Shown here in pieces: positions 1 through 64,000 of a stretch of DNA of 64,000 nucleotides (the stretch's first letter is position 1; each line of letters starts with the position of its first letter). A model generated the notes under the pieces. That model was not told where the DNA came from. It searched no databases and saw nothing but the letters and a program-made list of their open reading frames with translations. The stretch is from positions 62,001 through 126,000 of the IMG/VR virus record IMGVR_UViG_3300046559_001153. One strand, written 5' to 3'. The position numbers and the translations under genes were made by a program.

Positions 1-27
1 TCATCTGGCCGTCTGGAACCGGGACAG

Positions 28-1086
28 GTGATTAACCCTAAATTGTACAGGGCTCTCGAGAAACGTTTTGGCGAGGTGCGTGTAGGCTCGCCAGGGCTCG
101 AGCTGATCGGCAAAACTGAGCGAATTACGACAGCGTCCGGCCGCGATCATCCTGTCTTGTCGGTGAGGTACTGGGGGGAGCATTACGCTGTCTGCTGCCC
201 CAAATGCGGAGATACCAAACATAGGCTCTATTTCAGCCAGCGATTTGGTGTCAGCGACAAGCACGGGCTCAATAAGAATCTCGTGTATTGCTTCAACGAG
301 AACTGCTATGCCGAGTGGGAAGACCGAGAACACCTGTACTCTTTGTTGTTCAACTTCAATATCGGTTCTCAGAAAATTACGGATTTGCGTAAAGGCAAGA
401 CTCTGACTGAGGTCGAGCTGAAGGTGGTGATCCCCGGCATCACTTACAAGTTGGAAGATCTCGATGAAGATCATGCTTCTCGACGATACATTGAAAGCCG
501 CGGTTTCGATCCAAACACCCTGTCAAAAATCTACGGGGTGTCTTATTGCGCGTTTGCCCAGGATTACCGCGTGCACAGGCGTATCTTGATCCCCGTCTAC
601 AATGACGGGAACCTTGTCGGCTGGCAGGCTCGCTATGTGGGTGAACTGGATTGGAAGGGTGAGAATAAGTCAGTCAAGAAGTACCATACCTGCCCGGGCA
701 TGAGGAAGTCTCTTTGCCTGTACAACCTGGACAGGGCTAAGCACTATCCGACCGGGGTAGTTGTTGAAGGTGTGACTGATGTGTGGTCCTTCGGTCCAAT
801 GGCCGTCTCTGGTTTCGGAGACAAGATCTCCCCAGGTCAAGTCGACTTGCTCGTTAAACATTTTCAGAACAAGTCGTTGTTGATTGTGTTGGATAGTGAG
901 CCGAGCGCGTTGGAAAAAGCGCACGAAGTCGCGGAAGAACTGCGTGGCCGAATCGTGAAGGGCGTAGCCGTGATAACGTTGCCCGACGGATCTGATCCGG
1001 CTGATCTGGATCGACGAGTTCTGTGGCAGATCGCTAAGAAACAGGCGGCAGAGCAGGGTGTGTTCTGCTCATTCAAACGGGCGTAA
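28..1086 (+). CDS. DNA primase (N-terminal Zn-binding domain + Toprim domain)
   Basis: CCPKC..H..C..NC Zn cluster; Toprim motifs VVVEGVTDVW, LDSE, DGSDPAD; GTG start overlapping TGA of an upstream frame. Confidence 0.88.
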   Translation: MINPKLYRALEKRFGEVRVGSPGLELIGKTERITTASGRDHPVLSVRYWGEHYAVCCPKCGDTKHRLYFSQRFGVSDKHGLNKNLVYCFNENCYAEWEDREHLYSLLFNFNIGSQKITDLRKGKTLTEVELKVVIPGITYKLEDLDEDHASRRYIESRGFDPNTLSKIYGVSYCAFAQDYRVHRRILIPVYNDGNLVGWQARYVGELDWKGENKSVKKYHTCPGMRKSLCLYNLDRAKHYPTGVVVEGVTDVWSFGPMAVSGFGDKISPGQVDLLVKHFQNKSLLIVLDSEPSALEKAHEVAEELRGRIVKGVAVITLPDGSDPADLDRRVLWQIAKKQAAEQGVFCSFKRA

Positions 1087-1101
1087 CTTTTCAAAAAGTT
1101 A
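1084..1101. promoter_or_regulatory. 18-bp palindromic motif copy 1 (TAACTTTTCAAAAAGTTA)
   Basis: Near-perfect inverted repeat overlapping primase stop, just upstream of polymerase SD; recurs 7 times. Confidence 0.7.
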
Positions 1102-1121
1102 ACAATTTAAGGAGTCGCGGT

Positions 1122-4100
1122 ATGGCTGATCGTGTGCTGATTTCTGATCTGTCCGCGTCGAAAGACAATACTAAAAAACAGCTGAGCAAGCAGGCAGTTG
1201 CCGGTTTGCGTGTCTATCCATTTACTGCCCCGGGGATGCCGAAACCGGGTCCGTCTTTTGTCGCCGCCGCCCGACAGTGGGTTGGAGAGCCCGACGAGCC
1301 TCCGCATGTCCTGTCGAAAGATCAGATCGTTAGGAGGAAAGAAGCGTACGATAAAGCTGTGAATGAACAACTCGCTCAGTTTTATGAGGACGCGTTATAC
1401 AATCCTTTCGATATGCCCGTCGGCTTCAGGCACAAGGATCCGCCATTCCGTGAAGCGCGTTTTGGGTCTAGCCATTTCGTCCCTGGCAGTTTATGGGATA
1501 CGTCTAATATGGGCGACAGGCATAACATGCCTCCGGGCGGATATGGCCCGCGTCGTGCTCGAATCATGGTTATCGGAAAGACGCCTAACCAGGATGAGGT
1601 CAGGCATAACCGTAATCTGGTTGGCGGACCCGGTAGCTATCTTCTCGAGATGCTTCGTCAGTACGGTATTGATGACATGGCCAGCTGGTATGTGACCAGC
1701 CTGGTGAAATTTATCCCGCCGAGGGATAAGACGGCTCTCGCAGCTGAGTGGGTTCAAGACTGCGCTCCGCTGTTGCAGATGGAATTAAGAATCGTTCGAC
1801 CGGAGATCATTCTTTGTCTCGGCGCTGATGCAGTGAAGGCTGTGTTTGGTAAGGGAGTCAAGTTGGCCGAGGTTGAAGGTCGTGATGTTCCCCTTACGTA
1901 CAATTACCATTTATCCGATAGTCATTATCCATTGCGCCACACGGCGAAAGTTTTCTCAGTCGTGCACCCTGCTTTCGTCATGCGTACTCCGGCCGAGGGG
2001 CCTAGATTGGCAGCTAGTTTATCTAGGTTTTCACGAATGTTAGCTGGTGAGGATCTGGGCCAGGAAGAGGTTGACATCGACCATCGCGTCATTCGAACGA
2101 TGGACGACTTGGTACTCACTTTGCAGGACGCAGATGACGAATGTACAGATGGCCTTATTGCTGTCGATGCCGAATGGAATGGGCGTCATCCGCAAAATCG
2201 TGACGCCTATGTGAGGACAATCCAGTTCTCCTGGGCTCATGGTAAGGCTGCCAATATCGTCGTGACAGACTCGACTGGCGGGTGGTGTTTTGATGAACCG
2301 AAAGAGGAGTTGATTGCCCGATTGCTCGACTTTTTCGAGGACAAGAGAGTCGTCGGTCACTACTTGGCAACTGACTTGGAAGTCCTCATTCACTGGGGAT
2401 TGGACCTGCGTCCTCAGTATGCCGTGCCGCAGGACAATCGCGGCGATCAGCTGGCGTGGGAACGCACGCGTAATGAAGGCGGGGCCAACACGGCTTACAT
2501 GGCTCACGCTATTGAAGAGACGGGCAAGTTTGGATTGGATGCTTTATCTTTGCGGTATACGTCTGCCCCGGCGTATTGGGCGGAATTGGATCAATGGAAG
2601 AAAGCCTACTGCGCCAAGAGAAAGATTAAGCTGAAGTCGCTCGAGGGATATGGTCCATGCCCTGATGCAACCCTGGTCCCTTACGGTAATTACGATGCCG
2701 ACGTTACCCTCCGTATTTACCACAAGCTGAATGATCTGTTGGACTGCGACTACCAGGGTAACTGCTGTCGTGAAGCGTATTGGCGATCGATGTCAGTCGA
2801 GCCGGCCGTGATCGAGATCAATCGAACAGGTCTCACGCTGGATATGACACGAGCCCGTGTTCTGGCTGAGCGTTTCATGAAAGCTCGCGATGAGCTAGAA
2901 GATCGAATCAGGGCGTGGGCTAAGTGGCCTAAATTGAATCTGAGATCACCGCTTGAGGTTAAGGAATTCCTGTTTGGCGCCAAGCTGAATGGCAAGAAAT
3001 CGCCGACTGGTGGTATGGTCCGTTTGCGTCCACCAGAGGCTAAGAGCCTCAGGCTGGCACCCATATTCGATACCAGCAAACGGCCGATATCCTGGGCTGA
3101 AATTGAAGAACGTCGCGAGACGGATATCTACAACCCGTCGACTAACAAGTCGAATCTGCAGCTGCTCTTCTACGAGAACGAAAAGTACTCCGAGCAGATC
3201 CGCTGGTTTCGCGACTTCCGTTTCGTTGATCAGGTGATGAAGTCTGTGCTGCAACCGAAAGACAGACGTTACGTGAACGAGGACTCGGTTCGAGATTTCA
3301 AGGGTGGTATTCCGTGGGCCATGTGTGACGACGGACGAGTTAGAACACACATCTGGACAACTAAAGAAACGGGTCGATGGTCGTCGAGTGATCCGCCGTT
3401 GCAGAATATCAGCAAAGTTCGTGACGACGATTACGCGAGAATTCTGGGTGCTGAGAACTACAAGAACAAGATTCGAAGTATGTTCAGAGCGACCAGGGCC
3501 AGCGATCCTGGTGCCTGGGTCAATGAGGACTGTCTGCTTATTGAAAGTGACTTTACTGGCGCCGAGTTATGTATGACGGCTTGGATGTCTGGCGACGCGG
3601 CGATGATTGAGCATGTGCGTCGTAACGCATTGCCGGAGAATGACCCAGACTACTACGACATCCACAGCAATGTGGCTGTGCTGGCTTTTCGTCTGAAATG
3701 TCTTCCGACAAAAGCTGGGTTGAAGTCGTTGCCAGGGCCGACCAAGGATGGCAAGAAGTACCTGCGAGATATCGCCAAACGAATCATGTTTGGAATGTTC
3801 TACGGACGAGGTGCTGCAGCCATTTCGCGTGAGGCTCGTGAGCAGGGGGTTGATGTTTCAGTCGACGAGGCTCAGGGCGTCATGGAGACCATTTTCGATC
3901 TCTATCCGAATTTGAGACCGTTTTACGCTGAGTGCAAAGCTAGAGCTTCAAATCCTGGCTGGATCTGTACAGCTTTCGGTAGTTTCCGACGGGTCATGCC
4001 GACGCGAGATCAGGAAGTACTGTCAGAGTTTGAACGACAGTTCATGAACGTCCCCATTCAGGGCGGGGTGGCCTATGCCATGTCGCAGGGGATTACCAAT

Positions 4101-4397
4101 CTGTGCCATTATCGTGATAAGTCAGGTGATCCGGATATGTTCCGGGTCGTTTTGCAGGTGCATGACGCTGTGATTCTTGAAGTTCCGATTAGCAAGGTCG
4201 CCAGTGTTGCGCAGACTGTGATGCCGCTGTGCCTAGAAGAGCAGGTGCCGGTTTATCCGTGCACACTATCTGGCGATTCCACAGGCGACGGGCCTTACCG
4301 GTTCTCTGCAGTTACTGAGGTATTTGCCAGATGGGGTGAAAGGATAACCAAAGCAGACTGTCAAAAATACGGGTTACCCCTCGAACTGGGTGTTTAA
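1122..4397 (+). CDS. polA: Family A DNA polymerase with N-terminal uracil-DNA-glycosylase-like domain and 3'-5' exonuclease
   Basis: UDG-4-like RIMVIGKTPN..E...VGGPG and HPA; Exo I VDAEW, Exo III YGNYDAD; Pol motifs TGRWSSSDPPLQNI, ESDFTGAEL, RDIAKRIMFGMFYG, NVPIQG, LQVHDAVILEV. Confidence 0.93.
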   Translation: MADRVLISDLSASKDNTKKQLSKQAVAGLRVYPFTAPGMPKPGPSFVAAARQWVGEPDEPPHVLSKDQIVRRKEAYDKAVNEQLAQFYEDALYNPFDMPVGFRHKDPPFREARFGSSHFVPGSLWDTSNMGDRHNMPPGGYGPRRARIMVIGKTPNQDEVRHNRNLVGGPGSYLLEMLRQYGIDDMASWYVTSLVKFIPPRDKTALAAEWVQDCAPLLQMELRIVRPEIILCLGADAVKAVFGKGVKLAEVEGRDVPLTYNYHLSDSHYPLRHTAKVFSVVHPAFVMRTPAEGPRLAASLSRFSRMLAGEDLGQEEVDIDHRVIRTMDDLVLTLQDADDECTDGLIAVDAEWNGRHPQNRDAYVRTIQFSWAHGKAANIVVTDSTGGWCFDEPKEELIARLLDFFEDKRVVGHYLATDLEVLIHWGLDLRPQYAVPQDNRGDQLAWERTRNEGGANTAYMAHAIEETGKFGLDALSLRYTSAPAYWAELDQWKKAYCAKRKIKLKSLEGYGPCPDATLVPYGNYDADVTLRIYHKLNDLLDCDYQGNCCREAYWRSMSVEPAVIEINRTGLTLDMTRARVLAERFMKARDELEDRIRAWAKWPKLNLRSPLEVKEFLFGAKLNGKKSPTGGMVRLRPPEAKSLRLAPIFDTSKRPISWAEIEERRETDIYNPSTNKSNLQLLFYENEKYSEQIRWFRDFRFVDQVMKSVLQPKDRRYVNEDSVRDFKGGIPWAMCDDGRVRTHIWTTKETGRWSSSDPPLQNISKVRDDDYARILGAENYKNKIRSMFRATRASDPGAWVNEDCLLIESDFTGAELCMTAWMSGDAAMIEHVRRNALPENDPDYYDIHSNVAVLAFRLKCLPTKAGLKSLPGPTKDGKKYLRDIAKRIMFGMFYGRGAAAISREAREQGVDVSVDEAQGVMETIFDLYPNLRPFYAECKARASNPGWICTAFGSFRRVMPTRDQEVLSEFERQFMNVPIQGGVAYAMSQGITNLCHYRDKSGDPDMFRVVLQVHDAVILEVPISKVASVAQTVMPLCLEEQVPVYPCTLSGDSTGDGPYRFSAVTEVFARWGERITKADCQKYGLPLELGV

Positions 4398-4415
4398 TTT
4401 TCACAAGGAAATGTC

Positions 4416-5282
4416 ATGTCATTTGTAAGTAAGATCAAGAAAGTGACGGTCAAATCGTTGACGGCGAAGCAATCAGCTGCGGCGCCCACCGACATCGATT
4501 TCAGCAAGAGAGCGACTTACAACCTGCTGATTACTCCAGGTCTGGCCGCCTGGATATTGGAAAACAAGAATGGGTCCAATCTTCGTAAGACGATGGTCAG
4601 GGCTCATGTTCGCCTCCTCGGCGATACGATGGCTCGAGGTGACTGGGTGGACAATCACGTACAGCCAATTATTTTTGACGAAAACGGGGATCTGGCTGAT
4701 GGGCAGCACCGTATGCAGTGCGTCGTCGATACCGGTAAATCGATCTGGATGAAAGTTGAAGCGGGTTGTCCGGACGCATGGTCCAAAACATATGACACCG
4801 TGCAACCTCGTGGTTTGAAGGATCATGCGCCTTTCTCTAACGATCCCAAGCTCAACGGGTACATGGCTACGATCGTTCGCCAATACCAGACCCTGCTGAC
4901 TGGCAATGGCCGTACTCAGCCGACGTCCATTTACGAAGCGCTCTACTTGGAGCACGCTGACGCGATCAACTTTGCTGCACTGTTTGCATCATCGAGGGTC
5001 AAGGCAGTGACACGGGCCGGCGTTTCCTGCGCACTACTGGAAATGTTCGAACGCGGACGAGCACAGTCCAAAGCCTTTGCCGAGTCTCTTCGTGTGCCAG
5101 ACGGCCCTATTCAGCCCGCACGAATGCTTCGCGACTGGTGCCAGCGCAATTCGTCTTCCGGCGGCGGGACTACCGGCACACGCCACTGGTTTGACCGATC
5201 GGTATTCTGCATGAATGCGTTTTTCGAGGGCCGCGATATCACCCAGGTGAAGCCCGGCATCTGGGGCGTGAAGAAGAAATAG
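4416..5282 (+). CDS. ParB/Srx-like (DGQHR) domain protein
   Basis: IIFDENGDLADGQHR motif typical of ParB-N-like phage proteins. Confidence 0.6.
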   Translation: MSFVSKIKKVTVKSLTAKQSAAAPTDIDFSKRATYNLLITPGLAAWILENKNGSNLRKTMVRAHVRLLGDTMARGDWVDNHVQPIIFDENGDLADGQHRMQCVVDTGKSIWMKVEAGCPDAWSKTYDTVQPRGLKDHAPFSNDPKLNGYMATIVRQYQTLLTGNGRTQPTSIYEALYLEHADAINFAALFASSRVKAVTRAGVSCALLEMFERGRAQSKAFAESLRVPDGPIQPARMLRDWCQRNSSSGGGTTGTRHWFDRSVFCMNAFFEGRDITQVKPGIWGVKKK

Positions 5283-5385
5283 AGCGGCGAAAAACATTGG
5301 CGTTGCATCGTACGGGATGGGCGGGTATGCTTGCTCTCCCATCCACCAAATCGCCCAGGGACGGGCCCTTTAGGACCCGTTATTG

Positions 5386-6003
5386 ATGAACGCGTTTTGC
5401 ACTCTCGATGAAGCCGTTTCTGCGGCCAAAATCCGCTTCAGGCGTGAGATAGAGCAGGCTCTGGCCACGTGGCGTAACGCCCGATACGACGGCCGATTCC
5501 CGATGATTTCCGTCAATGGTCCTGGCGGATGCGGGAAGGATCAGACGTGCTGCTACATCTCTAGAGGGGCTGGCTGGGGTGCTGTTGATCTTGGTCAATT
5601 CGCTGTGTCTAACGCCGTAAAAGAGATGATCGGCTGGTGTTTGAACATAGATCCTGACCAGGCTTACATGCAGCGGCGAGACCACCGAACCTACTGGTTC
5701 GAATGGTGTAACCTTTTTCGCAAGGAAGACCCAGCCATTCTGGCCAAGCTGGCCATGCAAGATCGCGGGCTCGTGTCTGGCATTCGTGCCAGGGAGGAGT
5801 TTGAGGCCTGTCGCGATCAGCAAGTGTTTGACATTGCTGTCTGGATCGACCGGCCAGGCATCAAAGCTGAACATCACACGCTGGAAATCGGCCAATCTGA
5901 TTGCGATTACACTATTTTGAATCACGGCAGTTTGGTCGCGCTGAAGAAGGAAGTTAGTAAGTTTCTCGACAAGTTTGGCATTTTGAAGGAAGGAAGTATT
6001 TGA
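5386..6003 (+). CDS. Deoxynucleoside monophosphate kinase-like P-loop protein
   Basis: Walker A ISVNGPGGCGKD; SGIRAREE (D-x-R-like), WIDRPG, CDYTILNHGSL pattern of phage dNMP kinases. Confidence 0.65.
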   Translation: MNAFCTLDEAVSAAKIRFRREIEQALATWRNARYDGRFPMISVNGPGGCGKDQTCCYISRGAGWGAVDLGQFAVSNAVKEMIGWCLNIDPDQAYMQRRDHRTYWFEWCNLFRKEDPAILAKLAMQDRGLVSGIRAREEFEACRDQQVFDIAVWIDRPGIKAEHHTLEIGQSDCDYTILNHGSLVALKKEVSKFLDKFGILKEGSI

Positions 6004-8033
6004 TGTCGACAACTGTTGGCAGAAAGAAGGACGACGGATACCGTTTGAAGAAACACGTCAAGATCGGGTCATCTGTGCCCATCGGCGACAAGACGATCGC
6101 CCCGGGTGTCTCCCACTTGACTGTGATCAGGCCTCAGATGCAGAAGGGCCCTTTGTGGTTTCGCATCGCGCCGACTCTGGACAAGGACAACTTGCAGCAG
6201 TTCATGCCCGTTTGCTACACCGACGACCCGGCTCTGGACAACGTTACGGACTGGGTGAGGGCAATGCCGGCTGCACGTTACATGGGCGTTGAGGGCGGCG
6301 AAAGGGCTACGTGCTTGTTGCACGCCCCTAACAACGAGTCCTACGACCCCTGGAAGGTGAATCCGTACTACCTGCTGTACCGCTACGCCAAGCGAGCTCA
6401 CGACAACGTCAAGTCGAAGGAAAACGCGAACTGGCAGCCGCAGTGGAACGGGGTCATTCACGGCAAGGAAGCCGGGCTCAAGAACCCGGACGTGCTGTAC
6501 ATGCTCCTGGGCTACGTCTACGAGAACGGGAAAGACCGCTACTTCAAGGAGAATGGCGTTCCGCTCGGCCTCGGAGAGAACGATGGGACGATCTTGATCC
6601 AATTGACCAAGAGCGGTGGTGAAGCCGTCGTGACGCAAGCTGTGGATGCCAATCCGAACTTCCAGCAGGGTGTGGCTGATCACGATACCAGTGATCCGGC
6701 AGCCGTGCTGGCGGCCTATAACGACTACTTCGAGAAGGCTCACAAGTACGGTGACGTCACCTCGTTGAAGACCGGCCGAATCTGCTGCGTGCACGACCCC
6801 GAGCTGTTCCCTGTTGATCAGCTGGTCCCGACTAAGGCGCCGAAGATCGGCATTTCGACCAACAAGAAGGGTGGCGGCAAGAAGGAAGAATTCAGCCACT
6901 ACGATGCCTTCTTCCGCAAGAACTACTTCTACAGACGCCAGGAGAAGTTCTCGGTTGACCTGTCCGAGCACGAAGAGAAGATCAAGAAGCGCATTCAGTT
7001 CTTGTCAGAACTGCTGTACGTGCCGTCTCACGAAGAGCTGGCGTTGTGGATCGCCTTTGCCTTCAAGCCGGTCGGCAAGTTGCTGACGCTGGCCTGGGCA
7101 GACAATCCCGAGTTCATGACGGACGACGTGCGTAAAGTCCTGGGTGCAGCCAGGGTCGTGGCTGTTTCTGGTTCGAAGAAGTCGCGAGCAAAAGCGGACG
7201 TGACGGCTCCTCCGCAGGAAGAGCTGGCTGCTGATGACGAAGTGACTGGTTCGCCCGTCACTGACGACGACGAAAACGAGGACGATCTTCCTCCTCTTCC
7301 GCCTGACGCGGACGAAATCGATGACGAAGAAGGCGACGCGACACCGCCCGAGTCACCCGAGACCGACGACGAGGTGGCTGAGGATCCGGCAACGGACGAT
7401 GTTCCTCCCGAACCGGAAGCAGAGGCACCCGCGGCAGACGAAGAGGCCGCGGCTGAGGATGCCGACCCGGAAGATGACGAAACATTGGACGATCCGGACG
7501 CCGGGGACGATGACACGGCTTTGCCCGAGGGTGGGCCTGACGCGGATGATGACGACGAGGAAAGCGACGAGGTCTTGCCCCCGCTTGAAGACGACGATGA
7601 TGACGGGGAACCTGATGCCGCAGCTGACGAATCGACGGAAGAGGCCCCGCTGCCTGACGACGATGACGCGGGATCTGACCAACGTCCTCGTACTGCTGCT
7701 TCGAAACCGGCGACCAAGCCTCGTACGGCTCCGGCCGCTCAAGTTGAAACGCAGCCCGAAGAGGAGACTGGCCCGCCTGTGACTAAGGCGCGTCCGGCTT
7801 CTCCGAAACCGGCGGCGGCCACCAGACCGGCTGTCCCAGCGGCCAAACCGGCTGTTGCTCAGGCATCTAAGCCTGCCGCCGCAGCTGCTCCGAAGTCCTA
7901 CTACAAGGGAGCAGCCAATGGGGTTACTCCTGCTGCTACGCCGGCCGATCCGGCAACGCAGAAGAGGATCCAGGCCAAGGATTCGGCCAACACGTCAGCC
8001 AAAGCTCGTAGTGCAGCGCGTACTGCGAAGTAG
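6003..8033 (+). CDS. Large replication-module protein with very long acidic then Pro/Ala/Lys-rich disordered tail; possible ssDNA-binding protein
   Basis: Position between polymerase and RecA; D/E-rich tract about 7210-7680; function inferred from context only. Confidence 0.4.
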   Translation: MSTTVGRKKDDGYRLKKHVKIGSSVPIGDKTIAPGVSHLTVIRPQMQKGPLWFRIAPTLDKDNLQQFMPVCYTDDPALDNVTDWVRAMPAARYMGVEGGERATCLLHAPNNESYDPWKVNPYYLLYRYAKRAHDNVKSKENANWQPQWNGVIHGKEAGLKNPDVLYMLLGYVYENGKDRYFKENGVPLGLGENDGTILIQLTKSGGEAVVTQAVDANPNFQQGVADHDTSDPAAVLAAYNDYFEKAHKYGDVTSLKTGRICCVHDPELFPVDQLVPTKAPKIGISTNKKGGGKKEEFSHYDAFFRKNYFYRRQEKFSVDLSEHEEKIKKRIQFLSELLYVPSHEELALWIAFAFKPVGKLLTLAWADNPEFMTDDVRKVLGAARVVAVSGSKKSRAKADVTAPPQEELAADDEVTGSPVTDDDENEDDLPPLPPDADEIDDEEGDATPPESPETDDEVAEDPATDDVPPEPEAEAPAADEEAAAEDADPEDDETLDDPDAGDDDTALPEGGPDADDDDEESDEVLPPLEDDDDDGEPDAAADESTEEAPLPDDDDAGSDQRPRTAASKPATKPRTAPAAQVETQPEEETGPPVTKARPASPKPAAATRPAVPAAKPAVAQASKPAAAAAPKSYYKGAANGVTPAATPADPATQKRIQAKDSANTSAKARSAARTAK

Positions 8034-8044
8034 TCGTCAAGACC

Positions 8045-8080
8045 CGTGGCGGGTTGCATTTGCAGCCCGCCACGTTTTGT
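8045..8080 (+). terminator. Rho-independent terminator
   Basis: 13-bp stem cgtggcgggttgc/gcagcccgccacg followed by ttttgt, right after stop at 8033. Confidence 0.75.
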
Positions 8081-8111
8081 GTTCCCGTTAATTATTAGGG
8101 AGTGACGTCAG

Positions 8112-9425
8112 ATGGCTAAGGAAGAGCAGGATGCTGAGAAGCCCAAACGCAAGAAAGCGAAGAAGGCTCAGAATGTAGGCTGGCACGATCCAAATTGTCG
8201 TACCACGCTTAGAGACAACACGATTCGATTCATGGTTGACGACTCGGCTCGAGAGTTTGGCGGGGCGTCGGCTGTGATGGTTGTCGGCGATGCGAACAAC
8301 ATGTTGATCGGATTGCCCATGCCGTGTATTGCCCTTGAATGGGCCATGGTCAACTCGATCTTCCCGCTCGGATTGCTGGTCCAGATCGTCGGTTTGCCCG
8401 GTACATGTAAGTCAGCGTTGATCTATGAGATTCTGCGTTGGTTTCACGAATTTGAGAATACCGGTATGGGTGTCCTCATCGAGAACGAAACCAAGATGTC
8501 CCAGGTTTTGATCAACTCGATTTTCAATTACTCGGCGAAGGGCTTGATCTTCGACGAGACATACAGCCTCGAGGAGTGGCAGGCTAAGATCCAGTATTAC
8601 ATTCGTCGCTTTCGCGAACGGATGGACGGGACAAAGTCTGAACCAGGCCCGGGACGGATCTACCCTGTAGGTCTCGCGTTGGACAGCTTGATGAGTAAGT
8701 CGGCTTTGGAGATTCAGGAGAAGGGTGAAAAGGAAGGCCACTTCGGTCGCAACTTCGCGATCGAAGCCGGGTCAATTAAGACGTTCATGCAGTCTGTTCC
8801 GCCCAAGCTGGCGGACATGCCTATGACGTTTCTTTACACCAATCACTTGAAACCGCAGACGAATCAGAAGACAGGCCACAAAGACGATCACGCGCCCGGC
8901 GGGTACGCGGTCGAATTCCAGGGCACGTTGATTCTGAAGACGACCGTTGTGAAGCGCAAGATTTCCACTGCTCATTTCGTCGGTCGCGGTATCGACATTA
9001 AGGTCATCAAGAATTCCATCGGGGAGACGGACCGATCATTTCAGACCCGTTTGCTGTGGTGGAATGAGTCGTATAACAACGAGGCCGGACAAGAGTGCCG
9101 CCGTCAACGGACCAGCTGGGATTGGGGATGGTCGACAGTCAAGTTCTTGAGTGAGCTGACTGGCGACGTAAAAGCCCGTGTCAGTGAGATCGTTGACCTG
9201 CACATTGGCCAGACTGGTGATGCGACTTGTAACGTCTGGTCGAAGGCTCTCGACATCAAACAGGGCCAGCCGTTCAGCTGGACTCGTGCTGGCGAGATGA
9301 TTCAGAATGACCCGGACATGCTGGCCAGGCTGAGGCTAGCGCTGGACATCAACGTTGGGACCATATTCAATCCCGGCGAAGATTATCGTGAGCAGCAGAA
9401 ACGACTGAAGAAAGGCTTGCCGTAA
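8112..9425 (+). CDS. recA: RecA/UvsX-like recombinase
   Basis: Walker A LVQIVGLPGTCKS, Walker B LALDSL, FLYTNHLK, APGGYAVEFQGTLIL (RecA TPGG-ALKFY equivalent). Confidence 0.88.
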   Translation: MAKEEQDAEKPKRKKAKKAQNVGWHDPNCRTTLRDNTIRFMVDDSAREFGGASAVMVVGDANNMLIGLPMPCIALEWAMVNSIFPLGLLVQIVGLPGTCKSALIYEILRWFHEFENTGMGVLIENETKMSQVLINSIFNYSAKGLIFDETYSLEEWQAKIQYYIRRFRERMDGTKSEPGPGRIYPVGLALDSLMSKSALEIQEKGEKEGHFGRNFAIEAGSIKTFMQSVPPKLADMPMTFLYTNHLKPQTNQKTGHKDDHAPGGYAVEFQGTLILKTTVVKRKISTAHFVGRGIDIKVIKNSIGETDRSFQTRLLWWNESYNNEAGQECRRQRTSWDWGWSTVKFLSELTGDVKARVSEIVDLHIGQTGDATCNVWSKALDIKQGQPFSWTRAGEMIQNDPDMLARLRLALDINVGTIFNPGEDYREQQKRLKKGLP

Positions 9426-9973
9426 TGGATCGAGATGAATTTCTAACTAAGGTTGGTGGAATCGGTTCATCGGCCGAGTATCACATGCAGCTCCAGGAGA
9501 ATTTTGAACACGGTCGTGTGAGCGCCGCATTACGGATCCTCGGTATCGGCGGAATGAAAGCAGCCGTGTTGGCCCACAGCAAAGCGCTTGAAGATCGACC
9601 ATTCTTGCTGTTCTCCGCCTTCAATGAGTTGTTCCCCACGTTTCCGGCCGTGTTGGCTGCCCGGTACCTGAAGAAGCAACAGACTGGCTTGGATGCCAAG
9701 TGGTCATTCACGTTTCGCAAATTCACCGGTACGCCGTTCTTTAAGGCCTACGATGACGTGTGCGAAACCGTTGGTGAGATTGGCAAGCCTATTGCTGTCT
9801 GTTTTGCTCGAATCGGCTTCGCGGATGGGATGGTCATTCATACCGTCCGCGGTTTGCCGAGGTGCGGAGTCCGATTGGATTACGCAATGGACGACGAGAA
9901 AGATCCAATCTTTCTCGAGCCGTTCAACGTCTTTATGCAGTCAGTCAAACAATCTGGCTGGAAACCTAGTTAA
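9425..9973 (+). CDS. Hypothetical protein
   Basis: TAATG coupling to recA stop; no family recognised. Confidence 0.7.
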   Translation: MDRDEFLTKVGGIGSSAEYHMQLQENFEHGRVSAALRILGIGGMKAAVLAHSKALEDRPFLLFSAFNELFPTFPAVLAARYLKKQQTGLDAKWSFTFRKFTGTPFFKAYDDVCETVGEIGKPIAVCFARIGFADGMVIHTVRGLPRCGVRLDYAMDDEKDPIFLEPFNVFMQSVKQSGWKPS

Positions 9974-9992
9974 TTTCTGAAAGGATTTTTTC

Positions 9993-10850
9993 ATGTCAAC
10001 TGAGTTGATCAGATCTCCCGCAGCAACCGAGGCGTCACTGGCTAAGATTCTCGAGGACATGAGCCCCGAGCTTCTCACGTCCAGAAACACGATTGCTGGA
10101 ATTCTCAAAGCGGGTGAAGAGGCTCTGCTGCTCCAGCACTGGGACCTCGGCTCCGAAGTGCAAAGGATCAAACAGAACCCGGACCAGTTCGGAGAGAACT
10201 CCGTGGAGAAGGTGGCCCAATCGCTGGCCATGGACGGTTTCTCGTACCTCAAACCGACCCGCCTGTACGACGCGATGGAGATGGTTGAGTGCTGGCCTGA
10301 CCGCGCTCAGATCGAGCAATTCGCTGTCGAGGGTCTTTTGACCGTGCAGCACCTGACCGAGTTGAAGCGTATTGCGTCGTCCAAAGACCGCAACAAGATG
10401 CTGAAACGCGTTGTCGACAAGAGGCTGTCTGCCATCCAGGTCCGAAACGAGATCCGCGGCGATGGCGTCGGTATGAATCGCAAATCCACCGGCAACACGG
10501 GACGTCCGGTGAAAAAGCCGTCGTCTACGGCGGCCGGTCTCAAGCAGATGTCTCTTTTCATCCAGAAGGGCCAGAATCTCAATACGGCCATCTGGGTCGG
10601 CTACGTGCTGTCCCGTCTCGACAAGATGTCCGATACCAGCGTCACAGAGAAACTGGCAGGCGATGTGAGCCAGCTGGTTCTGGACATGGAAGAGTACATC
10701 AACGATTCGCGGACGACACTGGATCGATTGCGCAAGCTCGACCTCCGATTCAGGAAGCTGGTGGGGGGCAATGAAACCACCGGCGGAAAATCGAAGGCCA
10801 GCAAGATCCCGGCTAAGGCCGGCAAGAAGAAGGCAGGTGCTGCTGCCTGA
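9993..10850 (+). CDS. Hypothetical protein, N-terminus resembles DUF1016/YhcG N-terminal domain
   Basis: LLQHWDLGSEV...FGENSVEKVAQSL...FSYLKPTRLYDAMEMVECWPD resembles the YWxIG...YG..LS..L...FS..NL..M..FY..YP pattern; Lys-rich tail. Confidence 0.5.
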   Translation: MSTELIRSPAATEASLAKILEDMSPELLTSRNTIAGILKAGEEALLLQHWDLGSEVQRIKQNPDQFGENSVEKVAQSLAMDGFSYLKPTRLYDAMEMVECWPDRAQIEQFAVEGLLTVQHLTELKRIASSKDRNKMLKRVVDKRLSAIQVRNEIRGDGVGMNRKSTGNTGRPVKKPSSTAAGLKQMSLFIQKGQNLNTAIWVGYVLSRLDKMSDTSVTEKLAGDVSQLVLDMEEYINDSRTTLDRLRKLDLRFRKLVGGNETTGGKSKASKIPAKAGKKKAGAAA

Positions 10851-11017
10851 TAACGTACAAAATCTATCGATGGGTTGACGGCGAGTGGAAATTCTGGATG
10901 TGGGCTCGCGGTCGATCAGAGAAACAGATCGTCGCTGCTGTGGCTTTTCGAAGCGGAGTTTCTCGCAATCGAATCAAAGCCGAGCAGTCCGAGATACCGC
11001 AGATCGCTGACGAATAA
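10847..11017 (+). CDS. Small hypothetical protein (56 aa) with apparent CTG start
   Basis: Open frame MITYKIYRWVDGEWKFWMWARG... fills the whole gap; CTG overlaps TGA of the previous gene like an ATGA junction. Confidence 0.5.
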   Translation: MITYKIYRWVDGEWKFWMWARGRSEKQIVAAVAFRSGVSRNRIKAEQSEIPQIADE

Positions 11018-11030
11018 GGAGTCCTAGCTG

Positions 11031-11831
11031 ATGATCTCGATCAATGTCCTGCTATTCGGCGACTACACCGACCTGGCCGAACGCTGTTTGCGTTCGATCT
11101 GTCCAATTCTGATACCCGGGAAAATCTCGGATGTCAGAATTGGACTTAACGGTGTGTCGCAGGAATCGCGGGGTGTTGTCAGAGACTGGCTGGCTACTCT
11201 GCCTGACGGGATCGACTGGAAAGTGTTTGATCCCGGCAAGAACGTCTGGAAGTATCCGCTCATGCGTCGCATGTTTCATAATGACAAACCACCGATGGTC
11301 ATGGGGGCCCAGGTAGCAAAGCCCCCATTGACCATGTGGTTCGACGACGACTCTCATTTGCAATTCGCTGACGCCGTTTCTGGTGCTCGATTTTTGAATC
11401 TGATTGAGTCCGAGTTTACAAAGCCGGCAGTTGGCATGCTGGGCGAGATCTGGCAGAAAAGGTTATTGCCTGGCCAGGAAGAGTGGGTCAAGAGCCGTCC
11501 CTGGTACGCGGGTGGCCCCGTTGCCACTATGACCAGATTTGCTACCGGTGGATGGTGGACCATTCGCACATCGCTGCTTCGCAAGTTTGACTGGCCCGAT
11601 CCGACCATTCGCCATAACGGGGGCGACACGTCACTTGCTCAAATGCTCTTTCAGCAGAAGTATCAGATCATTGATATCCGCGGCCGTCATTGGGTCAAAG
11701 TCAATGACGCCCCTCGTCGCGGGGAGAATCAGACTCCGGCGGGCCAAAATTTCAAGCGTGGTGTCGACGTCGATTTGTCGCACCACGATTTCACATGTCA
11801 GGTTTTATCTAGAGGAGCTGACCGGTTATGA
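11031..11831 (+). CDS. GT-A fold (family 2-like) glycosyltransferase
   Basis: ISINVLLFG...AERCLRSI...RIGLNG N-terminal strand/helix pattern; WFDDD DxD motif; HNGGD. Confidence 0.65.
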   Translation: MISINVLLFGDYTDLAERCLRSICPILIPGKISDVRIGLNGVSQESRGVVRDWLATLPDGIDWKVFDPGKNVWKYPLMRRMFHNDKPPMVMGAQVAKPPLTMWFDDDSHLQFADAVSGARFLNLIESEFTKPAVGMLGEIWQKRLLPGQEEWVKSRPWYAGGPVATMTRFATGGWWTIRTSLLRKFDWPDPTIRHNGGDTSLAQMLFQQKYQIIDIRGRHWVKVNDAPRRGENQTPAGQNFKRGVDVDLSHHDFTCQVLSRGADRL

Positions 11832-12277
11832 ATTTCACTTACCTGCCGCCAATCCTGGCGTCGGTGGCAAATTACTCTGACCCATCCCCAACGGCTGACC
11901 AGCCGATTTTTGCTCTTCCTCGTAAGGGGTCTGAACAGTGGGCAGTGCCTTTGACACTGGATGGGGACGAGACCAAGTGGTCTCTCACGTCACAGGGAGA
12001 CATTGTTCGTTTGCCCCTGCATTCGCCGTCTGGCGGTTATAACACGCCGGAAGCGCGTGACGTGTCTGTGATTGCCGCGGCCATTGCTCTGGGGATGCAA
12101 CTCGCATCCCAGTTCAAGGAACGTTTCTGCGACGTCGACCATCCGCGGTTTTCGCCGGTCGCCGTCCAGCTGGTAATCGGGGATGCTGTGCACGAGTTTG
12201 CGCCCGGGGGAATCGGCCCGAATTCTCCGGCAATGTTTCGCTTCTATTTGGGCATCGCTTTTCGAGACAAGGACTAA
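11828..12277 (+). CDS. Hypothetical protein
   Basis: ATGA-coupled ORF in gene array. Confidence 0.65.
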   Translation: MNFTYLPPILASVANYSDPSPTADQPIFALPRKGSEQWAVPLTLDGDETKWSLTSQGDIVRLPLHSPSGGYNTPEARDVSVIAAAIALGMQLASQFKERFCDVDHPRFSPVAVQLVIGDAVHEFAPGGIGPNSPAMFRFYLGIAFRDKD

Positions 12278-12280
12278 GCA

Positions 12281-12634
12281 ATGGCTGAAGGTACAGATCA
12301 CCGGTATGTGTTGACCAAGCTGGCCGCCCTGCTGGCCGAGCTGGAAACACAATTTGACGCCCATCTTTACTGGCAGCGTTTGTTGAATGATCCCACGGCG
12401 CCGGGCCTGTCGACGATCTATGTGCCCGAGACTGACAATTCAGAGGACAAGCTAGGCCGACTCGATCTGTCAGTGTTGTCACCAGACACATATCAGGCCT
12501 TGGTGACAGCCCAGCTGTCTGGCTCTTTCGTCAATTACAGCCGATCCTGGGACGAGGTCAGTAAATTGGCCAATCATGTTTTACAAGCGTTGACGGCTCC
12601 CGCGCAACCTCCGGCCCCAGTCCCACCATCATGA
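12281..12634 (+). CDS. Hypothetical protein
   Basis: Co-oriented ORF in tight array. Confidence 0.65.
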   Translation: MAEGTDHRYVLTKLAALLAELETQFDAHLYWQRLLNDPTAPGLSTIYVPETDNSEDKLGRLDLSVLSPDTYQALVTAQLSGSFVNYSRSWDEVSKLANHVLQALTAPAQPPAPVPPS

Positions 12635-13524
12635 TCGCCCGACTCCCACTCGCCCTGCAGAGAACAGCCAGGATCAGGCATGACGTGCTCAGCCTGTTGA
12701 CGATCGACTACAACAACTGTGTATTTGACGGCGAGAGTATCGACTCGCTGGTTAGCGATCTTCGTCAAATTATGCCGGCTATGACAAAGCCGACCGTCCT
12801 GGCCAGCTGCGTGAAATACCTGATCGGGCAACGGCCGAGCCCGGCAGCGCTCGAGTTGTTGGCCTGGCGGTTGGGTGGTAACTATTACCGAATAGCCCGA
12901 CGCCGGGTTGTTCTGCCGTGGCGTGGCCAGTCGATCGATGAGTGGGTACCTGCCTATGTCGATCAGGCCCGCCCCTACATTACAAAAAGGGGTAAGCACG
13001 GTTACATCTTCCGATTCAAGATTCTGGCTGGTTTTACAGCCGGGCTGCTGACTGAGCAGTTCTGGAGCGATTCATTCTGCCGGTTTATAAGTCGTGATTG
13101 CGGATTTACGCGTCGAGGATCCGGGGCAAGGTTTCAGCAGGGAAACCAATTTGTCCTGCTGCGATTCATGTTGCGAATTTCCGCGGTCAAATCCGTGACG
13201 CAGCCTGTCTTCGAGGGTGTGATGACTCCGGTCCCGTCGCCCTTGTTGAAATGGAATCGTGACATCGGGAAGAGTCGTGACCGGATGACCCCGTTTGAGG
13301 GGTGCCCGCCAGGCTACCAACGCCCTCTTGTGCTGCCATGTCATCTCTGCGATGTTGGTTTTGAGACGTGCAAAAACGGGACACACCGACGACAGTACGT
13401 CCGCGGTTACTGCACGATGTGCGACACGATCGACAGCTGGATTGATCCAGAATTCGATGACTCTGTGTGCATTCGATGCCTGTTTAAGGTGCGGATCAAT
13501 CCGGCCAAAGCTGTGTTGACGTAA
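12631..13524 (+). CDS. Hypothetical protein with C-terminal Cys cluster (putative Zn finger)
   Basis: CHLC..C..C...CTMC...CIRC near C-terminus; ATGA overlap. Confidence 0.65.
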   Translation: MIARLPLALQRTARIRHDVLSLLTIDYNNCVFDGESIDSLVSDLRQIMPAMTKPTVLASCVKYLIGQRPSPAALELLAWRLGGNYYRIARRRVVLPWRGQSIDEWVPAYVDQARPYITKRGKHGYIFRFKILAGFTAGLLTEQFWSDSFCRFISRDCGFTRRGSGARFQQGNQFVLLRFMLRISAVKSVTQPVFEGVMTPVPSPLLKWNRDIGKSRDRMTPFEGCPPGYQRPLVLPCHLCDVGFETCKNGTHRRQYVRGYCTMCDTIDSWIDPEFDDSVCIRCLFKVRINPAKAVLT

Positions 13525-13539
13525 CTATCTAAAAAGTTA
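13522..13539. promoter_or_regulatory. 18-bp palindromic motif copy 2 (TAACTATCTAAAAAGTTA)
   Basis: Overlaps stop codon and abuts AGGAG SD of next gene. Confidence 0.65.
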
Positions 13540-13551
13540 AGGAGCAATCAA

Positions 13552-14001
13552 ATGGGACTGACAACTGACCCGAATGACCCGTGCCTGAGGGAACATGAAC
13601 CCGACGGGCAACAGTCTTGTTATCTCGTTCTCTCGGAAGAGGAGCGGGCTAAAGGTTTTGTTCGTCCAGTTCGCACCAAGTACATACACGTTGGTTGTCG
13701 TCCGAAAGGCCCCACCCGCGAGCTGACGGCCAAAGAACACGAGCAGTATGACCAGTTTGGATATGTGCTCTTTGAGCCGTCCACTGGTTCTGAGGGGTCT
13801 GGCCTCGGCCGATACTGGACTAAGGATCGTCTTGAGAGCGGATGCGGCGCAGAGACGACAATGCCTCAAGCCATTGCCGAGACGTACGCGAGAGACCCGA
13901 CGTATTACGGGGGCACGTTTTGCTGCAATTGCGGCAAGCATTTCCCTGTCGGCGTCGACGGTGAGTTTGTCTGGGAAGACGGCAGTCGAGTCGGGACGTA
14001 A
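13552..14001 (+). CDS. Conserved phage hypothetical protein (Zn-binding)
   Basis: YLVLSEEERAKGFVRPVR..YIH..C ... CGAETTM..AIAETYARDP.YYGGTFC..C..HFP pattern recognised from other phage genomes. Confidence 0.7.
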   Translation: MGLTTDPNDPCLREHEPDGQQSCYLVLSEEERAKGFVRPVRTKYIHVGCRPKGPTRELTAKEHEQYDQFGYVLFEPSTGSEGSGLGRYWTKDRLESGCGAETTMPQAIAETYARDPTYYGGTFCCNCGKHFPVGVDGEFVWEDGSRVGT

Positions 14002-14029
14002 CTGTTAATCATTCAATTGAAAGGGACAT

Positions 14030-14473
14030 GTGGATACTTCTGCAAACGCATTTCAAGACGTAGCTGTAAAAACGGAGAGCATGCCGACAACGGGCCCGCT
14101 GCCCAAGATGGAAGCTGACGAAATTACCCGACTGATGCATGCCGTGCTTGGTGTGCAGTCTGAAGCCGGCGAACTGGCTGACATCCTGAAGAGGCATTTG
14201 TTCTATGGCCAGCCGCTCGATCTGGTTCATATCGCCGAGGAGCTGGGCGACATCTGTTGGTACATCGCGATCGGGACCGACGCGGCCGGGTTCCCGTTGG
14301 GTAACGTGTTCAACGCAATCAGCGACAAGCTGAGAGTCAGGTACGGGGATGAATTTGACATGGCAAAGGCAGCCGAGAAGGCCCGCGACCGACCAGCCGA
14401 ACGACGGGCGATGATGGCAGCTTTGTTTGATGGACTGAACAAACCGGAGGTACCCAGTGTCCCTGCAGCTTAG
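14030..14473 (+). CDS. MazG-like nucleotide pyrophosphohydrolase
   Basis: LGVQSEAGELADILKRHLFYG...EELGDICWY motif. Confidence 0.85.
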   Translation: MDTSANAFQDVAVKTESMPTTGPLPKMEADEITRLMHAVLGVQSEAGELADILKRHLFYGQPLDLVHIAEELGDICWYIAIGTDAAGFPLGNVFNAISDKLRVRYGDEFDMAKAAEKARDRPAERRAMMAALFDGLNKPEVPSVPAA

Positions 14474-14966
14474 AAGCCGTGACAGCAACGACCAGCGATT
14501 CACCGATCCCAATCGTGACATGGCTCACTGTTTCCCTAACCTGGTCATGGGGGCCGCCCAACTGATCGACAGTGAAAGATGGCCTGTGTTTCGTGAGTAT
14601 CTATTCAAAAACAACGTCCAGACAGACGACCTGAACGAGGTCATGCTGGCGTTGTGCGCCTTTACGCAGTCCTGCCTGGAGCTGCCAGAAGAGACTGTTG
14701 ACGAATGCCTGCGACGCTCCGGGTTTCAAGCTTGCCGACAGGAGGCCGTTATGGCCTATCTGGCTGCCCTCGGAAGCGTCGTCCTCGGAGGCGTCTTCTC
14801 CGGGCGACGGATGGCCTATCTGGGTGAAGGGACCATCAACCACCCGTACAGCATGATGACGGCCGCCAGGAGGTTTATCAAATTGTCCGGTCTCCCGCCC
14901 TGGCGACGTAAACTGTACTTCTTGTGGAAGGACATTCGCCGAATTATCCGCCGTCTTGGCAAGTAG
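14457..14966 (+). CDS. Hypothetical protein
   Basis: ORF in array; start may be ATG at 14520. Confidence 0.6.
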   Translation: MSLQLRSRDSNDQRFTDPNRDMAHCFPNLVMGAAQLIDSERWPVFREYLFKNNVQTDDLNEVMLALCAFTQSCLELPEETVDECLRRSGFQACRQEAVMAYLAALGSVVLGGVFSGRRMAYLGEGTINHPYSMMTAARRFIKLSGLPPWRRKLYFLWKDIRRIIRRLGK

Positions 14967-14975
14967 GAATCTTGA

Positions 14976-15542
14976 ATGATTTTTTCTATCGATCCCTCGC
15001 TGACTGGCACAGCCGTCTGTTTGTGGGATCCGTTAAAACACGAACCAGACCTCGTTCGACGTTTCGAGTCAGACGCGACACATACCCTGGTCGATCGCAT
15101 TCGCCGTTATCGCCGTTTAGTCCGATCCGTGTTGTCGTGCTTTGATTTTGCCAAAGTGACCCTCATCTTGATCGAGGGTTACAGCATGGGCTCTAAGGGT
15201 GCCGCGGTGACTGGTTTGGCTGAGTACGGCGGCATTCTTCGAAATCAGCTGGTGCGCAAAGATGGGCCCCCTGTCATTGAAGTGTCGCCCCACTCGTTGA
15301 AGAAGTTCGCGACCGGAAAAGGGAACTGCAACAAGGGCTTTGTTCAGGCCCATGTGGCCCGTCGCTGGCAAATCATTTACGAGACTGACGACGAGATCGA
15401 CGCCTACGTGCTGGCGCGGATGGGCCTGTGCTATCTCGATGACGCGGCGTTTGAGACCACTGGCCAGCGCGAGGTGATTGATAAACTCAAGAACCCGGTC
15501 GGCAAATCAAAAAAGAAACGAAAGGCAAAAAATGACGGATGA
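14976..15542 (+). CDS. ruvC: RuvC-like Holliday junction resolvase
   Basis: SIDPSLTGTA, LIEGYS, SLKKFATGKGN.NK, DDEIDAY catalytic D/E/D/D layout. Confidence 0.85.
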   Translation: MIFSIDPSLTGTAVCLWDPLKHEPDLVRRFESDATHTLVDRIRRYRRLVRSVLSCFDFAKVTLILIEGYSMGSKGAAVTGLAEYGGILRNQLVRKDGPPVIEVSPHSLKKFATGKGNCNKGFVQAHVARRWQIIYETDDEIDAYVLARMGLCYLDDAAFETTGQREVIDKLKNPVGKSKKKRKAKNDG

Positions 15543-16566
15543 ACCGATGCCTGATCCTGCGACCCCTGTGGAGCCGCCGGCCGAACCCTCGAAGGAAGAG
15601 CAAGAGGCGGCTTTCAACGAGTGCCGAATGCTGTGCGAAACAGACCACGCTATCAACGAGGCCTTTCACGCTGTAGCCACAGCCAGATACGTGCATCAGA
15701 CGGCCAAAAATCGAATGCTCGAACTGGTGAGGGCAAAAGCCAAAGAGAAGCTGACAGAGTTGATGATCACCAGCGCGTCTATGTTCGAATCTGAGCACAA
15801 CCAGATCACACTGCAGCAGGTCCGCGACCGACACGTCAATATCCTGACGCCATTCCTGTTGAAGTTGATCGGCACCTGTGAGGAGGAAGAGAAGCAAGCA
15901 CGCCACGCAGACATAATGCAGGCAGAGGAACAACGTCGTAAGCGTCCGTTGGCTATCGGCGATCTGACCCTGGATCGTAACCGGTCAATCATCGTGCCTG
16001 TTTACTGGCTGCCTTCGGTGAGCGTGTTGATCGAGCAGTTGCTGCTGTCTCTTCCGGATGACCATAACATGCGCATCGTCCGTTTGACTAACTTCAAGTC
16101 TCACCCCGACGCGGCTAAGAGGTGTGTCGAGGTGCCGGCCAAGATCTTTGACGGAATGGCTCAGTCGGCCGACCGATTTCGACATGCGATTACGTCGCTG
16201 GTTCAAGAACGACTACGACAACCCTCAGTTGACATTGTGATCATTGACGACTTGCTCAAGCTTGGGCAGCCGTCAATCTTTGGAATGGACCCGGTGCGAC
16301 ACGCTGCCGCCATGCATAAGAACATGAGAAATGGCCTGAGAGAAGTCGGCGCTGTGTTGATTGCCGGCTTTCAGACTGACTTGTCTCCATCTACGGATCC
16401 GAAAGACAGCACATGGGGCCCATTGGCCCAGTTTACTCGCATCCTGGCTATGGACGTGCGTGATCCTGTCGAGGGTATCCGCCGTATTGAGTGGGGTCCT
16501 TTGACGTTTCGAGTCGACGAGGAAACCTGGGACAAAGCCCGAGGCCTCGGGCTCATTGTCCCCTAG
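15532..16566 (+). CDS. Hypothetical protein; C-terminal half may be a degenerate RecA/DnaB-like fold lacking Walker A
   Basis: VDIVIIDDLL and MRNGLREVGAVLIAGFQT resemble DnaB DYLQL and LK.LA.EL.VPVI.LSQL; no GxxxxGK. Confidence 0.35.
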   Translation: MTDEPMPDPATPVEPPAEPSKEEQEAAFNECRMLCETDHAINEAFHAVATARYVHQTAKNRMLELVRAKAKEKLTELMITSASMFESEHNQITLQQVRDRHVNILTPFLLKLIGTCEEEEKQARHADIMQAEEQRRKRPLAIGDLTLDRNRSIIVPVYWLPSVSVLIEQLLLSLPDDHNMRIVRLTNFKSHPDAAKRCVEVPAKIFDGMAQSADRFRHAITSLVQERLRQPSVDIVIIDDLLKLGQPSIFGMDPVRHAAAMHKNMRNGLREVGAVLIAGFQTDLSPSTDPKDSTWGPLAQFTRILAMDVRDPVEGIRRIEWGPLTFRVDEETWDKARGLGLIVP

Positions 16567-16578
16567 TAGGAGAACAGG

Positions 16579-17226
16579 ATGGCCCGCGGCAAGAAGATCG
16601 ATGAGTGGGAGTTTGAAATTGACAGCGTGATCGTCGTGATCCCCGTCTACATGCAAAAGGCCAAGTACGAGACACAGTTCAACGCATTGGCTCCCCAGTA
16701 CGAGTTGAACATGTGGGATAAAGACATCAACAAGCTTAAAGATGCGACGCGGGACGAACTGGCCGCCAAGCTGAGTGTTGTCTGGGAGCGATTCATTTAC
16801 GTCACATTCTGTGGGGTGAATGACCAGCCAACTGTTTACGACGACGATAACGCAGAGGAACTCGCCGAAAAACAACTCACAGGCGAATTCGAGGTTTTTA
16901 GTGGTCTGCAGTACGAGATCGTGGAGATAACCACCCGTGGTGACGGCGATAAGATGCATCGTCATCTACACGGGAATTATGGGAGCAGGGCGCTAAGCGG
17001 TCTTCCGCATACTGGTGTAGAGGCCCGCAATCTGCATTACGACTGGAAGCCGACGACGTCTGCCCTGATACCGTATACGCCTGAGAACATTGAAGCTCTG
17101 GAGACGATCCGCGGCCAGTTCATCGCGTTGAATAAGCTGCTCAAAGACCGGTTCATGCCGGACAAGATCGACGCCCTGCTGACAGAAGTTACGTCAAGTA
17201 AGTTGCGGCTCATGTACACCCCGTAA
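16579..17226 (+). CDS. Hypothetical protein
   Basis: AGGAGA SD, clean ORF. Confidence 0.7.
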   Translation: MARGKKIDEWEFEIDSVIVVIPVYMQKAKYETQFNALAPQYELNMWDKDINKLKDATRDELAAKLSVVWERFIYVTFCGVNDQPTVYDDDNAEELAEKQLTGEFEVFSGLQYEIVEITTRGDGDKMHRHLHGNYGSRALSGLPHTGVEARNLHYDWKPTTSALIPYTPENIEALETIRGQFIALNKLLKDRFMPDKIDALLTEVTSSKLRLMYTP

Positions 17227-17241
17227 CTTTTCAAAAAGGTA
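17224..17241. promoter_or_regulatory. 18-bp palindromic motif copy 3 (TAACTTTTCAAAAAGGTA)
   Basis: Overlaps stop codon; 17/18 identical to copy 1. Confidence 0.7.
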
Positions 17242-17262
17242 ATTCATTTACAGAAAGAAATC

Positions 17263-17961
17263 GTGCAGAACACAAGCATTTTGTTCGTTGGTTATTCCAT
17301 CAGCGTCAAGGAATCGCTCGAAGGGCTTGTCCCCAACTGGCCGCCAGACGCTGTTGATGCGATCCCGGCCGGCGAGGCCGCCGTTTTGGAGGCGCGAGAG
17401 GATGTCCGCAAACGGGTTGCGGAAGATCCCGCCGTCCATTTGTTCGACCTGGCCCGAGTGGTGATCCTTGATCCGCAGGCCGAAACTGTGTTTGACACAG
17501 CTACGATCGATAAGCCAGCCGTTTCGACCGCCGCTGGCTGGCTGCTGGATCATTACCCCGACGCCTGGGGATTGACGCCGTTCCATTACACCAGCGGTCC
17601 TCCCAAGGTGTCGTTCTACGGTTTTGACATGCGTCTGTTCCTCAAACTGCTGGGACTCGGCGCCGCTCAGCTGGGACAAGCCTTGCCCGCCGGCTTGTGG
17701 TACAGCAACACCGACCATCGTGACATGGAAGGCGCTCTATTGCCCAGCCAGTGCACCGCCAAGAAGTTCACGCTGATGCAGGCGATGAAGTCTATCGGCA
17801 TGCTGGACGATCCGGAAAACCAGATTGATTCTACCTGGGAACCCAAGAAGGATCCGATGATCGACGTTCGAATTGCGTCCGAGATCGCGACCAGGTTGGG
17901 ATTGCTTCTAGTGAAGAAGGTTGAGAAGATCGGCGGCAAAACCAAGACCCGATCCAAGTGA
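17263..17961 (+). CDS. Hypothetical protein, weak resemblance to PolB-type 3'-5' exonuclease fold (first acidic motif missing)
   Basis: FYGFDMRLFL...WY..TDHRDM...FTLMQAMK pattern; GTG start after GAAAG. Confidence 0.35.
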   Translation: MQNTSILFVGYSISVKESLEGLVPNWPPDAVDAIPAGEAAVLEAREDVRKRVAEDPAVHLFDLARVVILDPQAETVFDTATIDKPAVSTAAGWLLDHYPDAWGLTPFHYTSGPPKVSFYGFDMRLFLKLLGLGAAQLGQALPAGLWYSNTDHRDMEGALLPSQCTAKKFTLMQAMKSIGMLDDPENQIDSTWEPKKDPMIDVRIASEIATRLGLLLVKKVEKIGGKTKTRSK

Positions 17962-17968
17962 GACTGCC

Positions 17969-18661
17969 ATGACGCCAAAGCCGCACGGAGTAACGACTAA
18001 TTCGACACGCTTCGGCCCGGATGAGGTGAGCTACAAACCTTTTCCGCTGGGCCAGGCCAAGTCGTTAACTGAGCTGGGCGGAAGCCTGGCTTTCTTTACT
18101 CCGGCGATTCTGTTTTTGAAGATCGGCATGCACAACGGACCCTTTGCCGATTTCCAGGCGGAGATCGGCAAGGACGTCCCGTTCTACCATCACCGGTTCA
18201 ATTCACAGATATTCAAAGGCCTCGAATCTCCAAACGGTAACCAGGAGTGGAACCACGTGCTGTTTGCCTTGCCGAGCGAGCACTCAGACGCCTTCCTGCG
18301 ATTTATGGATTCGATCGTCATGATGAAGGAAAACGGATCGGGCAATCAGCCACTGACAGTCCGCGTTGGTCTACAGGCTTTGCAGATTGAAGATCCTCTG
18401 ATGCACGATAAGGCCGTCATTCTGCCGCCTGTGATTCCGAGCATTGACATCACTGTTCTTGGGGCCGATACGAATATCGGTATGCTGTACATGGAGCCCG
18501 GGACACCGGCCCAGCTGTGCGCCGGGAGCCCCAGTCCGAGGATGCAGAAATTTGCCAGAGACATGGTCAACGGTAAGAATCCACATACCGAGTCTGACGC
18601 TGCCTACTACAAACAGCTGTTCGACGCGGCTACTAAACCGAAAGAGAAACCCGATGATTGA
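17969..18661 (+). CDS. Hypothetical protein
   Basis: ORF in array. Confidence 0.65.
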   Translation: MTPKPHGVTTNSTRFGPDEVSYKPFPLGQAKSLTELGGSLAFFTPAILFLKIGMHNGPFADFQAEIGKDVPFYHHRFNSQIFKGLESPNGNQEWNHVLFALPSEHSDAFLRFMDSIVMMKENGSGNQPLTVRVGLQALQIEDPLMHDKAVILPPVIPSIDITVLGADTNIGMLYMEPGTPAQLCAGSPSPRMQKFARDMVNGKNPHTESDAAYYKQLFDAATKPKEKPDD

Positions 18662-18935
18662 GCTCGAATTTCCGCCCGAAGTTGATGTCCAAGTTTCGAA
18701 GGATGCCGCGGGACACACGAAAATAGTTCTGACTCCCCGGTTCTACTCGAAGCGAGGCCAGGTGGCACTGGGCTACCTTACGACCACGTTCAAGTCGCAG
18801 CAGAAACCGGACGACAAGTATATGCTGCGAATCTCCGGTGCGACCGGCTTGATCACCTTCCGATCGGCCGACAGGGCGGTTGAGCCGGCCTTCCTGACGC
18901 CGGAGCCACCCCCTGACAAGAAGGCAGGCACATGA
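18654..18935 (+). CDS. Hypothetical protein
   Basis: ATG overlapping previous stop; ATGA overlap with next. Confidence 0.6.
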   Translation: MIELEFPPEVDVQVSKDAAGHTKIVLTPRFYSKRGQVALGYLTTTFKSQQKPDDKYMLRISGATGLITFRSADRAVEPAFLTPEPPPDKKAGT

Positions 18936-19408
18936 TCAATCCGACTCCCGAGACAGTTGTTCCCAGCCGTTTGAATTACGTCAAGGTGTTCGTCCGGTTC
19001 ACACATTTTAAGATGAGTCCGTACGCATTCAGCGATCACGCCGAGCAGTCCTGGCAACTGGTCAGTGACGATCCGGATATGGCTGAGACGATCAGTGCCT
19101 GGGTGGACGAGACCAAATCGCTTATCATCTCTGCTGAGACTAGGACTGATATTTCGCACGGTAACATGGCAAAGGTCGTGTCTCAGACCACCACAGTCAT
19201 TTACACGAAAGCGGTGGACTATCGTGGACGAGAACCAAGAAAAACCGGAACAGACGAGTCCGCCAGACTTATCCACGGGCCCCGACCCGGTCCAACTGAC
19301 TCCAGCCCCGGATCCGTCAACCCAGGAGACGTTGTCCCCGCCGGCCCCGAAGTCGACCTGGAACGAGTTCCTATCTCACTGCAGTCCGGCAGCGAAGTCG
19401 GCGCTTAA
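18932..19408 (+). CDS. Hypothetical protein (3' end overlaps next gene by about 185 nt)
   Basis: ATGA-coupled start. Confidence 0.55.
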   Translation: MINPTPETVVPSRLNYVKVFVRFTHFKMSPYAFSDHAEQSWQLVSDDPDMAETISAWVDETKSLIISAETRTDISHGNMAKVVSQTTTVIYTKAVDYRGREPRKTGTDESARLIHGPRPGPTDSSPGSVNPGDVVPAGPEVDLERVPISLQSGSEVGA

Positions 19409-19973
19409 AGGCGAGCGGATCAGGACAAAGACTCCGGTCCCTGTCACCTATCGTCGCTTGTTGAAGCAATTGAGCGAAGACACCGTGGAATCGCTCAGTG
19501 AGCTGGCAGCCCCTCCGCCGTCCGACTATTGGGCTAATGCCTGTTGGAATTTGGTTGTCTGTCGTGATGGAGATTATGCGACTATTCACGAGTTCGGCAC
19601 CGAAGACGAGGTGGCGGCCGAGATTCGCAAGTACGACGGAACCGACACCATCGTGTTTGTCGTGCATGGCCGACAGGCCAAGATCTCGAGGAAGCCTCAG
19701 CGATTTCTGATTCTGCCTGACTGCGAGCAGGTCTTGCCCATCTTCGACGTGAGCGCTTTGGGACTGCCCGCCAGGTACACACCGCAGGGCCTGGACCTGG
19801 CTGTGCAGGAGAATGGTTTCTTGGGCAGGGCCGAGTACACGTTGCCGATTCCTAAGGGTCAGTTCAAATTGGAATCAAAGCATCCGACAGTGGTTCCCGA
19901 CACGCCGCCGCGTCACGAGGATCTGGCGACTGATGACGAGGAAGAAGATGAGGATTTTGATGAGTACGCGTGA
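19224..19973 (+). CDS. Hypothetical protein with Pro-rich N-terminus and acidic C-terminus
   Basis: Long ORF ending DDEEEDEDFDEYA; start (GTG 19224) uncertain. Confidence 0.65.
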   Translation: MDENQEKPEQTSPPDLSTGPDPVQLTPAPDPSTQETLSPPAPKSTWNEFLSHCSPAAKSALKGERIRTKTPVPVTYRRLLKQLSEDTVESLSELAAPPPSDYWANACWNLVVCRDGDYATIHEFGTEDEVAAEIRKYDGTDTIVFVVHGRQAKISRKPQRFLILPDCEQVLPIFDVSALGLPARYTPQGLDLAVQENGFLGRAEYTLPIPKGQFKLESKHPTVVPDTPPRHEDLATDDEEEDEDFDEYA

Positions 19974-20059
19974 GCTTAATTTTTGACTGAAATCAGGCAT
20001 ATAACTTGAAGCCGTTCGGTTTTAGACCTGGCCAGCGATCGTGTTGGCTTCGGCTTTAG

Positions 20060-20097
20060 ACCTCGCCCGCAATCCTGTCGGCGAGGTATTTTTTATT
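20060..20097 (+). terminator. Rho-independent terminator directly upstream of a small gene (possible attenuator)
   Basis: Stem acctcgcc/ggcgaggt followed by attttttatt. Confidence 0.7.
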
Positions 20098-20108
20098 CAA
20101 GGAGCGAG

Positions 20109-20312
20109 TTGCCCAAGTTAAGGATCTTTACGGGCGGAAGGATGGAAGGAAGACTCATTCTTGGCACGAAGACGAAAAACGTGCCCGACGGCTACATCAA
20201 AGTCTGGATTGCCGACGCGGTAAATGCTGACGGTTCGTACGTCAACAAACGCGTTGTGGTAGTCTCGTCTCACGAGTACAGAGGACTCGTGGCGCCGTTC
20301 CTCGCGAGGTAG
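20109..20312 (+). CDS. Small hypothetical protein
   Basis: AAGGAG SD then TTG start. Confidence 0.6.
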   Translation: MPKLRIFTGGRMEGRLILGTKTKNVPDGYIKVWIADAVNADGSYVNKRVVVVSSHEYRGLVAPFLAR

Positions 20313-20337
20313 TTTATGTACCAGCGAGTAGATTGCC

Positions 20338-20464
20338 TAGCTTCGAAACAGTACCCCGTGTCGTGGATTATGCACAAGCGGGGATGAACTGTCGTAGCTG
20401 TCCGCAAGCAGCTTAACTTGCGGTAACGCCAATATGGCGTGCCTCGTCGGGCTCAACGAAAGGC
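20338..20464 (+). ncRNA. Candidate structured RNA leader (four consecutive hairpins, last one pairs the SD)
   Basis: Stems acagt/actgt, ccccg/cgggg, ccgcaag/cttgcgg, acgcca/tggcgt, gcct/aggc; no family recognised. Confidence 0.4.
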
Positions 20465-20473
20465 GATGTCACC

Positions 20474-22324
20474 ATGAAGGTCCGCGAAAAAGGAGTGAGG
20501 CGCGGGGGACGAAAAGGGAATCTGTTCGGCCAGACCGTCGAAGATATCGATAGTCTGGATCGGCTTAATGAAGAGTGGCGAACGGAGGACCGTTGTTTCA
20601 ATGCAGTGGGAGAGATGATCGCGTCTAACGACCCGGAGCGACACCACTGGAGCGGTGTCGGGATGGCCGTCGTTTTTGATCCGGCATTTCCGTTTATTCG
20701 TGCGATGGTTAAGACCGAGTCAGGCTATCAACGGCAGCCGATGGTGCACTCGGTGCTGGCTATTCCGGCCGGACGCGATGTGGCGTATTTCGGGCACAAT
20801 AAACGAGCTACTGTTCTGGCCAGGCGTCATTATTTGACTGTTTTCGACGGTCGTATTTGTTTGCAGAGCATCCTCGGACTAACACCAGAGGGGACGTACA
20901 ACACGTCCGACGAGGCGTTCTGGGATTTATCGAAGCCACCGACATCGATCCCCAGAAACGCAGTCATGGTGAAGGAGCGAGCTGCCTATGTTTCAGCGCC
21001 GTTCAGCGGGCATTACGCCGTTGTCCTTCGCGAGGATTTAGGCAAGTTCTTTGCGACGATCAAGGATCCCCACACCGGCCTGACCTGTGTGGTGGCTGAA
21101 ATTCCCTATGATCTACTCGACAAAGCTTTGACGGAGTCGGAACCTCACAATGATGGGGCTCCAGTCGCTGTTGGCGACAAGCTGATTGAGTTCGAAGGCG
21201 TGCAGACGTTTATGCAACTGCGCGATTCCACGTCACGTGTAACCCTGGAGAGCTATCTGTCGCGTCGTCCGATGATGCCACGCGACGTGTTAAATCCTGA
21301 AAAGCACAGTTTCGATCTTCGTATTTACACGACGTTGATGAATCGGCTGACCAGTGGATTGGTTGATCGTCTCAATCTTTTCAACAGTTTGCCGCGACGC
21401 TCAGAGGGTAGGCCGCAAGGGCGTCGTTTTGTGATGTGGCAAGACGAATACTTGTCGAGCCCAAACGCCCATCCCGGAGACTGGCTCCCCGAGGCGTACG
21501 TGTTTCACGAACGAGGGGCAGATCAAAGTGACGATGATTACTTTGTTTCTATCCTCAAAAAAATGAACCTCAGTTTCAAGGAAGAGCTCGAGCGACAGGT
21601 TCATGACTATTTCGGGGTTCCCGCACCGGTTGATGGCGAGATCCTCTCTGTGACACTGCGTCAGCCCGACGTGTTTGGCAAACAGGGCTATGACGTGGTG
21701 TTCGTGGGATGCGATGGTCACCGTCGCATTTATACGCTGCCGTGGACAGCCTCATTCCCGGTTCGTGGACTGGAGAGAGGTCCCAAGCTCGGTCCGATCA
21801 AGGCGAGAGAATTGATGGCTTACGCTTTGACGTTCGGTAGCACACGCATTCAGACGATGCGAAATGAGGAGCACCTGCTGCCGCTGTGCGACGGAAATAA
21901 AGACCTGGCTACCACCTTGTTATACCGGCTCGGTTTGTTGCTCGTGCAATGTCGATGCGAGCCGGCGTTCTGCGAGGAGATCTCTGGCGGAAAACCGGGT
22001 TTGATGCTTTCGGCGCGGTACCTTGAGTCGAAGGCGGGGCATCTGCCGAATGAACAATTCATTTGGTGGGACATGCGGCCGTTGCTGCCTTACTACCGAG
22101 GTGACCTGGGATGTGCCATCCTTCCCTGGATTAAACTGGGGTCAGTCGGCCATGTTTGGCGGACCATGGCCTTTACCTGCAACATGTGTAGATTGAACTT
22201 TATTCCCCATATTGGGAATAAAGTTGACGAGGATTTGATCGGTTTTCCGTTCGACCTGATTAAAGCCGGCCATTGCCGTCCACGATCAGGTGCACCAGTT
22301 TACGCAGTTGCGAAAGCAAGCTGA
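20474..22324 (+). CDS. Large hypothetical protein (616 aa)
   Basis: Long clean ORF with GAAAGG SD; no family recognised. Confidence 0.75.
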   Translation: MKVREKGVRRGGRKGNLFGQTVEDIDSLDRLNEEWRTEDRCFNAVGEMIASNDPERHHWSGVGMAVVFDPAFPFIRAMVKTESGYQRQPMVHSVLAIPAGRDVAYFGHNKRATVLARRHYLTVFDGRICLQSILGLTPEGTYNTSDEAFWDLSKPPTSIPRNAVMVKERAAYVSAPFSGHYAVVLREDLGKFFATIKDPHTGLTCVVAEIPYDLLDKALTESEPHNDGAPVAVGDKLIEFEGVQTFMQLRDSTSRVTLESYLSRRPMMPRDVLNPEKHSFDLRIYTTLMNRLTSGLVDRLNLFNSLPRRSEGRPQGRRFVMWQDEYLSSPNAHPGDWLPEAYVFHERGADQSDDDYFVSILKKMNLSFKEELERQVHDYFGVPAPVDGEILSVTLRQPDVFGKQGYDVVFVGCDGHRRIYTLPWTASFPVRGLERGPKLGPIKARELMAYALTFGSTRIQTMRNEEHLLPLCDGNKDLATTLLYRLGLLLVQCRCEPAFCEEISGGKPGLMLSARYLESKAGHLPNEQFIWWDMRPLLPYYRGDLGCAILPWIKLGSVGHVWRTMAFTCNMCRLNFIPHIGNKVDEDLIGFPFDLIKAGHCRPRSGAPVYAVAKAS

Positions 22325-22371
22325 CGACGCCCTTATGGGCGTAAGGCGAGACCCAAATTGAATGATCGATC

Positions 22372-22410
22372 ACGGTGGCGGCCAGGTGATCTGGCCGCCG
22401 CCGTTTCTTA
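22372..22410 (+). terminator. Strong hairpin/terminator
   Basis: 14-bp stem acggtggcggccag/ctggccgccgccgt then ttctta. Confidence 0.6.
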
Positions 22411-22492
22411 CGTTTTAGCCATTGGACAGGTACTGCCGTCTTCCATTCTTCTCTGGATTGCCGTATGCTGAGACCAAAGGAGACTACGAATT

Positions 22493-23662
22493 ATGCTCGA
22501 TGACAGTGCGGCATTACAGATGCTCGGTGGCGGCCCGGTCATGCAAACCCGCAAGGGCCTGCACGGCGTGAGTGTTCTGTCACCCGACCCGGATAAGCAC
22601 GTTCGCGTGGGTGGCGCCAGTGACATGGGCTTCATGGTCCCGATGGCCGATCTGATGACGGGCAGTCCGCCCGGTTTTGATCAGAGCAAGGCCGGCATGG
22701 TGGTGATTAACCCCGACGAATCAGGCAAAGGGACGTTGATCGATTTCAGCAAGTTGACCCCGGATGACGTGAATAGGGCTATGCGGATGGGATCCGATCC
22801 ATCAGATGCGATGGAGAAATTGGCCAAGCTGCATCCCCCACGATCCGCAGCGGTTGTCCAGCCCAGGCAGGTCCCCGTCGAACGTGTTATTTTGAATCAG
22901 TTGCCCCGGGTAGTCCAACATCCCCAAGCCATGCTTCCGCCGGCCAATCCGCCCTCGATCAATCCACCGCGGGTGATCTTGCCGGGTTTTGCCACTGTCG
23001 GGCAACCCCAACATATTCCCCAGGAACAGCCCATGCAAGCTCAGCCTCCGATGATGATGATGGCTCCCCCTGCGTCTCAGACTTGGACGTCGCCGGCTCC
23101 GTCTGTGGCCCAACCCGCGTTGCCCAATCCCAATGCCCCGATGTACCCGGCACAGCAGCCCGACGCCTTGTCGGTGATCATGCAGACTTTGATGGGAATG
23201 CAGCAACAAATCGACTCGCTGCGTCCTCAGCAGGTTCAGCCGTTTGTGCAGGAAGCTCGTCAGCCTGATTACACTCCCCTGGAGACTGAGGCCATTGCCG
23301 ACCTGAGTGCGCTGGAAATCCCCTGGTTGACACCCGTTGTCATGCCGCCAACCGTGGACGTCATGTTCAACCTGGGTGATGCGGGAGGCGTTCGTACCAA
23401 GTACCATCACGTCGAAATCACCGACGCATTGATCCTGTTGATCTACGATTCGCGGTTCGAAATGGCCACGCAGTATACGCCGCCGTTCACCAGAACCAGG
23501 GAAGCGGGACCCCTGATTTTGCAGATTGGCAAGTCAAAATCCCAACATCAGGCCCATCATTATCCCGGCCTCGATTTCGCTTTGGGTGTTTACCACGTAA
23601 CATTGTTGATGAAGGTGGTTCTCGAGCCCGAAGACCCGGTCGATCCGGCCAACGTCATTTAG
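22493..23662 (+). CDS. Hypothetical protein with central Pro/Gln-rich linker
   Basis: AAGGAG SD; low-complexity P/Q/A segment. Confidence 0.75.
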   Translation: MLDDSAALQMLGGGPVMQTRKGLHGVSVLSPDPDKHVRVGGASDMGFMVPMADLMTGSPPGFDQSKAGMVVINPDESGKGTLIDFSKLTPDDVNRAMRMGSDPSDAMEKLAKLHPPRSAAVVQPRQVPVERVILNQLPRVVQHPQAMLPPANPPSINPPRVILPGFATVGQPQHIPQEQPMQAQPPMMMMAPPASQTWTSPAPSVAQPALPNPNAPMYPAQQPDALSVIMQTLMGMQQQIDSLRPQQVQPFVQEARQPDYTPLETEAIADLSALEIPWLTPVVMPPTVDVMFNLGDAGGVRTKYHHVEITDALILLIYDSRFEMATQYTPPFTRTREAGPLILQIGKSKSQHQAHHYPGLDFALGVYHVTLLMKVVLEPEDPVDPANVI

Positions 23663-23670
23663 AGGCGAAC

Positions 23671-23826
23671 ATGGAAAAGCGAGCAGTAATCGAAGAGGGG
23701 CGGACGCCCCGCGAACAGGAGCTGTCGCAGCTGAAGAAGGCCAGCAACTGCGCCCCGCCAGAGCTCGAACAACATACGACGCAACGGCTGGCTGACGCGG
23801 CCGAGCGATCGTCGCAGTCCAAGTAG
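23671..23826 (+). CDS. Small hypothetical protein (51 aa)
   Basis: ATG after GAGG, fills gap MEKRAVIEEGRTP... Confidence 0.5.
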   Translation: MEKRAVIEEGRTPREQELSQLKKASNCAPPELEQHTTQRLADAAERSSQSK

Positions 23827-23849
23827 CCTAAGACCGCAAGGATGCCCTG

Positions 23850-26735
23850 ATGATTGGTTCTCCGGTGCCCAGCGGTATGGGCGGTTACGGCGATCAGTTC
23901 CCTGATCCGTTTAACGACGTCGCGTCGATGAACATGCCATTGGGCATGCGATCGGCCTTGAGGACGTGCGAACGCATCTGGCTGGCATCCGGCTCGTACC
24001 GCATGGCCCAGCAGCGCATCTGCAGTTACTTCTTGACTGACATCCAGTTCAACGACTGCAGCGACGATGACCGATCTAAGTACACGGAGTTCGTCGAGGA
24101 CTTCGGTTTGCTGGAAGCCGAACAGCAGATGTACATCGATAGGGCGTGCTTCCATGGCGACGTGAAAGCCGTGACCAAGCACGGGGTTTTCAAACTTCGA
24201 GAGCTGGCTGGAAAGACTGTTGAAGTCCTGTCGCAAGGCGGCGAGTATCGACAAGCAACTTTCCAGTCGCACGGTCACCAGGCGTTATTGGAAGTGGCGT
24301 TTAGTGATGGTCGAACGATTTTGGCCACACCGGAACATGAGTGGACAGCTTTGAATTGTTCCGGCAAAAAGGTTGTCGTCCAGACAAAAGATCTGCACCA
24401 CGGGTATCGTATTCCTCGAGTTGTCGCCCCCCGACCAGAAAAAAATGAAGATTATTTTGAGGGGGTACGTCACGGTTTTGTTTTTGGTGATGGAACAGCC
24501 TACAACGATGAACGGCAGTCGGCCGCCATTTTTTATACGGCGAAAGACGACGAATTGATTCCCTATTTTGATGGCCACGGTGGGGAATTGAAACCGCGGC
24601 CATCTCGACCTGAACAGCGATATTTGCACGGTTTGCCCGGTCATTACAAGCAGCTGCCGTCTAACGATAAAAGCCCCAGCTACTGGTATGGTTTTGTTTG
24701 CGGATTTTTGGCCGCAGACGGCACTGTGGATACGTATGGTTGCGCCCTGTTGACGCAGATAGCCAAAGCGACTTTGGACGTAATTGTCGACCAGCTGCCC
24801 CGCATCGGGATGTGTGCTGGGCCAATTCGTGCTCAACGTCGAATTACCGACTTGAGAAAATACAGCGGCGAAAATGCCGTTTATGACAGCACAATTCACT
24901 TTGTCACGCTGTTGAAACGATTCATGCTGCCCCAGGATTTTCTGGTGACTAAGCACCGGATAAATTTCGAGGCGAATTTCAATTCGAAGTCGAATTATGG
25001 CAAGTACGTGCATATTAAGGCCATTCGTGAAACGGGTATCGTTGACGAGGTCTTTTGTTGTGCCGAAATGGAGACGCACACATTTGTCGTCGATCAGGCC
25101 ATTCTTACGAAGAATTGCTACGGAAATGCATTCGCTACGATCATGGTCCCGTTCAAGCGGATGCTGATGTGCCCGACAGCCAGTCGTGGATGTGGCAACC
25201 AGTACCCGTTGAAGGTCGTTTACAACGTCCCCAAATTCGCATTCAAATGGTCGCCATCGACCTGCGAATTTATCGCGACCTGCCCGCACTGCCAGTACCA
25301 CGGGCCATTCAAGGTCATCGATAATCCTGAGGACATGGAGAAACGCATCCGTGTAAAGACCTGGAATCCGCACGAGATCGAAATCCTGCACGACATGATG
25401 ACGGGCGATTGCGCCTACACATGGCGTATCCCCGAAGACTACAAGACTCAGATCCGTCGAGGAAACCTGTTCCATTTGGAACGTGTCTCCATGCCGGTTC
25501 TGCAGGCCATCAAAAAGAACCTGGTCTTTCGATTTCACGAGGATGTGCTCTTCCATATGAGGGAAGAGACGCCCAGCGGTATCCGTAACAGGGGCTGGGG
25601 AATTCCGCGGGCCCTGACGAACTTCCGTCAGGTGTACTACGTACAGGTGCTCAAACGGTACAACGAGGCCCTGGCCCTGGATTACATCATCCCCTTCCGG
25701 GTGATCACGCCGGTTGCCCGCCCGGGAGCGCTAGGCCCTGGCGCCCGAGCGTTGGATCCAATGGCCACAATGGACATGGGCGATTTCAGCTCCCAGGTCC
25801 GCAACATGATCCGCCGTCGACGACTCGACCCGGCCATGTGGTGCACGTTGCCATTCCCGATCCAGTATCAGGCCTTAGGCGGCGACGCGAGTCAGCTGGC
25901 GCCGAGCCAGTTGCTCGACCAAGGGCTCCAGCAGCTCCTGAATGACTCAGGGACGCCTCTCGAGCTGTACAACGGCTCTTTGACCGTCCAGACGGCCCCG
26001 GTGGCCCTGCGGCTGTTTGAGGCGACTAATACGCCCCTTGTACGGGCCGGCAATCAGTTCCTCAACTGGGCCATCAAGAAGGCCGCCCAGATCTTGCAGT
26101 GGGAACCTGTGAAGACCGCGAACAAGCGGGTCACCTACGCCGACGACGCATTGCGACAACAGTTGATCCTGCAGCTCATGACCGGGCAACAGGTCTCTCA
26201 GACGACCGGGCTCAGCGGTCTGGGTCTTGTCTTTACCGACGAGCAGAAGCGTCTGGCCGAAGAGGCCCGCGAGCAGGCCGATATCCGTACAAAGGTGCAA
26301 GACGAGATGGACGAAGCCGGTTTGTCCAAGGCCATGGTGCAGGGACCACAGGCTGGCGGGCAGCCTGGGGCGGCCGGTGGAGCAGCTCCTCCGGGTGGTG
26401 CGGCCCCTCCGGGCGGTGCTGGCGGTGCCAGTGCGTCTGGGCCTTCCCCGATCCCCGGGCAGTCAGACGCCATGCAGCCGGCAACAGCCTACTTGCAATC
26501 CAGGCCACCCGGCGGTCAGATCGACCTGCAAAGCTTCCAGCAGTCGGCCGATCAACTTGTTTCGGCCCTGGCGTCGCTACCTCACGAACAGCGGCAAAAG
26601 CAATTGCGAGAGCTGCGTGAGGGCGATCCGTCGATGCACCAGCTCGTCAGTGGTGGATTACAAAAAGCCAGACGTCAACAGAGCAGTCAGGGACAACAGG
26701 ATTCATCTCAGCAACCACCTCCCCAGGGGCAATGA
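23850..26735 (+). CDS. Probable portal protein, intein-containing precursor (about 638 aa after splicing)
   Basis: Spliced junction IDRA-CYGNAF matches portal 'GNAF/Y' motif; LFHMREE...RGWGIPRAL matches portal 'H.R...G.SP/GIP' motif; Cys insert and G/P/Q-rich tail. Confidence 0.65.
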   Translation: MIGSPVPSGMGGYGDQFPDPFNDVASMNMPLGMRSALRTCERIWLASGSYRMAQQRICSYFLTDIQFNDCSDDDRSKYTEFVEDFGLLEAEQQMYIDRACFHGDVKAVTKHGVFKLRELAGKTVEVLSQGGEYRQATFQSHGHQALLEVAFSDGRTILATPEHEWTALNCSGKKVVVQTKDLHHGYRIPRVVAPRPEKNEDYFEGVRHGFVFGDGTAYNDERQSAAIFYTAKDDELIPYFDGHGGELKPRPSRPEQRYLHGLPGHYKQLPSNDKSPSYWYGFVCGFLAADGTVDTYGCALLTQIAKATLDVIVDQLPRIGMCAGPIRAQRRITDLRKYSGENAVYDSTIHFVTLLKRFMLPQDFLVTKHRINFEANFNSKSNYGKYVHIKAIRETGIVDEVFCCAEMETHTFVVDQAILTKNCYGNAFATIMVPFKRMLMCPTASRGCGNQYPLKVVYNVPKFAFKWSPSTCEFIATCPHCQYHGPFKVIDNPEDMEKRIRVKTWNPHEIEILHDMMTGDCAYTWRIPEDYKTQIRRGNLFHLERVSMPVLQAIKKNLVFRFHEDVLFHMREETPSGIRNRGWGIPRALTNFRQVYYVQVLKRYNEALALDYIIPFRVITPVARPGALGPGARALDPMATMDMGDFSSQVRNMIRRRRLDPAMWCTLPFPIQYQALGGDASQLAPSQLLDQGLQQLLNDSGTPLELYNGSLTVQTAPVALRLFEATNTPLVRAGNQFLNWAIKKAAQILQWEPVKTANKRVTYADDALRQQLILQLMTGQQVSQTTGLSGLGLVFTDEQKRLAEEAREQADIRTKVQDEMDEAGLSKAMVQGPQAGGQPGAAGGAAPPGGAAPPGGAGGASASGPSPIPGQSDAMQPATAYLQSRPPGGQIDLQSFQQSADQLVSALASLPHEQRQKQLRELREGDPSMHQLVSGGLQKARRQQSSQGQQDSSQQPPPQGQ
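24147..25115 (+). mobile_element. Class 1 intein with LAGLIDADG homing endonuclease (323 aa)
   Basis: N-term CFHGD, block B ATPEH, LAGLIDADG helices HGFVFGDGT and CGFLAADGT, C-term THTFVVDQAILTKN followed by +1 Cys. Confidence 0.92.
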
Positions 26736-27487
26736 TGCCGAAAGTATTTCTGGTCGTACCATCATACGGCCACTACGACTACGTTTACGAAACTGTCCGG
26801 AGCGCATTCGAATGCACCCCGGACATTTCTGTTTGTATATTTGATGATGCGACGCCACCGGAGTTAGCACCCAGTCCTGAGTTTTGGGACAACTGGAATC
26901 AATTCGACCATACTCGAACAGGGTTTGTTACCTTTGACAAAAATGGCGGCCTTACGAGGTCTTGGAACGCCGGCTTACAGTTGGCAAGACAGGGCAAATT
27001 CGATTACGCGATCTGCGGCAATAGCGATCTGATCTTCTCACCCGGATGGTGGGAACCGATTCAGAAAGCGCTGGACGATGGCTGGGCCTTAGCTGGTCCT
27101 GTATCGAACGCCGCGGGAACTACCATCGGCTGTAGACAGGGCATTCTCAACTACCTGCCCGACTACAAAGTGTCAGATCAGACAAAAGACATTGAAGAGA
27201 CATCCGCTAGATTGAAAGCCAAAGGCGACCCGATCAATTCTCCGCTCAACGGATTTTGCCTGTGCGCCAAGACGGCTACCTGGTGGGACAATGCGTTTGA
27301 CGCTGATCACGTTTTCGATCCCCAGTACAAGATGACGCTCAACGAGGATCGTTTGCAGAAACGCTGGCGAGCGAAGGGTCTCAAATTCTGTGTCGTGCCC
27401 ACCAGTTTCGTTCTTCATTATCGATCGGTTACACGAGGGACCAGATATGTCCAAGGGCAGTGGTTGCGTAAAGGAGAAATATCGTGA
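26732..27487 (+). CDS. Glycosyltransferase family 2
   Basis: VVPSYG..DY..ETVRS, IFDDAT, NGGLTRSWNAG, GNSDL, GPVSN, FVLHYRS. Confidence 0.85.
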   Translation: MMPKVFLVVPSYGHYDYVYETVRSAFECTPDISVCIFDDATPPELAPSPEFWDNWNQFDHTRTGFVTFDKNGGLTRSWNAGLQLARQGKFDYAICGNSDLIFSPGWWEPIQKALDDGWALAGPVSNAAGTTIGCRQGILNYLPDYKVSDQTKDIEETSARLKAKGDPINSPLNGFCLCAKTATWWDNAFDADHVFDPQYKMTLNEDRLQKRWRAKGLKFCVVPTSFVLHYRSVTRGTRYVQGQWLRKGEIS

Positions 27488-27984
27488 GTGACGAGATTGA
27501 AGACAAATGTCCGCATTGTGGCGATTCATACAGCGAGATTCGTTCCTGCGATCCGTTAGCCGTATTTGAGTGTGGTTCAGAGACATGGCGTGGCACGTCA
27601 TCCAGGCAGACTGACTATTGTCGCATTCGCCAGCTCGAGCTGGCGATCAAACTTGTCTGCTCTCAGAAGGCCGACGACAAATGCTGGATGGATCTGAAGC
27701 CATTGGCCGAGATGGTCGGGGTCAAGCTCGACATGCACGTCGGTGACAAGGCGGCTATGCTTGAGAACTGCAACCGGTACGTGAACAACGTGTGCATAGC
27801 GGGCGGCCCCTGGCCCACGTATAGTGAGCTGGTATCGATGTTGTTCAAGTGCGGGCGCCACGCGCCAGATTGCCCGAGCAAGTCTTACGGCCCGGGCGAT
27901 GATCCGGATGAATCAAATTGTGACTGCGGTTGGGTCTCGATCCGCGACAAACTGTGGCCAGCAATAACTGAAAACAAGCAGTGA
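27484..27984 (+). CDS. Cys-rich hypothetical protein
   Basis: CPHC, CGS, CWMD, CDCGW; GTGA overlap. Confidence 0.6.
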   Translation: MSDEIEDKCPHCGDSYSEIRSCDPLAVFECGSETWRGTSSRQTDYCRIRQLELAIKLVCSQKADDKCWMDLKPLAEMVGVKLDMHVGDKAAMLENCNRYVNNVCIAGGPWPTYSELVSMLFKCGRHAPDCPSKSYGPGDDPDESNCDCGWVSIRDKLWPAITENKQ

Positions 27985-28658
27985 CGAGGGAGAGCATCAT
28001 GTCGCTGACCGTGTACACATGCATTCTCGGATCGATCGGCGACAAGCTCAGACCACCATCGTGCAAACTGCCTGGCATACATCTGGTCGCCTTTACTGAT
28101 CAGACAACGCCCGTCGATGGGTGGGAAATTCGTCGGCCGTTTCCGATGGCCGGATTGTCTCCGCGGCGTTTGGCTCGTTACCACAAGATCAACCCGCACA
28201 TCGTTCTGCCGCACCACGGTGACTCGATCTGGCTGGATGGGAGTTTTCAGCTGCGTGATTCGCCGATCGATTTTCTGTCGCATTTCCAAGAGGACATCGA
28301 GCTTGGTTGTTACAACCACACGGAACGCAGATGCGTTTACTCCGAATACCGCAGCTGTATCAGGCTTCGCAAAGACGACATCGGGCTGATGACCGCTCAG
28401 GTCGCCAGGTACCGCGAGGCGAAGTACCCGGAGAATGCCGGTCTGACAGAGACGGGCATCATTTACAGGAAGAACTGCCCGTCCGTGCAGTCGTTCAACA
28501 CGCTGTGGTGGGCTGAAGTAGCTAAGGGCAGCCACCGCGATCAGCTCTCGTTTGATTATTGTCTCTGGAAACAGTCGTGGGTCTGTCCATTGAAGGTTGT
28601 CCGTTTCCCTGGTTCTGTTTACTTGAATCCTTTAACCGCTTTCTACCGTCACCGTTAA
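27981..28658 (+). CDS. DUF616/TOD1-like glycosyltransferase domain protein
   Basis: VYTCI.G..D.L, AFTD, ARYHKINPH, SIWLDGS, H..R.CVY.E, ETG.I.R, RDQLSFDY. Confidence 0.8.
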   Translation: MTRESIMSLTVYTCILGSIGDKLRPPSCKLPGIHLVAFTDQTTPVDGWEIRRPFPMAGLSPRRLARYHKINPHIVLPHHGDSIWLDGSFQLRDSPIDFLSHFQEDIELGCYNHTERRCVYSEYRSCIRLRKDDIGLMTAQVARYREAKYPENAGLTETGIIYRKNCPSVQSFNTLWWAEVAKGSHRDQLSFDYCLWKQSWVCPLKVVRFPGSVYLNPLTAFYRHR

Positions 28659-28670
28659 TGAAAGGTTCTC

Positions 28671-29093
28671 ATGTCTGTTTATGACCAGATGATTGAAGAA
28701 GTGATCAAAATGCAACCGCTTCAAATGCAGAGCACATGGGCAGAATCACACAAGCGTCTGCATGGCGAGCTTTTCGCGTATTGCTCGCCTGGGCGAGGAT
28801 TTATGTCGTGTAGACCAGATAATAAAGTGTGCGGTTGTCTCACCCAGATCAGAGCTAGCCATTGGTTTGAAGACCCACCACGTAAGTTCGCGTGGACGGA
28901 CGAACTGACGAAGCTGATTGCCGAAGATGATCGTCTGCCGTCTGATATGGGTGACTTGGTAAGGAAATGGCCTGGCATGTCGGCCGATGAACGCCGAGCC
29001 ACGCTCATTCCTTTGGCCGAATGGCAAGAACGTCTGGATAAAGAACTCAATCGCACTACTCCGGTCTTCGGCCAGTTCAATAATCCGCATTAA
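28671..29093 (+). CDS. Hypothetical protein, paralog family A member 1
   Basis: CGCLT and AEWQERLDKE motifs shared with 29106, 44371, 48070. Confidence 0.75.
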   Translation: MSVYDQMIEEVIKMQPLQMQSTWAESHKRLHGELFAYCSPGRGFMSCRPDNKVCGCLTQIRASHWFEDPPRKFAWTDELTKLIAEDDRLPSDMGDLVRKWPGMSADERRATLIPLAEWQERLDKELNRTTPVFGQFNNPH

Positions 29094-29105
29094 CGAAAGG
29101 ATCTC

Positions 29106-29516
29106 ATGTCTGTTTACGACCAGATGATTGACGCAGTGATCAATATGCCCGCTCGCGAGGTCCAACGACTTTGGGGCAGTGGCTACAACGAGGGGGCTGG
29201 GTATCTCTTCAGTTACTGCTCCCCCGGCCGAGACGATGAGGACTGTTCTTTCGCTGGGGACTGTTCTTTCGAAAGGGCGTTCTGCGGTTGCCTGACCCAG
29301 GTCAAAGCATACGACGCAGTGGCTTACACAGAGGAATTAACGCGAGAGATCCGCGCTGATTGGCGCTTGCCAACAAGCATGGTCACGTTTTTACTGGGTT
29401 GGGACAAGTTGGTGCCGGACGAACGACGGACAAAGATGCAGCCGTTTGCTGAATGGCAAGAACGTCTGGATAAAGAGTTCAATCGTCCGACTCCGGTCTT
29501 CCAACTGGCCGAATAG
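29106..29516 (+). CDS. Hypothetical protein, paralog family A member 2 (tandem duplicate)
   Basis: Near-identical nucleotide 5' and 3' ends to 28671 gene. Confidence 0.75.
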   Translation: MSVYDQMIDAVINMPAREVQRLWGSGYNEGAGYLFSYCSPGRDDEDCSFAGDCSFERAFCGCLTQVKAYDAVAYTEELTREIRADWRLPTSMVTFLLGWDKLVPDERRTKMQPFAEWQERLDKEFNRPTPVFQLAE

Positions 29517-29533
29517 CCCCTTATCATGCGATC

Positions 29534-30574
29534 ATGGCAATCGGGCTGTACGTATCATACCGCCAGTCAGAACAGTGCTTCGCCGCGATTCAGCTGGCCG
29601 AGCTGCTTACCTCATTTGGCTCCCAGGTTGTAATTTACTCGCCCCAGTCCCCGCAAGCCGTTGGCTCAAGCTGGGACCGGGGCGTGTTGTCGCCCAAGAA
29701 ACTCCCATTTGAGACGGTGATGGGAGCCTTCGACTGGTGGATCTGGTTTGAACACATTCCTCCGCATTTAGAATTGATCTGCGATAAATCGAGGAACACG
29801 CTTGTTCCATCGTGGCACAAGCTGACAGCCAAGCACGAGTCGTCCATGAATCTCTACTCAGAGATTGTGGCACCGACGCTGGCGGTCAAGCGGGCTCTCG
29901 ATCAGAAGGAATTCACTTTGCCCGTGCATTGTGTTCCGTGGGATGCCCCGGGCGAGATACAAGCCATTCACCCAAAGCCGGCTGGCTATTACTGCCGGAT
30001 GCCCGAGCGTTTTACCGCTAAAGATACCATTCGGTTGGCCGTGATCGATCATTTGCTGGCGGAAGGATATCCAGTCACACTGGTCAAACCGATAACCACT
30101 TTGCCGCAGAACATTCTCAAAATCTTCGATAAGTGGTCGAAACTCCACAAGCAATTTACGCTGTTGCCTGCGTCAACCGTCTTGGATCACCTGGCCAGGA
30201 TGGCTAAATGCAGGTGGTCAGTTATTCTCGATTCGGCCGACAACCTCGGATATGCGTGTCTTGAATCTCTCTCGCTCGGGATGCCTGTCATTTGTTACGA
30301 TATCCCGCCGAGAGATGAGTACTTGAAACAGGGCCAAAACAGCATTCTGCTCGACTGCAATCTCGAGCTCAGCTATCTGGGCGCCCCTCGAGCGATCGTT
30401 GTGGCTGACCCTAACGCCGAAGAGTTGAGGGACTCCCTTTGGACCTCAACCCGAACAAGAATGCAGTCGATCATCAACCAGTCATTGTCAGGATTTAAGG
30501 ACACGCCGGATATCCTGATCGCACGACGAGAGGGCTTCAAGGCTCACTGGGAGCACTTGGCCAGATCTACTTAA
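29534..30574 (+). CDS. GT-B fold (family 4-like) glycosyltransferase
   Basis: DNLGYACLESLSLGMPVICYDIP..DEYLKQGQNSILL matches the E-x7-E GT4 signature region. Confidence 0.75.
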   Translation: MAIGLYVSYRQSEQCFAAIQLAELLTSFGSQVVIYSPQSPQAVGSSWDRGVLSPKKLPFETVMGAFDWWIWFEHIPPHLELICDKSRNTLVPSWHKLTAKHESSMNLYSEIVAPTLAVKRALDQKEFTLPVHCVPWDAPGEIQAIHPKPAGYYCRMPERFTAKDTIRLAVIDHLLAEGYPVTLVKPITTLPQNILKIFDKWSKLHKQFTLLPASTVLDHLARMAKCRWSVILDSADNLGYACLESLSLGMPVICYDIPPRDEYLKQGQNSILLDCNLELSYLGAPRAIVVADPNAEELRDSLWTSTRTRMQSIINQSLSGFKDTPDILIARREGFKAHWEHLARST

Positions 30575-30587
30575 TCGAAAGGCAATC

Positions 30588-30929
30588 ATGGCCACAACAC
30601 TCGTGTCTCACTTGGTCAATAAATTCTTGTTGTCTGATCCTCCAACTGATCCCGTCGTGTTGGCAATAATGCAGAGATTCGAGCTGTTTGCTCAACAGTA
30701 CGTGGACGACCTGCAGAGCGTGATGACTCAGATGGAAGTTCCGGGGACTGGTTTGCGACTGGATGACGGAAACGAACCAGTCACGGTCCAGATTCGTACG
30801 AAGGCTCGTGACTCGGTCCAGGGCACGATGAACGAGGGGGCCCATCAGGCCGTTCTCGGAAGGTCCATGTCAGGCAAGCAAGTCATTCAGGCGTTCGGCG
30901 TCGAAGATCCGTTGGCTCCAGGGGGTTGA
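30588..30929 (+). CDS. Hypothetical protein
   Basis: GAAAGG SD, ORF in array. Confidence 0.65.
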   Translation: MATTLVSHLVNKFLLSDPPTDPVVLAIMQRFELFAQQYVDDLQSVMTQMEVPGTGLRLDDGNEPVTVQIRTKARDSVQGTMNEGAHQAVLGRSMSGKQVIQAFGVEDPLAPGG

Positions 30930-31552
30930 TCATGTCGGAGATCTCTGAAGGACAGCTCAAGCTTCTGTACGCCAGGATCTTCGATCTTTACTGCGAAGAG
31001 AATGAAGTATCGACGTCCGAGCGTGAAGACGTCGACGGGGCAAAGTTTGTCAGATGGCTCTTGTCCGAGTCGTTTGGGCTCCCATTGATCGACCGTCTCA
31101 GGGCCATGGAGGGCCCTGAGATTTTAGAATCAGTCTGGGATACGGTAATGGCCGCATTGGCCTCACCTGATGCACCGTTGTACTTCTTCCACTTGTTCCC
31201 GTATCTGAGTCTCGGGCACCGCAAGTGCGAGCCGCCGGTAATCGGCGTCGAGATGAACCTGGCTATCAAGTTTGCCGATGGCTTGGTAATTCGCCATCCG
31301 CCGATCGGTATTGCCAGTGAATCAGCCAGCGACAGGACTTGCGGAGACGGCCATCTGGGTATGGCGTTCCACAAGATGGCCAACGCGCTGGTCAAATGGA
31401 TTCGAACAAATTCGCTGCAGCAGCTGCATGATCAAGCCGCAGCTGTGATTGAGCAGCGAAGATCGGCGACAACATCCAGCACGGATGACGAAGCTGGCAG
31501 AAACCAGCTCATTCGACTGGCTCAACAACCTTTACAGGGGGGATTCGCATGA
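30926..31552 (+). CDS. Hypothetical protein
   Basis: Coupled ORF. Confidence 0.65.
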   Translation: MIMSEISEGQLKLLYARIFDLYCEENEVSTSEREDVDGAKFVRWLLSESFGLPLIDRLRAMEGPEILESVWDTVMAALASPDAPLYFFHLFPYLSLGHRKCEPPVIGVEMNLAIKFADGLVIRHPPIGIASESASDRTCGDGHLGMAFHKMANALVKWIRTNSLQQLHDQAAAVIEQRRSATTSSTDDEAGRNQLIRLAQQPLQGGFA

Positions 31553-32526
31553 GTACCGAACGACGCGCGGGACGAACTGATTTTGGCCTATTGGTTCTTG
31601 CTGCTGGCTTTTTGACTATTGGCGTGGGTTTCGCCGTTCTGCTCTCCAAGAGCGTTACCAGCTGGGAATCGAGCAGAGCAAAAACTCAAATCGCATCGTC
31701 GAGCCACACAGAGGAGTTGGCACCAATCACGGTAGACCTTAATCCGGTCGCTATCCTGCCCGACGAGCCGGTCTATCAGATTACCGCGGCCAGGCCGCCT
31801 CAAGAGGATCCGTTCCTCAAGTACACGCCAACCGAGGATTACTTTGTTCGACCGTTTGGATTGACGGCCTACAACGGAATGACTCGCTGCCCGTTGTGGG
31901 TTCTCGAGCGGCTGACTAAGAAGCACCTGGCCGGTAAGGCCAAACGGATCGGGTTGGATTTCTTTGCCGACCAGGAGATCCCGATTGAATTTCGAGCTCA
32001 CCCCCAGTCGTACGCTGGACAGGGCGAAGACAAAGGCCACGCAGCCAGTGCGGCCAATCACGAGCACGACATGGAAGAAATGAAGTCGACGTTTACCATG
32101 ATCAACTGCATGCCGCAGACGCCCGAGTGCAACCGACTTATCGTGCTGCAGGGTGAGGACATGGCCAGGGAGTTTGCCGAGATCGACGATAATACGATTG
32201 TCTACAGAACGACGGCGCCGTGCTGGTTGCCTGAGATGGTCTCCCGTAAAGACGGCCTGGTGAAATCGCATTACGAATTCAAAGCCATCGGTGCCGATCG
32301 AATATGGGTGCCCACGCATATAGCCTTCTCGCTGTACATTGTTAAGATCGGTGGGAGTGTAACGATGCGGGGATGGTTGGTCCCCAACCTGGAGAAGTAC
32401 CCCGAAAAAGCCACTTTCGACACGTACAAGAAGGACGTCGACTTTCTGGAGATGAGCACTGGGCTCAATTTTTGGAAGGGTCTCGACCAGCCGTTGCAGG
32501 ATCACCTGGAAAAAGAAACCCACTAA
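31549..32526 (+). CDS. DNA/RNA non-specific endonuclease (NucA/Serratia family) with N-terminal membrane anchor
   Basis: YN..TRCPLWV.E.L, DKGH (DRGH motif), STF.MINCMPQ...CNR, WVPTH; hydrophobic helix residues about 12-32. Confidence 0.85.
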   Translation: MSTERRAGRTDFGLLVLAAGFLTIGVGFAVLLSKSVTSWESSRAKTQIASSSHTEELAPITVDLNPVAILPDEPVYQITAARPPQEDPFLKYTPTEDYFVRPFGLTAYNGMTRCPLWVLERLTKKHLAGKAKRIGLDFFADQEIPIEFRAHPQSYAGQGEDKGHAASAANHEHDMEEMKSTFTMINCMPQTPECNRLIVLQGEDMAREFAEIDDNTIVYRTTAPCWLPEMVSRKDGLVKSHYEFKAIGADRIWVPTHIAFSLYIVKIGGSVTMRGWLVPNLEKYPEKATFDTYKKDVDFLEMSTGLNFWKGLDQPLQDHLEKETH

Positions 32527-32550
32527 TCTCTTTTCGCAAGGACGCGAATC

Positions 32551-33123
32551 ATGAAGTACTTCGTTCGTTTTTTCTGGACCATTGTCGTAATGGGGATAGT
32601 CATCATTGCGGTCAACATCGTCTACAACACATTCTCCGATCAGACCGTTCACGCTCAGGTGATGAAACGGTTTGAACCGAAGATGGCCCCGAGTGACACC
32701 GTTGAAATGGACGAAGTACCGGCCGACAGAGTTCAGCAGGACGCTGAACAGGCCATGGCTATCAGGGTCGACCGACGTATTCGAATGCCCACGCATACAG
32801 ATATCGAGCTCTATTTGAGCTTCGGTGTTTTGCTGTTCGGGTTCTTCGTCATGCTCGGTCAATTTGCCATCATGATTCGTGAGCGTCGTTACTTCGACAA
32901 CATGTCGTTGAAGATGCTCACGATCACGATGGCCGTCACCAGTGCCCTGTTTTTAATAACGGCCGGGTTCAGCTCCGATCAGATCCAGCCGGCAATCGGC
33001 CTGATCAGTGGAACACTAGGTTTCGCGTTCGGTCTCCGCGGTGACACACCGGCTGACGCATCACAGAACTCGACACCCCGTCCGACACCCACGCCGCCGA
33101 TACCCCCGTCAATCAAACCATGA
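32551..33123 (+). CDS. Integral membrane protein
   Basis: About four hydrophobic segments; Pro-rich tail. Confidence 0.7.
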   Translation: MKYFVRFFWTIVVMGIVIIAVNIVYNTFSDQTVHAQVMKRFEPKMAPSDTVEMDEVPADRVQQDAEQAMAIRVDRRIRMPTHTDIELYLSFGVLLFGFFVMLGQFAIMIRERRYFDNMSLKMLTITMAVTSALFLITAGFSSDQIQPAIGLISGTLGFAFGLRGDTPADASQNSTPRPTPTPPIPPSIKP

Positions 33124-33135
33124 AAGGAATTTGTC

Positions 33136-33387
33136 ACGAATAAATCGAACTCATACAAACTCTGGGCTTCAGCCAATGACTCGGTCAAGTCAATTGGCGA
33201 GGCCCAGAGTTCTTTATTGTCCATGATTGGACTGATGAAGACGTCTGACGATAAGCTGATAGCCGGTTTGCGTCGCGCTATCAAGGCTCTAACCAAGACC
33301 CAACAGTTGGTTCGTCAAATCGAGCCTACGGTTAGTATTCGTCCGATTGATCCGAAGACGTACTTCAACGAGCACTCCGCTCTGTGA
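33136..33387 (+). CDS. Hypothetical protein (83 aa) with apparent ACG start
   Basis: GAAAGGA 7 nt upstream of in-frame ACG; stop overlaps GTG of next ORF. Confidence 0.5.
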   Translation, partial: TNKSNSYKLWASANDSVKSIGEAQSSLLSMIGLMKTSDDKLIAGLRRAIKALTKTQQLVRQIEPTVSIRPIDPKTYFNEHSAL

Positions 33388-33623
33388 ACGGGACTGTCGA
33401 ATGTGCGACCCCGTTCCTTATCCTGATTTGTGCTAGATGTTCTCGCATTCGTCGTGTGCCAGTTTCGCTGGCCGATGATCTGCCTACCGTGTGCTGTAAC
33501 GAGGTGCCACATACGGGCACACAGTGCGGCGGTTGGCTCCGCCCGTTGACCGGCGTGGAGCGAATGAATGAGGCTGACGCCTGGCAAGATGGCCAGCTGC
33601 GTTGGCGACGTTCCGAGCCCTAG
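33384..33623 (+). CDS. Small Cys-rich hypothetical protein
   Basis: CARC...CC...CGG; GTGA overlap. Confidence 0.5.
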   Translation: MNGTVECATPFLILICARCSRIRRVPVSLADDLPTVCCNEVPHTGTQCGGWLRPLTGVERMNEADAWQDGQLRWRRSEP

Positions 33624-33624
33624 A

Positions 33625-33642
33625 TAACTTAGTAAAAAGTTA
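33625..33642. promoter_or_regulatory. 18-bp palindromic motif copy 4 (TAACTTAGTAAAAAGTTA)
   Basis: First element of AT-rich 190-bp intergenic region. Confidence 0.65.
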
Positions 33643-33813
33643 CGGGTTTTTGAACATCTGTACACGCGATTATTGCTCATCAATTTTGTAAAAGTTTGAG
33701 CTACCCCCCTAAAACGAGTCAGTTCCGAGCTAGTGCTTTATCCAACCCAATGGGTGCTAAGTTAGGTACAAGGGGTACCTTAGTTAACCGAATCCTCACC
33801 AACTGGAACTCAA

Positions 33814-34089
33814 ATGCCCCCAAAGAAACCCCACCGACGCCCAAATCTGACGCCTGAGGCCCCTGGCGGGCCCGCTGACGCTGTCGCGGTCCGAAACGCG
33901 TTATGGCGCTTTTGCACGACGATCGAGGCCACAGGTGGCGTTGTACGCGATTTGAGGGGAAATTATTGGCCAGTGGGCGATCCGGGCTGGATGGATCTGG
34001 CATTTGACTACATGACGGCCTGTTCTGCACTGGGCCGCAAGCCTAAGTGTAAGCGTGGTCGTCATCCTAACCCATTGTCTTATTTATAG
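33814..34089 (+). CDS. Hypothetical protein
   Basis: TIEATGGV...PVGDPGWMDLA..Y..AC.ALG pattern. Confidence 0.6.
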   Translation: MPPKKPHRRPNLTPEAPGGPADAVAVRNALWRFCTTIEATGGVVRDLRGNYWPVGDPGWMDLAFDYMTACSALGRKPKCKRGRHPNPLSYL

Positions 34090-34158
34090 TTGCGATGAAT
34101 GGTCGCAGATTGCGACCAAGTTGCGACAAATTGGTTGTCAACTGATAAGGAGAGATTG

Positions 34159-34488
34159 ATGGGTGATTCGTCGAGGATGGACCGCAATTACCGGTTCATG
34201 GAAGCATTCAATGAAGCGGCAGTCGCCAGCTGCTCGATAAAGCCGGGAGATACGCTGATCGTTAAAAGCACGGGCCTCGGCGAGCTGGATGGAATGACTT
34301 CCGGTGTGGGAATGTACGCCGTACTTCAATCTGCTAGCGGACAGTCTTTTGGGCTGATTCTGCAGGAGTACGGGGAGCTGTTCGAATCCGACGATAGCCT
34401 GTCTGACGCGGTCGAGCGGATATCGTCGACACTAAGCTTGGACGAGGCGAAGGTTCGCGAGATGCTCGTGGAGGCCGACCTTGACTAG
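34159..34488 (+). CDS. Hypothetical protein
   Basis: AGGAGA SD. Confidence 0.65.
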   Translation: MGDSSRMDRNYRFMEAFNEAAVASCSIKPGDTLIVKSTGLGELDGMTSGVGMYAVLQSASGQSFGLILQEYGELFESDDSLSDAVERISSTLSLDEAKVREMLVEADLD

Positions 34489-34765
34489 CACGCAGCGGAT
34501 CATGCTGGTCTGTGAAGGCTACATCTGGTCGAAGTCTCGCGGTTGGCTGGCTAAAGACGAGATTCTGATACCGGAGCTGTGGCCTCGAACGACCGGTGGC
34601 CGGGATGCGGCTGTACTGCGGATGGATTTTGCTCTTCCGCGTTTACCGCCAGAGCTCGACAAACGCAAGAATCTGAAGATTCGCGTTGTGACAGTGACGC
34701 TGAATTTCATGGAAGATGTCGAGCTGGAAAGCATCAAGGTGCCCAAAGACCGTGTCAAACTGTAA
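34481..34765 (+). CDS. Hypothetical protein
   Basis: TTG start after GGAGG, overlaps previous stop. Confidence 0.6.
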   Translation: MTSTQRIMLVCEGYIWSKSRGWLAKDEILIPELWPRTTGGRDAAVLRMDFALPRLPPELDKRKNLKIRVVTVTLNFMEDVELESIKVPKDRVKL

Positions 34766-34769
34766 CCGA

Positions 34770-34787
34770 TAACTTTTTACAAAGTTA
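34770..34787. promoter_or_regulatory. 18-bp palindromic motif copy 5 (TAACTTTTTACAAAGTTA)
   Basis: Intergenic, abuts AGGAG SD. Confidence 0.65.
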
Positions 34788-34798
34788 AGGAGTCAAGC

Positions 34799-35371
34799 AT
34801 GAGCAGTGAAGCATCTCGTCCGTCGTTTGGTGACATTCGTGCCAGGCGAAGGGTTGCCGTGTTAACCGCGGCTGAGCACAGGTGGCAAGCAGCCAAAAAC
34901 GCGGCTTATGACGCCGAGCGTGGTCTCAACGAATTGATCGATTCGGCTGTGCCATTTGTTTGCAAGGCAGCCACCAAGCAACGGGTCAATATCGAGTGGA
35001 AAGGCTATAAGCAGAACGCCCAGTTTTCTACGAGCGTCATCATGGGCGTGAAGGCTAAGCAGATTCTATACGCGTTGAACAACAACAAGAAGTCGATTCA
35101 ATGGCAGCCGATCAGGGATATCACCCTGTTCCTGTCTATTTCGGCCGCGTTCAAGTTCTGCAAGCCCCTGCGATGGTCGCACCTTAAAGCGGCGCACAAG
35201 GCCTGGGCAAAAGCCCTGGCTAAAGCTCAGCATCTCGAAAAGGTGCATCAGCTGCTCGTCAGAGACCCCAGCCGCATTTACGACCCGCATCTGGAGCACT
35301 CGGGCGATCTGTCGTTGATCGAGGCTGACGCCGAGCGGGTCGTCGATTACTTCATTCGAGAGCTGAAGTAA
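34799..35371 (+). CDS. Hypothetical protein
   Basis: AGGAG SD, clean ORF. Confidence 0.7.
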   Translation: MSSEASRPSFGDIRARRRVAVLTAAEHRWQAAKNAAYDAERGLNELIDSAVPFVCKAATKQRVNIEWKGYKQNAQFSTSVIMGVKAKQILYALNNNKKSIQWQPIRDITLFLSISAAFKFCKPLRWSHLKAAHKAWAKALAKAQHLEKVHQLLVRDPSRIYDPHLEHSGDLSLIEADAERVVDYFIRELK

Positions 35372-35380
35372 GAGGAACCA

Positions 35381-35605
35381 GTGTCCAGGCCATGGTTGGT
35401 TACGACAAACACCAGATCGAGGAGGGTGGAGATGAATGGATCCGCACCGAGTCAGTCATGCCCGTTGATTCCAACTACGAAGAACGAGGAGCTCGAATAC
35501 CGTGTCTGGCAAGTCGAAGCAGCTATCGACTTGCACCGGCAGAAAGGCCTGAGCGATGAGCGGCTCTACGCCATTCTTGGTGACGGGCTCGATCTCAAGG
35601 AGTAG
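35381..35605 (+). CDS. Hypothetical protein
   Basis: GAGGA SD, GTG start. Confidence 0.55.
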   Translation: MSRPWLVTTNTRSRRVEMNGSAPSQSCPLIPTTKNEELEYRVWQVEAAIDLHRQKGLSDERLYAILGDGLDLKE

Positions 35606-35607
35606 CC

Positions 35608-35811
35608 ATGCGTAGACAGCAACTGGTTAAGCGGCCGACAGGATTGGCCATTCCACGCGGCGGCCACAATTACGACCTGCTTGCCTGGTTGCTGTCTCCG
35701 TTGGTTGTCGTGAGGAATGGAAAGCGAACTGTGCTGCGGACGACCAGAGAACAGATTGCCAGGTACTGGTACCTAATCGAGGAAGATTCTGCTCAGTTTT
35801 ATACGAAATGA
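35608..35811 (+). CDS. Hypothetical protein
   Basis: AAGGAG SD. Confidence 0.6.
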   Translation: MRRQQLVKRPTGLAIPRGGHNYDLLAWLLSPLVVVRNGKRTVLRTTREQIARYWYLIEEDSAQFYTK

Positions 35812-35838
35812 TCGGCCAGGTAGATCACCGTCGGCCGG

Positions 35839-36735
35839 GTGAATGAGACCTATAAAATTCCCGAGGTCTGGGCAGTCAGTTGCAGCGTAGACGCCGAGTT
35901 AACCGGCGAAAGCAAAGCAGCTGGCTGCCTTCGGCTTTTTATGGAGAGCCAAATGTACTTTGAAACACGGATACAGACGCACAAATTACGCCCTCTAGCC
36001 AGGGGATTCGACCGGTCTTACTTTCAGAAAATAGACCGGAAAGTCGGCGACCGAGAGAAGTCGGAACAGCGACTGAGGATTACCAAATTCTTTGTCGACG
36101 CGTTCGAGGAATATCGCATCAGGCAGCTCAAGGTGTTCTCCTACCCGGCGATTTATTGGCGCTGGGAGCGGCAGCTTCAACGGGCCATTACCTGCCCGGA
36201 GAAGCTGTTCATCGGGGTTGAGCGATTCAGGGACGTGCAGCTGAAGTCGCGCAAGCACATACTTGGAGGAAAGCCGCACGCAAGACGCTGGCGAACAGCC
36301 TGCGATGACGTCATCGGGTACGAGACAAGATCAGCCCGCTCGATCCATTTTCAGGCCGAACGACTCTGGATGATCGATCCGTTTGAGATGGGCGACGCGG
36401 ACGAATTTCATCGACAATTTCTGGACTGGACTGGCGCCTGGATCGATCCGTGCTGCCCACTGACTGGACATTTTGCCGCCGCTTTGCCTTATATGCTGAA
36501 TCGGTTTTCGGCGACTGCTCCCGTGTGCCCGCTTGCAGTCAGTTTCGTCATCGGCCGAGACAACTGGACGACAAAAAGGGATGAATTGGCTTTGAATCCG
36601 CGACTTGATGCTCTGCTGCGGATATTCGCTCGAAACAAGAAACGCCGGTTCGAACTGATTGACGCGTTCACTTACCGTCGATACGGCCGATCAAGCTTGA
36701 TGGGGACAGTGCTCGGCCTGGTCCATTTGCCCTAG
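35839..36735 (+). CDS. Hypothetical protein, possible divergent class I SAM-dependent methyltransferase fold
   Basis: LKVFSYPAIYWRWE (motif I-like), FIGVERFRD (motif II-like), WMID, LAVSFVIGRD. Confidence 0.35.
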   Translation: MNETYKIPEVWAVSCSVDAELTGESKAAGCLRLFMESQMYFETRIQTHKLRPLARGFDRSYFQKIDRKVGDREKSEQRLRITKFFVDAFEEYRIRQLKVFSYPAIYWRWERQLQRAITCPEKLFIGVERFRDVQLKSRKHILGGKPHARRWRTACDDVIGYETRSARSIHFQAERLWMIDPFEMGDADEFHRQFLDWTGAWIDPCCPLTGHFAAALPYMLNRFSATAPVCPLAVSFVIGRDNWTTKRDELALNPRLDALLRIFARNKKRRFELIDAFTYRRYGRSSLMGTVLGLVHLP

Positions 36736-36752
36736 AAATCGAGAGGACACAC

Positions 36753-37061
36753 ATGTCAACAGCTGAGGAGCCTGGCCCTTTCCCTGGGGTAATCGCACAT
36801 TGGGCGTCAATCAGGCACAAACATGAGGCGGTGCTCGAATTTATGGGTTACTTGCACAGCAAGGGAATCGAGCTGGATTTTACAAACGCCAGCAACCACA
36901 CACCGATGAGTGTCAAAGTGCTGGTCGATGATTTTTTCGAACTCAACCACTATCAGCTGGACAAGCAACGACACTGGCTGTCGTTGCAACGGCGAAAGGC
37001 GATCGAAGATGGGCGTAAAAAAGGTAGCAACGAAGAAGAAAGTGACGAGAGCGAGATCTAA
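36753..37061 (+). CDS. Hypothetical protein
   Basis: GAGGA SD. Confidence 0.6.
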   Translation: MSTAEEPGPFPGVIAHWASIRHKHEAVLEFMGYLHSKGIELDFTNASNHTPMSVKVLVDDFFELNHYQLDKQRHWLSLQRRKAIEDGRKKGSNEEESDESEI

Positions 37062-37539
37062 GATCGATCGGTCTGATCGGGCGTTAAACAAGCTGCCTGT
37101 ACACGAGCTGCTGGCTCTGGCACTCAATGACGCACGTGAGCAGGAAAAGCACGGCGGTTTGCACATGTCTGCCTGGTTTATGTCAGCTGATGAATCCGGC
37201 ATTTATAACATTCCAGCGAATCAGCTTGTCACCAGGGATCAATGCAAAACTTGCTTGGGTGGGGCCGTCATGCTCAATCGTTTGCCACCTAGAGTCAGGG
37301 CCCGGACGTTGCAGGAAAAGTCATCCAGGGTTCCGAGATGGGCGATAGCTTTGGACGCTTTGCGTCGCGGCGACGTCGAAACGGCCTTGAGGTGCCTGGA
37401 GCGGCCTGCCCTGCAATTAAAAATGCCTCTGGATGTTTCGATACCCGGCTACAGGTGGCAACGTGCCGATTGGTGGTCTGAAATGTGGAAGTTGCAAAAG
37501 CTGTTTAAGAGGCACGAAACAACCAAGAAAGGACGATGA
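37009..37539 (+). CDS. Hypothetical protein, paralog family B member 1
   Basis: HELLALAL.D...M..W...C..C.GG.V...W..ALD.LR.G.V shared with 55892, 56394, 59585. Confidence 0.7.
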   Translation: MGVKKVATKKKVTRARSKIDRSDRALNKLPVHELLALALNDAREQEKHGGLHMSAWFMSADESGIYNIPANQLVTRDQCKTCLGGAVMLNRLPPRVRARTLQEKSSRVPRWAIALDALRRGDVETALRCLERPALQLKMPLDVSIPGYRWQRADWWSEMWKLQKLFKRHETTKKGR

Positions 37540-37808
37540 CCATGGCCGCAGCAAAAACACGGATGCAGTACATGAATGAGCATGCACGAAAGGCTTCCAA
37601 GCTCCTAGTGGGCCGAACGATCCGAGCCGTCTCGTACATGAGCGCTGAGGAGCAAGATGCGGCGGGATTCGACTTCAGCCCGCTTGTCATCGAGATGGAC
37701 AATGACTTGGTTCTTTTTGCCCTTCGGGATCCCGAAGGCAACGGCCCGGGCACGCTGATGGTTTACCCGCCAGGAAACGCCCAGGAGCACATTTTCGGCG
37801 ACATTTAA
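37536..37808 (+). CDS. Hypothetical protein
   Basis: GAAAGGA SD; RDPEGNGPGTL motif. Confidence 0.7.
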   Translation: MTMAAAKTRMQYMNEHARKASKLLVGRTIRAVSYMSAEEQDAAGFDFSPLVIEMDNDLVLFALRDPEGNGPGTLMVYPPGNAQEHIFGDI

Positions 37809-37823
37809 CTGAAAGGACTCACG

Positions 37824-38201
37824 ATGACACGGATTGATCCCAGAACAATTCCTACGCTTTTCCTGGCCCACGGGATGACACCCACGCCAGGTAAAATCGG
37901 GGCTCGCAACTCGAAAGAGGGCTGCTTGTTGGCCGTGTTGATGTGTAACACGGGAATTGATGTGCGGGCGTCGACAACGGTCGAGACGATCGACCTGCTA
38001 GTCCCCCGCGGCTTTGACATCGACTATTTACGCGGTTTGAGGGCCGGCTTTGACGGCTTGTCGATCCTGCCCGACCGCGAAGAGGAACACAATTTTGGCG
38101 TATTTGACGGCCTGCAGGCCGCCAGCTGCCTTCGACAGGCTGGTCTGCTTTGCGAAGCCCCTCCCCCATCCAAGCTCAAGAAAGAACCCAATGCTGCATG
38201 A
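37824..38201 (+). CDS. Hypothetical protein, paralog family C member 1
   Basis: RIDP..IP.L...H..TP..G...CLL..L...YLRGL..GFDG shared with 57569. Confidence 0.7.
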   Translation: MTRIDPRTIPTLFLAHGMTPTPGKIGARNSKEGCLLAVLMCNTGIDVRASTTVETIDLLVPRGFDIDYLRGLRAGFDGLSILPDREEEHNFGVFDGLQAASCLRQAGLLCEAPPPSKLKKEPNAA

Positions 38202-38790
38202 CACAGAGTACTACACCAAGCTTTACAATCAGATCGTGGACGATCCGGAGCACGTGGCACGCCTCAAGTACGGCACGCCGCGGCCCGGGCATCCGGAAGG
38301 GACGATTGAAGCACATGTCGGCCATTTGATCAGCAACATGGTCGTGCTGCACCTGCGGTGCCCCGAGCTCTCCCCGGTTGACGCAGAACGGTTGATGATC
38401 TTGGCTCAGGTGCACGACGCGTTCAAAGGCGTGTCCGGTGTGCGGGTGCCCATCGAAAGCCCGAATAGCCACGCGTCGCTGGCCCGGGCTTATCTGGCCA
38501 AACTGACAGATGACGAGGATATGCTGACGACTGTGCAGTACCACGACGAGCCTCAAGCCTTGTTCCGACGGCTCGAGGCCAAAGGCCAGGTCGATCAGGC
38601 CAGACTGGACCGGCTTATTGCCAGGATCAAGGACTGGGACTTGTTTTTGGCATTTTTGATCATGGACAGTTGCACGCCCGGCAAATCTCGAGACGAGGTG
38701 AAATGGTTTTTCACTGTGATTCCACCCGGCTCGAAGGTCACGATCGAGCACATCATTCCTGACACGGCTGACGTTGAGGTTGTGCAATGA
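38191..38790 (+). CDS. HD-domain phosphohydrolase
   Basis: H...VHDAFK...HA...YHD...D spacing of HD superfamily. Confidence 0.75.
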   Translation: MLHDTEYYTKLYNQIVDDPEHVARLKYGTPRPGHPEGTIEAHVGHLISNMVVLHLRCPELSPVDAERLMILAQVHDAFKGVSGVRVPIESPNSHASLARAYLAKLTDDEDMLTTVQYHDEPQALFRRLEAKGQVDQARLDRLIARIKDWDLFLAFLIMDSCTPGKSRDEVKWFFTVIPPGSKVTIEHIIPDTADVEVVQ

Positions 38791-39401
38791 CAGACGACGA
38801 GCCCGAGATCAAGTACGAGGTGCGGATTGAGTACGACCGAGACACAGACAGTCCCTGCGAAGGGGATGGAAACTGGAAGGTTTACAGCTTCTGCTCGCTG
38901 CACGCCAATTACAGGCATCCCCGCGAACTGATGGCCGATCCGTGGCAGGACCGGATTCCGAAAGGATGGCTCAAGAGGAAGCTCAATACAGGCTTGGCCT
39001 TTCAGCTCTCGTACCACGAACACAGCTTGTGCATGTGGTTTATTGCCGGCACAGCGAATCCGCCTGACATGGAGTGGGACGGCAATTCGCTGGCCGGCTT
39101 TGCGATTTGGGAAGAATCAGCCAGCCACATTGGCGCCAAGACCTACGCCTCTCGCAAGAAAGACTGCGTAGATTTCCTTACAGAATACACCGACTGGTGC
39201 AATGGCAACTGCTACTTCTACGCGATAGAGGACATTCACGGAAAAGAGATCGAGACAGCCTGTGGTTTCATCGGTGAGGCATCTCTGCGCGAGGGGATCT
39301 CCTACGGTCTGCCCAATGACGCGACCAAGGAGAACACACGGATTGTAGGTGAGGCGGCTGGTGCTGTTGATTACGACGACATTTTCGATTTGCTCGATTA
39401 A
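38787..39401 (+). CDS. Hypothetical protein
   Basis: ATGA coupling; YTDWCNGNCYFY...CGFIG. Confidence 0.7.
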   Translation: MTDDEPEIKYEVRIEYDRDTDSPCEGDGNWKVYSFCSLHANYRHPRELMADPWQDRIPKGWLKRKLNTGLAFQLSYHEHSLCMWFIAGTANPPDMEWDGNSLAGFAIWEESASHIGAKTYASRKKDCVDFLTEYTDWCNGNCYFYAIEDIHGKEIETACGFIGEASLREGISYGLPNDATKENTRIVGEAAGAVDYDDIFDLLD

Positions 39402-39423
39402 CCCCTAAAAGAAAGACGCACAA

Positions 39424-39810
39424 ATGGCGACAACAACAACCGAGTTTGACGCCGGCCCTCGTAAGGTTGAGAAGGCCGATCCGGTCTCGCGGGACAGCAA
39501 TTTCTTCGGTTCTCGCCGGACGATGCTCAACAACAAGGAGACTGACAAGCTGTTTCCGAACAGCATGTCGCAGATGGACGCCTACCGTGCCACGAGGAAA
39601 TCGTTGTCCGAGCTGCCGGTCACCGCTCACAAGGAGAGGGCCAAGCTCGAAGCCGAGCTGGCTGCCAACCCTCTCGATGCAATCTGGGTCGTGTGCGATG
39701 ACGAACACGGCCAGTATTCGACCACTGTTGATCGTCTGGACTCCGGTCTCGTCGACTGGCGTCGTGCGGCGGCCAAGCGCCTGGCTAAGTTTCTGGGAGA
39801 AAAGGAGTAA
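39424..39810 (+). CDS. Hypothetical protein
   Basis: ORF in array. Confidence 0.65.
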   Translation: MATTTTEFDAGPRKVEKADPVSRDSNFFGSRRTMLNNKETDKLFPNSMSQMDAYRATRKSLSELPVTAHKERAKLEAELAANPLDAIWVVCDDEHGQYSTTVDRLDSGLVDWRRAAAKRLAKFLGEKE

Positions 39811-39812
39811 TC

Positions 39813-40004
39813 ATGACCCCGTCAACCACCAAACCAAAACGCAACCGGCTCGGAGAACGTTTAAGGGCCCAGGGATTCGATCTGACGACCTACGACCGGG
39901 CGGAGAGGGCCTATTACCCGCGGTGCAGCTGTTGTCAGGTTGTTGTCATCAATGGTACAGCCTGTCACGAAATAGGCTGTGGTAATCAGAAAGGATCATC
40001 GTGA
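39813..40004 (+). CDS. Small Cys/His metal-binding hypothetical protein
   Basis: CSCC..V.ING..CHE.GC. Confidence 0.6.
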   Translation: MTPSTTKPKRNRLGERLRAQGFDLTTYDRAERAYYPRCSCCQVVVINGTACHEIGCGNQKGSS

Positions 40005-40573
40005 TGTTTACACCTGAGCAGTACAAACGGATCGGCCTGATCGAGACGACGGGCCACAGAGGCGGTCTGGGCGTGCAGATCCATGTAGCCGGATTAGAGC
40101 TGACGCCAGAGGAAAATAGCCTGGTTCGTGCAGAATGCGAACGCGTTCACAGCAAAATTCAGGCTATGCGAACCGCGAATGATCCGGAGGATCGTCAAAT
40201 AGGCGATAAGATCGTGGCCGATTTGCTGCAGTGTTTTGGGATGCCCATTTACGGAGAGCGGATCCCCAACGGTTACTGCAGCCAGTCGTGTTGCACCAAC
40301 AGGCCCTGGTTGCGGGTATTCACAACCAAAGGCCCGATTATTATTGGCTGGCGCAAGCGGGTCATCTCGATCGATTGGAGTAAATCGGACGTCGAAGCGA
40401 CAGCCGAGCAGCTGTTCCCTCTCGAGGAAACAACCAAGTGGGAACAGTTAATCCACGCTTGGGGATACGAGAAAGCCAAGCAATATCTGCAGACCATTGC
40501 AGACCAGCCAACGAAGGGAGTTACACGTGGAGTCGAGCAGCTTTTGGATCCGGTGGAAGACGCCCAAAGGTAG
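40001..40573 (+). CDS. Hypothetical protein
   Basis: IPNGYC...C..PW..V.T..G.I.IGWRKRVI.IDW pattern. Confidence 0.7.
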   Translation: MMFTPEQYKRIGLIETTGHRGGLGVQIHVAGLELTPEENSLVRAECERVHSKIQAMRTANDPEDRQIGDKIVADLLQCFGMPIYGERIPNGYCSQSCCTNRPWLRVFTTKGPIIIGWRKRVISIDWSKSDVEATAEQLFPLEETTKWEQLIHAWGYEKAKQYLQTIADQPTKGVTRGVEQLLDPVEDAQR

Positions 40574-40632
40574 AACTGCGTCTTTTATTTGAGGATCATC
40601 CCTGGCGCCATTCACACTGAAGGAGTTACGAC

Positions 40633-40965
40633 ATGGCCAAGAAACAAGCCAAAAAGCCGACGAAGAAGACGTTCCCACGCGGCAATGAACTGCTGCGACA
40701 GGTGGTTAATCAGATCATAAAGCACCCTGAAACGTGGGATCAGTCCAACTGGCACTGCGGTAGCTCTCACTGCGTCGGCGGTTGGGCGCAGGTCATGGGA
40801 GGCAGAGAACCCGATGCCGCGAGAGTTTTTGAGGATGCCAGGAAACTGCTTGGATTGAGTGAGGGCCAGGCATCTTGGCTTTTTTACGGCGGTCGTACGT
40901 TCGAAGAAATTTACTGTTTTGCCGCGCAGCGATTGGAAAAGTCGTGCGCACTACCCCTACTGTGA
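40633..40965 (+). CDS. Hypothetical protein with W-H-C-x2-3-HC-x2-GW motif
   Basis: WDQSNWHCGSSHCVGGWA...ARKLLGL...ASWLF; motif shared with C-terminus of 62073. Confidence 0.7.
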   Translation: MAKKQAKKPTKKTFPRGNELLRQVVNQIIKHPETWDQSNWHCGSSHCVGGWAQVMGGREPDAARVFEDARKLLGLSEGQASWLFYGGRTFEEIYCFAAQRLEKSCALPLL

Positions 40966-40977
40966 CAGGAGCTGCCA

Positions 40978-41892
40978 ATGTCGACGAACGACCAGGAAGT
41001 GATTCGTGCGTTGCGATCAGACATCCAGCACGCTCAGGCCGAAGCGAAACGCCGGGAGCCAGATTATCCGTGGAGTCTTGGTACAGCGGCTGAAGCTGTG
41101 TGGGTACTCGGTGAGTCGCTGGCCGGGACAAGAGCAGCGAATACCGATTTACACGCCGAACTCTCCAGGCTGAAACTGGAATTGGCCCAGGCATACTGGA
41201 ACCGGGGTACTCCGAAAACCCCCACTTCGCCAGTCCCAGCCCTGAGCTACGAGCAGAGAAAAGACTACGCTTGCGAGGTTTGCAGTAACGTCCCGGACGA
41301 GGAAGGTCGCCTTGAGCACGGCCGAGGGTGTTACACGCAAAGCAGCGACGGCGGTGGAAGCAGCCGCGTTGAATTTGAACCAGCAGTCCTGACCGTGCCA
41401 GACTCTGGGTGGATACCGTCGTTCGATGAAATTCGTAACGTGCTCTCGATTTCAAAAGTCAGCACGCACGGAGAATTGTGGATTGCGATGCAGCAGGCTC
41501 TCGGAATGCTCAATCGCCGCCAGCAGTTGCCTCCCCTTAAACCCGAAGAAAGGAGATCAACCATGAAGATGATTTTTCGATGCCAGTGGATCAAAACGTC
41601 TGCGGGGCACAGGCCCAAAGCTGACGCGAACGGGGTCTATTTGCGGAATGTGCACGGCCGATACATCTACGAGAAATGCGAGCAATTCGCTGTTCGCCTG
41701 GAGCCGGTCAGCTTTCCACCCGCAGTCGCCGCCGTGACGGATCCGGATGTTCACGCGAATGCGAAGATCTGGCCCGGTGGTGGGGCGGTGGGGTCCATCA
41801 CGTTGGACTCAATTAGCCAGGAAGCGGCTGCCCATTTCAAGGTCGGAGAGGATTACGTTATTGACCCTGTTTGCCTGCCCGAAAAGTCTTGA
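40978..41892 (+). CDS. Hypothetical multi-domain protein
   Basis: CEVC...EHGRGC motif; long ORF. Confidence 0.6.
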   Translation: MSTNDQEVIRALRSDIQHAQAEAKRREPDYPWSLGTAAEAVWVLGESLAGTRAANTDLHAELSRLKLELAQAYWNRGTPKTPTSPVPALSYEQRKDYACEVCSNVPDEEGRLEHGRGCYTQSSDGGGSSRVEFEPAVLTVPDSGWIPSFDEIRNVLSISKVSTHGELWIAMQQALGMLNRRQQLPPLKPEERRSTMKMIFRCQWIKTSAGHRPKADANGVYLRNVHGRYIYEKCEQFAVRLEPVSFPPAVAAVTDPDVHANAKIWPGGGAVGSITLDSISQEAAAHFKVGEDYVIDPVCLPEKS

Positions 41893-41918
41893 CGCAGGTA
41901 GATGGCTCCGAGTAAGGT
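41889..41918 (+). promoter_or_regulatory. Putative sigma70-type promoter
   Basis: TTGACG-N18-TAAGGT upstream of secreted-protein gene. Confidence 0.4.
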
Positions 41919-41980
41919 GTTGTTCCCCCGTCTGAAGGCGGTGGAGAGTTTTTGTGTGTTTTGACAGAAGGAAGTGAAGC

Positions 41981-42643
41981 ATGAAGAAGTTTTTGAGCGT
42001 CGTTCTTGTTTTGTGTTGTGCGTCGAGCGTGGCCTACGCTCAACCGTGTCCGCCAGACCCCGGCACCGGCTGTTGCACCCCCTGCAACGCTCAACCCTGC
42101 GAGTACTCGTGTGTCACCGGCTGCTGTACTTTAGCGGTGACACAAAAAAAGATCCGTGCGGCGGATAAAGCCATTGATCTTGCCAGTGGCTGGTACCAGA
42201 ATCACGTGGAGGGCATCCAAGAGACTGCGAATGACGACGCGGTCTCGGTGGCCATTATCCAGTACAACGTGAACCATGGCGTCTATCCGCTCAACGGAAT
42301 GCAGATTGGCCAAATTAACGCCAAATTTGCATTCTTTTGGTACTCCATCGATTACGGAAACAGCTACTGCAAATCAGGGCACCGGAAAATGGATATTAGT
42401 GCAACACCCACAAAAGGTGCACGCAAAAACATCGAAGATGCCCGAACGGCCGTAGCGACAACCACGTACGTTAGCGAAGAGGCCGCGCAGGAATTGGCCG
42501 ACGCAGCCTTCGGACTGGCTCAGGCGGCCTATCATTCAGCCGACATTCCCAGCCCTCCAGGCGGGGATTACTATGAGGCCAACGCGGGCTACACGGCCGC
42601 CATCGGGAGTTACGGGGACATCCTGGCCTTTTTCCCCTGGTAA
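41981..42643 (+). CDS. Secreted protein with Cys-rich N-terminus
   Basis: Signal peptide MKKFLSVVLVLCCASSVAYA; CPP..G.GCC.PC...C..SC..GCC. Confidence 0.75.
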   Translation: MKKFLSVVLVLCCASSVAYAQPCPPDPGTGCCTPCNAQPCEYSCVTGCCTLAVTQKKIRAADKAIDLASGWYQNHVEGIQETANDDAVSVAIIQYNVNHGVYPLNGMQIGQINAKFAFFWYSIDYGNSYCKSGHRKMDISATPTKGARKNIEDARTAVATTTYVSEEAAQELADAAFGLAQAAYHSADIPSPPGGDYYEANAGYTAAIGSYGDILAFFPW

Positions 42644-42683
42644 ATCCCAGGTCTGAAAACTGAGTCCGTTCAAGTTCAAGTTG

Positions 42684-42726
42684 CCCGGCAGATTGTCCAT
42701 TTGACAGTCTGCCGGGTCTTTTTATT
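42684..42726 (+). terminator. Rho-independent terminator
   Basis: 14-bp stem cccggcagattgtc/gacagtctgccggg then tctttttatt. Confidence 0.85.
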
Positions 42727-42739
42727 GGGGAGACTGATA

Positions 42740-43003
42740 ATGCCTTTACAGACAGACTGCATGTATATGGCTGAGAAACACCACAATCGCCAATCGTGGG
42801 GCAAACAATTCGCAGCCACGTTTGGACGGCCGCTCAAGCCCTACCTGGACGCGCGGACCGGCTTTGACGTCATCAAATTCGACGAAGAGCTGATCAAGCC
42901 GCCCGACGGACAGTCCTGCGAGGATGTCGTGCGGGAACAGCATGGGGAAGACGCCGTCACGATGATCAAGTCGCTGATTTCCGGGATCCGCAAACACCAT
43001 TGA
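42740..43003 (+). CDS. Hypothetical protein
   Basis: GGGGAG SD; start uncertain. Confidence 0.6.
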   Translation: MPLQTDCMYMAEKHHNRQSWGKQFAATFGRPLKPYLDARTGFDVIKFDEELIKPPDGQSCEDVVREQHGEDAVTMIKSLISGIRKHH

Positions 43004-43015
43004 GGGAGAAAGAAC

Positions 43016-43312
43016 ATGGCAGGCAAGAAGGACAGTTTGAACTACGGCGTTGTCGCCGCCCCGCACAATCAGGCTGGCGTGACAATCTGGCTGGCAGTTG
43101 AGTCAGGCGATGGCATCCTGGCTGATATAGGCAATCCGGTCGCCTGCCTGGGATTTGTGATCTGCGAAGGCCTGAATCTGTGGACGGCTTTCAGGGTGCG
43201 AGGCAACAACACGGCGCGTGTGGGCGTCTGTCTGCCTGACAGGTCAACTGCGATCAATCGGGTAATGTCGAGCCAGGATTGGGCCGAGGGAGAGACTCAC
43301 GAGTCAATTTGA
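43016..43312 (+). CDS. Hypothetical protein
   Basis: GAGGGAG SD. Confidence 0.65.
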   Translation: MAGKKDSLNYGVVAAPHNQAGVTIWLAVESGDGILADIGNPVACLGFVICEGLNLWTAFRVRGNNTARVGVCLPDRSTAINRVMSSQDWAEGETHESI

Positions 43313-43490
43313 TGAAGACACCTTTTTGAAAGCCCTCGTGCTGCTGGCACTAAGGCTCAGCAAGGGAGACCCGTACAGGCTGATCAACGAGGCTTTGTGC
43401 GAGCTGAACCATGACGGATTGTCGCTACGAGAGCTGCTGGATGTGGAGCTGTCTATTCCCGAGGAGATTCGAGAACGCCAGGGTAAATAA
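43299..43490 (+). CDS. Hypothetical protein (63 aa) with apparent ACG start
   Basis: GAGGGAG 6 nt before in-frame ACG; frame SQFDEDTFLKALVLLALRLSKG...; no ATG/GTG/TTG upstream in frame. Confidence 0.5.
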   Translation, partial: TSQFDEDTFLKALVLLALRLSKGDPYRLINEALCELNHDGLSLRELLDVELSIPEEIRERQGK

Positions 43491-43561
43491 GCCCAGGTCG
43501 AGAGCAACAAAACGAGCAGCGAACTGGCAAGTAAACCCACACCAACAGGAGATCGGCGACA

Positions 43562-43930
43562 ATGCCCGGTAAAAAGACGACAAAGCACACGCCCAAACCA
43601 TGGCGCAAGGACATGCAGTTCGTCGTGGCGGATGATCCGACTGGCGAACATCCTGACATCTACATCGCTGAGATCGTCGTAGCGGACGAGGAAAGCCGGT
43701 ATGTGCTGAGTGAGGATGAACAGGACGCCAATGGCCGTCTGATAGCGGCGGCACCTGAGCTGCTGGACGCATTGATTCGCCTATGCGAATACGGGAACCT
43801 TTTGTTGACCCGCACAGGCGCATCAGGCCACAGGCAAACGGCTAGCGGAGAGTGGGTCGCCGATCCCGCCTCACAAGCGTTTCTTGATGCCCGCAAAGTC
43901 ATCATCAAAGCAACAGAAGGGGACGAATAA
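43562..43930 (+). CDS. Hypothetical protein, 'NARLIAAAPEL' phage family
   Basis: DANGRLIAAAPELLDAL. Confidence 0.75.
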   Translation: MPGKKTTKHTPKPWRKDMQFVVADDPTGEHPDIYIAEIVVADEESRYVLSEDEQDANGRLIAAAPELLDALIRLCEYGNLLLTRTGASGHRQTASGEWVADPASQAFLDARKVIIKATEGDE

Positions 43931-43932
43931 CA

Positions 43933-44322
43933 ATGTCTGAGTCAGAATTAGAGAGATGGGTGTGCGATGAATGCCCGGATGCGAATGGGTTCATGACGAT
44001 TCGCCTGGCAGACGGGACACCAAATGGTGATACGGGATCTCAGCCGATTGCCACCGTCTACAACAGAAGCAACGGTCAATTGATTGCCGCGGCGCCTGAG
44101 CTGTTTGCCGCGTTGAATAGCATTTATTACCTGGCCGAAAAGGGGCTCGAGCAGCTCGAGTCTGCTGCGAATGACGGAGTACCGGGGGCGCAGGCTGCCT
44201 ATGACAAGGCTGACAGGGTGGTGGAGGCGGTATTAATCGCTTTTGGCGATGCGATAGACCTGTGGGGCGACTCGCCGGTCGAAGCGGAGAAAAAGGACCC
44301 CGAACAGCGAACTGGGCAGTAA
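43933..44322 (+). CDS. Hypothetical protein, 'NARLIAAAPEL' phage family
   Basis: SNGQLIAAAPELFAAL. Confidence 0.75.
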   Translation: MSESELERWVCDECPDANGFMTIRLADGTPNGDTGSQPIATVYNRSNGQLIAAAPELFAALNSIYYLAEKGLEQLESAANDGVPGAQAAYDKADRVVEAVLIAFGDAIDLWGDSPVEAEKKDPEQRTGQ

Positions 44323-44370
44323 GACAGACACCAATCCACCCGAGACAGAACAGGAGAAACCAACAAGGCC

Positions 44371-44745
44371 ATGAAGACTAAATCAAAATCCGACCTCTAC
44401 GACGCGGCCATTGAGCGGCTGATACGGATGCCGTGGAATGACGTGCAACAGCGGTGGGTGTGGGGCGCGGCTGAACATCCCGACGATGAGTCGAGACTGT
44501 TCGCTATGTGCGGGCCGCAGCTGTCAGGTTGTGGGTGTCCCACTATGGTACGGAGCGGGATGCCCGCGTCTACCCGCGAACTCACTAAGTCTATCCACCG
44601 CATGAGGAGCATCCCTGAATGCATCCTAGAACTCGAACTCCTCTGGGAGAAGGGCGTCTCGCTCGCCAGGCGACGGGCTGCGTTGCGGGGTTTTGCACGG
44701 GCGCAGAGGCTGGTCGACAAGGTCACGGGGCGTACCTGGAAGTAA
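44371..44745 (+). CDS. Hypothetical protein, paralog family A member 3 (divergent)
   Basis: LYDAAIERL...W...LF..C...CGCPTMVR...ELT..I...RR..L..FA..QR..DK. Confidence 0.7.
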   Translation: MKTKSKSDLYDAAIERLIRMPWNDVQQRWVWGAAEHPDDESRLFAMCGPQLSGCGCPTMVRSGMPASTRELTKSIHRMRSIPECILELELLWEKGVSLARRRAALRGFARAQRLVDKVTGRTWK

Positions 44746-44786
44746 GGCCAAATAACGATCATTACTCAAACAGACTGGGGGACAGA

Positions 44787-45605
44787 ATGGAATTCAAATC
44801 AACGGTAGATGTGCGCGTGGTGCAGGCGATGGGAGGGGACCACATGATTGTGGCGGCCGCCAAGGTGAGCACAAACGGGCCGTCCGCCTTAAGTTTTGCG
44901 AGAAAAGGGGTTCGCGTCAGTCGCGAGTGGCTGGAAGATGCCGGATGCATTTTTGATGCAGACGGTGAGATTCCAGTCGCATTGAACAGCCAAGGCGAAC
45001 CGTGGTCAGAAAAGGACACGGCCGGCCTGATCGGCTACCTCATCAAGCACAGGCACGGCACTCCCTTTGAGCATTCGGCGATCACGTTCTTTGTGCATGC
45101 ACCGCTGTTTGTCTGGCGTGAGTGGCACCGGCACCGGATCGGCTTTTCTTACAACGAAGAGTCGGCCAGATATAAAACACTGGAGCCGATCTTCTACCTG
45201 CCTGACCGTGAGCGGCCCATGATGAAGGTGGACGGCTGGAAACCAGGCAGGCCAAAGTTTCTGCGGTGCGAAGATGACGTGAAGTTCGAGAAGCTTTGCA
45301 GCAACCTGAGGGATGACTACGAGAGGAGCTACGCCCACTACCTGGAAAACCTGGAAATGGGGTTCGATCCAGGGCTGGCGCGTGATGGCCTGAATGTTGG
45401 CATTTACTCAGGCTGCTGGGTGACCTGCAATCCGCGGTCGCTCATGGCCTTCCTGTCGCTTCGCGTGCATTCACCGGAATCGACATTCGTCAGCTACCCG
45501 CTCTGGGAGATTGACTTGGCAGCCAGGGCGTGCGAATTGGCACTGGTAGCAGGCTGGCCGATTACTCACGCGGCATTCGTGGCAAATGGAAGAGTGGCCC
45601 CGTAG
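44787..45605 (+). CDS. thyX: Flavin-dependent thymidylate synthase
   Basis: HGTPFEH, REWHRHRIGFSYNEESARY (RHR-x7-S), NPRSLMAFLSLR. Confidence 0.95.
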   Translation: MEFKSTVDVRVVQAMGGDHMIVAAAKVSTNGPSALSFARKGVRVSREWLEDAGCIFDADGEIPVALNSQGEPWSEKDTAGLIGYLIKHRHGTPFEHSAITFFVHAPLFVWREWHRHRIGFSYNEESARYKTLEPIFYLPDRERPMMKVDGWKPGRPKFLRCEDDVKFEKLCSNLRDDYERSYAHYLENLEMGFDPGLARDGLNVGIYSGCWVTCNPRSLMAFLSLRVHSPESTFVSYPLWEIDLAARACELALVAGWPITHAAFVANGRVAP

Positions 45606-45663
45606 AGGGTTTGGAACGACATTTCGTGAAAGTGGCAATTTCAAATGAAAGTGGCAGATCAAA

Positions 45664-45927
45664 ATGAGAAGACTCGTAAACGTGCAGGAAGTGGAGGGCG
45701 ATGGGCTCATGGCTTTCATGGGCGAGCGGATCACGCTCTACTGTCTTAATTACATCTACACCGGGTTGCTCATTGGAGTGAATGACACCTGCGTCGTCCT
45801 GAAAGACGCAGCAATCGTCTATGAGACTGGGCCACTGCTGGAGAAGGATTGGAAGGAAGCGCAGGGATTTCCGTCAGACTGGTACGTTCAGATTTCGTCA
45901 ATCGAGAGCTTCGGGAGGCTTAAATGA
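45664..45927 (+). CDS. Conserved phage hypothetical protein
   Basis: EGL....G..ITLYC.NYIYTG.L.GVN...V.L.DA.IVYETG...WY.Q...IESFG. Confidence 0.75.
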   Translation: MRRLVNVQEVEGDGLMAFMGERITLYCLNYIYTGLLIGVNDTCVVLKDAAIVYETGPLLEKDWKEAQGFPSDWYVQISSIESFGRLK

Positions 45928-46109
45928 AACGATCTGCGAAGCAAAAATGCAGGAGCTTGAGCTGGAGCCTGAGCCGGAGCAAGAGCCTGAGCCTGAGCTT
46001 GAGCGGGAGCCGGAGCCTGAGCGGGGGCCTGAACTGGGGCTGGAGCCTGAGCGGGAGCCTGAACCGGGGCTGGAGCCTGAGCGGGAGCCGGAGCTTGAGC
46101 GGGCGTTAG
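45924..46109 (+). CDS. Small Ser-X dipeptide repeat protein
   Basis: GGGAGG SD, ATGA overlap; SLSWSLSRSKSLSLSLSGSRSLSG... Confidence 0.6.
   Translation: MKRSAKQKCRSLSWSLSRSKSLSLSLSGSRSLSGGLNWGWSLSGSLNRGWSLSGSRSLSGR
45953..46102. repeat. Hexamer tandem repeat (25 x GAGCNN-like) with a nested 30-bp duplication
   Basis: gagctt gagctg gagcct gagccg...; 46031-46060 and 46061-46090 differ at 2 positions. Confidence 0.9.
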
Positions 46110-46224
46110 TGTGTTGTAGCTGAAGTAAAAGGTTGTTTGAGCTTGGAACAGGTTTTGCTATTCGGGCCGGGTGGGACACACTCACCCGGATTCTCACGCG
46201 TAGGCGTCAATTCAGGGAATCCCC

Positions 46225-46722
46225 ATGAAAAAGACAATTGAGATCACAATCTGCGATTGGGCTCACTGCGAGAACAACGGCAGCACTCGGTGTGCGGCGT
46301 GCGGCTGTGACGTTTGTGACTCGCATTTGAGAGACAATCAATACGTATGTGAAGGATCCACGGGAGCTATGTTATCGCTGCAAGTACTGGTCTGTCCGGC
46401 CTGCTTTTCGGACGAGATAACCGCGAACATAGCCAGAGACAGACTGCAACAAATCCTTGCGGATGCCTGGTCGCGTCCGTTCGCAGATAAAACCAAGAAG
46501 GCTGATCAACCATCCGTTGTGAAGCGTTGCGAACGGGACCGGTTGGTCGACATCTTTGGCACGGCTTACGCTACGCTGTTGGCTCTTCGAGCGAATTCCC
46601 TGCCCGAGCTCGGTGTGCCGTGGTGCATCATTTCGTCTAACCTGGACTCGCTGCACGATCTGCTGACCTCGCTCGATAAGGACGCTCCGGCCAGGTTCGA
46701 GAAGGAGCTGCCTAAGGCGTAG
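46225..46722 (+). CDS. Hypothetical protein with N-terminal Cys/His cluster
   Basis: CD..HC...C..CG..VC..H...C...C..C. Confidence 0.65.
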   Translation: MKKTIEITICDWAHCENNGSTRCAACGCDVCDSHLRDNQYVCEGSTGAMLSLQVLVCPACFSDEITANIARDRLQQILADAWSRPFADKTKKADQPSVVKRCERDRLVDIFGTAYATLLALRANSLPELGVPWCIISSNLDSLHDLLTSLDKDAPARFEKELPKA

Positions 46723-46760
46723 TTGGTTTAACCAATTTGGCACGTTTGAAAGGATTGATC

Positions 46761-46937
46761 ATGGAAGTTGTCCGCGTGCGGAAGACAAACGACACAGTCC
46801 GACAGGCAGCCGATAAAACCAGCGATTACGACGCCTGGCCTGATCGTCGTGAGGAGTACCCCGACATCCGATTCCCAGCCAGGCACGGGTACGACCCGGC
46901 CTTCTTCGACATCCAGTACCACGGAAGCGAGCTGTAA
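46761..46937 (+). CDS. Small hypothetical protein
   Basis: GAAAGGA SD. Confidence 0.5.
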   Translation: MEVVRVRKTNDTVRQAADKTSDYDAWPDRREEYPDIRFPARHGYDPAFFDIQYHGSEL

Positions 46938-46940
46938 CCG

Positions 46941-47177
46941 ATGCAATTCCAACCCCACTTGTGTCCTGAGTGCGGCGAGCCGGCCGACGAAGTGACCACT
47001 TATGTGCTGGTTCACGCACCTATCGAGCCCATCGAGCCTATCGAGGACAATGAGTTCGATTACACGCATGAAGACATCCATGTGCTCTGGGACACGCACG
47101 AGATTTACCACTTCGATGACGGGACAGTCATGCTGCACTGCAAGAACAACCACGGCTGGTCAGCCACTGACACATGA
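46941..47177 (+). CDS. Small Zn-ribbon-like protein
   Basis: CPECG ... CKNNHGW. Confidence 0.65.
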   Translation: MQFQPHLCPECGEPADEVTTYVLVHAPIEPIEPIEDNEFDYTHEDIHVLWDTHEIYHFDDGTVMLHCKNNHGWSATDT

Positions 47178-47302
47178 GTCTGCATCGTCCGTAAGCCGCG
47201 TGAGCGGAACCGAACTGTCGCGTGTCGTTACTCATCCACGCGGACAGAAACCATAAAGGCGGTGCCGGCCCCGCCGCGGGATCTGCGGCCTGACCGGTCT
47301 TT

Positions 47303-47320
47303 TACCTTTTCAAAAAGTTA
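47303..47320. promoter_or_regulatory. 18-bp palindromic motif copy 6 (TACCTTTTCAAAAAGTTA)
   Basis: Intergenic, abuts GGAG SD; 17/18 identical to copy 1. Confidence 0.7.
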
Positions 47321-47330
47321 TGGAGATACC

Positions 47331-47696
47331 ATGTCTGACTCAATCAGTCGACGAACGTTCTTCGGGCGGGCAGCTGCGGCGCCACTGGCTATCCCCGGCT
47401 CGCCCCTTCCGGCAGAGAAACCGGATAAGGCCTGGGTTATCCTGGGCATCAATTGGGAGTACAACGACGAGTACTCCTACGAAGATGGCGAGCATGTCCT
47501 CAATCAGGTCTACTATGACCAGGAGACGGCTCTGGCAGAATGCAAGAGGCTGTGTGACCAGTTCTTTGCCGGCCAGACGCCCACTGACTTTGAATGTGAT
47601 TGGAACTGGCTCGATATCGACGAGACGGATGACTGGGACGCGGTTCGAGCGGCCGGCTTCCCTGACCCTTACTATGTGAAGGAGATGGTCGCATGA
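47331..47696 (+). CDS. Hypothetical protein with twin-arginine-like N-terminus
   Basis: MSDSISRRTFFGRAAAAPLAIPG. Confidence 0.65.
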   Translation: MSDSISRRTFFGRAAAAPLAIPGSPLPAEKPDKAWVILGINWEYNDEYSYEDGEHVLNQVYYDQETALAECKRLCDQFFAGQTPTDFECDWNWLDIDETDDWDAVRAAGFPDPYYVKEMVA

Positions 47697-48058
47697 GCAA
47701 TCCGCTAGTGCACGCAGAGCGATCGATGCTGAAGTGGGGCGGGGTTGTTGAGGACTACCTGCCCATTCACCAGTGGATGGACAGCACCAAGGCCCACTTG
47801 GCCGACAACCGGCATCGGCTGATCCTGCACAACTCATTCGGAATCATCCTGGCCGAGCAGGTGTTTGGCCCGGATTTAATCAACAAATCGGGTAAACGGG
47901 TGTTTGTCCGAGATATCACCATGTGGCACGTGCTGGAAGATCTCGGATTTGTGCCCACACTGGCCGAGTGTCTGAATGGAATCACTGTCGAGCCATGGAT
48001 GGCTGGGGCCCGCAAACTCAGGAAGAACGACGTTACTGCTGTCCCGGACGACCAATAA
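47693..48058 (+). CDS. Conserved hypothetical protein (DUF6915-like)
   Basis: P..HA..S..KWGG..EDYLPIH.W.D.TK....D.RHR...H..FGI..AEQVFG...HV.EDLG. Confidence 0.7.
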   Translation: MSNPLVHAERSMLKWGGVVEDYLPIHQWMDSTKAHLADNRHRLILHNSFGIILAEQVFGPDLINKSGKRVFVRDITMWHVLEDLGFVPTLAECLNGITVEPWMAGARKLRKNDVTAVPDDQ

Positions 48059-48069
48059 AAGGAGACGCA

Positions 48070-48456
48070 ATGAGTGAACTTGACAAGTATGACCTGGAAA
48101 TCGAGAGGCTGATAAACCTGCCTGGATCCAGCACTGAGGCCGCGTGGCTCGACGGAGCGCTGTTGTTTCAGTTCGCGAGTCCCTCAGGTGATGTGGGCCA
48201 GTGTCCGAATGGTCAGAAGTGCGGTTGTCTGACGATGATCCGGAATGCAGCCAATAGTGCGAGTAAATTTGCTGCATGGACGCACAGTTTGACTATGGAA
48301 ATAGCCAGTGACGAACGCATCCCGTTGTCGGTGACCAACCTGATTGATGGGTGGTCTGTGTTGAGTCCGGACCAACGCAGGGACAAGCTGCAGCCCTTCG
48401 CCGAATGGCAACGTCGTCTGGACAAGGAGATTCGCAATGAGCGAGCCAGTGTTTAA
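48070..48456 (+). CDS. Hypothetical protein, paralog family A member 4
   Basis: CGCLTMIR...AWT..LT.EI..DERIP...QPFAEWQRRLDKE. Confidence 0.75.
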   Translation: MSELDKYDLEIERLINLPGSSTEAAWLDGALLFQFASPSGDVGQCPNGQKCGCLTMIRNAANSASKFAAWTHSLTMEIASDERIPLSVTNLIDGWSVLSPDQRRDKLQPFAEWQRRLDKEIRNERASV

Positions 48457-48844
48457 CCCCGGGGACGCGATCCGCAGCATCCTGGTCAGGATTCCCACCT
48501 ACCAGGGACCTGACTGCGGTTACGTGGACTTCGCTGCCCCGCTCGTCGAGCTGTTGATTGAGAATCACTGCGGGCTGACGATTCAAATGGGGCGTCCGGC
48601 CGATCACACGGGACACATGAGCATTCCCGAGATGGTGATCGAGAGACGCAGAAACGGCTGGTGCATCGCGTTGGCGCCAGATCACTGCAGTGATTCGAAC
48701 CTGCTGATCTACGTGGTCGACAACGGCGATGAGCCTAAGACCTACATAGTGATGGACGGACAGCGTAGTCAGTGGCCCGAGATTCTTGAAAATCCACCTG
48801 ATGAGGTGGATCAAATTCCCCAAGTGCAAGGAGGTGATTCGTGA
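48437..48844 (+). CDS. Hypothetical protein
   Basis: AAGGAG SD. Confidence 0.65.
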   Translation: MSEPVFNPGDAIRSILVRIPTYQGPDCGYVDFAAPLVELLIENHCGLTIQMGRPADHTGHMSIPEMVIERRRNGWCIALAPDHCSDSNLLIYVVDNGDEPKTYIVMDGQRSQWPEILENPPDEVDQIPQVQGGDS

Positions 48845-49452
48845 TTTACTGCAAACTAACCGGCCTGCTGTTGGCTTGTGCGTATCTGTGGTCCTGCGTG
48901 GATGAGCAACCGGTCAGGCTGGTGTCGGTCTGGACCAGAGCTGATCAGTCGCTGGTCGCGGAAGCGGGGGACATCTTCGTACCGAGGTCATACAAGCCGG
49001 CACAGTCGAAGGAGCCTGACGACGGGTACGACGGCTCGGGTGTCTGGTTTGACAGGGCTAAAGAAAAGGCGAGAGCCTTGTCGATCGGGTCAAAGGCTCA
49101 GCTTGTGCCCAACCCCAATGATGGACCCGAAGATCCTCCGCCGGCGCCCGAGCCAGAGGACAAGCCTCAGATTGTGCACAGGATGATCTATGCCACAGCT
49201 ACCACGCTCGCGGATATGAAGAACGATGTGATCATCGTGAAGTACGAGCTCAAGCCTCGCGGCCGCGGCGGTGAGGACTTTCCCAGGTTCAGCTTTGAAC
49301 CGATTGTGGGGGATTTCGTGGTTAGCGACACGGGTGACGAATACCAGATCGTCAAGCGACGCTTTGGTTGGACAGGCAAACCACACAAATCCCAGGTGGC
49401 ACTGACCGTCTGGCTCAACCGGTGCAAGTCAATTGGCCCAGAGGATGAGTGA
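48841..49452 (+). CDS. Hypothetical protein with N-terminal hydrophobic/signal segment
   Basis: GGAGG SD; LTGLLLACAYLWSC. Confidence 0.6.
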   Translation: MIYCKLTGLLLACAYLWSCVDEQPVRLVSVWTRADQSLVAEAGDIFVPRSYKPAQSKEPDDGYDGSGVWFDRAKEKARALSIGSKAQLVPNPNDGPEDPPPAPEPEDKPQIVHRMIYATATTLADMKNDVIIVKYELKPRGRGGEDFPRFSFEPIVGDFVVSDTGDEYQIVKRRFGWTGKPHKSQVALTVWLNRCKSIGPEDE

Positions 49453-49796
49453 TGGGTGAAGAAATGACAATTCGTGATCAATTTCAACAGGAGTATGGCA
49501 TGTCTGCTGTAAACGAACTTGAGATTCCTGATGAGTTCATGCTGGACGTAAATGAGCTGGCCTACGCGACGTCGCTGGGCTACCTCAGCTGTGCTCGTTG
49601 CCCGGTTGCAATGGCCCTACGCAGGATGTTCCCTGAGCAGGACATCGCGGTTGGCGGGGACGACGCCGACATCAACGATGTGACTTACCGGTTTGACGGC
49701 GAGTTCGTCCTCAAGGAGATACACGCTGGGAGACTGTTCAGCGTCAAATTGACCAAGAAACTAGCTAGGGGTAAAAAGAATGACAATTCGTGTTGA
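49449..49796 (+). CDS. Hypothetical protein, paralog pair D member 1
   Basis: YL.C..CP.A.ALR...P..DI.VGG...YRFDG shared with 49780. Confidence 0.7.
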   Translation: MMGEEMTIRDQFQQEYGMSAVNELEIPDEFMLDVNELAYATSLGYLSCARCPVAMALRRMFPEQDIAVGGDDADINDVTYRFDGEFVLKEIHAGRLFSVKLTKKLARGKKNDNSC

Positions 49797-50043
49797 AGAA
49801 CGACATTTCGATCCGCCACTCAATTACCTCGATTGCTGGGGATGTCCGTTGGCCAAAGCTCTTCGAGAGCTTTATCCGAATACGGATATTGTCGTTGGCG
49901 GATCGAAATTGAGCATCGGCCGTCGGGAGTATAGATTCGACGGCATGTACGTGAGCCGTTGCGTCAGAGATCGTCTGCCATTTGGTTTAGAACTGGAGCC
50001 GATAGATGAAATTTCTAATCGAGATGAATGTCGAGCCGGATGA
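49780..50043 (+). CDS. Hypothetical protein, paralog pair D member 2
   Basis: YLDCWGCPLAKALRELYPNTDIVVGG...YRFDG. Confidence 0.7.
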   Translation: MTIRVEERHFDPPLNYLDCWGCPLAKALRELYPNTDIVVGGSKLSIGRREYRFDGMYVSRCVRDRLPFGLELEPIDEISNRDECRAG

Positions 50044-50368
50044 CCCGGATGACTCTGCGCGGATTAGCAAGTACATCGGCTCGATCCTGTCTAACTGCAC
50101 AGCCACCGAGGCTCTGTCTGAGGCTATGCAGGCAACAGTCACTTTGAAGATAGCCGACTTGCTGGACTACCTGCCAAAGTCCCCCAGCGACGTCACTATT
50201 GATCGGCTGAAACGTTTCGCCGAACAGCTCGAGTCTGGAGAGCCCATTCCCTGCACACTCGTATCTCAGGAGCAAACCCCGGATGGACCCATTACTATTG
50301 TCAAAGACGGAACACTCGGACCAGACGGCATCAAGCCAAACGATCCCGATCGGGCTGATGGCGTCTAA
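50006..50368 (+). CDS. Hypothetical protein
   Basis: ORF in array. Confidence 0.55.
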   Translation: MKFLIEMNVEPDDPDDSARISKYIGSILSNCTATEALSEAMQATVTLKIADLLDYLPKSPSDVTIDRLKRFAEQLESGEPIPCTLVSQEQTPDGPITIVKDGTLGPDGIKPNDPDRADGV

Positions 50369-50735
50369 AACTAAGCGTGAGACCGAGGCTGAGGCAACTG
50401 ACGCAGAGCTCAATCGTCTGAGACAGCTTGATCTGACGATCGAAGAGGCGATTGAGGCGCTGGTTGTCCTATACGAGGACATCTACTGTGTCAGCCGGAT
50501 GGGGATCAACTCGGGACTGTGTGATGACTTCGCTTGGGCTGTGTGTGAGTTGATTGACGGGGCTGAGTCGCACTGGGGTGATGAGCTGTGCGACGAGTCG
50601 GCCGATGAGCTGGACATCGAGTTGTACGGCTACCATTGCTTTGTCGCGTACGAGGGCAGATACTACGACTCCGAGGAACCGACCGGCGTGGACAATTTCC
50701 AAGACCTTCCCTGTTTCTCGAGAGGGGTGCCGTAA
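50358..50735 (+). CDS. Hypothetical protein
   Basis: INSGLCDDFA...HCF..Y.GRYYDSE.P.GV pattern. Confidence 0.65.
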   Translation: MASKTKRETEAEATDAELNRLRQLDLTIEEAIEALVVLYEDIYCVSRMGINSGLCDDFAWAVCELIDGAESHWGDELCDESADELDIELYGYHCFVAYEGRYYDSEEPTGVDNFQDLPCFSRGVP

Positions 50736-50797
50736 TCAAGCAACTTGAGTGAGTCTGTTCGGTGTTTGTTTTCTACTCTTTAACCCAGGAGTGTTTT

Positions 50798-51337
50798 ATG
50801 AAACGGCTTTTGAATTTCGTGTGTTCGTTGACGCTGTTGTTCGTGCTGCAGGACGTGAGGGCCGACGAGCACTCCGCCGATGCTGCGAGAGACAATGAAA
50901 AGCAATTGATTGAGGACATGGAGTCCGCTGACAGTCTGAGCTCGTGCCTGAACGCGGCGATCAAAGGCGGGAGTTTCTCACTGCGGGACCTCGTCAAGGA
51001 CATCAACAAGGGGGTCTACAACTCGAAACCGGCCGACAAACGACAAGAGATCCGCGACTACTACCTGGTCGCCGTCAGCAATGATAATGCCGCCGCCATG
51101 TGGATTCATAACACGGCAGTCGGCGCTCTGTGCCATCAAAGACGTGGAAACAGGTATTGCGAGATAGCTCAGGGGCATCCCGAAATGGAGATGAACCCCG
51201 ACAGCCAGATGTACTATGAAAAAGCGGCCGAGGCGTACAGCGACGGCTCCAATGACTGTTGTTATAAAGCCCTCACGTACATCTCCAACGGGCATTCGGC
51301 TGTTGCCGCCGCGTGGGACATCTTCAATAACTGGTAA
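50798..51337 (+). CDS. Secreted helical protein
   Basis: AGGAG SD; signal peptide MKRLLNFVCSLTLLFVLQDVRA. Confidence 0.75.
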   Translation: MKRLLNFVCSLTLLFVLQDVRADEHSADAARDNEKQLIEDMESADSLSSCLNAAIKGGSFSLRDLVKDINKGVYNSKPADKRQEIRDYYLVAVSNDNAAAMWIHNTAVGALCHQRRGNRYCEIAQGHPEMEMNPDSQMYYEKAAEAYSDGSNDCCYKALTYISNGHSAVAAAWDIFNNW

Positions 51338-51379
51338 CACGTGAGATCTTCGTGAAGTGACGTTTCAATGAGTTGAGGC

Positions 51380-51434
51380 GCCCGGCAGCCACGATCACCT
51401 GATATGGTGGTTAGGCTGCCGGGTGTTTTGTTTT
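51380..51434 (+). terminator. Rho-independent terminator
   Basis: Stem gcccggcagcc/ggctgccgggt then gttttgttttt. Confidence 0.7.
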
Positions 51435-51451
51435 TCTCGATAGGACATCCG

Positions 51452-51808
51452 ATGGCTAATAAAAAGAAACCGGCGAATTACAAGGGCTTCGGCGAACGCA
51501 AGACGCAGCAGCCGCCAGCGTTCATCGCCTGGTTTGACAACCGGGGCGAGCTTCACGAGTCTGAGCTCATTGTCGCGTACCGGACAGTCAGACAGACACG
51601 CTTGCTGGCTGGTTCCGAGGCGTTTGGTGGCCGAAAGCACGTCGAGTCCAGGTATCTCCACGCGTCGCAGCACGCGGCACGTGTGGCCCTGCTGAACAAG
51701 CTCAGGGATGAGCGTGATGACCTGTACGTCAAGCTTCAGTGCGTACAGGCCCGGATGCACCTGGTTGAGGCCCTCATGCAAATCCCCCAGTCGAGACAGC
51801 CAGAATGA
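51452..51808 (+). CDS. Hypothetical protein
   Basis: AGGA SD; coupled to next gene. Confidence 0.6.
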   Translation: MANKKKPANYKGFGERKTQQPPAFIAWFDNRGELHESELIVAYRTVRQTRLLAGSEAFGGRKHVESRYLHASQHAARVALLNKLRDERDDLYVKLQCVQARMHLVEALMQIPQSRQPE

Positions 51809-52083
51809 GAACCAATTACAAGGCCGAGATTGACGTCGACCGGACAACCGGCCAGGTGAAGTCGCTTCGCATCCAGTTCCGGTCGGGTGACCATTCATCA
51901 ACGGAGTGGCGGTCGTGGGGCTGCAATCTGGATTTCGACAAGAATGACAGACTGCTCGGCGCCGAGATCTTCAAGCCTGTCGCCCGCAGCAAGCTGGCAG
52001 CCCTGACTAAGCAATTGGGGAAAGACGGTCAGTTCCTTATGGCCACAATTCCAAATGGTCTGTTGCTTGCGGAAGGGAGCTAA
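51805..52083 (+). CDS. DUF2283-like small protein
   Basis: L.IQF.......NLDFDKNDRLLGAEIF. Confidence 0.5.
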   Translation: MRTNYKAEIDVDRTTGQVKSLRIQFRSGDHSSTEWRSWGCNLDFDKNDRLLGAEIFKPVARSKLAALTKQLGKDGQFLMATIPNGLLLAEGS

Positions 52084-52086
52084 CCC

Positions 52087-52305
52087 ATGGAACAGACCGA
52101 ACGATGTGACACGCCTCGGTGTCGTGAGCCGGTTGTTCCAAATAAGAAGTTGTTTGGCCGGCCGCTGCGTTACTGTCAGTTCTGCTTGTTGATTCTGGAA
52201 GGGCAACTGGCTGATCGCCAGTTTCGTGATGCGCTGCTCGAGAGGGCGCGCGACTACACTGAGGCAGTGGACCGTAGACGATATGAAAGGAGTCAGGATG
52301 CCTGA
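52087..52305 (+). CDS. Small Zn-finger-like protein
   Basis: CDTPRC ... YCQFC. Confidence 0.6.
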   Translation: MEQTERCDTPRCREPVVPNKKLFGRPLRYCQFCLLILEGQLADRQFRDALLERARDYTEAVDRRRYERSQDA

Positions 52306-52681
52306 ATCTAAGACGACACGCGGCCAACAACTGAAACCCACAGACGCGGAGTTGCTGGAGTTTGTGGCGAGGTTCGCGGGGCTAAAATATGTGCTGATAG
52401 AAAAAGATGGTACTGTTACACATCAGCTTGAAAATGACTCCAGGGATTATCCGGTCCCCGACTACCTCAACAGCCTCGACGCTTGGCACAGGGACGTGTG
52501 GCCGAAGATTCATGACGATCGGTACGAAGTCGATTGGTGGGCCGAACTCGTCGAACTTATCGGAAATGTAGGTGGCTGTGATTGGAAGTATGCCAACGCT
52601 GACGCCCGCAGCCGATGTCTCGCTCTGTGGAGAGCGTTGGATGGTAAATTACCGGACGCACTGGAAGGCGGTGTAAAGTGA
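52298..52681 (+). CDS. Hypothetical protein
   Basis: GAAAGGAG SD; PDYLNSLDAW...A.AR.RC.A. Confidence 0.65.
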   Translation: MPESKTTRGQQLKPTDAELLEFVARFAGLKYVLIEKDGTVTHQLENDSRDYPVPDYLNSLDAWHRDVWPKIHDDRYEVDWWAELVELIGNVGGCDWKYANADARSRCLALWRALDGKLPDALEGGVK

Positions 52682-52878
52682 ACAAAGGTGATGTAGTCTA
52701 CATCGTGGCTGTTCTGATTTCGACCGGAACATTTGTGCTTGGCTCTGTGCTTGGCTCATATTCAGGCGCATCAACTGTCCGAGGTGACGCTATCAAGGCC
52801 GGCGTCGCTCAGTGGTCTGTCGATTCGAAGACCGGGGTGACAAAGTTCGAATGGATAAAACCAGTCGATAGTAAGTAG
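52678..52878 (+). CDS. Small membrane-anchored protein
   Basis: One hydrophobic helix; DAIKAGVAQW. Confidence 0.6.
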   Translation: MNKGDVVYIVAVLISTGTFVLGSVLGSYSGASTVRGDAIKAGVAQWSVDSKTGVTKFEWIKPVDSK

Positions 52879-52916
52879 GCCCGGTGAAAGATCTGGTTCT
52901 CAAGTAAAGGACTGTC

Positions 52917-53069
52917 GTGGTATTTACACCCGAAGAGAGACAGGCCGCCAGCAGAGGATTTGTTGGCGGCCTGTTGGATGGTTGTCTTATGACGGTGCTC
53001 TGGCTGGCGTTGGTTGCCATGTTCACAATGATCTGGTTTGCCCTCTTTATCTGGATAGGCTGGTTATGA
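52917..53069 (+). CDS. Small hydrophobic protein (50 aa)
   Basis: AAAGGA SD, GTG start; LMTVLWLALVAMFTMIWFALFIWIGWL. Confidence 0.5.
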   Translation: MVFTPEERQAASRGFVGGLLDGCLMTVLWLALVAMFTMIWFALFIWIGWL

Positions 53070-53163
53070 AATACCCAACAGACGAGACACTAGAGAAATT
53101 CCTGTTCGAGTTTTGTGACGGCCGGGCCTGTCATGCTGGCGATGTCGTAGCTCTGGGGCCTCG

Positions 53164-53637
53164 TTGATCTTGCTGGGGAGTGTGGATTTCTGGCAGTTTA
53201 ACGTCATGCCGAACATCGAGGCTAGAGGCATCGAATTCGAGAAACGCTGGGCATTGACGCTTGAAGAAATGATCATGGACGAATTGCAGTTGGCTGACGA
53301 GAAGAACGGCCAGCCGGTCAGGAATCGATCTTTTAACGGGGTCGATGAGAATCTGTTGCGCATCAGGCTGATCACCGCCAGCACAAGGGAGCGATGGATC
53401 GCCTTGTACAATGCCTGTGACCCGCATCCGGTCGAGTACAACATGAAGCCGGCGCCTTATGGCGACATTATGCCGCTGTCTGAGTGGCTCGAGGCTGTGA
53501 ACACTGGGGGTTTTATTGATTATGACGGGAGCGGTTATCCGATGCGGGACGGCAACATGTCCAGCTTCTGCATCAAGCCGTCCCGTGCAGCGTTGGTGCC
53601 CCCCGACGCGACACACATTCAATGGTACAACAAGTAG
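53164..53637 (+). CDS. Hypothetical protein, paralog pair E member 1
   Basis: C-terminal D.DG.GYP.R.G......PS.....P.DATHI.W..K shared with 53647. Confidence 0.7.
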   Translation: MILLGSVDFWQFNVMPNIEARGIEFEKRWALTLEEMIMDELQLADEKNGQPVRNRSFNGVDENLLRIRLITASTRERWIALYNACDPHPVEYNMKPAPYGDIMPLSEWLEAVNTGGFIDYDGSGYPMRDGNMSSFCIKPSRAALVPPDATHIQWYNK

Positions 53638-53646
53638 GGAGACGAA

Positions 53647-54060
53647 GTGAATTCAGGGATTCCGCAGCGTGTGTTACTCGATCCTCTTGTGCGGCACCTC
53701 AAGGCGCAGCAGATGGAAGGAACCGAGTTTATTTTTGTGGTAGTGAGGCCCGACGGTGAAGTGTCAATCGAGTCGGATCTGCCGATGGAGCTGGTCTTCA
53801 CAATTTTGCGAGCCGTAGTCGACGACGCACCAGCCCTCGTGCAGTACGACCAGGAGATTGAGTTCGGCCAGGGCCAGCTGATTGACGTCGGCACATTTAT
53901 CTCAATGGCCGACAATCTGGTTCTAACGGACTGTGATGGCCGCGGCTATCCGGTCAGAGCTGGCAAACACAGTCAGCAGATCATCTATCCGTCGGGTGTA
54001 CGGGACATTCCGAATGACGCCACACACATCTGGTGGGTCACCAAAGACCAAGCTTCATAG
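53647..54060 (+). CDS. Hypothetical protein, paralog pair E member 2
   Basis: TDCDGRGYPVRAGKHSQQIIYPSGVRDIPNDATHIWWVTK. Confidence 0.7.
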   Translation: MNSGIPQRVLLDPLVRHLKAQQMEGTEFIFVVVRPDGEVSIESDLPMELVFTILRAVVDDAPALVQYDQEIEFGQGQLIDVGTFISMADNLVLTDCDGRGYPVRAGKHSQQIIYPSGVRDIPNDATHIWWVTKDQAS

Positions 54061-54070
54061 GGAGAATGAG

Positions 54071-54409
54071 ATGTACCTGATCGGTAACCGCTTATTCGAC
54101 ACTAAATGGTGGAACCAGGAAAAGGAGAAATGGGCCGGTCCGGACGAGGCAACACGATTCACTACAGAGGATGTCAAGAAGATTCGCCTGCCGCCCGAGG
54201 GCTATTGGTGTCCTCTATGGAGCGTCGACTTCGTCCAATTCTCGAGATTGATCAGCGAGGCGTCAGAGGCTGGTGCTTTTGCCGCGCCGATCATGTCACG
54301 CATGGCCGAATCAATGGATCTCACTGGCAGGCAGGTGTGTTCGCTTATTGACCGGGCGATCAATCGCTGGGACGAGGCTAAAATGAAATTGAAAAGGAAC
54401 AAAACATGA
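54071..54409 (+). CDS. Hypothetical protein
   Basis: GGGAGA SD. Confidence 0.65.
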   Translation: MYLIGNRLFDTKWWNQEKEKWAGPDEATRFTTEDVKKIRLPPEGYWCPLWSVDFVQFSRLISEASEAGAFAAPIMSRMAESMDLTGRQVCSLIDRAINRWDEAKMKLKRNKT

Positions 54410-54777
54410 ATTGGAACGAGCCGTTGCTGGAGAACACACGGCAGATGTCCATCTGGCCCGAATCGCCCGAGGAGTTCGCCATGCTGGATCCGCCGGCGAA
54501 CAGAAGGATGCAGCTGCAACCGGTGTTCACGGGCGACATGTTCAAACAGGCTGTTGCTTATCCTGTCCTGGTCGAGGGCTGGGACAAGAAAAAATCAGGA
54601 CGCGTCAAACGGGCTTGGCTCAAAGAGTTCACCGAGGCTGAGCGAACGACAATCAGCAGCTATTACAAGCGGTTCTACCGCTGGCATCTGGTGACTGGCA
54701 TGCCTGCCCATGTTTCATGTCGTCTGACGACGCTGGCCTTGCTGCAGCGGGCTGTGAATTTCTTCGCAAGCATCTAA
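54406..54777 (+). CDS. Hypothetical protein
   Basis: ATGA coupling. Confidence 0.65.
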   Translation: MNWNEPLLENTRQMSIWPESPEEFAMLDPPANRRMQLQPVFTGDMFKQAVAYPVLVEGWDKKKSGRVKRAWLKEFTEAERTTISSYYKRFYRWHLVTGMPAHVSCRLTTLALLQRAVNFFASI

Positions 54778-54787
54778 GGAGATTCAA

Positions 54788-55081
54788 ATGAGCTTGTACA
54801 TGACAATCGATGCGGCCCAGCTGAGAGCAGCACTGTCTGAGATCGAGGCAGCTGAGCAGAATGGATTCAATCATTGTCTGGCTGTGTTTTTCATCGCTGA
54901 GGCCAGTCGTCGCCTGTCTGGCACAAAAGCCGAGTACAGCGACATGATCGAGCGGGCCCATCCAACAGACGAGCGATTCGACTGGGGACGGTACCAGGAA
55001 GTGAGCCGGGAAAACAAGTTTGTGCGTGGCGAACTTGTACCAATCAAACCGAGAAAGAAAAGGAAGCACCGCGATGCTTAA
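54788..55081 (+). CDS. Hypothetical protein
   Basis: AAGGAG SD. Confidence 0.65.
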   Translation: MSLYMTIDAAQLRAALSEIEAAEQNGFNHCLAVFFIAEASRRLSGTKAEYSDMIERAHPTDERFDWGRYQEVSRENKFVRGELVPIKPRKKRKHRDA

Positions 55082-55388
55082 AATCAACCGTGACGCGAAC
55101 CGTAAGGCCACTGACCACTGGGATGAACTGCAGGTTGTGCACGACGCGCTGGTCAAAACGCGAGATGATTGCGAGAAAGTTCCGTCCAAGAGATTGGGCG
55201 TCCGCATCTTCCATGAGGGAAATGAGATGATGTGGGATTCTCTGGTGCTCCCGAAAACGATAATCGCGGAGCTGCAGACCTGGCTGGTGGCCCGACTGAA
55301 GGAAGAGATCCACGCTACGAGAGTGACACAAGAACGGATTTGGACTGCTGAGGTCAAGGATCTGCACGCCAAAAACGGGACGAAGTGA
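55074..55388 (+). CDS. Hypothetical protein
   Basis: AAGGA SD. Confidence 0.6.
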   Translation: MLKINRDANRKATDHWDELQVVHDALVKTRDDCEKVPSKRLGVRIFHEGNEMMWDSLVLPKTIIAELQTWLVARLKEEIHATRVTQERIWTAEVKDLHAKNGTK

Positions 55389-55612
55389 TGGCCGACGTCG
55401 TCAGTCTGAAGTCTGTGGGCTGTGCTTACCGAAACGGACGTCGGATGCCCGGTTGGGGCGTCATTTCGCTCGATGACGGCAGGAAGCTGTATTGCCGCGA
55501 AGCTGAGAACAGTTTTGACGCCATGTGTGCCCGGGCCGAATTGCTCGGGCACACAGTTTCTAGAATGCGAGCCCGTCTCGATCACTGGGTGGAGACGGGC
55601 CAGTTTATTTGA
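55385..55612 (+). CDS. Hypothetical protein
   Basis: GTGA coupling. Confidence 0.6.
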   Translation: MMADVVSLKSVGCAYRNGRRMPGWGVISLDDGRKLYCREAENSFDAMCARAELLGHTVSRMRARLDHWVETGQFI

Positions 55613-55968
55613 AGGACTCACGGATGCGAATTTTATCACCGATGACATTGGCGAGGATCATCGCCTTGCTGCCCGCCAGGTCTCAATTTGTATTGATAAC
55701 CGCGGTCAAGGAAGGCACGGGAGTCGACACGAACATCACTGATCCAAAGGTGGCTAAGATGTTCGTGCTCGAGACGGGGGCTGAGATGAGCCCTAAGGAT
55801 GCGGTCTGTCTTCATGACACGGATGGGGCTGGTGATTGTCAGCTGTGCGTCCGTGATCGAACGAAATGTCCACTCAACCCAGGAGAGAAGAATGGCGACG
55901 AGAAAGCTCACACACCAGATGATGGCCGACCTGTCCCTGCACAAACTGTTGGAGATCGGCCTGCGTGA
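55609..55968 (+). CDS. Hypothetical protein
   Basis: TTGA coupling; CLHDTDGAGDCQLC motif. Confidence 0.5.
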   Translation: MKDSRMRILSPMTLARIIALLPARSQFVLITAVKEGTGVDTNITDPKVAKMFVLETGAEMSPKDAVCLHDTDGAGDCQLCVRDRTKCPLNPGEKNGDEKAHTPDDGRPVPAQTVGDRPA

Positions 55969-56380
55969 TGTCAAGAAGCACGCGAAGACCCCAGGCTGTG
56001 TTGTGTACATGGGCACATGGCTGGAGACGTTGCAACCGCGTGCCCTTGACGACGAAGAGCCGGAGGCGCTGGCCACGTGTTTTGCTTGTATGGCCGGGTC
56101 TGTGATGAAGCAGACGTTTGGTATGTCACGTCATGAAGACATCGAGATTATGACGTCTACGCTACCCGAAGACGACCGCCGCGCAGCCTGTGAATGGACG
56201 ACAGTTTTGGACCATTTGCGATGCGGGCAAGTTGACAAGGCACTGACTGCGCTGGGACGCGATAGCGGTAAGCGTCTGCCCGTGAAGAATCGCAAGACAC
56301 CCGTGTACTCCAAAAGTCCGGCTAAGTGGTTCAAGGCCATGGAAAAGCTTCACGCTGAACTCAAAGCCGCCAACATCTAA
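55892..56380 (+). CDS. Hypothetical protein, paralog family B member 2
   Basis: LHKLLEIGLRDVKKH...CFACMAGSV...LDHLRCGQV...WFKAMEKL.A.LKAANI. Confidence 0.75.
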   Translation: MATRKLTHQMMADLSLHKLLEIGLRDVKKHAKTPGCVVYMGTWLETLQPRALDDEEPEALATCFACMAGSVMKQTFGMSRHEDIEIMTSTLPEDDRRAACEWTTVLDHLRCGQVDKALTALGRDSGKRLPVKNRKTPVYSKSPAKWFKAMEKLHAELKAANI

Positions 56381-56393
56381 AAAGGAGCCGACA

Positions 56394-56840
56394 ATGCCCG
56401 AGACCAAACTGACCTGGCAGGAACTGAACACGTGGAAGCTGCACGAGCTGCTTGACTTGGCTCTGACCGATCTGAAGAAGCACGAGAATACGTCAGGCTG
56501 TGTCGTGAATATGTCCGTTTTCTTGTGGACCGGTGAAAGGCCTGGGGATAAATGCCAGGCTTGTCTGGCTGGAACTGTGTTACGACATTCGTTGGGACTG
56601 CTAAACCTGAGAGATTTGGTCAGCGGCGAGTCGCTTGATGTGCGGCAAGAGGCTCGCCGGTGGGTTTACGCAATCGATTACCTGCGGGCGGGCAGCGTGA
56701 GCCTGGCGCAAGAGGAGATGGATCGAGCAGAGCCGGCCGAGCCGATGGACCGAGTGGTTGTGGACTACCACGACGACCGCGACATGTGGCTCCACGACAT
56801 GACTCTGTTGCTGAGCGATCTTCGAGCGGCGAACCTTTAA
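56394..56840 (+). CDS. Hypothetical protein, paralog family B member 3
   Basis: KLHELLDLALTDLKKH...CQACLAGTV...IDYLRAGSV...LL.DLRAANL. Confidence 0.75.
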   Translation: MPETKLTWQELNTWKLHELLDLALTDLKKHENTSGCVVNMSVFLWTGERPGDKCQACLAGTVLRHSLGLLNLRDLVSGESLDVRQEARRWVYAIDYLRAGSVSLAQEEMDRAEPAEPMDRVVVDYHDDRDMWLHDMTLLLSDLRAANL

Positions 56841-56857
56841 TACCGAAGGAGAGGGAT

Positions 56858-57508
56858 ATGACCAGTAGCGATCGAGCGCGTGTGGGTTGTCTGCTGATAG
56901 CGTTGTTTGCGTTCATGGCGATCTACAGCGGTATCGCGTGGCACTGGTGGCATGACCCGGTCTCCCCATTCAAACCCGGAGACCGGGTCGTTCATCGGCA
57001 GAATCCCAAGGTCCGTGGCATATTCGTGGCCCTGGTCGTCGAGAACGGGATCCAGATGGCTTGTGTTTCGACAGACCGCGAAGCCATCTGGGAGACGGTC
57101 AATCCTTTCACCATTCCGTACGTTCAGAAGATGCCCGTGGTCCTATTGCGAAAGGAAGAACTGAGTGATAAACAACCAGATGTACGAGAGGGCCCGCCAG
57201 ACGCTCCAGGTCGCGACGGGGAACAACCAGAGCAGAATCACCCAAGACGCCTTCAACGACGGGTGGAAGTCCCTCCTGGAGTTCATGACGCGACCGCCGA
57301 CAATGCTGGCCAGAAAGAGAGACACGTACGAGGTCTTTTACTGGACTGGCGACAATGTCGTCGAGCTACACGCGTTCATGCGGGGCACGCTGCTGCCAAA
57401 GCATTTTCCACCCATGCAGTGGATCACTCGTCGCAGCAGCACCGACGAGATCAATTACTGGTCATCAGACGAATTCAACCATGTCTTCGAACTGATCGCC
57501 GAGCTTAA
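56858..57508 (+). CDS. Membrane-anchored hypothetical protein (C-terminal about 115 codons overlap next gene)
   Basis: AAGGAGAGG SD; TM helix then FKPGDRVVH; no stop at the junction with 57165. Confidence 0.5.
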   Translation: MTSSDRARVGCLLIALFAFMAIYSGIAWHWWHDPVSPFKPGDRVVHRQNPKVRGIFVALVVENGIQMACVSTDREAIWETVNPFTIPYVQKMPVVLLRKEELSDKQPDVREGPPDAPGRDGEQPEQNHPRRLQRRVEVPPGVHDATADNAGQKERHVRGLLLDWRQCRRATRVHAGHAAAKAFSTHAVDHSSQQHRRDQLLVIRRIQPCLRTDRRA

Positions 57509-57572
57509 ACCACTGGAAGAAGACGACGCTTCGGCATCGAAACCGCGGTCTGTAGGGGAGGGAACACATTGA
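57165..57572 (+). CDS. Hypothetical protein
   Basis: GAAAGGA SD then GTG. Confidence 0.65.
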   Translation: MINNQMYERARQTLQVATGNNQSRITQDAFNDGWKSLLEFMTRPPTMLARKRDTYEVFYWTGDNVVELHAFMRGTLLPKHFPPMQWITRRSSTDEINYWSSDEFNHVFELIAELKPLEEDDASASKPRSVGEGTH

Positions 57573-57922
57573 TGAAACGAATTGACCCAAGTCTGATTCC
57601 CGATCTGTACGTCAAACACCAGCTGACTCCGGAGCAGGGAACGACACTAAAAAAGGACGAGGGCAAAGCCTGTCTGTTGGGGCTGCTGTACGTCGACGAG
57701 TGTTCGCCGGTGATACTTAATGACCCGGGTTTTGTTATTGCAATCGCCCAGCTGGCGAGGCGCGGGTATGACCCAGAGTACCTGCGGGGTTTGATGACTG
57801 GTTTTGATGGTCGCCGTCTGAAAATTGACGAGGACGAGTCTGAATACGTGATTGACGGATTCGAAGATGGCCGAACTGCCGTTAAGCTCCTAATTGCGAA
57901 AGGGATGGAATGGTTGAGATGA
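57569..57922 (+). CDS. Hypothetical protein, paralog family C member 2
   Basis: RIDPSLIPDL...CLLGLL...YLRGLMTGFDG. Confidence 0.7.
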   Translation: MMKRIDPSLIPDLYVKHQLTPEQGTTLKKDEGKACLLGLLYVDECSPVILNDPGFVIAIAQLARRGYDPEYLRGLMTGFDGRRLKIDEDESEYVIDGFEDGRTAVKLLIAKGMEWLR

Positions 57923-58320
57923 CCGAGAGAGACGAGGCCATCCGTGGGATTGCTGTCAGCGTGTTCAAGCAGCACGACCTGTACACGCTGCACAGCCAGG
58001 TGATTGTGCATGGCAAGTCTATTCGCTTGGAGCTGTTTCCTCACGCGGTACGACATCAGCTGAGTGCCTTGTCGTTGGAGCTCGCGCCCGAGCTGAGGAT
58101 GTACCTCTTGGGGATTTACCTGCCGGAAGAGTGGTGGGGGATGGGCTTCGGTCAACAGTTGTACGACCTGGCTTGTGAGCTGGCGTCCGAGCTGGTGCTG
58201 GAAGACGTAGTGCAGTATCCGGTAGGGAAGACGGCTCGCGGAGAGCTGCGGCGAGATTACCTGCTTCGCCGCGGGTGGATGCCGTGTGAGGATGATCAAG
58301 TCCGCCGGTTTGTAATCTGA
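57910..58320 (+). CDS. GNAT-family acetyltransferase-like protein
   Basis: LLGIYLPEEWWGMGFGQQLY resembles acetyl-CoA-binding motif A; ...YLLRRGW. Confidence 0.55.
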   Translation: MVEMTERDEAIRGIAVSVFKQHDLYTLHSQVIVHGKSIRLELFPHAVRHQLSALSLELAPELRMYLLGIYLPEEWWGMGFGQQLYDLACELASELVLEDVVQYPVGKTARGELRRDYLLRRGWMPCEDDQVRRFVI

Positions 58321-58328
58321 CCGGCGGT

Positions 58329-58346
58329 TACCTTTTTAACAAGTTA
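58329..58346. promoter_or_regulatory. 18-bp palindromic motif copy 7 (TACCTTTTTAACAAGTTA)
   Basis: Intergenic, follows GC hairpin 58302-58327, precedes GAAAGG SD. Confidence 0.6.
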
Positions 58347-58366
58347 CAGAAAGGGACGGTGCGACG

Positions 58367-58774
58367 ATGTCTACAAATGGGACGGAAAAGCAGAGCGTGA
58401 TCACACTGGCTGGAGGCTTCGCTGCCTGGCTGACAACAGACGAGGTTAACGCCTGGCACGGGTTTTTGAGTGAACAAGAGCTCTGGAAGGAGTACTGTAA
58501 GGCTGACGCGCAGACTGAGGCGCTGAGTTTCATTTTTCAGGGCCACAACCCGCTGGGATATTCGGCGTTGGACTATGTGGTCGCTCAAGACAACGTTCAA
58601 CGGTTGGCTGACGAGCTTTTCAAGGTCGGCAAGGCCTGGTACGAAGAACACATTCTTCCGACCAGGCGTGACGAGAACACCGACAGGCAGCAGACGGTTG
58701 CCGATCTGGTCGACCAGCTTCTGAATGCAAAGCCGGTTCTTGATAAGCACAACGAGGCAACGGACGGGTCGTAG
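58367..58774 (+). CDS. Hypothetical protein
   Basis: GAAAGGG SD. Confidence 0.65.
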   Translation: MSTNGTEKQSVITLAGGFAAWLTTDEVNAWHGFLSEQELWKEYCKADAQTEALSFIFQGHNPLGYSALDYVVAQDNVQRLADELFKVGKAWYEEHILPTRRDENTDRQQTVADLVDQLLNAKPVLDKHNEATDGS

Positions 58775-58776
58775 GC

Positions 58777-58971
58777 ATGAAAAACGTTCGACCTTTGACG
58801 CCGGATGAAATGGCGGCCATACCGGCTATTCAGGCCATAGTCGGCGGTGGAGACTTTGGCTACTGCATGGACTGTGATGGTCTGCGAACAATCGCGGGTG
58901 GAAAGTGTTCCGGTTGTCAGAGGCCATTAGCTAAGGCAATACCACCAGGAGGAGACAACCATCTTGATTGA
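58777..58971 (+). CDS. Small Zn-finger-like protein
   Basis: CMDC ... CSGC. Confidence 0.6.
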   Translation: MKNVRPLTPDEMAAIPAIQAIVGGGDFGYCMDCDGLRTIAGGKCSGCQRPLAKAIPPGGDNHLD

Positions 58972-59191
58972 CAATGCTGACCGTGACGAGATCGATGCGC
59001 AGATCCATGAAATTGCGCATCGATCTCTAATTGAAATGCACACCGCGGGTATCATGGACAGTCTGGCCAAAGTCGAGTTCAGCGTTCGAGAGAATCTGAT
59101 TCGACAGGTGCTCTCAGCGATTAAAGAAGAGTACTGCCTGCATTGCGGGTCGGATTCGGGTTCTTCGTGCCCCTGTCAAAACGACGATTGA
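58964..59191 (+). CDS. Hypothetical protein
   Basis: AGGAGG SD, TTG start; C-terminal YCLHCG...C.C.ND. Confidence 0.6.
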   Translation: MIDNADRDEIDAQIHEIAHRSLIEMHTAGIMDSLAKVEFSVRENLIRQVLSAIKEEYCLHCGSDSGSSCPCQNDD

Positions 59192-59203
59192 AAGGAGAGT
59201 TCA

Positions 59204-59524
59204 ATGAGTGATAAATTTGCTAACGATTTCATCCGTTGTCCACGCTGTCCACAGCCATCTAGTCGAGCCGGGCACAAGATCGGACCTACGCTGGTCTGTG
59301 TTGCACGCAATTACAGCGGTTGCAGTGTGGACATTGCTCAGTGCCCGGAATGCGGTAAGGCGTGGGAGATCAGCTACAAGGTGGCCGATATGACTCGAGT
59401 GCCGTCCTGGGATGGGCTAACTCGTCAACAACAGGAAGCAGCAGAGGCTGAGCAGAAAGAGCGCGATAAGCTCACGCGAAAGGTGGCGTTTGAAAAGTTG
59501 AAGACCGAGTTTGATCCGGATTAA
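59204..59524 (+). CDS. Zn-ribbon protein
   Basis: CPRC ... CPECGK. Confidence 0.65.
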   Translation: MSDKFANDFIRCPRCPQPSSRAGHKIGPTLVCVARNYSGCSVDIAQCPECGKAWEISYKVADMTRVPSWDGLTRQQQEAAEAEQKERDKLTRKVAFEKLKTEFDPD

Positions 59525-59584
59525 CCACTGACTGGCGGAGTGTAACCGAAGAACCTGGTCACTTTTTCTTCAAGAAAGGACATT

Positions 59585-60028
59585 ATGAGCGAAGGAACAA
59601 CCGTACATCCCGAACTGATGACCAAGCTGCACGAGCTGTTGGAACTAGCTCTGCACGACATGGAACTGTTCGAGCAACAGCCGGACTGCCACGTAGACAT
59701 GGATACCTGGCTTCGCCCTGGGTGGCCTGACGAGGGTGAGAATCCGAAGCACTGTTATGCTTGCTTGGCCGGCACGGTATGGCGAATGACGCTCGGGCTG
59801 GAAGACACACCATCCGCCACGGCTCCGAACTGGGCCAATGCCCTGAATCAGTTGCGATATGGTCGTGTCTCTGACGCCTACTTTTATCTTCCTGGTTGGG
59901 AAAAGGACGAAAACGACCGGGATGTCAGATACCTTAACAGAATCGTTTGGGATTACCATTCGTCACGGGTGCACTGGTGGAAGGCCATGAGGAAGCTGCT
60001 GGCCGATTTGAAAGAAGCCGACGTCTAA
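59585..60028 (+). CDS. Hypothetical protein, paralog family B member 4
   Basis: KLHELLELALHDM...CYACLAGTV...LNQLRYGRV...WWKAMRKLLADLKEADV. Confidence 0.75.
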   Translation: MSEGTTVHPELMTKLHELLELALHDMELFEQQPDCHVDMDTWLRPGWPDEGENPKHCYACLAGTVWRMTLGLEDTPSATAPNWANALNQLRYGRVSDAYFYLPGWEKDENDRDVRYLNRIVWDYHSSRVHWWKAMRKLLADLKEADV

Positions 60029-60042
60029 AAGAAAGAATCGTG

Positions 60043-61113
60043 ATGCAGTACAAAACTCTTGAAGAATTAGAAAAGCGGTTGAGTGAAGCGATTAACGATC
60101 CCCGGTCGTTGTTTGGCGCCGGGGATGATGTCGACACAACGCTGCAACGGATCCAGATCTTCTGCCATCCGGACAAGCATCCCTACCGTCGAGAGACGGC
60201 GACCAGGCTATTCGTCCTGGCTGGTCAACTGGCTGACAAGGCCCGCGGACCGGCCATGACAGTTACATCGCCCACCCGAGCGTACACGGTGGAACGGCGC
60301 CTGGCCTCAGGAGACGTGGCTGACGTCTACGTGGCGACAGGCAGGGACATCGTCAAACCTGTCGCCACCGTGACCAGGAACCGCATCCTGCTGCGTCCTG
60401 GGGTGTCGGAGCCCGATCAGACCTACACGATCAAGGTCAGCCGCATTCAGGGCGCCGAGGCCCTTCTGGACCGCGAGCAGAAGGTCCTGCTGGCGATTGA
60501 GAAGGCGGCGATCGATAAGAACCTGGACAACATGCGGTCCTATTACCCGACGTTGGTCGAGTCGTTCCCGGCCAAACAGCGGTTCCAGCGGCGGGTCAAC
60601 GTGTTCGTCCACCAGCCGGGCATGTTCACGTTCGAGCAGGTGGCTGATAAGCACCATCGTCTGGATGCCAGGCACAGTGTGTGGATCTTTAAGCGGTTGC
60701 TGACAGCCCTGGCGTTCGCCCACCAGCAGGGCATTGTCCATTCTGCCATCACGCCCGAGCACGTTATGATCAGGCCTGAGAATCACCAGGTCCAGATTAT
60801 TGGCTGGGGCCAGTCGGTTGCCGTGGGGCAGCCTATCAAGAGCTACCCGCTTAAGTACAAGCCGTACTACCCGGATGAGGCGTTCGCGAAGAGGCCGACC
60901 CACTCGGGGGCTGACATTCACATGGCGGCGTTCCTCGTCAGCCGGTGGACGGCATTTAAGGCGTCAGAAGAGTCGCTACGGATGTTTTTCAACGGCTGCA
61001 GGTGCGAAGGCCAGTGGCAGCGGCCGGTTGACGGGTTTGAGCTGTACGACGAGTTCGATCGCCTGGCTAAGCGTGTGTACGGGGATCCCAAATTCGTAGA
61101 ACTGAAAATGTGA
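60043..61113 (+). CDS. J-domain (HPD) / protein kinase-like fusion with degenerate catalytic motifs
   Basis: FCHPDKH...AT.LF; LASGDVADVY, IKVSR, RE.KVL, LAFAHQQGIVHSAITPEHVMI (HRD to HSA), IIGWG (DFG to GWG). Confidence 0.8.
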   Translation: MQYKTLEELEKRLSEAINDPRSLFGAGDDVDTTLQRIQIFCHPDKHPYRRETATRLFVLAGQLADKARGPAMTVTSPTRAYTVERRLASGDVADVYVATGRDIVKPVATVTRNRILLRPGVSEPDQTYTIKVSRIQGAEALLDREQKVLLAIEKAAIDKNLDNMRSYYPTLVESFPAKQRFQRRVNVFVHQPGMFTFEQVADKHHRLDARHSVWIFKRLLTALAFAHQQGIVHSAITPEHVMIRPENHQVQIIGWGQSVAVGQPIKSYPLKYKPYYPDEAFAKRPTHSGADIHMAAFLVSRWTAFKASEESLRMFFNGCRCEGQWQRPVDGFELYDEFDRLAKRVYGDPKFVELKM

Positions 61114-61117
61114 GACC

Positions 61118-61462
61118 ATGACTGAAATCTCGAATTCTCTGCAGTTGAAGATCATTGAAGCCGGTCTCATAGCTATCGTGAGCAAGGGCGGCAAACAAAT
61201 TCAACTGCGGGGCAACGGACGGACAATCACTGTGTTCCCGGATGGTGGCCGGGCCGGTCCATCGGTTTACGTCGGTGGCGTGACAGGCAGGTATCCAGGC
61301 ACTAAAAACATGACCGAGGAACAGGCTCTGGCTTTGGCGATCGAACTGGGCAGTGCTCGATGTACGGCGGCAAAGAAGCCAGTGTCTGGGAACTCGCTGG
61401 ACGAGATCAACGCAGAGCTGGCTATGGAACGGAATCGAAAAGATGAGGATCGCAAACAGTAG
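61118..61462 (+). CDS. Hypothetical protein
   Basis: ORF in array. Confidence 0.6.
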   Translation: MTEISNSLQLKIIEAGLIAIVSKGGKQIQLRGNGRTITVFPDGGRAGPSVYVGGVTGRYPGTKNMTEEQALALAIELGSARCTAAKKPVSGNSLDEINAELAMERNRKDEDRKQ

Positions 61463-61514
61463 GACCAATTGATAAGTATGAAGTCATCCGCGTACAGCGA
61501 GCAGGAGAAACGAT

Positions 61515-61892
61515 ATGACCGAATCGAAAGACGATATGTCTCTACTTGATCTTCTCAGAACGCCTGTCTCTGAGATTGAAAAAGCCGAAATTGCTGAAGT
61601 AATCGCAGCGGCAATGACCCACCCGGACGGTTCGAAAAACATGACAGCCTTGGCTATCCGCAGGCTCATGTTCCAGCATGGAGAACTCCAACAGCAACTC
61701 GCAGCCGTGACGAGAGAGCGTGACGATGCGGTTGCTGCTTATCGCGTCCTGGAAGCAGAAGGCAACAGGTGCATCGACGAATATATTTCTGGCAAGCTGA
61801 CGCAGTTGCGGGTCTGGTCAGACCGAATGGCGACGGCAATTGCCAAATCCCGCAACTCCCTGCCAGCCCCGACCGACAGGAGCGGAGCGTAA
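61515..61892 (+). CDS. Hypothetical coiled-coil protein
   Basis: AGGAGA SD; LQQQLAAVTRERDDA. Confidence 0.65.
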   Translation: MTESKDDMSLLDLLRTPVSEIEKAEIAEVIAAAMTHPDGSKNMTALAIRRLMFQHGELQQQLAAVTRERDDAVAAYRVLEAEGNRCIDEYISGKLTQLRVWSDRMATAIAKSRNSLPAPTDRSGA

Positions 61893-62039
61893 AGATGGGC
61901 ATAGCCTTTTTGAACATCTTTGGGAACTGGCGTGTACCGGATGGAAGGCTTTGCACTTTAATTGCCGACACATGGCCAGTTTTTAGCGACACCACTGTTT
62001 CCGATCTGATGTTGGCAGGATTTTGAGACCAACAATCGC

Positions 62040-62057
62040 GTTGACTGACCACTGACC
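62040..62057. repeat. 18-bp direct repeat, left copy (GTTGACTGACCACTGACC)
   Basis: Identical to 62733-62750. Confidence 0.85.
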
Positions 62058-62072
62058 ACGAAAGGAACCACC

Positions 62073-62741
62073 ATGGCAATCCGAAATGAAAACGGAATCC
62101 TGTATGATGACAGAAACAACTCCGCGAGCATTGAGTATTGGGGCAGCGAGGAAGCGGCGCGAAAGGCGCTAGAGTCATTGGTGAACTGCTCCGACTGCTC
62201 CCGCTGCTCCGGCTGCTCCGACTGCTCCCGCTGCTCCGGCTGCTCCGACTGCTCCCGCTGCTCCGACTGCTCCCGCTGCTCCGACTGCTCCCGCTGCTCC
62301 GACTGCTCCGACTGCTCCCGCTGCTCCGACTGCTCCCGCTGCTCCGACTGCTCCGGCTGCTCCGACTGCTCCCGCTGCTCCGACTGCTCCCGCTGCTACG
62401 ACTGCTCCCGCTGCTCCGGCTGCTCCCGCATAGTGCCTCAAAAAGTCACTATTGAAATTCCATTTATCACCGAAATCCACAAGACAATCTATGCCGCAGT
62501 CTCACAGCCAAAAGCTCTGAACATGAGCGACTGGCACACGTGCGAGACGACGCATTGCCGGGCTGGATGGGTCGTGACGCTCGCGGGCGAGGCGGGTAAG
62601 AAATTGGAGAAACAAACGTCGCCACTGTTCGCAGCCCAACAAATCTACAAAGCCAGCGGGTATGAGATTTCGCCTGTGCGGTTCTTCGACTCGAACGAGG
62701 AAGCGATGGCCGATATGAAGCGTCTGGCGGAAGTTGACTGA
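62073..62741 (+). CDS. (Cys-Ser-X)27 repeat protein with C-terminal WH-C-x2-HC-x-AGW domain
   Basis: GAAAGGA SD; CSDCSRCSG... then ALNMSDWHTCETTHCRAGW. Confidence 0.8.
   Translation: MAIRNENGILYDDRNNSASIEYWGSEEAARKALESLVNCSDCSRCSGCSDCSRCSGCSDCSRCSDCSRCSDCSRCSDCSDCSRCSDCSRCSDCSGCSDCSRCSDCSRCYDCSRCSGCSRIVPQKVTIEIPFITEIHKTIYAAVSQPKALNMSDWHTCETTHCRAGWVVTLAGEAGKKLEKQTSPLFAAQQIYKASGYEISPVRFFDSNEEAMADMKRLAEVD
62187..62429. repeat. 9-bp tandem repeat, 27 units (TGCTCC-GAC/CGC/GGC)
   Basis: Counted unit by unit; one TGCTACGAC variant. Confidence 0.95.
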
Positions 62742-62750
62742 CCACTGACC
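62733..62750. repeat. 18-bp direct repeat, right copy
   Basis: Identical to 62040-62057; overlaps the stop region of the 62073 gene. Confidence 0.85.
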
Positions 62751-62769
62751 CGAGAGAGGAGAGAGGGAT

Positions 62770-62946
62770 ATGCTCCAGAAAATTGAAATCGAAGACGTCA
62801 GCGATTGCGAATCGTGCACCGCCCGCCATAAGGGGATACTGGAGTTTCTGGCTACAACGAAAGCGAAAGTCTTGACGGACGTGATTTGCAGCGAATGCGG
62901 GCGCGAGACTCATATATTTGTGGCCGACGAAAGCGAAAGGGGATGA
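62770..62946 (+). CDS. Small Zn-binding protein (58 aa)
   Basis: CESC ... CSECG; GAGGG SD; ATGA coupling. Confidence 0.55.
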   Translation: MLQKIEIEDVSDCESCTARHKGILEFLATTKAKVLTDVICSECGRETHIFVADESERG

Positions 62947-63167
62947 CGATGATTCTTTACCCAGTTGGCATATTCTTCATGCGTCGCCGCTCTGACGGCA
63001 AACTCTATCGCGGCGCGAAGTTCTGGCGTTGGACAAAATCGTGGCGACGGGCGGCCGCGTTACCAGAGTGGCATTGGATTGCCTTTGCATTGAATAAATA
63101 TCCCGACTCGGAACTTGTGACGCTCGAGCAATTGATTGACGAAGAATCGACCACGAAAGGGGGATGA
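62943..63167 (+). CDS. Hypothetical protein
   Basis: GAAAGGGG SD. Confidence 0.55.
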   Translation: MTMILYPVGIFFMRRRSDGKLYRGAKFWRWTKSWRRAAALPEWHWIAFALNKYPDSELVTLEQLIDEESTTKGG

Positions 63168-63415
63168 CGATGGTGGCGACTAAAGACAAGCCGTGTGGCA
63201 ATCCGATGTGTGGAGTATCGACCGGGATTCATGGCGGCCTGACTTTCGGCAGCGGAGAATTGGACGAGTATGGCTTCTGGCAAGTACCGTGTTGTGCCTG
63301 CGCGAGAGCACACGAGAAATCGCAGCCGCAGGATGGTAACTGCTGGCCATTTACGAACGAACAACTATGGGGTACCGCCCAGACTATGAAAGGAATGACC
63401 GATGCCGATGAATGA
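63164..63415 (+). CDS. Small Cys-rich protein
   Basis: CG..C..STGIH.GLTFG.G.LD..GFW..PC..CAR.HE...CWP. Confidence 0.65.
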   Translation: MTMVATKDKPCGNPMCGVSTGIHGGLTFGSGELDEYGFWQVPCCACARAHEKSQPQDGNCWPFTNEQLWGTAQTMKGMTDADE

Positions 63416-64000
63416 TTCACAATACCTTGACTGGGCGACGCGTCTCGATGCGGCGATTGCTCCCGCGCACGGTAAGGTGGCTGCAATTTTTGCGGAGATT
63501 CGCGAAGTCCTGCGTACTGTCCGACGGGAGAACGACGAACTCAAGTCGCGGAATGTGGAGTTGCAGGCCCAGTTGAATCAGGTGCATTCGCACGTCAAGA
63601 CGGCGTTGGAGCAGCTTCGCGTTGACGTGTTGGAGTCGGGCTACATTCCTGATTCGTGGACGCTTGTGGAGGAATGCAAGATGTCTGGCGATAAACTCGC
63701 AAGAGTGGCGGAATGGCATCGGCGGATGGTTAAGGCTGAGGACGAACTCGCCCGGCTGAAGCATCCGCGATCCTGCGAGTGGGTCTACCCGCCGTTTGAC
63801 GAACCGAGGAAGATGCCGGTTGTCGGCGAGATCATCGAGTGGGAGATGGAGAAAAGCTGCGGACTCGGTTTACAAGTTATGCGATGGTCAGAGGAATGCT
63901 CACTCTGCTACGCGACCAAATGGCGTTACGTCGTCGCTCCCGCCGCACCATCCACATTCTGCCCGCATTGCGGAAGGGAATTGTCATTCACGAATGATAC
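63402..64000 (+). CDS. Hypothetical protein, truncated by window end
   Basis: GAAAGGA SD; frame MPMNDSQYLDWATRLD... stays open to position 64000. Confidence 0.55.
   Translation, partial: MPMNDSQYLDWATRLDAAIAPAHGKVAAIFAEIREVLRTVRRENDELKSRNVELQAQLNQVHSHVKTALEQLRVDVLESGYIPDSWTLVEECKMSGDKLARVAEWHRRMVKAEDELARLKHPRSCEWVYPPFDEPRKMPVVGEIIEWEMEKSCGLGLQVMRWSEECSLCYATKWRYVVAPAAPSTFCPHCGRELSFTND

What the first reader, a model, noticed from the sequence alone, without database searches (positions are those of the whole stretch)
26732..30574. Three different glycosyltransferases translationally linked to the portal gene
GT2 (ATGA-overlap with portal stop), a DUF616/TOD1-like GT and a GT4-like enzyme form one run with the portal. 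Co-expression with a head gene suggests a virion-glycosylation pathway (known mainly from giant and archaeal viruses and a few phages) or late host-surface remodelling.
Basis: partly seen in the sequence, partly recalled or inferred. Interest (0 to 1): 0.6.

Follow-up and report, generated by a model that had tools for sequence, protein, structure and literature searches.

The report
Portal-linked glycosyltransferase cassette of a jumbo phage
A 224-kb soil phage carries three sugar-adding enzymes directly behind its portal (head-entry) gene, an arrangement shared by almost all its uncultured relatives, so the enzymes probably decorate a phage-made target such as the virus particle, but this was not shown.

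Summary
The window is part of a 224,270-bp phage genome with terminal repeats, found in soil and rhizosphere metagenomes.

- **Gene run.** The portal gene (23850-26735, interrupted by a 323-aa intein) overlaps by ATGA a soluble GT2 enzyme. Behind it, with gaps of -4 to +17 nt, lie a Cys-rich 166-aa ORF, a DUF616/TOD1 enzyme, two paralogous small ORFs and a GT-B (GT4-like) protein.
- **Conservation.** Starting from the portal, 57 of 60 related viral contigs carry at least one of these three enzymes within 6 kb downstream. The order portal-GT2-DUF616-GT-B is the most common (27 of 60).
- **Relatives.** No isolated phage in the collection searched has a homologue of the GT2 or the GT-B.
- **DNA glycosylation.** It is unsupported: the genome has no hydroxymethylase, TET or C5-methylase.
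- **Acceptor.** It remains unknown. Core status across phages binned with different host phyla favours a phage-encoded target, most likely virion glycosylation (about 0.45).
- **Rival.** The GT2's bacterial homologues sit in polysaccharide clusters, and the conserved block also holds non-head genes. Host-surface remodelling stays a serious rival (about 0.3).
- **Context.** The genome holds at least seven further glycosyltransferase domains elsewhere.

The parts
23850..26735 (+). Portal protein gene (961 aa precursor; 638 aa after splicing)
   Evidence: tblastn to the annotated portal of Salmonella phage Arash (E 1e-38). Orthologues of 629-658 aa are 44-50% identical. 78 homologous loci were found in IMG/VR.
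24147..25115 (+). Intein inside the portal (aa 100-422) with two LAGLIDADG-like motifs
   Evidence: It is an insertion relative to intein-free orthologues, with Cys1, a terminal Asn and Cys+1. Pfam Intein_splicing gives E 2.5e-4, below the cut-off. It is 33% identical to the intein region of a phage ribonucleotide reductase (E 5e-48).
26732..27487 (+). GT2-family GT-A glycosyltransferase, soluble, with ATGA overlap to the portal stop
   Evidence: PF00535 scores 42.7 bits. The junction is shown. Invariant D38 D39, N97-x-D99, N173-G-F, E205 and H229 in 21 homologues. AF2 pLDDT 92.9, and Z 16-18 to GT-A enzymes. No transmembrane segment.
27484..27984 (+). Cys-rich (13 Cys) 166-aa ORF of unknown function; GTGA overlap with the GT2 stop
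   Evidence: No Pfam, PHROG or NCBIfam hit. 25 partial homologues without annotation. Absent from the relatives' cassettes.
27981..28658 (+). DUF616/TOD1-MUCI70-like glycosyltransferase (likely start ATG 27999)
   Evidence: PF04765 scores 61.9 bits; phrog_26101 'glycosyltransferase' gives E 3e-15. Invariant T33-D34, W78-x-D80, H107, E116, K125-D126, E151 and R180-D-Q in 6 orthologues. Present at the same position in 34 of 60 relatives.
28671..29093 (+). Small protein, paralogue A (140 aa), unknown function
   Evidence: 46% identical to the next ORF. Four copies in the genome. 221 representative clusters in the large library, none annotated.
29106..29516 (+). Small protein, paralogue B (136 aa), unknown function
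29534..30574 (+). GT-B fold, GT4-like glycosyltransferase homologue (346 aa)
   Evidence: PF00534 scores 24.5 bits, below the cut-off. AF2 pLDDT 77. Foldseek probability 1.0 to PimA 2gej, chlorovirus 3oy2 and BshA, TM 0.6-0.69. Viral GT1/GT4 matches. It is the most widely kept of the three enzymes behind the portal (53 of 60).
30588..33123 (+). Continuation of the tight gene run: 113-aa and 208-aa ORFs, a membrane-anchored Endonuclease_NS (31549-32526) and a multi-pass membrane protein (32551-33123)
   Evidence: Gaps of -4 to +24 nt. PF01223 gives E 2e-27. Transmembrane-like windows.

Best explanation
The region is a clade-wide, portal-linked glycosylation cassette of an uncultured group of large phages of about 170-235 kb. 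Many relatives encode a tubulin.

Shown:
- Three cytoplasmic, soluble, Leloir-type enzymes (a GT2 GT-A, a DUF616 GT-A and a GT4-like GT-B) lie in one tightly packed same-strand run that starts inside the portal's stop codon.
- The GT2 and DUF616 keep their acidic nucleotide- and metal-binding motifs.

Inferred:
- The run is transcribed and translated with the portal, late in infection.
- The enzymes act in sequence to build a short glycan on a phage-encoded acceptor made at the time of particle assembly, most likely a virion protein.
- The accessory DUF616 and the fast-evolving GT-B vary the glycan between lineages.
- The Cys-rich ORF and the two small paralogues are later insertions, not parts of the pathway.
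For: - Tight coupling: ATGA and GTGA overlaps, gaps of 17 nt or less, SD-like sequences, and no terminator-like or promoter-like site above background inside the run.
- Intact enzymes: invariant catalytic-type residues in the GT2 and DUF616, and confident GT-A and GT-B models.
- Core status from the GT2 side: 10 of 10 contigs plus 4 MAG contigs show portal-GT2-(DUF616)-GT-B.
- Core status from the portal side: 57 of 60 loci carry at least one of the enzymes downstream, and the full three-enzyme order is the mode at 27 of 60.
- Relatives are binned with several host phyla (Planctomycetota, Acidobacteriota, Actinomycetota, Myxococcota). This fits a phage-encoded acceptor better than a host-specific one.
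- No transmembrane segments, unlike seroconversion Gtr enzymes.
- DNA-base glycosylation lacks its prerequisites in this genome.
- Precedent: mycobacteriophage capsid and tail-tube glycosylation by phage-encoded glycosyltransferases, as summarised in PMC12619734.
Against: - No glycan, proteome or RNA data exist; no RNA run holds the phage.
- The conserved block also contains non-head genes (methyltransferase, tubulin). The capsid candidate is about 104 kb away and has no low-complexity C-terminal tail like the mycobacteriophage acceptors.
- Bacterial members of the same GT2 family lie in polysaccharide clusters. In Singulisphaera they are flanked by a GT4 and a pyruvyl transferase, and they nest within the phage sequences in the tree.
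- GT-A fold matches are tied between protein- and glycan-acting enzymes.
- The GT-B of this phage falls below the Pfam cut-off, and the usual EX7E glutamates are not conserved in the orthologues. It may not be catalytic.
- Host assignments from MAG binning are weak.
Confidence: 0.45

Rival explanations
1. Host-envelope glycan remodelling. The soluble enzymes act at the inner face of the membrane on lipid-linked oligosaccharides or polysaccharide precursors of the host. They would change its surface late in infection, for example to block superinfection or to stop progeny from sticking to debris, together with the phage's second, larger glycan cluster.
For: - Bacterial homologues of the GT2 sit in polysaccharide gene clusters (GT4 - GT2 - pyruvyl transferase in Singulisphaera acidiphila; GT2-methyltransferase fusions). 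The tree shows exchange between phage and Planctomycetota.
- The genome holds a sporadic-type cluster at 148.5-160 kb with three GT2, a GT47, a GT11, an epimerase/dehydratase and three FkbM methyltransferases. It also holds a GT9 domain and heptose-activation genes.
- Iyer et al. 2021 read such jumbo-phage clusters as capsular polysaccharide modification against superinfection (PMC7824862).
Against: - Host-surface genes in phages are usually sporadic. This cassette is core and syntenic in 57 of 60 relatives, which appear to span several host phyla.
- There is no flippase, polymerase, Gtr-type membrane partner or transmembrane segment in the run.
Confidence: 0.3
2. Another or no catalytic role. 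The enzymes glycosylate a non-virion phage protein or a small molecule or lipid, or the GT-B is a non-catalytic assembly or scaffolding factor that merely keeps a GT-B fold.
For: - The GT-B is the most widely kept gene behind the portal (53 of 60) but evolves fast (16-28% identity, against 45-50% for the portal).
- It lacks conserved EX7E glutamates and is below the Pfam cut-off in this phage.
- Its closest solved folds include small-molecule and lipid glycosyltransferases (BshA, PimA).
Against: - The GT2 and DUF616 keep catalytic-type motifs under clear purifying selection.
- GT-B orthologues in relatives pass the Pfam GT1 models.
- Residues W47-D48 and H95 are invariant, which suggests an active site.
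Confidence: 0.2
3. DNA glycosylation. The enzymes add sugars to hydroxymethylated bases of the phage genome, as T-even phages do, protecting it from restriction.
For: - T4 alpha- and beta-glucosyltransferases are GT-B enzymes.
- Two viral 'DNA alpha-GT' models appear low in the viral fold list (ranks 19 and 45, TM 0.43-0.49).
- Nucleotide-metabolism genes (ThyX, dCMP deaminase, NT5C, a PurA/PurZ-like protein) are present.
Against: - The genome has no ThyA-type hydroxymethylase, no TET/JBP dioxygenase and no C5-cytosine methyltransferase, while the controls rang.
- The GT-B resembles GT4 enzymes more than DNA glucosyltransferases.
- Linkage to a late gene fits poorly with modification during replication.
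Confidence: 0.05

Closest known systems
Mycobacteriophage virion glycosylation (Freeman et al. 2023, as summarised in PMC12619734 and PMC11256854)
   Same: Phage-encoded soluble glycosyltransferases, here placed beside a structural gene. The proposed role is decoration of virion proteins.
   Different: - No sequence homologue of the GT2 or GT-B was found in any of 50,697 deposited phage records.
- The capsid candidate here lacks a low-complexity C-terminal acceptor tail.
- Here the enzymes are core and portal-linked across a clade.
- Glycans on virions were not shown.
Glycan gene clusters of jumbo cyanophages, read as 'capsular polysaccharide modification systems' (Iyer et al. 2021, PMC7824862)
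   Same: Several glycosyltransferase families together with sugar-nucleotide enzymes in a large phage. This phage's second cluster at 148.5-160 kb looks like this type. A DUF616 homologue occurs in Synechococcus phage S-SCSM1.
   Different: Those clusters are sporadic and polymorphic between related phages. The portal-linked cassette is conserved in position and content in 57 of 60 relatives.
Giant-virus glycosylation machinery (chlorovirus and mimivirus glycosyltransferases)
   Same: An autonomous set of many glycosyltransferases plus FkbM-type methyltransferases and sugar-nucleotide enzymes. The GT-B model matches chlorovirus NY2A B736L (3oy2) and mimivirus-group glycosyltransferases at fold level.
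   Different: The resemblance is at fold level only (11-15% identity). This is a tailed phage of bacteria. No glycan structure is known.
T4-type DNA glucosyltransferases and temperate-phage Gtr seroconversion systems
   Same: Phage-encoded glycosyltransferases of GT-B fold (T4) or GT2 type (GtrB).
   Different: There is no hydroxymethylase or TET for a DNA acceptor. There are no GtrA, GtrB or GtrC membrane proteins and no transmembrane segments.

Membership tests
GT2 (Pfam PF00535, GT-A fold) | Domain match above the curated cut-off | tested here: met
   42.7 bits against a cut-off of 23.3.
GT2 (Pfam PF00535, GT-A fold) | GT-A fold with an N-terminal nucleotide-binding Asp pair, a DxD-type metal site and a downstream acidic or His residue | tested here: met
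   pLDDT 92.9. Z 16-18 to WrtF, GalNAc-T1, K4CP, TarP and SpsA. Invariant D38 D39, N97-S-D99, E205 and H229. The first residue of the DxD is Asn.
GT2 (Pfam PF00535, GT-A fold) | Sugar transfer from a nucleotide sugar | not testable with these tools
   Needs an enzyme assay.
DUF616 / TOD1-MUCI70 (PF04765) | Domain match above the cut-off | tested here: met
   61.9 bits against a cut-off of 21.4, but only profile positions 142-300 of 314 are covered. phrog_26101 gives E 3e-15.
DUF616 / TOD1-MUCI70 (PF04765) | Conserved acidic motifs consistent with a GT-A active site | tested here: inconclusive
   Invariant T33-D34, W78-x-D80, E116, D126, E151 and D181 in 6 orthologues. No fold or assay was done.
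GT4 (Pfam Glycos_transf_1, retaining GT-B) | Domain match above the cut-off | tested here: not met
   24.5 bits against a cut-off of 26.4 for this protein. Several orthologues do carry precomputed PF00534 or PF13692 hits.
GT4 (Pfam Glycos_transf_1, retaining GT-B) | GT-B two-Rossmann fold closest to GT4 members | tested here: met
   Foldseek probability 1.0. PimA 2gej, BshA 5d01 (TM 0.69) and chlorovirus 3oy2.
GT4 (Pfam Glycos_transf_1, retaining GT-B) | EX7E motif | tested here: not met
   This protein has D-x7-E at that place. Most orthologues have Arg in place of the second Glu. It is filed as GT4-like, not as GT4.
Phage portal protein | Homology to established portals and conserved single-copy status | tested here: met
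   Arash portal E 1e-38. 78 homologous viral loci. There is no Pfam or PHROG profile hit, so this is a divergent family.
Intein (class 1, with LAGLIDADG endonuclease) | Insertion relative to intein-free orthologues, Cys/Ser at position 1, terminal Asn, nucleophile at +1 | tested here: met
   aa 100-422; Cys1, Asn422 and Cys423; the spliced length of 638 aa equals that of the orthologues. The penultimate residue is Lys rather than His. Splicing was not tested.
Virion-glycosylation system | Glycans on virion proteins that depend on phage glycosyltransferases | not testable with these tools
   There is no isolate, proteome or RNA run.
DNA hypermodification by glycosylation | An enzyme that creates the hydroxymethyl acceptor (ThyA-like hydroxymethylase, or TET with a C5 methyltransferase) | tested here: not met
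   PF00303, PF12851 and PF00145 are absent from the complete genome, while the controls rang.
Gtr-type seroconversion | Membrane-bound GtrA, GtrB and GtrC | tested here: not met
   No transmembrane-like window in any of the six proteins.

The most novel reading that the evidence does not exclude
An undescribed, widespread clade of large soil and freshwater phages, probably infecting Planctomycetota and other phyla, carries a core portal-linked three-enzyme cassette. The cassette glycosylates the virion, and its glycan is diversified by gain and loss of the GT2 and DUF616 and by rapid change of the GT-B. Together with at least seven further glycosyltransferase domains, methyltransferases and sugar-nucleotide enzymes, this would be a giant-virus-like, host-independent glycosylation system in a tailed phage.
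Probability: 0.35. Interest if true: 0.7.

Novelty: new variant of a known kind. Interest (0 to 1): 0.5.

Why it matters
Phage-encoded glycosyltransferases are usually accessory genes for DNA protection or host serotype change. Virion glycosylation has been shown only in a few actinobacteriophages.

Here the enzymes form a core cassette fixed behind the portal gene in 57 of 60 relatives, and the GT2 and GT-B have no homologue in any deposited phage record searched. That points to a glycan that matters for making or protecting the particle in a large, uncultured phage group of soils and waters.

If confirmed, it would widen virion glycosylation from a curiosity to a lineage-defining trait. It would also give three new enzyme families with a defined genetic context.

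Tried and rejected
- Megablast of 12 kb against deposited phages found no match.
- A single-sequence portal scan of viral contigs found nothing. The alignment-based scan then worked.
- The sigma-70 promoter and terminator scan gave fewer sites than the shuffles and nothing inside the run. A 9-mer search of intergenic regions found no phage promoter motif.
- NCBIfam gave nothing useful for the run.
- The Atlas search for the 140-aa paralogue gave no usable hit. The function of the paralogues and of the Cys-rich ORF stays unknown.
- The weak HNH_2 hit in the GT2 C-terminus (E 0.0017) is rejected. That stretch is conserved in all GT2 homologues.
- Foldseek ranked polypeptide GalNAc-transferases first for the GT2, which would have favoured protein O-glycosylation. 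The exhaustive structural ranking shows them tied with polysaccharide and teichoic-acid enzymes, so no acceptor is inferred.
- DNA glycosylation is rejected as the main reading.
- The moraphage lineage (PMC12619734) was considered as the phage's identity and set aside. It is T4-like and no tubulin is reported.
- The portal C-terminal Gly/Ala/Pro/Gln-rich tail is conserved in relatives but poor in Ser/Thr, so it is not proposed as the acceptor.
- No complex prediction was sent, because binding between these proteins is not claimed.
- One search failed on a mistyped reference. PMC10527164 is not held.
- Read laying was given 5,401 letters. No alternative genetic code was used.
Full report
**What the window is.** The 64-kb window is positions 62001-126000 of a 224,270-bp virus record with direct terminal repeats. 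Nearly all genes lie on the + strand. There is no nucleotide match among 50,697 deposited phage records. Identical DNA occurs in many soil and rhizosphere metagenomes. Contigs from four runs other than the likely source match without a single difference and bridge the portal/GT2 junction. The arrangement is therefore not an assembly artefact.

**The portal.**
- The 961-aa ORF at 23850-26735 has no Pfam or PHROG portal hit.
- Its residues 425-828 match the annotated portal of Salmonella phage Arash at 26% identity, E 1e-38.
- Residues 55-445 match intein-bearing ribonucleotide reductases of other phages.
- Alignment with intein-free orthologues of 629-658 aa places an intein at aa 100-422 (DNA 24147-25115). 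It has Cys1, a terminal Asn, Cys+1 and two LAGLIDADG-like motifs. The spliced portal would be 638 aa.

**The gene run.**

| Coordinates | Product | Junction with the gene before |
|---|---|---|
| 26732-27487 | GT2 | ATGA overlap with the portal stop |
| 27484-27984 | Cys-rich 166-aa ORF | GTGA overlap |
| 27999-28658 | DUF616 (likely ATG start behind GAGGGAGAG) | gap 14 nt |
| 28671-29093 | small paralogue A | gap 12 nt |
| 29106-29516 | small paralogue B, 46% identical to A | gap 12 nt |
| 29534-30574 | 346-aa GT-B protein | gap 17 nt |

- The run continues without a real gap to 33123.
- None of the six proteins has a transmembrane-like segment.
- No promoter-like or terminator-like site above background interrupts the run.

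**The enzymes.**
- GT2: PF00535 at 42.7 bits. In 21 homologues D38 D39, N97-x-D99, N173-G-F, E205 and H229 are invariant. The model is confident (pLDDT 92.9) and is a generic GT-A. Z is 18.3 to the WrtF fucosyltransferase, 18.2 to GalNAc-T1, and 16-17 to K4CP, TarP and SpsA. The fold says nothing about the acceptor, although Foldseek listed polypeptide GalNAc-transferases first.
- DUF616: PF04765 at 61.9 bits, with invariant acidic motifs in six orthologues.
- GT-B: it falls just below the Pfam cut-off (24.5 against 26.4 bits). Its model (pLDDT 77) matches GT4 enzymes PimA and BshA and a chlorovirus glycosyltransferase with probability 1.0 and TM up to 0.69. It also matches viral GT1/GT4 proteins. 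The EX7E glutamates are not conserved among orthologues, while W47-D48 and H95 are invariant. I file it as GT4-like by fold, with catalytic competence open.

**Conservation, from the GT2 side.**
- The GT2 has about 100 homologues at 34-49% identity.
- All ten contigs looked up show the same order: a variable 350-680-aa gene, a 315-530-aa gene, a small ORF, the portal, GT2, sometimes DUF616, a GT-B of about 350 aa, and usually a tubulin.
- Four MAG contigs show the same order.

**Conservation, from the portal side.** The GT2-side sample is biased, so I repeated the test starting from the portal.
- A portal alignment found 78 IMG/VR loci.
- Of the 60 loci with at least 2.5 kb downstream, 57 carry at least one of the three enzymes within 6 kb.
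- Counts: GT-B 53, GT2 40, DUF616 34, tubulin 35.
- Orders: portal-GT2-DUF616-GT-B, with or without tubulin, is the mode at 27 loci. GT2-GT-B-tubulin occurs in 11 and GT-B alone in 12. The three loci without any enzyme include the two most divergent portals in the set, at 30% and 34% identity.
- The three-enzyme layout of this window is therefore the typical state of a clade, not a peculiarity.
- The Cys-rich ORF and the two paralogues are absent from relatives. The paralogue family has four scattered copies in this genome. These three ORFs look like insertions.

**Relatives outside the clade.**
- Neither the GT2 nor the GT-B has a tblastn match in the deposited phage collection.
- DUF616 homologues occur in Synechococcus phage S-SCSM1 and in Cellulophaga phages.
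- The GT2 family also occurs in bacterial chromosomes without a portal. In Singulisphaera acidiphila it lies between a GT4 and a polysaccharide pyruvyl transferase. Elsewhere it is fused to methyltransferases.
- In a maximum-likelihood tree the Singulisphaera genes nest inside a phage subclade (support 95/94). Phage and cellular labels need at least three changes. This indicates exchange between these phages and Planctomycetota.

**Genome context.** A survey of the whole genome found much more glycan machinery.
- A cluster at 148.5-160 kb holds three GT2, an epimerase/dehydratase, three FkbM methyltransferases, a GT47-like, a GT11-like and another methyltransferase.
- A GT9 domain lies in a 693-aa protein at 24.7-26.8 kb.
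- Heptose kinase/adenylyltransferase-type genes are present.
- GT2-like domains lie at 195.8 and 199.4 kb.
- The capsid candidate (phrog_2522, E 5e-8) lies at 192.6-193.5 kb, about 104 kb from the portal. It has no low-complexity C-terminal tail.
- The genome lacks a ThyA-type hydroxymethylase, TET/JBP and a C5 methyltransferase, while the control genomes rang.
- Unlike most relatives it lacks a tubulin.

**Interpretation.**
- Shown: a tightly coupled, conserved portal-linked cassette of soluble glycosyltransferases.
- Inferred: late co-expression with the portal and sequential building of a short glycan.
- The acceptor is not known.
- For a phage-encoded acceptor such as a virion protein:
  - the cassette is core and syntenic in a clade whose members are binned with several host phyla;
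  - there are no membrane partners;
  - the prerequisites for DNA glycosylation are absent.
- Against it:
  - the conserved block is functionally mixed;
  - the GT2's cellular kin make surface polysaccharides;
  - there are no expression or glycan data.
- My estimates are 0.45 for virion glycosylation, 0.3 for host-envelope remodelling, 0.2 for another acceptor or a non-catalytic GT-B, and 0.05 for DNA glycosylation.

**Comparison with known systems.**
- Mycobacteriophage virion glycosylation is the nearest functional analogue (PMC12619734; PMC11256854), but no sequence homologue of the GT2 or GT-B was found in the deposited phage collection.
- The second cluster resembles the sporadic glycan clusters of jumbo cyanophages, read as capsule modification (PMC7824862).
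- Full-text searches found no description of a portal-linked glycosyltransferase cassette or of this clade.

**Verdict.** This is a new variant of a known kind, of moderate interest.

Noticed in passing
window 24147-25115 (inside the portal gene); L004:6889-9999; L023:7084-9987: The portal is interrupted by a 323-aa LAGLIDADG intein. Relatives carry portal inteins at at least two different sites: L004 after about residue 47, and this phage and L023 after about residue 99. A second Hint/LAGLIDADG protein exists elsewhere in the genome.
   Followed up: partly
genome 148,500-160,000 (L017:8543-19994): A second, larger glycan cluster: three GT2, an epimerase/GDP-mannose-dehydratase-like enzyme, three FkbM methyltransferases, a GT47-like, a GT11-like (fucosyltransferase family), NT5C, a Methyltransf_24 and an AAA ATPase.
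   Followed up: partly
genome 24,745-26,826 (L011:4745-6823); genes within genome 1-63 kb and 125-176 kb: A GT9 (heptosyltransferase) domain in a 693-aa protein. Also cytidylyltransferase-like and PfkB kinase genes and a PHROG hit to the bifunctional heptose kinase/adenylyltransferase. The phage may make its own activated heptose.
   Followed up: partly
genome 130,136-131,356 (L016:10136-11353): An adenylosuccinate-synthetase homologue (PF00709, E 6e-41). PurZ of 2-aminoadenine (Z-genome) phages belongs to this family. Whether this is PurA-like or PurZ-like was not resolved.
   Followed up: partly
window 1122-4397: A 1,091-aa DNA polymerase A with an N-terminal uracil-DNA-glycosylase-superfamily domain and a 3'-5' exonuclease domain.
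   Followed up: no
window 31549-33123: An Endonuclease_NS (E 2e-27) with an N-terminal hydrophobic anchor, followed by a multi-pass membrane protein with a Pro/Thr-rich C-terminal tail. Both sit in the same tight run as the glycosyltransferases.
   Followed up: no
window 28671-29093, 29106-29516, about 44395-44736, about 48079-48432: A four-copy family of small proteins of 110-150 aa. It has 221 representative clusters in the large protein library and no annotation.
   Followed up: partly
window 30574-31552 compared with L004-L009, L022 and L023 just downstream of the GT-B: Most relatives encode a tubulin (PhuZ/TubZ-like) right after the cassette, often followed by DUF6445. This genome has neither, although it has multisubunit RNA polymerase genes (Rpb2_6, Rpb1_2).
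   Followed up: yes
L031:4582-8247 (Singulisphaera acidiphila NC_019892); L024: A chromosomal GT2 of the phage family lies between a GT4 and a polysaccharide pyruvyl transferase. It nests within a phage subclade in the tree. This suggests gene exchange and Planctomycetota as hosts of the clade. L007 also encodes a planctomycete-type PF07596 protein.
   Followed up: partly
window 20474-23662: The gene two positions upstream of the portal (616 aa here) is hypervariable in length (350-680 aa), and the copy in this phage has no detectable similarity to its positional counterparts in the relatives compared. The next gene (389 aa) has a long Pro/Gln/Ala/Met-rich centre and a conserved C-terminal domain. 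Both are of unknown function.
   Followed up: partly
window 25900-26735 and the portal C-termini of L004-L009, L022 and L023: All portals of the clade end in a Gly/Ala/Pro/Gln-rich linker, a conserved helical segment and a second low-complexity tail.
   Followed up: partly

What the first reader, a model, noticed from the sequence alone, without database searches (positions are those of the whole stretch)
60043..61113. Phage-encoded J-domain/pseudokinase fusion
Truncated J-domain with intact HPD (the DnaK-stimulating motif) fused to an ePK-like fold retaining the beta3 Lys and alphaC Glu but with HRD to HSA and DFG to GWG, so both catalytic Asp residues are missing. Similar fusions occur in bacterial stress/conflict gene neighbourhoods, usually with partner genes that are not seen here. 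Inference: recruits host DnaK to a target or acts as a decoy for kinase-based defence.
Basis: partly seen in the sequence, partly recalled or inferred. Interest (0 to 1): 0.6.

Follow-up and report, generated by a model that had tools for sequence, protein, structure and literature searches.

The report
J-domain pseudokinase of a conserved phage module
This jumbo-phage gene encodes a chaperone-recruiting J-domain fused to a catalytically degenerate kinase fold, and it is one subunit of a widespread, uncharacterised gene set (pseudokinase, vWA protein, PurA-like enzyme) shared by large phages and some soil bacteria.

Summary
Window 60043-61113 (+) encodes a 356-aa protein with two parts:
- A short N-terminal J-domain. 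HPD is invariant in relatives, and a family profile hits only J-domains in the PDB.
- An ePK-like fold (AF2 pLDDT 92; PknB is the top fold match). It keeps the beta3 Lys (K131) and alphaC Glu (E145), but reads HSA for HRD, His for the catalytic-loop Asn, and GWG for DFG.

The interpretation needs revision.
- The degenerate motifs are ancestral to the family. No catalytic Asp occurs in any of 38 loci, bacterial or viral. A phage-made decoy of a host kinase is therefore unlikely.
- The "missing partners" do exist. In about 40 loci (Planctomycetota, Actinomycetota, IMG/VR phages, more than 200 cluster C mycobacteriophages) the gene sits next to a vWA/MIDAS protein and a divergent PurA-family ligase. 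A Nudix-wHTH (NrtR-like) gene is often present too.
- In this phage the vWA and PurA-like genes lie 4.1 and 7 kb downstream, just past the window edge.
- A control-checked complex prediction supports binding of the pseudokinase C-lobe to the vWA protein (ipSAE 0.73; best control 0.00).
- The phage has no Hsp70 gene.

Best reading: a non-catalytic adaptor that tethers the vWA/PurA-like machinery and couples it to host DnaK. The module's output is unknown. I found no literature on it.

The parts
60043..61113 (+). Whole gene: J-domain/pseudokinase, 356 aa plus stop (P0001)
   Evidence: ORF list and translation. phrog_3043 at 6.9e-30. 56 plus 148 homologs found.
60043..60252 (+). Short J-domain (residues 1-70): helices 6-18, 20-24, 29-40, then HPD, then a long helix 47-68 that runs into the kinase N-lobe. 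No helix IV.
   Evidence: The N-terminal profile (A2) hits only J-domains in the PDB, best 1.7e-7. 9 of 13 members hit Pfam DnaJ. Secondary structure from AF2.
60166..60174 (+). HPD tripeptide (H42-P43-D44), followed by Lys as in canonical HPD(K/R)
   Evidence: Invariant in 13 aligned N-termini. Present in 22 of 38 family loci.
60259..61110 (+). ePK-like pseudokinase domain (residues 73-356)
   Evidence: AF2 pLDDT 92.4. Foldseek top hits are PknB and other ePKs at E about 1e-11 to 1e-10. Profile hits to CK2 and titin kinases.
60304..60333 (+). Degenerate Gly-rich loop (residues 88-97, A-S-G-D-V-A-D-V-Y-V). Only the middle Gly is kept. The acidic residues D91 and D94 are nearly invariant in the family.
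   Evidence: Alignment to the CK2 G-loop. Conservation in alignments A1 and A3.
60433..60435 (+). K131, the beta3 Lys equivalent
   Evidence: Aligned to the CK2 beta3 Lys. Nearly invariant in the family; Arg in one locus.
60475..60477 (+). E145, the alphaC Glu equivalent
   Evidence: Invariant in 55 sequences. Aligned to the CK2 alphaC Glu.
60739..60762 (+). Catalytic-loop remnant H233-S-A-I-T-P-E-H240. HRD reads HSA and the catalytic-loop Asn is His.
   Evidence: Pairwise alignments to CK2 and profile alignment. The family-wide pattern is H-(G/S/T)-A-x-x-P-x-H.
60802..60810 (+). G254-W255-G256 in place of DFG/DWG
   Evidence: Alignment to CK2 D-W-G. GWG is found in the planctomycete/own clade, DWC in most other viral members; W255 is invariant.
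60973..61089 (+). C-lobe helices alphaG to alphaI (residues 311-349). Together with alphaE (214-228) this is the predicted docking surface for the vWA partner.
   Evidence: complex prediction interface list: ipSAE 0.73, best of 3 controls 0.00. R327, P328 and W332 are nearly invariant.
61118..64000 (+). Block of small or unknown ORFs (61118-61462, 61515-61892, 62073-62741, 62770-62946, 63164-63415, and 63402 onward) that separates this gene from its vWA partner. In relatives the two genes are adjacent.
   Evidence: ORF list. No Pfam hits for these ORFs. In the closest relative, L006, KIN ends at 4451 and the vWA gene starts at 4510.

Best explanation
P0001 is the non-catalytic adaptor subunit of a conserved, uncharacterised gene module. 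The module consists of a (J-domain-)pseudokinase, a vWA/MIDAS protein ('X', phrog_2971), a divergent PurA-family ligase (phrog_1211), and often a Nudix-wHTH (NrtR-like) protein.

Proposed mechanism:
1. The kinase-like domain does not transfer phosphate in the canonical way. No family member has the HRD Asp, nearly all have His for the catalytic-loop Asn, and this clade has also lost the DFG Asp.
2. The domain keeps a folded, active-like core (the K131-E145 pair). It may still bind a nucleotide.
3. Its C-lobe (alphaE and alphaG-alphaI) docks the vWA protein. This leaves the vWA MIDAS face and the N-terminal J-domain free.
4. The J-domain, through its invariant HPD, recruits the host's DnaK, because the phage encodes no Hsp70. 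DnaK then assembles, activates or recycles the vWA/PurA-like complex, or a client held by the MIDAS site.
5. The enzymatic output of the module comes from the PurA-like ligase. It presumably makes an adenylosuccinate-type N6-substituted purine nucleotide from a substrate other than IMP.

Status of each step:
- Shown: domain identities, motif states, module conservation, and the absence of a phage Hsp70.
- Supported by prediction only: pseudokinase-vWA binding.
- Inferred: DnaK recruitment, lack of catalysis, and the module's chemistry and purpose.
For: **Domains and motifs.**

**Family-wide loss of the catalytic Asp, in bacteria and phages alike.** 38 of 38 loci read H-(G/S/T)-A.

**Module conservation.**
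- tblastn and all-vs-all ORF clustering of 41 loci give KIN in 41, X in 40 and PurA-like in 36. The remaining loci are cut by contig ends.
- A Nudix-wHTH gene is present in 14 loci. No other partner is conserved.
- KIN and X are usually separated by 0-30 nt.

**Where the module occurs.**
- Planctomycetota MAGs.
- Actinomycetota chromosomes, as a four-gene operon whose Nudix-wHTH gene overlaps the KIN start by 4 nt.
- 26 IMG/VR contigs.
- 203 phage records, nearly all cluster C mycobacteriophages, for example Alice gp246-gp247-gp249.
- This phage carries all three genes.

**Identity of X.** X is a vWA protein: AF2 pLDDT 90.2, Foldseek hits to integrin beta-I and SpaC vWFA domains at about 1e-6, and an invariant D-x-T-x-S MIDAS motif.

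**Complex prediction, KIN plus X.** Median ipSAE 0.73 (0.75, 0.73, 0.67). Best of 3 controls 0.00. The runs share at least 72% of contacts and the partner pLDDT is at least 79. That mark was reached by 58 of 80 solved complexes and 2 of 110 mismatched pairs. These counts hold only roughly because my own alignments were used. The J-domain and the MIDAS residues lie outside the interface.

**No phage chaperone partner.** The 224-kb phage has no HSP70 hit and no second DnaJ hit.

**PurA-like gene.** It is an extra paralog alongside a canonical purA in three planctomycete genomes. It keeps the P-loop Asp and the catalytic His but has changed residues in the IMP 5'-phosphate loop.
Against: - P0001's own N-terminus gives no Pfam DnaJ hit. 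It is about 5 residues short in helix II and lacks helix IV, so DnaK stimulation may be weak or lost.
- J-less members exist: the crown Gemmataceae clade and some viral copies. DnaK coupling is therefore not essential to the module.
- The conserved K131/E145 pair, the conserved G-loop acidic residues D91 and D94, and His240 could together form a non-canonical active site.
- Most viral members outside this clade keep the DFG Asp, as D-W-C.
- In this phage the three genes are not contiguous. Spacers of 4.1 kb and 1.9 kb separate them, so co-expression is not assured.
- The binding evidence is a model's confidence, not a measurement.
- No experimental or expression data exist. Only DNA runs hold the sequence.
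Confidence: 0.5

Rival explanations
1. It is an atypical but active enzyme. The kinase fold would use relocated residues (G-loop Asp91/Asp94, His233/His240, and in other clades the Asp/Cys of D-W-C) to phosphorylate, AMPylate or otherwise modify the vWA protein, the PurA-like enzyme or a small molecule. This would parallel WNK, CASK or SelO, which looked dead by motif.
For: - K131 is nearly invariant and E145 invariant. D91, D94, H233, H240 and W255 are invariant or nearly so.
- The DFG Asp is retained, with an adjacent Cys, in most viral members.
- The fold is confidently predicted. Its conformational state was not assessed.
- That motif-dead kinases can be active is established knowledge; it was not tested here.
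Against: - No member has an acidic residue at the HRD position.
- The clade containing this phage has lost the DFG Asp, the catalytic-loop Asn and the catalytic-loop Lys together.
- The candidate Asp/Cys pair is not conserved across the family, so it cannot be the common catalytic device.
Confidence: 0.2
2. One reading: a stand-alone host-manipulation factor. It would either hijack DnaK in the way the RB43 Rki J-protein does, or act as a decoy or sponge for kinase-based anti-phage defence, independently of the neighbouring genes.
For: - HPD is intact and the phage has no Hsp70.
- A phage J-protein that binds DnaK has a precedent (Rki, PMC3486835).
- Weak similarity to defence kinases such as MkoA, PD-T4-6, PglW and MAD6.
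- In this phage the gene is physically separated from its usual partners.
Against: - The same degenerate pseudokinase occurs in bacterial chromosomes with the same partners, so it is not a phage-specific mimic.
- Co-occurrence with X and the PurA-like gene is near-universal.
- Binding to X is predicted.
- Hits to defence kinases score 18-48 bits, against cut-offs of 460-990 bits for the NCBIfam defence-kinase models (PglW, MAD6). That is only generic kinase-fold similarity.
Confidence: 0.12
3. The J-like segment is a structural relic. It serves as an N-terminal helical cap of the pseudokinase and no longer engages Hsp70. In this view the protein is simply the regulatory or scaffold subunit of the vWA/PurA-like complex.
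For: - P0001's N-terminus alone fails the Pfam DnaJ model. Helix II is shortened and helix IV is absent.
- The high pTM (0.86) suggests the J-helices are packed in a fixed position on the N-lobe.
- J-less members of the family evidently function.
Against: - HPD followed by K/R is strictly conserved across lineages that share only about 25-50% identity in this segment. That is hard to explain without selection for Hsp70 contact.
- The basic residue in helix II and the Phe in helix III typical of J-domains are kept.
Confidence: 0.15

Closest known systems
Rki (ORF 057w) of T4-like phage RB43, the first functional phage-encoded J-domain protein (PMC3486835)
   Same: It is phage-encoded with an N-terminal J-domain, and it acts through the host DnaK because the phage has no Hsp70.
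   Different: Rki has no kinase-like domain and no vWA or PurA-like partners. Its described role is to stabilise sigma32. No sequence relationship was tested here.
Eukaryotic GAK/auxilin-2, and the DNAJB1-PRKACA fusion (PDB 4wb7)
   Same: A J-domain and an ePK fold sit in one polypeptide. 4wb7 appears among the Foldseek hits (rank 16). NAK-family AAK1 gives the highest TM-scores among the listed hits (0.57).
   Different: Those kinases are catalytically active. GAK has its J-domain at the C-terminus together with clathrin-binding modules. The DNAJB1 fusion is a somatic accident. GAK's architecture is from general knowledge and was not tested here.
Bacterial Ser/Thr pseudokinase families reviewed by O'Boyle et al. 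2025 (ActPs1-3, GLW, CP1, DYD, DLHK; PMC12599244)
   Same: These are bacterial ePK-fold proteins with degraded catalytic motifs and unknown functions.
   Different: The review contains no mention of DnaJ or J-domain, vWA, adenylosuccinate or phage. The sections I read describe other domain partners such as PQQ and COG3899. This family appears not to be among them.
vWA plus Ser/Thr kinase gene pairs such as the TerY-P triads (vWA, kinase, PP2C phosphatase) proposed from comparative genomics. Recalled from memory, not checked here.
   Same: A cytoplasmic vWA/MIDAS protein is genetically coupled to an ePK-fold protein in a stress or conflict-type accessory operon.
   Different: Here the kinase is degenerate. 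No phosphatase was found among the conserved neighbours. The third component is a PurA-family ligase, and a J-domain and a Nudix-wHTH gene are added.
PurA and PurZ (adenylosuccinate synthetase; the 2-aminoadenine pathway of Z-genome phages), for the module's enzyme
   Same: The partner enzyme P0060 matches Pfam Adenylsucc_synt (7.6e-40). It keeps the P-loop Asp and the catalytic His. In this phage it lies near a NUDIX gene.
   Different: It scores 100-113 bits against purA equivalog cut-offs of about 400, and 35 bits against the PurZ cut-off of 300. It is therefore neither PurA nor PurZ by those models. Neither PurA nor PurZ is known to work with a vWA protein or a pseudokinase.

Membership tests
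J-domain proteins (Hsp70 co-chaperones) | HPD tripeptide in the loop between helices II and III | tested here: met
   H42-P43-D44 lies between AF2 helices 29-40 and 47-68. It is invariant in 13 aligned homologous N-termini.
J-domain proteins (Hsp70 co-chaperones) | Sequence membership in the J-domain family (Pfam PF00226 or an equivalent profile match) | tested here: inconclusive
   P0001:1-75 alone gives no Pfam hit at E<=1. However, 9 of 13 orthologous N-termini hit DnaJ (best 1e-7), and the family profile hits 65 PDB J-domains and nothing else (best 1.7e-7).
J-domain proteins (Hsp70 co-chaperones) | Complete four-helix J fold | tested here: not met
   The AF2 model has no helix IV, and helix III runs straight into the kinase N-lobe. 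By my own count of residues against the canonical DnaJ J-domain, helix II is about 5 residues short.
J-domain proteins (Hsp70 co-chaperones) | HPD-dependent stimulation of Hsp70/DnaK ATPase | not testable with these tools
   This needs biochemistry. The only indirect evidence is that the phage genome has no HSP70.
Eukaryotic-like protein kinases (ePK, Pfam Pkinase) | Bilobal kinase fold | tested here: met
   AF2 pLDDT 92.4. Foldseek PknB at 1.9e-11 with TM (target) about 0.69.
Eukaryotic-like protein kinases (ePK, Pfam Pkinase) | Score above the Pfam gathering threshold | tested here: not met
   28.4 bits against a cut-off of 31.7.
Eukaryotic-like protein kinases (ePK, Pfam Pkinase) | beta3 Lys and alphaC Glu | tested here: met
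   K131 and E145 align to the CK2 Lys and Glu. They are nearly invariant and invariant, respectively, in the family.
Eukaryotic-like protein kinases (ePK, Pfam Pkinase) | Catalytic Asp of HRD, catalytic-loop Asn, and metal-binding Asp of DFG | tested here: not met
   The three positions read HSA, His240 and GWG. No locus of 38 has an Asp at the HRD position.
Pseudokinase (operational definition) | ePK fold lacking at least one canonical catalytic residue | tested here: met
   Three of the canonical residues are missing.
Pseudokinase (operational definition) | Absence of phosphotransfer activity | not testable with these tools
   This needs kinase and nucleotide-binding assays.
phrog_3043 / cluster C mycobacteriophage 'serine/threonine kinase' family | Significant profile match and full-length homology | tested here: met
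   phrog_3043 at 6.9e-30. 34% identity to Alice gp246 over residues 127-356, with the same length and an HPD in its N-terminus.
Conserved module: pseudokinase, vWA, PurA-like (with or without Nudix-wHTH), defined here | vWA (phrog_2971) and PurA-like (phrog_1211) genes in the same genome and neighbourhood | tested here: met
   X lies at L008:7218-8264 and the PurA-like gene at L008:10136-11356, on the same strand and 4.1 and 7 kb downstream.
Conserved module: pseudokinase, vWA, PurA-like (with or without Nudix-wHTH), defined here | Immediate adjacency or translational coupling of the pseudokinase and vWA genes | tested here: not met
   In almost all other loci the gap is 0-30 nt. Here 5-6 unrelated ORFs intervene.
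Known defence-system kinases (BREX PglW, MADS MAD6, Mokosh MkoA, PD-T4-6) | Score above the family cut-off, and the system's partner genes | tested here: not met
   Scores are 18-48 bits over the catalytic-loop region only, against cut-offs of 460-990 bits for the NCBIfam models. X and the PurA-like protein have no PADLOC hits.

The most novel reading that the evidence does not exclude
The four genes (Nudix-wHTH, J-pseudokinase, vWA, PurA-like) form a previously unrecognised, DnaK-coupled nucleotide-transforming system. It is exchanged between large phages and their hosts, and the versions track host phylum. In this reading a pseudokinase-vWA sensor/adaptor gates a PurA-family ligase that makes a non-canonical purine nucleotide. 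That product could be a signal, a DNA-precursor modification, or a repair of nucleotide or NAD/ADPR-related damage inflicted by immunity. Phages would deploy it as a counter-defence or takeover device.
Probability: 0.25. Interest if true: 0.85.

Novelty: new variant of a known kind. Interest (0 to 1): 0.62.

Why it matters
J-domain proteins decide what Hsp70 works on, and pseudokinases are scaffolds or switches. A natural fusion of the two, tied to a vWA protein and a PurA-family enzyme, suggests a chaperone-gated nucleotide pathway that has not been described.

The same module is present in more than 200 sequenced cluster C mycobacteriophages (Bxz1, Alice, Catera). These phages grow on Mycobacterium smegmatis and can be engineered, so the question is directly testable.

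The result also corrects existing annotation. These genes are currently labelled 'serine/threonine kinase', 'molecular chaperone DnaJ', 'hypothetical protein' and 'PurA-like adenylosuccinate synthetase', with no link drawn between them.

Tried and rejected
- **Close DNA relatives.** A megablast of window 55000-64000 against the phage collection found nothing.
- **Direct J-domain hit.** Pfam on P0001, whole and N-terminus alone, gave no DnaJ hit. The J-domain call rests on the family profile.
- **Sequence identification of X.** Pfam, NCBIfam, PADLOC and a PDB profile search all gave nothing. Only the fold search identified it as vWA.
- **PurZ / Z-genome reading of the PurA-like gene.** Considered and not adopted. 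The PurZ model scores 35 bits against a cut-off of 300. The 191-aa gene that follows has no HD hit. The same paralog sits in bacterial chromosomes alongside a canonical purA.
- **Known defence-system membership.** Rejected.
- **Literature.** Nine searches found no paper on the fusion or the module. The search with 'PurA-like' was uninformative. The 2025 review of bacterial pseudokinases does not mention J-domain, vWA, adenylosuccinate or phage.
- **Promoter and terminator scan.** Nothing above shuffled expectation.
- **Expression.** Only DNA (soil and rhizosphere) runs hold the sequence.
- **Antisense ORF.** ORF 60307-60921 (204 aa) recurs in 18 loci, but only as the shadow of the conserved coding frame, so it is not counted as a gene.
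- **Complex prediction.** It failed three times on machine errors before the accepted job ran. Only the KIN-X pair could be tested. J-domain with DnaK, X with PurA-like, and KIN with PurA-like were not tested.
- **Large representative protein search.** Not used, because the word search and family scans had already resolved the family.
Full report
**1. What is in the sequence**

Window 60043-61113 (+) is an intact ORF of 356 codons (P0001).
- A longer TTG start at 59947 would overlap the upstream ORF that ends at 60028.
- Homologs start at the position of the ATG at 60043.
- One database gene call (P0003, 334 aa) starts 22 codons further in.

The window is part of a 224,270-bp IMG/VR virus record with direct terminal repeats, estimated complete. 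It is a jumbo phage.
- Elsewhere the window carries a DNA polymerase, a UvsX-like recombinase and a thymidylate synthase. It has no tRNAs.
- The same DNA occurs in many soil and rhizosphere metagenomes. No RNA run holds it.

**2. The two domains**

*Kinase-like part*
- Pfam Pkinase matches at E 1.3e-6 but below the gathering score (28.4 against 31.7 bits).
- PHROG phrog_3043 ('kinase') matches at 6.9e-30.
- An AlphaFold2 model built on 55 homologs is confident (pLDDT 92.4, pTM 0.86).
- Its best PDB matches are all ePKs, led by the M. tuberculosis PknB kinase domain at 1.9e-11. The DNAJB1-PKA chimera 4wb7 is also among the hits.

*Motif states.* Pairwise and profile alignments to CK2alpha give these assignments:

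| Canonical element | State in P0001 |
|---|---|
| Gly-rich loop | A-S-G-D-V-A-D-V |
| beta3 Lys | K131 (kept) |
| alphaC Glu | E145 (kept) |
| HRD | H233-S-A |
| Catalytic-loop Lys | Thr |
| Catalytic-loop Asn | H240 |
| D(F/W)G | G254-W-G |

*N-terminal part*
- P0001 alone does not hit Pfam DnaJ.
- The equivalent N-termini of 13 divergent homologs align with an invariant HPD.
- 9 of those 13 hit Pfam DnaJ, best 1e-7.
- Their profile hits 65 PDB chains, all J-domains, best 1.7e-7.
- The model shows helix 29-40, the HPD loop, then a long helix 47-68 that leads directly into the N-lobe. There is no helix IV.
- 'Truncated J-domain with intact HPD' is an accurate description.

**3. The family**

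Word-based searches found 56 relatives of P0001 and 148 relatives of the mycobacteriophage homolog.

Across 38 loci the motif states are as follows:
- The HRD position is always H-(G/S/T)-A. No acidic residue occurs there in any locus.
- The catalytic-loop Asn is His in nearly all members.
- K131 is kept in 37 loci and E145 in all.
- The DFG position splits the family. It is G-W-G in the clade that holds this phage and the Planctomycetota copies. It is D-W-C in most other viral members and in Alice gp246.
- HPD is present in 22 of the 38 loci. It is absent from a crown group of Gemmataceae copies and from a few viral copies. Those have other N-termini or none.

A quick maximum-likelihood tree gives the following groupings:
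- P0001 pairs with a metagenomic relative, L006 (support 100).
- That pair sits inside a supported clade (96) with 12 planctomycete copies and one viral copy.
- The mycobacteriophage copy groups next to the actinobacterial copies.
- The gene therefore tracks host phylum, which suggests a planctomycete host for this phage. This is an inference.

The degenerate catalytic motifs are ancestral and are shared by the chromosomal bacterial copies. This argues against the idea that the phage made a dead copy of a host kinase to serve as a decoy.

**4. The partners**

The gene almost never stands alone.
- In three planctomycete contigs it is followed directly by a gene of about 330 aa with no Pfam hit ('X'), and then by a PF00709 (adenylosuccinate synthetase) gene.
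- The closest relative, L006, has the same three genes.
- Mycobacteriophage Alice has the same arrangement: gp246, gp247, gp249.
- tblastn, ORF mapping and all-vs-all clustering over 41 non-redundant loci give the pseudokinase in 41, X in 40 and PurA-like in 36. The missing cases are cut by contig ends.
- Exactly one further recurrent partner appears, a protein of about 243 aa in 14 loci.
- That fourth protein is a Nudix plus NrtR-type winged-helix protein with an intact Nudix box.
- In Micromonospora, Longispora and Dactylosporangium its gene overlaps the pseudokinase start by 4 nt, giving a four-gene operon.

*X*
- It belongs to phrog_2971, of unknown function.
- Its alignment has an invariant D-x-T-x-S motif, a conserved N-terminal M-G-G-x-x-W, and a conserved C-terminal tail.
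- AF2 gives pLDDT 90.2. Foldseek matches integrin beta-I and SpaC vWFA domains at about 1e-6.
- X is therefore a cytoplasmic vWA/MIDAS protein.
- In Alice the homolog carries a Hint/intein-like insert.

*PurA-like enzyme (P0060)*
- It matches Pfam Adenylsucc_synt at 7.6e-40.
- It scores far below the NCBIfam cut-offs for PurA (about 100-113 bits against about 400) and for PurZ (35 against 300).
- It keeps the P-loop Asp and the catalytic His. It differs in the loop that binds the IMP phosphate, and its C-terminal third does not align.
- Three planctomycete genomes carry a canonical purA (556-582 bits) in addition to this paralog (187-201 bits).
- The X profile was found in only 22 of 401 sampled Planctomycetota genomes. 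The module is accessory, not housekeeping.

*In this phage*
- X lies at L008:7218-8264 and the PurA-like gene at L008:10136-11356. Window coordinate equals L008 coordinate plus 58000, so these are 65218-66264 and 68136-69356, beyond the window's end.
- A 191-aa unknown gene and a NUDIX gene follow.
- Between the pseudokinase and X lie 5-6 unrelated small ORFs. The closest relative lacks them.

**5. Physical link**

A control-checked complex prediction for the pseudokinase with X supports binding.
- ipSAE was 0.75, 0.73 and 0.67 in three runs (median 0.73). The best of three controls scored 0.00.
- The runs share at least 72% of contacts. The partner's pLDDT is at least 79.
- The mark was reached by 58 of 80 solved complexes and by 2 of 110 mismatched pairs. 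The tool warns that these counts hold only roughly, because my own alignments were used.
- On the pseudokinase the interface uses the C-lobe: residues 159-166, alphaE 214-228, and alphaG-alphaI 311-349. This includes the nearly invariant R327, P328 and W332.
- On X it uses the N-terminal helix (6-20), residues 102-115, 148-153 and 304-307.
- Neither the J-domain nor the MIDAS residues (85-89) are in the interface.
- This is a model's confidence, not a measurement.

**6. Chaperone side**

The phage genome has no HSP70 hit and no second DnaJ hit. A functional J-domain would have to work with the host's DnaK. The precedent is Rki of phage RB43 (PMC3486835).

**7. Most likely mechanism (confidence about 0.5)**

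The protein is a non-catalytic adaptor.
- Its pseudokinase C-lobe holds the vWA protein.
- Its J-domain brings ATP-bound host DnaK to that complex, or to whatever the free MIDAS site holds, to assemble, activate or recycle it.
- The PurA-family ligase supplies the module's chemistry.
- In bacteria the Nudix-wHTH protein probably regulates or feeds the system. NrtR-type proteins sense ADP-ribose; this is established knowledge of that family and was not tested here.

Status of each element:
- Shown: domains, motifs, module conservation, and the lack of a phage Hsp70.
- Predicted: pseudokinase-vWA binding.
- Inferred: DnaK recruitment, absence of catalysis, and the substrate and biological role.

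Rivals:
- An atypical active enzyme using G-loop Asp and His residues (0.2).
- A relic J-segment with no Hsp70 function (0.15).
- The stand-alone hijacker or decoy reading (0.12).

**8. Comparison with known systems**
- Rki is the closest phage J-domain protein, but it has no kinase fold and no such partners.
- GAK/auxilin-2 and the DNAJB1-PKA fusion combine a J-domain with a kinase, but those kinases are active.
- The 2025 review of bacterial pseudokinase families contains no mention of a J-domain, vWA, adenylosuccinate or phage.
- PADLOC and NCBIfam give only generic kinase-fold similarity to defence kinases.
- vWA-kinase-phosphatase triads are a loose analogy recalled from memory.
- Nine literature searches found no description of this fusion or this module.
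- Current annotations treat the genes separately: 'serine/threonine kinase', 'molecular chaperone DnaJ', hypothetical, and 'PurA-like adenylosuccinate synthetase'.

**9. Verdict**
The architecture is right and DnaK coupling is plausible. The decoy idea is unlikely. The partners are present, but outside the window.
- The protein is a new variant within known kinds (J-domain proteins and pseudokinases).
- The module it belongs to appears undescribed, and it can be tested experimentally in cluster C mycobacteriophages.

Noticed in passing
window 62073-62741 (tandem repeat 62186-62429): A 222-aa ORF contains about 14 copies of an 18-nt repeat (or about 9 copies at period 27). The repeat encodes a Cys-rich C-S-D-C-S-R array. 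Its C-terminal part matches unknown-function PHROGs 31265 and 15341.
   Followed up: partly
L008:10136-12573 (window-equivalent 68136-70573, outside the window): A divergent PurA-family gene, a 191-aa unknown gene and a NUDIX hydrolase form a small nucleotide-metabolism cluster. In the relative L006 the cluster is PurA-like, HD_4, an unannotated 107-aa ORF and NUDIX. This superficially resembles Z-genome gene sets, but the PurZ model scores only 35 bits.
   Followed up: partly
L001:3756-5540 (Mycobacterium phage Alice gp247): The vWA partner in cluster C mycobacteriophages is 594 aa. Only the first 190 aa or so align to X. Weak Hint and intein-splicing hits follow, suggesting an intein or Hint insertion in this gene.
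   Followed up: no
L022-L045 and L001, pseudokinase DFG position: Most viral members outside the planctomycete clade read D-W-C-(Y)-S where this phage reads G-W-G-Q-S. Asp and Cys there, next to the conserved His240 equivalent, could form a metal site or a Cys-His-Asp-type centre that is absent from this clade.
   Followed up: no
L011-L020 (Gemmataceae MAG contigs): The crown planctomycete clade has lost the J-domain. An intact-Nudix-box NrtR-like gene lies directly upstream. Longer database variants carry an unrelated conserved N-terminus (M-A-G-x-x-H-F-L-R-C-V-G...) of unknown nature.
   Followed up: partly
window 60307-60921 (- strand): A 204-aa antisense ORF lies inside the pseudokinase gene and recurs in 18 related loci. 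I read it as a shadow of the conserved, GC-rich coding frame and not as a gene.
   Followed up: partly
window 60040-60111: The start site is ambiguous. A GTG directly precedes the ATG at 60043. A public gene call (P0003, 334 aa) starts at a TTG 22 codons downstream, which would remove the first J-domain helix.
   Followed up: partly
L008:9248-9826 and L006:6727-7460, 11385-12117: Several DUF6197 paralogs are scattered around the module in this phage and in its closest relative.
   Followed up: no
L049 (Dactylosporangium chromosome): The actinobacterial four-gene operon sits among an N6 methyltransferase, HTH/Gp49 toxin-antitoxin-like genes, a DEAD helicase and an RNA 2'-phosphotransferase. This looks like a defence-island setting.
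   Followed up: no

What the first reader, a model, noticed from the sequence alone, without database searches (positions are those of the whole stretch)
62040..62750. Perfect 18-bp direct repeats exactly flank the Cys-repeat gene
GTTGACTGACCACTGACC occurs before the SD and again over the stop region of the 62073 gene, each followed by a purine-rich SD for the next gene. Recombination between them would cleanly excise or amplify one gene plus its SD, a simple cassette-shuffling mechanism. A partial ACCACTGAC also occurs intergenically at 59524.
Basis: partly seen in the sequence, partly recalled or inferred. Interest (0 to 1): 0.6.

Follow-up and report, generated by a model that had tools for sequence, protein, structure and literature searches.

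The report
Eighteen-base repeat brackets phage gene
A perfect 18-base repeat really does bracket one accessory gene of a 224-kb phage, but it looks like a leftover junction from how the gene was installed or duplicated: about 22-25 assembled contigs of this phage from at least 15 samples show no loss or gain of the gene at these repeats.

Summary
GTTGACTGACCACTGACC occurs exactly twice in the 224,270-bp phage genome, at window 62040-62057 and 62733-62750, 693 bp apart. Copy 1 lies 15 nt before the ATG of the Cys-repeat gene (X, 62073-62741). Copy 2 covers its last two codons and its stop. A purine-rich ribosome-binding site follows each copy. Chance is very unlikely: 0 of 3000 random intervals reached 15 nt. 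Similarity stops sharply at the 18 bp. The repeat is not a promoter, terminator, hairpin, known RNA family or genome-wide motif. The phage's real dispersed motif is a different palindrome.

X belongs to a widespread phage family (phrog_31265/15341). No activity is visible. In 22-25 contigs from at least 15 samples the gene is always present. Seven contigs span both copies, and they differ only in the length of the internal CSx array. Reads could not be examined.

Best reading (confidence about 0.5): a recombination or duplication scar that marks a one-gene module, and a passive substrate for rare deletion or duplication. Interest is low to moderate.

The parts
62040..62057 (+). Repeat copy 1 (R1), GTTG + 2 x ACTGACC. 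It is intergenic, 13 nt after the stop of the 43-aa ORF and 15 nt before the ATG of gene X. It carries a TGA in all three frames.
62060..62066 (+). GAAAGGA Shine-Dalgarno of gene X. The same SD word precedes the closest homologue (L003) and is enriched in this phage's intergenic DNA.
62073..62741 (+). Gene X, 222 aa. It has an N-terminal domain, a CSx triplet array and a conserved C-terminal domain with the WHTCETTHCRAGW motif. It belongs to phrog_15341/phrog_31265; its function is unknown.
62186..62429 (+). Internal tandem array (period 9/18/27 nt) encoding CS[DRG] triplets. This is the only part of the locus that differs between assemblies.
62733..62750 (+). Repeat copy 2 (R2). Its first 9 nt encode Val-Asp-stop of X, and its last 9 nt are intergenic.
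62752..62768 (+). Purine-rich SD region of the downstream 58-aa zinc-ribbon-like gene.
62770..62946 (+). Downstream 58-aa gene. It would be joined to the upstream ORF by an R1 x R2 deletion.
61895..62026 (+). Upstream 43-aa ORF, called in all population contigs. It is the left neighbour of R1.

Best explanation
The two 18-mers are a sharp-edged local duplication that marks the borders of a one-gene accessory module (its own SD plus gene X). They are most likely a junction scar from the event that installed or duplicated the module. Two routes would give this. In the first, a replication or recombination template switch copies the gene in and then re-copies 18 nt of the target. In the second, a tandem duplication of SD + X + 9 nt is followed by loss of the upstream copy, leaving only its last 18 nt. 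The repeat has no sequence-specific machinery of its own. Today it is a passive 18-bp homology that could occasionally delete or duplicate the module by short-homology recombination or slippage. Its three-frame TGA block keeps either outcome translationally clean. What is shown: the repeat is real, non-random, unique, sharply bounded and structureless, and the gene is a patchily distributed family member. What is inferred: the origin as a scar, and the capacity for rare recombination.
For: There are exactly two copies in the genome, and they are far beyond chance. Identity drops from 18/18 to random at both edges, as expected for a junction duplication and not for decayed paralogy or a graded regulatory region. 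There is no promoter, terminator, RNA fold, inverted repeat or Rfam hit. The heptamer is not enriched in intergenic DNA; the phage's real intergenic motif is a different palindrome. X is the only gene in this 6-kb stretch with relatives elsewhere: 153 IMG/VR contigs, plus Ralstonia and Flavobacterium phages. In contrast, the kinase neighbour found no IMG/VR relative, and the 125-aa and 517-aa neighbours found nothing beyond this phage in the word-based protein search. Among 32 loci related to the upstream gene of a homologue, none carries X. The family shows tandem copies with repeated spacers (L021, L070) and single copies bracketed by 16-nt repeats (L033, L044). Flanking words of 12 nt or more occur in 6/60 family genes against 17/840 other genes and 3/3000 random intervals. 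This same genome holds a tandem paralogue pair that keeps identical end patches. The C-terminus ...RLAEVD-stop has the family-typical length (L004 ...RLALTD-stop), so R2 fits as the native gene end.
Against: No related phage with an empty or differently filled site was found, so the insertion or duplication event is inferred and not observed. The non-array parts of X have the same GC and GC3 as their neighbours, so there is no compositional sign of recent arrival. Perfect 18/18 identity could equally reflect selection on a functional element. No remnant of a second X copy lies upstream of R1, so the tandem-duplication route needs a precise second deletion. The phage shows no RecA, RecT, ERF, tyrosine or serine recombinase by Pfam, so any recombination would depend on the host or on replication errors.
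Confidence: 0.5

Rival explanations
1. Active cassette shuffling. The two copies recombine often enough to matter, excising X as a circle or deletion, or amplifying it, so that the repeat pair works as a minimal mobile-cassette border like a PeSL pair.
For: The geometry gives clean products. PeSL pairs in T4-type phages do exactly this and make mini-circles. Homologous loci show the R-X-R-X-R pattern expected from unequal exchange (L021). In L033 and L044 the two flanking copies match each other better than their counterparts in the other phage, which hints at homogenisation.
Against: There are only two copies and no other cassette in the genome uses them. None of the 22-25 contigs from at least 15 samples shows an empty site or a tandem copy, while the internal array varies in 4 of the 7 contigs that span both copies. 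No phage recombinase was detected. 18 bp is short for efficient homologous exchange (general knowledge).
Confidence: 0.2
2. A functional cis element on the mRNA. The 18-mer, unstructured, CA-rich and closing all three frames, sits just 5' of two ribosome-binding sites. It would act as a translational insulator, standby or enhancer site, or as the operator of an RNA-binding regulator that co-controls X and the 58-aa gene.
For: Both copies hold the same position, 3-4 nt before a purine-rich SD. There is a TGA in every frame; a rough estimate puts the chance of this in a random 18-mer at about 1%. The copies are identical although X shows no compositional sign of recent arrival. The region is predicted to be unstructured, as standby sites are.
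Against: Only two of roughly 280 genes have it, and its heptamer is not enriched upstream of genes. Half of copy 2 is coding. Conservation cannot be tested because all available contigs are clonal. The three-frame stop follows automatically from a heptamer that contains TGA.
Confidence: 0.15
3. Target-site duplication or att core left by a dedicated mobile element, either a transposon/MITE-like element or a site-specific integrating element.
For: Sharp-edged perfect direct repeats that bracket a discrete insert are the classical signature of such elements.
Against: There are no terminal inverted repeats inside the duplication. The 675-bp interior holds only X and its SD, with no transposase. 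The phage has no tyrosine or serine recombinase. 18 bp exceeds the usual 2-14-bp TSD range (general knowledge). Flanking repeats at homologous loci have unrelated sequences, and some belong to multi-copy intergenic cassettes.
Confidence: 0.08
4. Chance coincidence of a low-complexity heptamer-based word.
For: The word is two heptamers. The same 18-mer occurs in 53 unrelated metagenome contigs, often inside heptamer arrays. Genome-wide, about 0.4 chance 18-mer pairs are expected (own estimate), and one apparently meaningless pair exists at genome positions 28992 and 215016.
Against: For a pair within 1 kb the expectation is about 0.003 (own estimate). 0 of 3000 random intervals and 0 of 100 shuffles reached it. 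Both copies sit at equivalent gene-boundary positions.
Confidence: 0.02

Closest known systems
PeSL (promoter-early stem-loop) cassettes of T4-type phages (Arbiol et al. 2010, PMC2839356; Comeau et al. 2014, PMC4122927)
   Same: These are short repeated sequences that lie between the stop codon of one gene and the SD/start of the next. They bracket small non-essential genes of unknown function, and recombination between neighbouring copies deletes, swaps or circularises single genes.
   Different: PeSLs carry a sigma70-like promoter plus a terminator stem-loop and occur about 50 times per genome in hyperplastic regions, and their activity was shown by PCR of mini-circles. The 18-mer here has no promoter, no stem-loop and only two copies, and no recombination product was seen.
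Multi-copy intergenic regulatory cassettes that flank small genes in other phages of this data set (e.g. L065, L040)
   Same: Exact words of 12-29 nt are shared between the upstream region and the stop region of one small gene, and they often include the stop, spacer and SD.
   Different: Those words recur 3-5 times per locus in front of many genes, so they are promoter/RBS modules. The 18-mer here is a unique pair and excludes the SD.
Tandem gene duplications with retained boundary sequence (L021 and L070 homologues; paralogue pair at window 28671-29516)
   Same: The same gene family, and the same genome, show duplicated units of gene plus spacer whose end sequences stay identical.
   Different: Here only one gene copy exists, and only 18 nt of a putative second unit remain.
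Morons of lambdoid phages (general knowledge)
   Same: A single accessory gene inserted between resident genes and distributed patchily among unrelated phages.
   Different: Classical morons bring their own promoter and terminator; none was detected here. X appears to ride in an operon that starts at the palindrome at window 58329.
Target-site duplications and att cores of mobile elements (general knowledge)
   Same: Perfect direct repeats with sharp edges bracket a discrete insert.
   Different: There are no terminal inverted repeats, no transposase or integrase, and the duplication is unusually long.

Membership tests
PeSL cassette (T4-type phages) | Contains a sigma70-like early promoter | tested here: not met
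   The consensus scan finds no promoter-like site at either copy. TTGACT is present, but no -10 hexamer lies 16-18 nt downstream (sequence).
PeSL cassette (T4-type phages) | Contains a stable stem-loop (terminator/attenuator) | tested here: not met
   RNA folds of both contexts are no better than shuffles (z +0.5 and +0.8). There are no inverted repeats in 61950-62850.
PeSL cassette (T4-type phages) | Many copies per genome, concentrated in hyperplastic regions | tested here: not met
   There are two copies in 224 kb even with 2 mismatches, and the heptamer is not enriched in intergenic DNA.
PeSL cassette (T4-type phages) | Lies between an upstream stop codon and a downstream SD/start, bracketing ORFans | tested here: met
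PeSL cassette (T4-type phages) | Recombination products (indels between relatives, mini-circles) | tested here: inconclusive
   No empty site or tandem copy appears in 22-25 assembled contigs. Assemblies hide rare variants, and reads were not available.
Integron gene cassette | attC imperfect inverted repeat at the 3' end and an integron integrase | tested here: not met
   There is no inverted repeat or fold and no tyrosine recombinase in the phage.
IS/MITE-type element with target-site duplication | Terminal inverted repeats just inside the direct repeats; transposase (autonomous forms) | tested here: not met
   No inverted repeats. The interior holds only X.
Site-specific integrating element (att core repeats) | Cognate tyrosine or serine recombinase | tested here: not met
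   PF00589 and PF00239 are absent from the complete phage genome. A host enzyme cannot be excluded.
Moron | Own promoter and terminator flanking the inserted gene | tested here: not met
   (consensus scan only; phage-specific promoters are not covered)
Moron | Patchy distribution among otherwise unrelated phages | tested here: met
Gene X: PHROG families phrog_31265 / phrog_15341 | Significant profile match | tested here: met
   E 2.9e-26 (residues 129-220) and 8.2e-24 (residues 11-157). 18 invariant columns in an alignment of 41 sequences, including W154, H155, C157, H161, C162, R163, G165 and W166.
Gene X: pentapeptide-repeat proteins (name given to GenBank homologues) | A(D/N)LxX pentapeptide repeats / Pfam pentapeptide match | tested here: not met
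   X has no Pfam hit and carries CSx triplets instead. Only some relatives have ADLRG-type repeats in front of the shared C-domain.

The most novel reading that the evidence does not exclude
The repeat pair is one instance of a general, undescribed 'copy-in with boundary duplication' route. By this route early accessory genes of the family hop between unrelated phages, each time duplicating the stop/spacer/initiation region of the target. The duplicated borders then stay homogenised and drive tandem amplification and loss. The within-genome co-variation of the flanking repeats in L033 and L044, and the R-X-R-X-R layout in L021, would be footprints of that cycle.
Probability: 0.12. Interest if true: 0.6.

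Novelty: new member of a known kind. Interest (0 to 1): 0.3.

Why it matters
If the pair were active, it would be about the smallest gene-shuffling device known in a phage: 18 bp with no promoter, terminator or enzyme. It would also show how single early genes are traded among unrelated phages. As the evidence stands, it is a well-defined junction scar, useful as a marker of where a one-gene module begins and ends in a jumbo phage made mostly of ORFans. The gene it brackets may be the more rewarding object. It belongs to a widespread phage family, found in the early region of a cultured Ralstonia phage. The family has an invariant H-x-C...H-C motif and no structural match in the PDB searches run here. 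Its repeat array, Cys-Ser triplets or pentapeptides, changes length between samples.

Tried and rejected
I did not try to obtain reads another way.

2. Exact scans for the 18-mer. IMG/VR gave 0 hits. Metagenome contigs gave 53 hits (about 35 distinct), roughly 2-3 times my own rough chance estimate. They often lie inside heptamer arrays or hairpins, and none is related to the phage by blastn or tblastx. A 38-nt match to three lake contigs (L089, L111, L131) has no supporting protein similarity and is treated as chance.

3. Relatives of the neighbouring genes, sought for an empty site. The kinase has no IMG/VR relative. The 125-aa gene found only itself. The 517-aa gene found nothing. No relative of this phage was available.

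4. Empty site for a homologous locus (L044). 32 loci related to its upstream gene were too divergent (76% identity or less), and none carried X.

5. Remnant of a second X copy upstream of R1. A family HMM against the six-frame genome found none, and flank alignments were no better than shuffles.

6. Promoter, terminator, RNA structure, Rfam family and inverted repeats were all negative.

7. Compositional foreignness of X was not seen.

8. Function of X. There was no Pfam hit. The AF2 model is good for both end domains, but Foldseek against PDB gave E above 2 and VIA-align gave Z of 3.4 or less. The ESM Atlas returned only viral 'hypothetical protein' clusters.

9. Phage-encoded recombinases (RecA, RecT, ERF, tyrosine, serine) were not found.

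10. The idea that the 147-aa protein at 59585-60028 is a paralogue of the X C-domain was not supported by the HMM.

Full report
SETTING. The window is bases 62001-126000 of a 224,270-bp IMG/VR virus record with 127-bp direct terminal repeats, rated 100% complete, so this is a jumbo phage. GC content is 55.5%. Most genes lie on the + strand. The finding sits in a run of small + strand genes. These are a 147-aa ORF, a protein-kinase-like gene (Pfam Pkinase 1.5e-06, phrog_3043 8.7e-30), 114-aa, 125-aa and 43-aa ORFs, the Cys-repeat gene X (62073-62741), a 58-aa zinc-ribbon-like ORF, and further small ORFs.

OBSERVATION. GTTGACTGACCACTGACC is present, exact, at 62040-62057 (R1) and 62733-62750 (R2).
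- With up to 3 mismatches the window holds only these two. Shuffles give a mean of 0.10 matches and never two.
- With up to 2 mismatches the whole genome holds only these two, both on the + strand.
- The genome has very few other exact non-tandem repeats of 18 nt or more: the terminal repeat, copies of a dispersed palindrome, a 26-mer shared by two tandem paralogues, and two isolated pairs.
- I compared the 90 nt around a start with the 110 nt around the corresponding stop. 0 of 3000 random intervals of this genome reached 15 nt. Of 259 ORF-defined genes, only X exceeded 14.
- R1 ends 15 nt before the ATG of X and is followed by GAAAGGA. R2 begins 6 nt before the stop codon of X, so its first 9 nt read Val-Asp-TGA. 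A purine run follows it, 19 nt before the next ATG.
- The period is 693 bp.
- Identity falls from 18/18 to background at both edges. Local alignments of 180 nt upstream and 120 nt downstream score no better than shuffles.
- The 18-mer is GTTG plus two ACTGACC heptamers and carries a TGA in each reading frame.
I treat it as chance.

WHAT THE REPEAT IS NOT.
- No sigma70-like promoter or intrinsic terminator maps to either copy.
- Neither context folds better than shuffled sequence.
- There are no inverted repeats in 61950-62850 and no Rfam family.
- Its heptamers are not enriched in intergenic DNA.
- The motif that is enriched there is a different one. The palindrome TAACTTTTYRAAAAGTTA has at least 23 copies, typically a few bases upstream of an SD and ATG. 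One lies at window 58329-58346, directly after a hairpin at 58302-58327.

THE GENE INSIDE. X (222 aa) has no Pfam hit. It matches phrog_31265 (C-terminal domain, 2.9e-26) and phrog_15341 (N-terminal part, 8.2e-24).
- Its C-terminal 103 residues find 153 IMG/VR contigs, with up to 74% identity, in 40-70-kb phages.
- In GenBank they find Ralstonia Autographiviridae and Flavobacterium phage FL-1, where the gene is labelled 'putative pentapeptide repeat protein'. In Ralstonia phage RsoP1IDN it is gene 4, in the early region ahead of primase and helicase.
- Family members share a short N-terminal domain and the C-terminal domain with invariant W-H-x-C-x-T-T-H-C-R-x-G-W. Between these they carry either CSx triplet arrays or A(D/N)LxG pentapeptide arrays.
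- The AlphaFold model is confident for both end domains and disordered for the array. It has no convincing PDB neighbour: Foldseek E above 2, VIA-align Z of 3.4 or less. The ESM Atlas returns only viral hypothetical clusters.
- The function is unknown. An early host-takeover or anti-defence role is only an inference from gene position.
- X is the only part of this 6-kb stretch with DNA similarity to any GenBank phage. Its neighbours have no detectable relatives. X is therefore a patchily distributed accessory gene among ORFans.
- Its non-array parts have the same GC and GC3 as the neighbours, so there is no sign of a very recent foreign origin.

POPULATION DATA. Exact-protein look-ups of the two small flanking genes returned 22 and 24-25 contigs from at least 15 JGI and SRA samples.
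- Outside the array these contigs are essentially identical to the window, 99.9-100% with at most 3 mismatches in any one contig.
- Seven contigs, including the window's own record, span both copies. R1 and R2 are perfect in all seven, and their spacing is 576, 621, 657, 693 (three times) and 729 bp.
- The spacing differences are in-frame changes in the number of CSx triplets, giving X proteins of 183-234 aa.
- No contig joins the 43-aa gene directly to the 58-aa gene, and none has two X copies. The rows shown plus the 'similar places not shown' account for all contigs.
- At the level of assembled consensus, therefore, there is no presence/absence variation at the repeat. The internal array is the recombination hot spot, with the caveat that short-read assembly can collapse such arrays.
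- Reads, which could reveal rare junctions, were not available.

FAMILY-LEVEL CONTEXT. Around 60 distinct homologues, the longest exact word shared between the upstream and stop regions is 12 nt or more in six. The same measure gives 17 of 840 for other genes of the same loci and 3 of 3000 for random intervals. Fisher's exact test gives p = 0.003, or 0.04 without the tandem cases.
- Two of the six are tandem arrays. L021 has two copies and a near-identical spacer between the copies and after the second, with a diverged version before the first. L070 has three copies.
- L033 and L044 carry a 16-nt repeat that includes the SD, and in L033 also the ATG, before X and before the next gene. In each phage the two copies match each other better than they match their counterparts in the other phage.
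- This shows that genes of this family do get duplicated together with their boundary sequence, and that boundary repeats can be kept alike.
- Many of the 'control' cases turned out to be multi-copy intergenic cassettes that precede several genes. That is the phenomenon described as PeSLs in T4-type phages, where recombination between neighbouring cassettes deletes, swaps or circularises single ORFans.
- The same jumbo phage also holds a tandem paralogue pair (window 28671-29516) whose initiation regions and 3' ends are near-identical while the centres have diverged.

INTERPRETATION. The pair is a real, unique, sharp-edged duplication placed at the two borders of SD + X. I read it as a junction scar. 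Two routes fit.
- Route (a), a one-step template switch. Replication leaves the resident template after the 18-mer, copies SD + X from another molecule, and resumes upstream of the 18-mer, copying it a second time. In this case the 18-mer belonged to the target, and its three-frame stop supplies the end of X.
- Route (b), tandem duplication followed by deletion. The unit 62058-62750 (SD + X + 9 nt) is duplicated in tandem, as seen in L021 and L070, and a later deletion removes all but the last 18 nt of the upstream unit.
- The family-typical length of the C-terminus (RLAEVD-stop here, RLALTD-stop in L004) mildly favours (b), with R2 as the native gene end. The absence of any further remnant and parsimony mildly favour (a). 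I cannot decide between them.
- In either case the pair is now an 18-bp homology.
- The phage shows no RecA, RecT, ERF, tyrosine or serine recombinase, and no product is visible in about two dozen assemblies.

RIVALS.
- Active shuffling (0.2). This is supported only by analogy and by the homologous loci.
- A translational or regulatory cis element shared by X and the 58-aa gene (0.15). It is suggested by the identical placement before two SDs, the three-frame stop and the perfect identity. It is weakened by there being only two copies and no way to test conservation.
- Target-site duplication by a dedicated element (0.08). It lacks terminal inverted repeats and any enzyme.
- Chance (0.02).

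COMPARISON AND NOVELTY. Functionally the closest system is the PeSL pair. Membership fails on three defining features: promoter, stem-loop and multiplicity. The pair is best filed as another example of short boundary repeats bracketing an accessory gene in a plastic region of a phage genome, in an unusually minimal two-copy form. Interest is low to moderate (0.3).

LIMITS. All available contigs of this phage are clonal, so neither selection on the repeat nor its age can be estimated. Assemblies cannot exclude rare excision or amplification. Gene starts in the control analyses come from a simple longest-ORF rule.

Noticed in passing
window 62186-62429 (compare L138, L139, L141, L146): The CSx triplet array of gene X differs in length between samples. 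R1-R2 spacing is 576, 621, 657, 693 and 729 bp, always in frame, giving proteins of 183-234 aa, while the rest of the locus is essentially identical. This may be a real variable-number repeat in a phage early-type protein, or short-read assembly collapse.
   Followed up: partly
window 62073-62741; loci L003-L082: X belongs to a large phage family with a conserved N-terminal domain and a C-terminal domain carrying invariant W-H-x-C-x-T-T-H-C-R-x-G-W. Between the two domains sit either Cys-Ser-x triplets or pentapeptide repeats. No Pfam family or PDB fold match was found. In Ralstonia phage RsoP1IDN the homologue lies in the early region.
   Followed up: partly
window 58329-58346 (plus at least 22 more genome-wide, e.g. 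window 1084, 13522, 17224, 34770, 47303): A dispersed palindrome, TAACTTTTYRAAAAGTTA, sits a few bases upstream of an SD and ATG in many intergenic regions. The copy at 58329 directly follows a GC-rich hairpin (58302-58327). It is probably the phage's own promoter or operator motif, resembling a terminator-promoter cassette.
   Followed up: partly
window 28671-29516: Two tandem paralogous genes (140 and 136 aa) have near-identical initiation regions/N-termini and 3' ends, including a 26-nt exact repeat 432 bp apart. Their centres have diverged, which suggests gene conversion or mosaic exchange at gene ends.
   Followed up: partly
window 40621-40962: A weak second member of the X C-domain family (HMM E 9.5e-06) carries W-H-C-x-x-x-H-C-x-G-G-W and has no repeat array.
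   Followed up: no
L033 4651-5342 and L044 4573-5321: In two related phages the X homologue is bracketed by a 16-nt exact repeat covering the SD (plus the ATG in L033, or the stop codon in L044). The two copies within a phage match each other better than they match the equivalent copies in the other phage, a hint of concerted evolution of gene-boundary repeats.
   Followed up: partly
L021 4443-6239; L070 123-2418: Homologues of X occur as two and three tandem copies, with the spacer (stop + SD) repeated between and after the copies.
   Followed up: partly
L089, L111, L131 (lake metagenome contigs, one of 275,987 bp): A 38-nt stretch (GAGACCAACA, about 7 nt, the 18-mer, then AC) matches the R1 context at 89-92% identity, although these contigs share no protein similarity with the phage. 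This is probably chance plus heptamer low complexity, but a link to the host was not excluded.
   Followed up: partly
window 62433-62741 versus 62073-62741: The automatic gene calls on the public contigs start X at 62433 (102 aa) and sometimes add a spurious 105-aa ORF in another frame across the array. Family homology of the N-terminal domain shows that the true ORF starts at 62073.
   Followed up: yes
genome positions 175062 and 194769 (outside the window): A 20-nt exact repeat, CCTTTTTTTAGCTATCAGCC, occurs twice 19.7 kb apart and is unexplained.
   Followed up: no
L147 (window 58895-62241): One population contig has 3 mismatches to the window, and the 147-aa gene (59585-60028) is called as 105 aa there, a possible truncating variant.
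   Followed up: no
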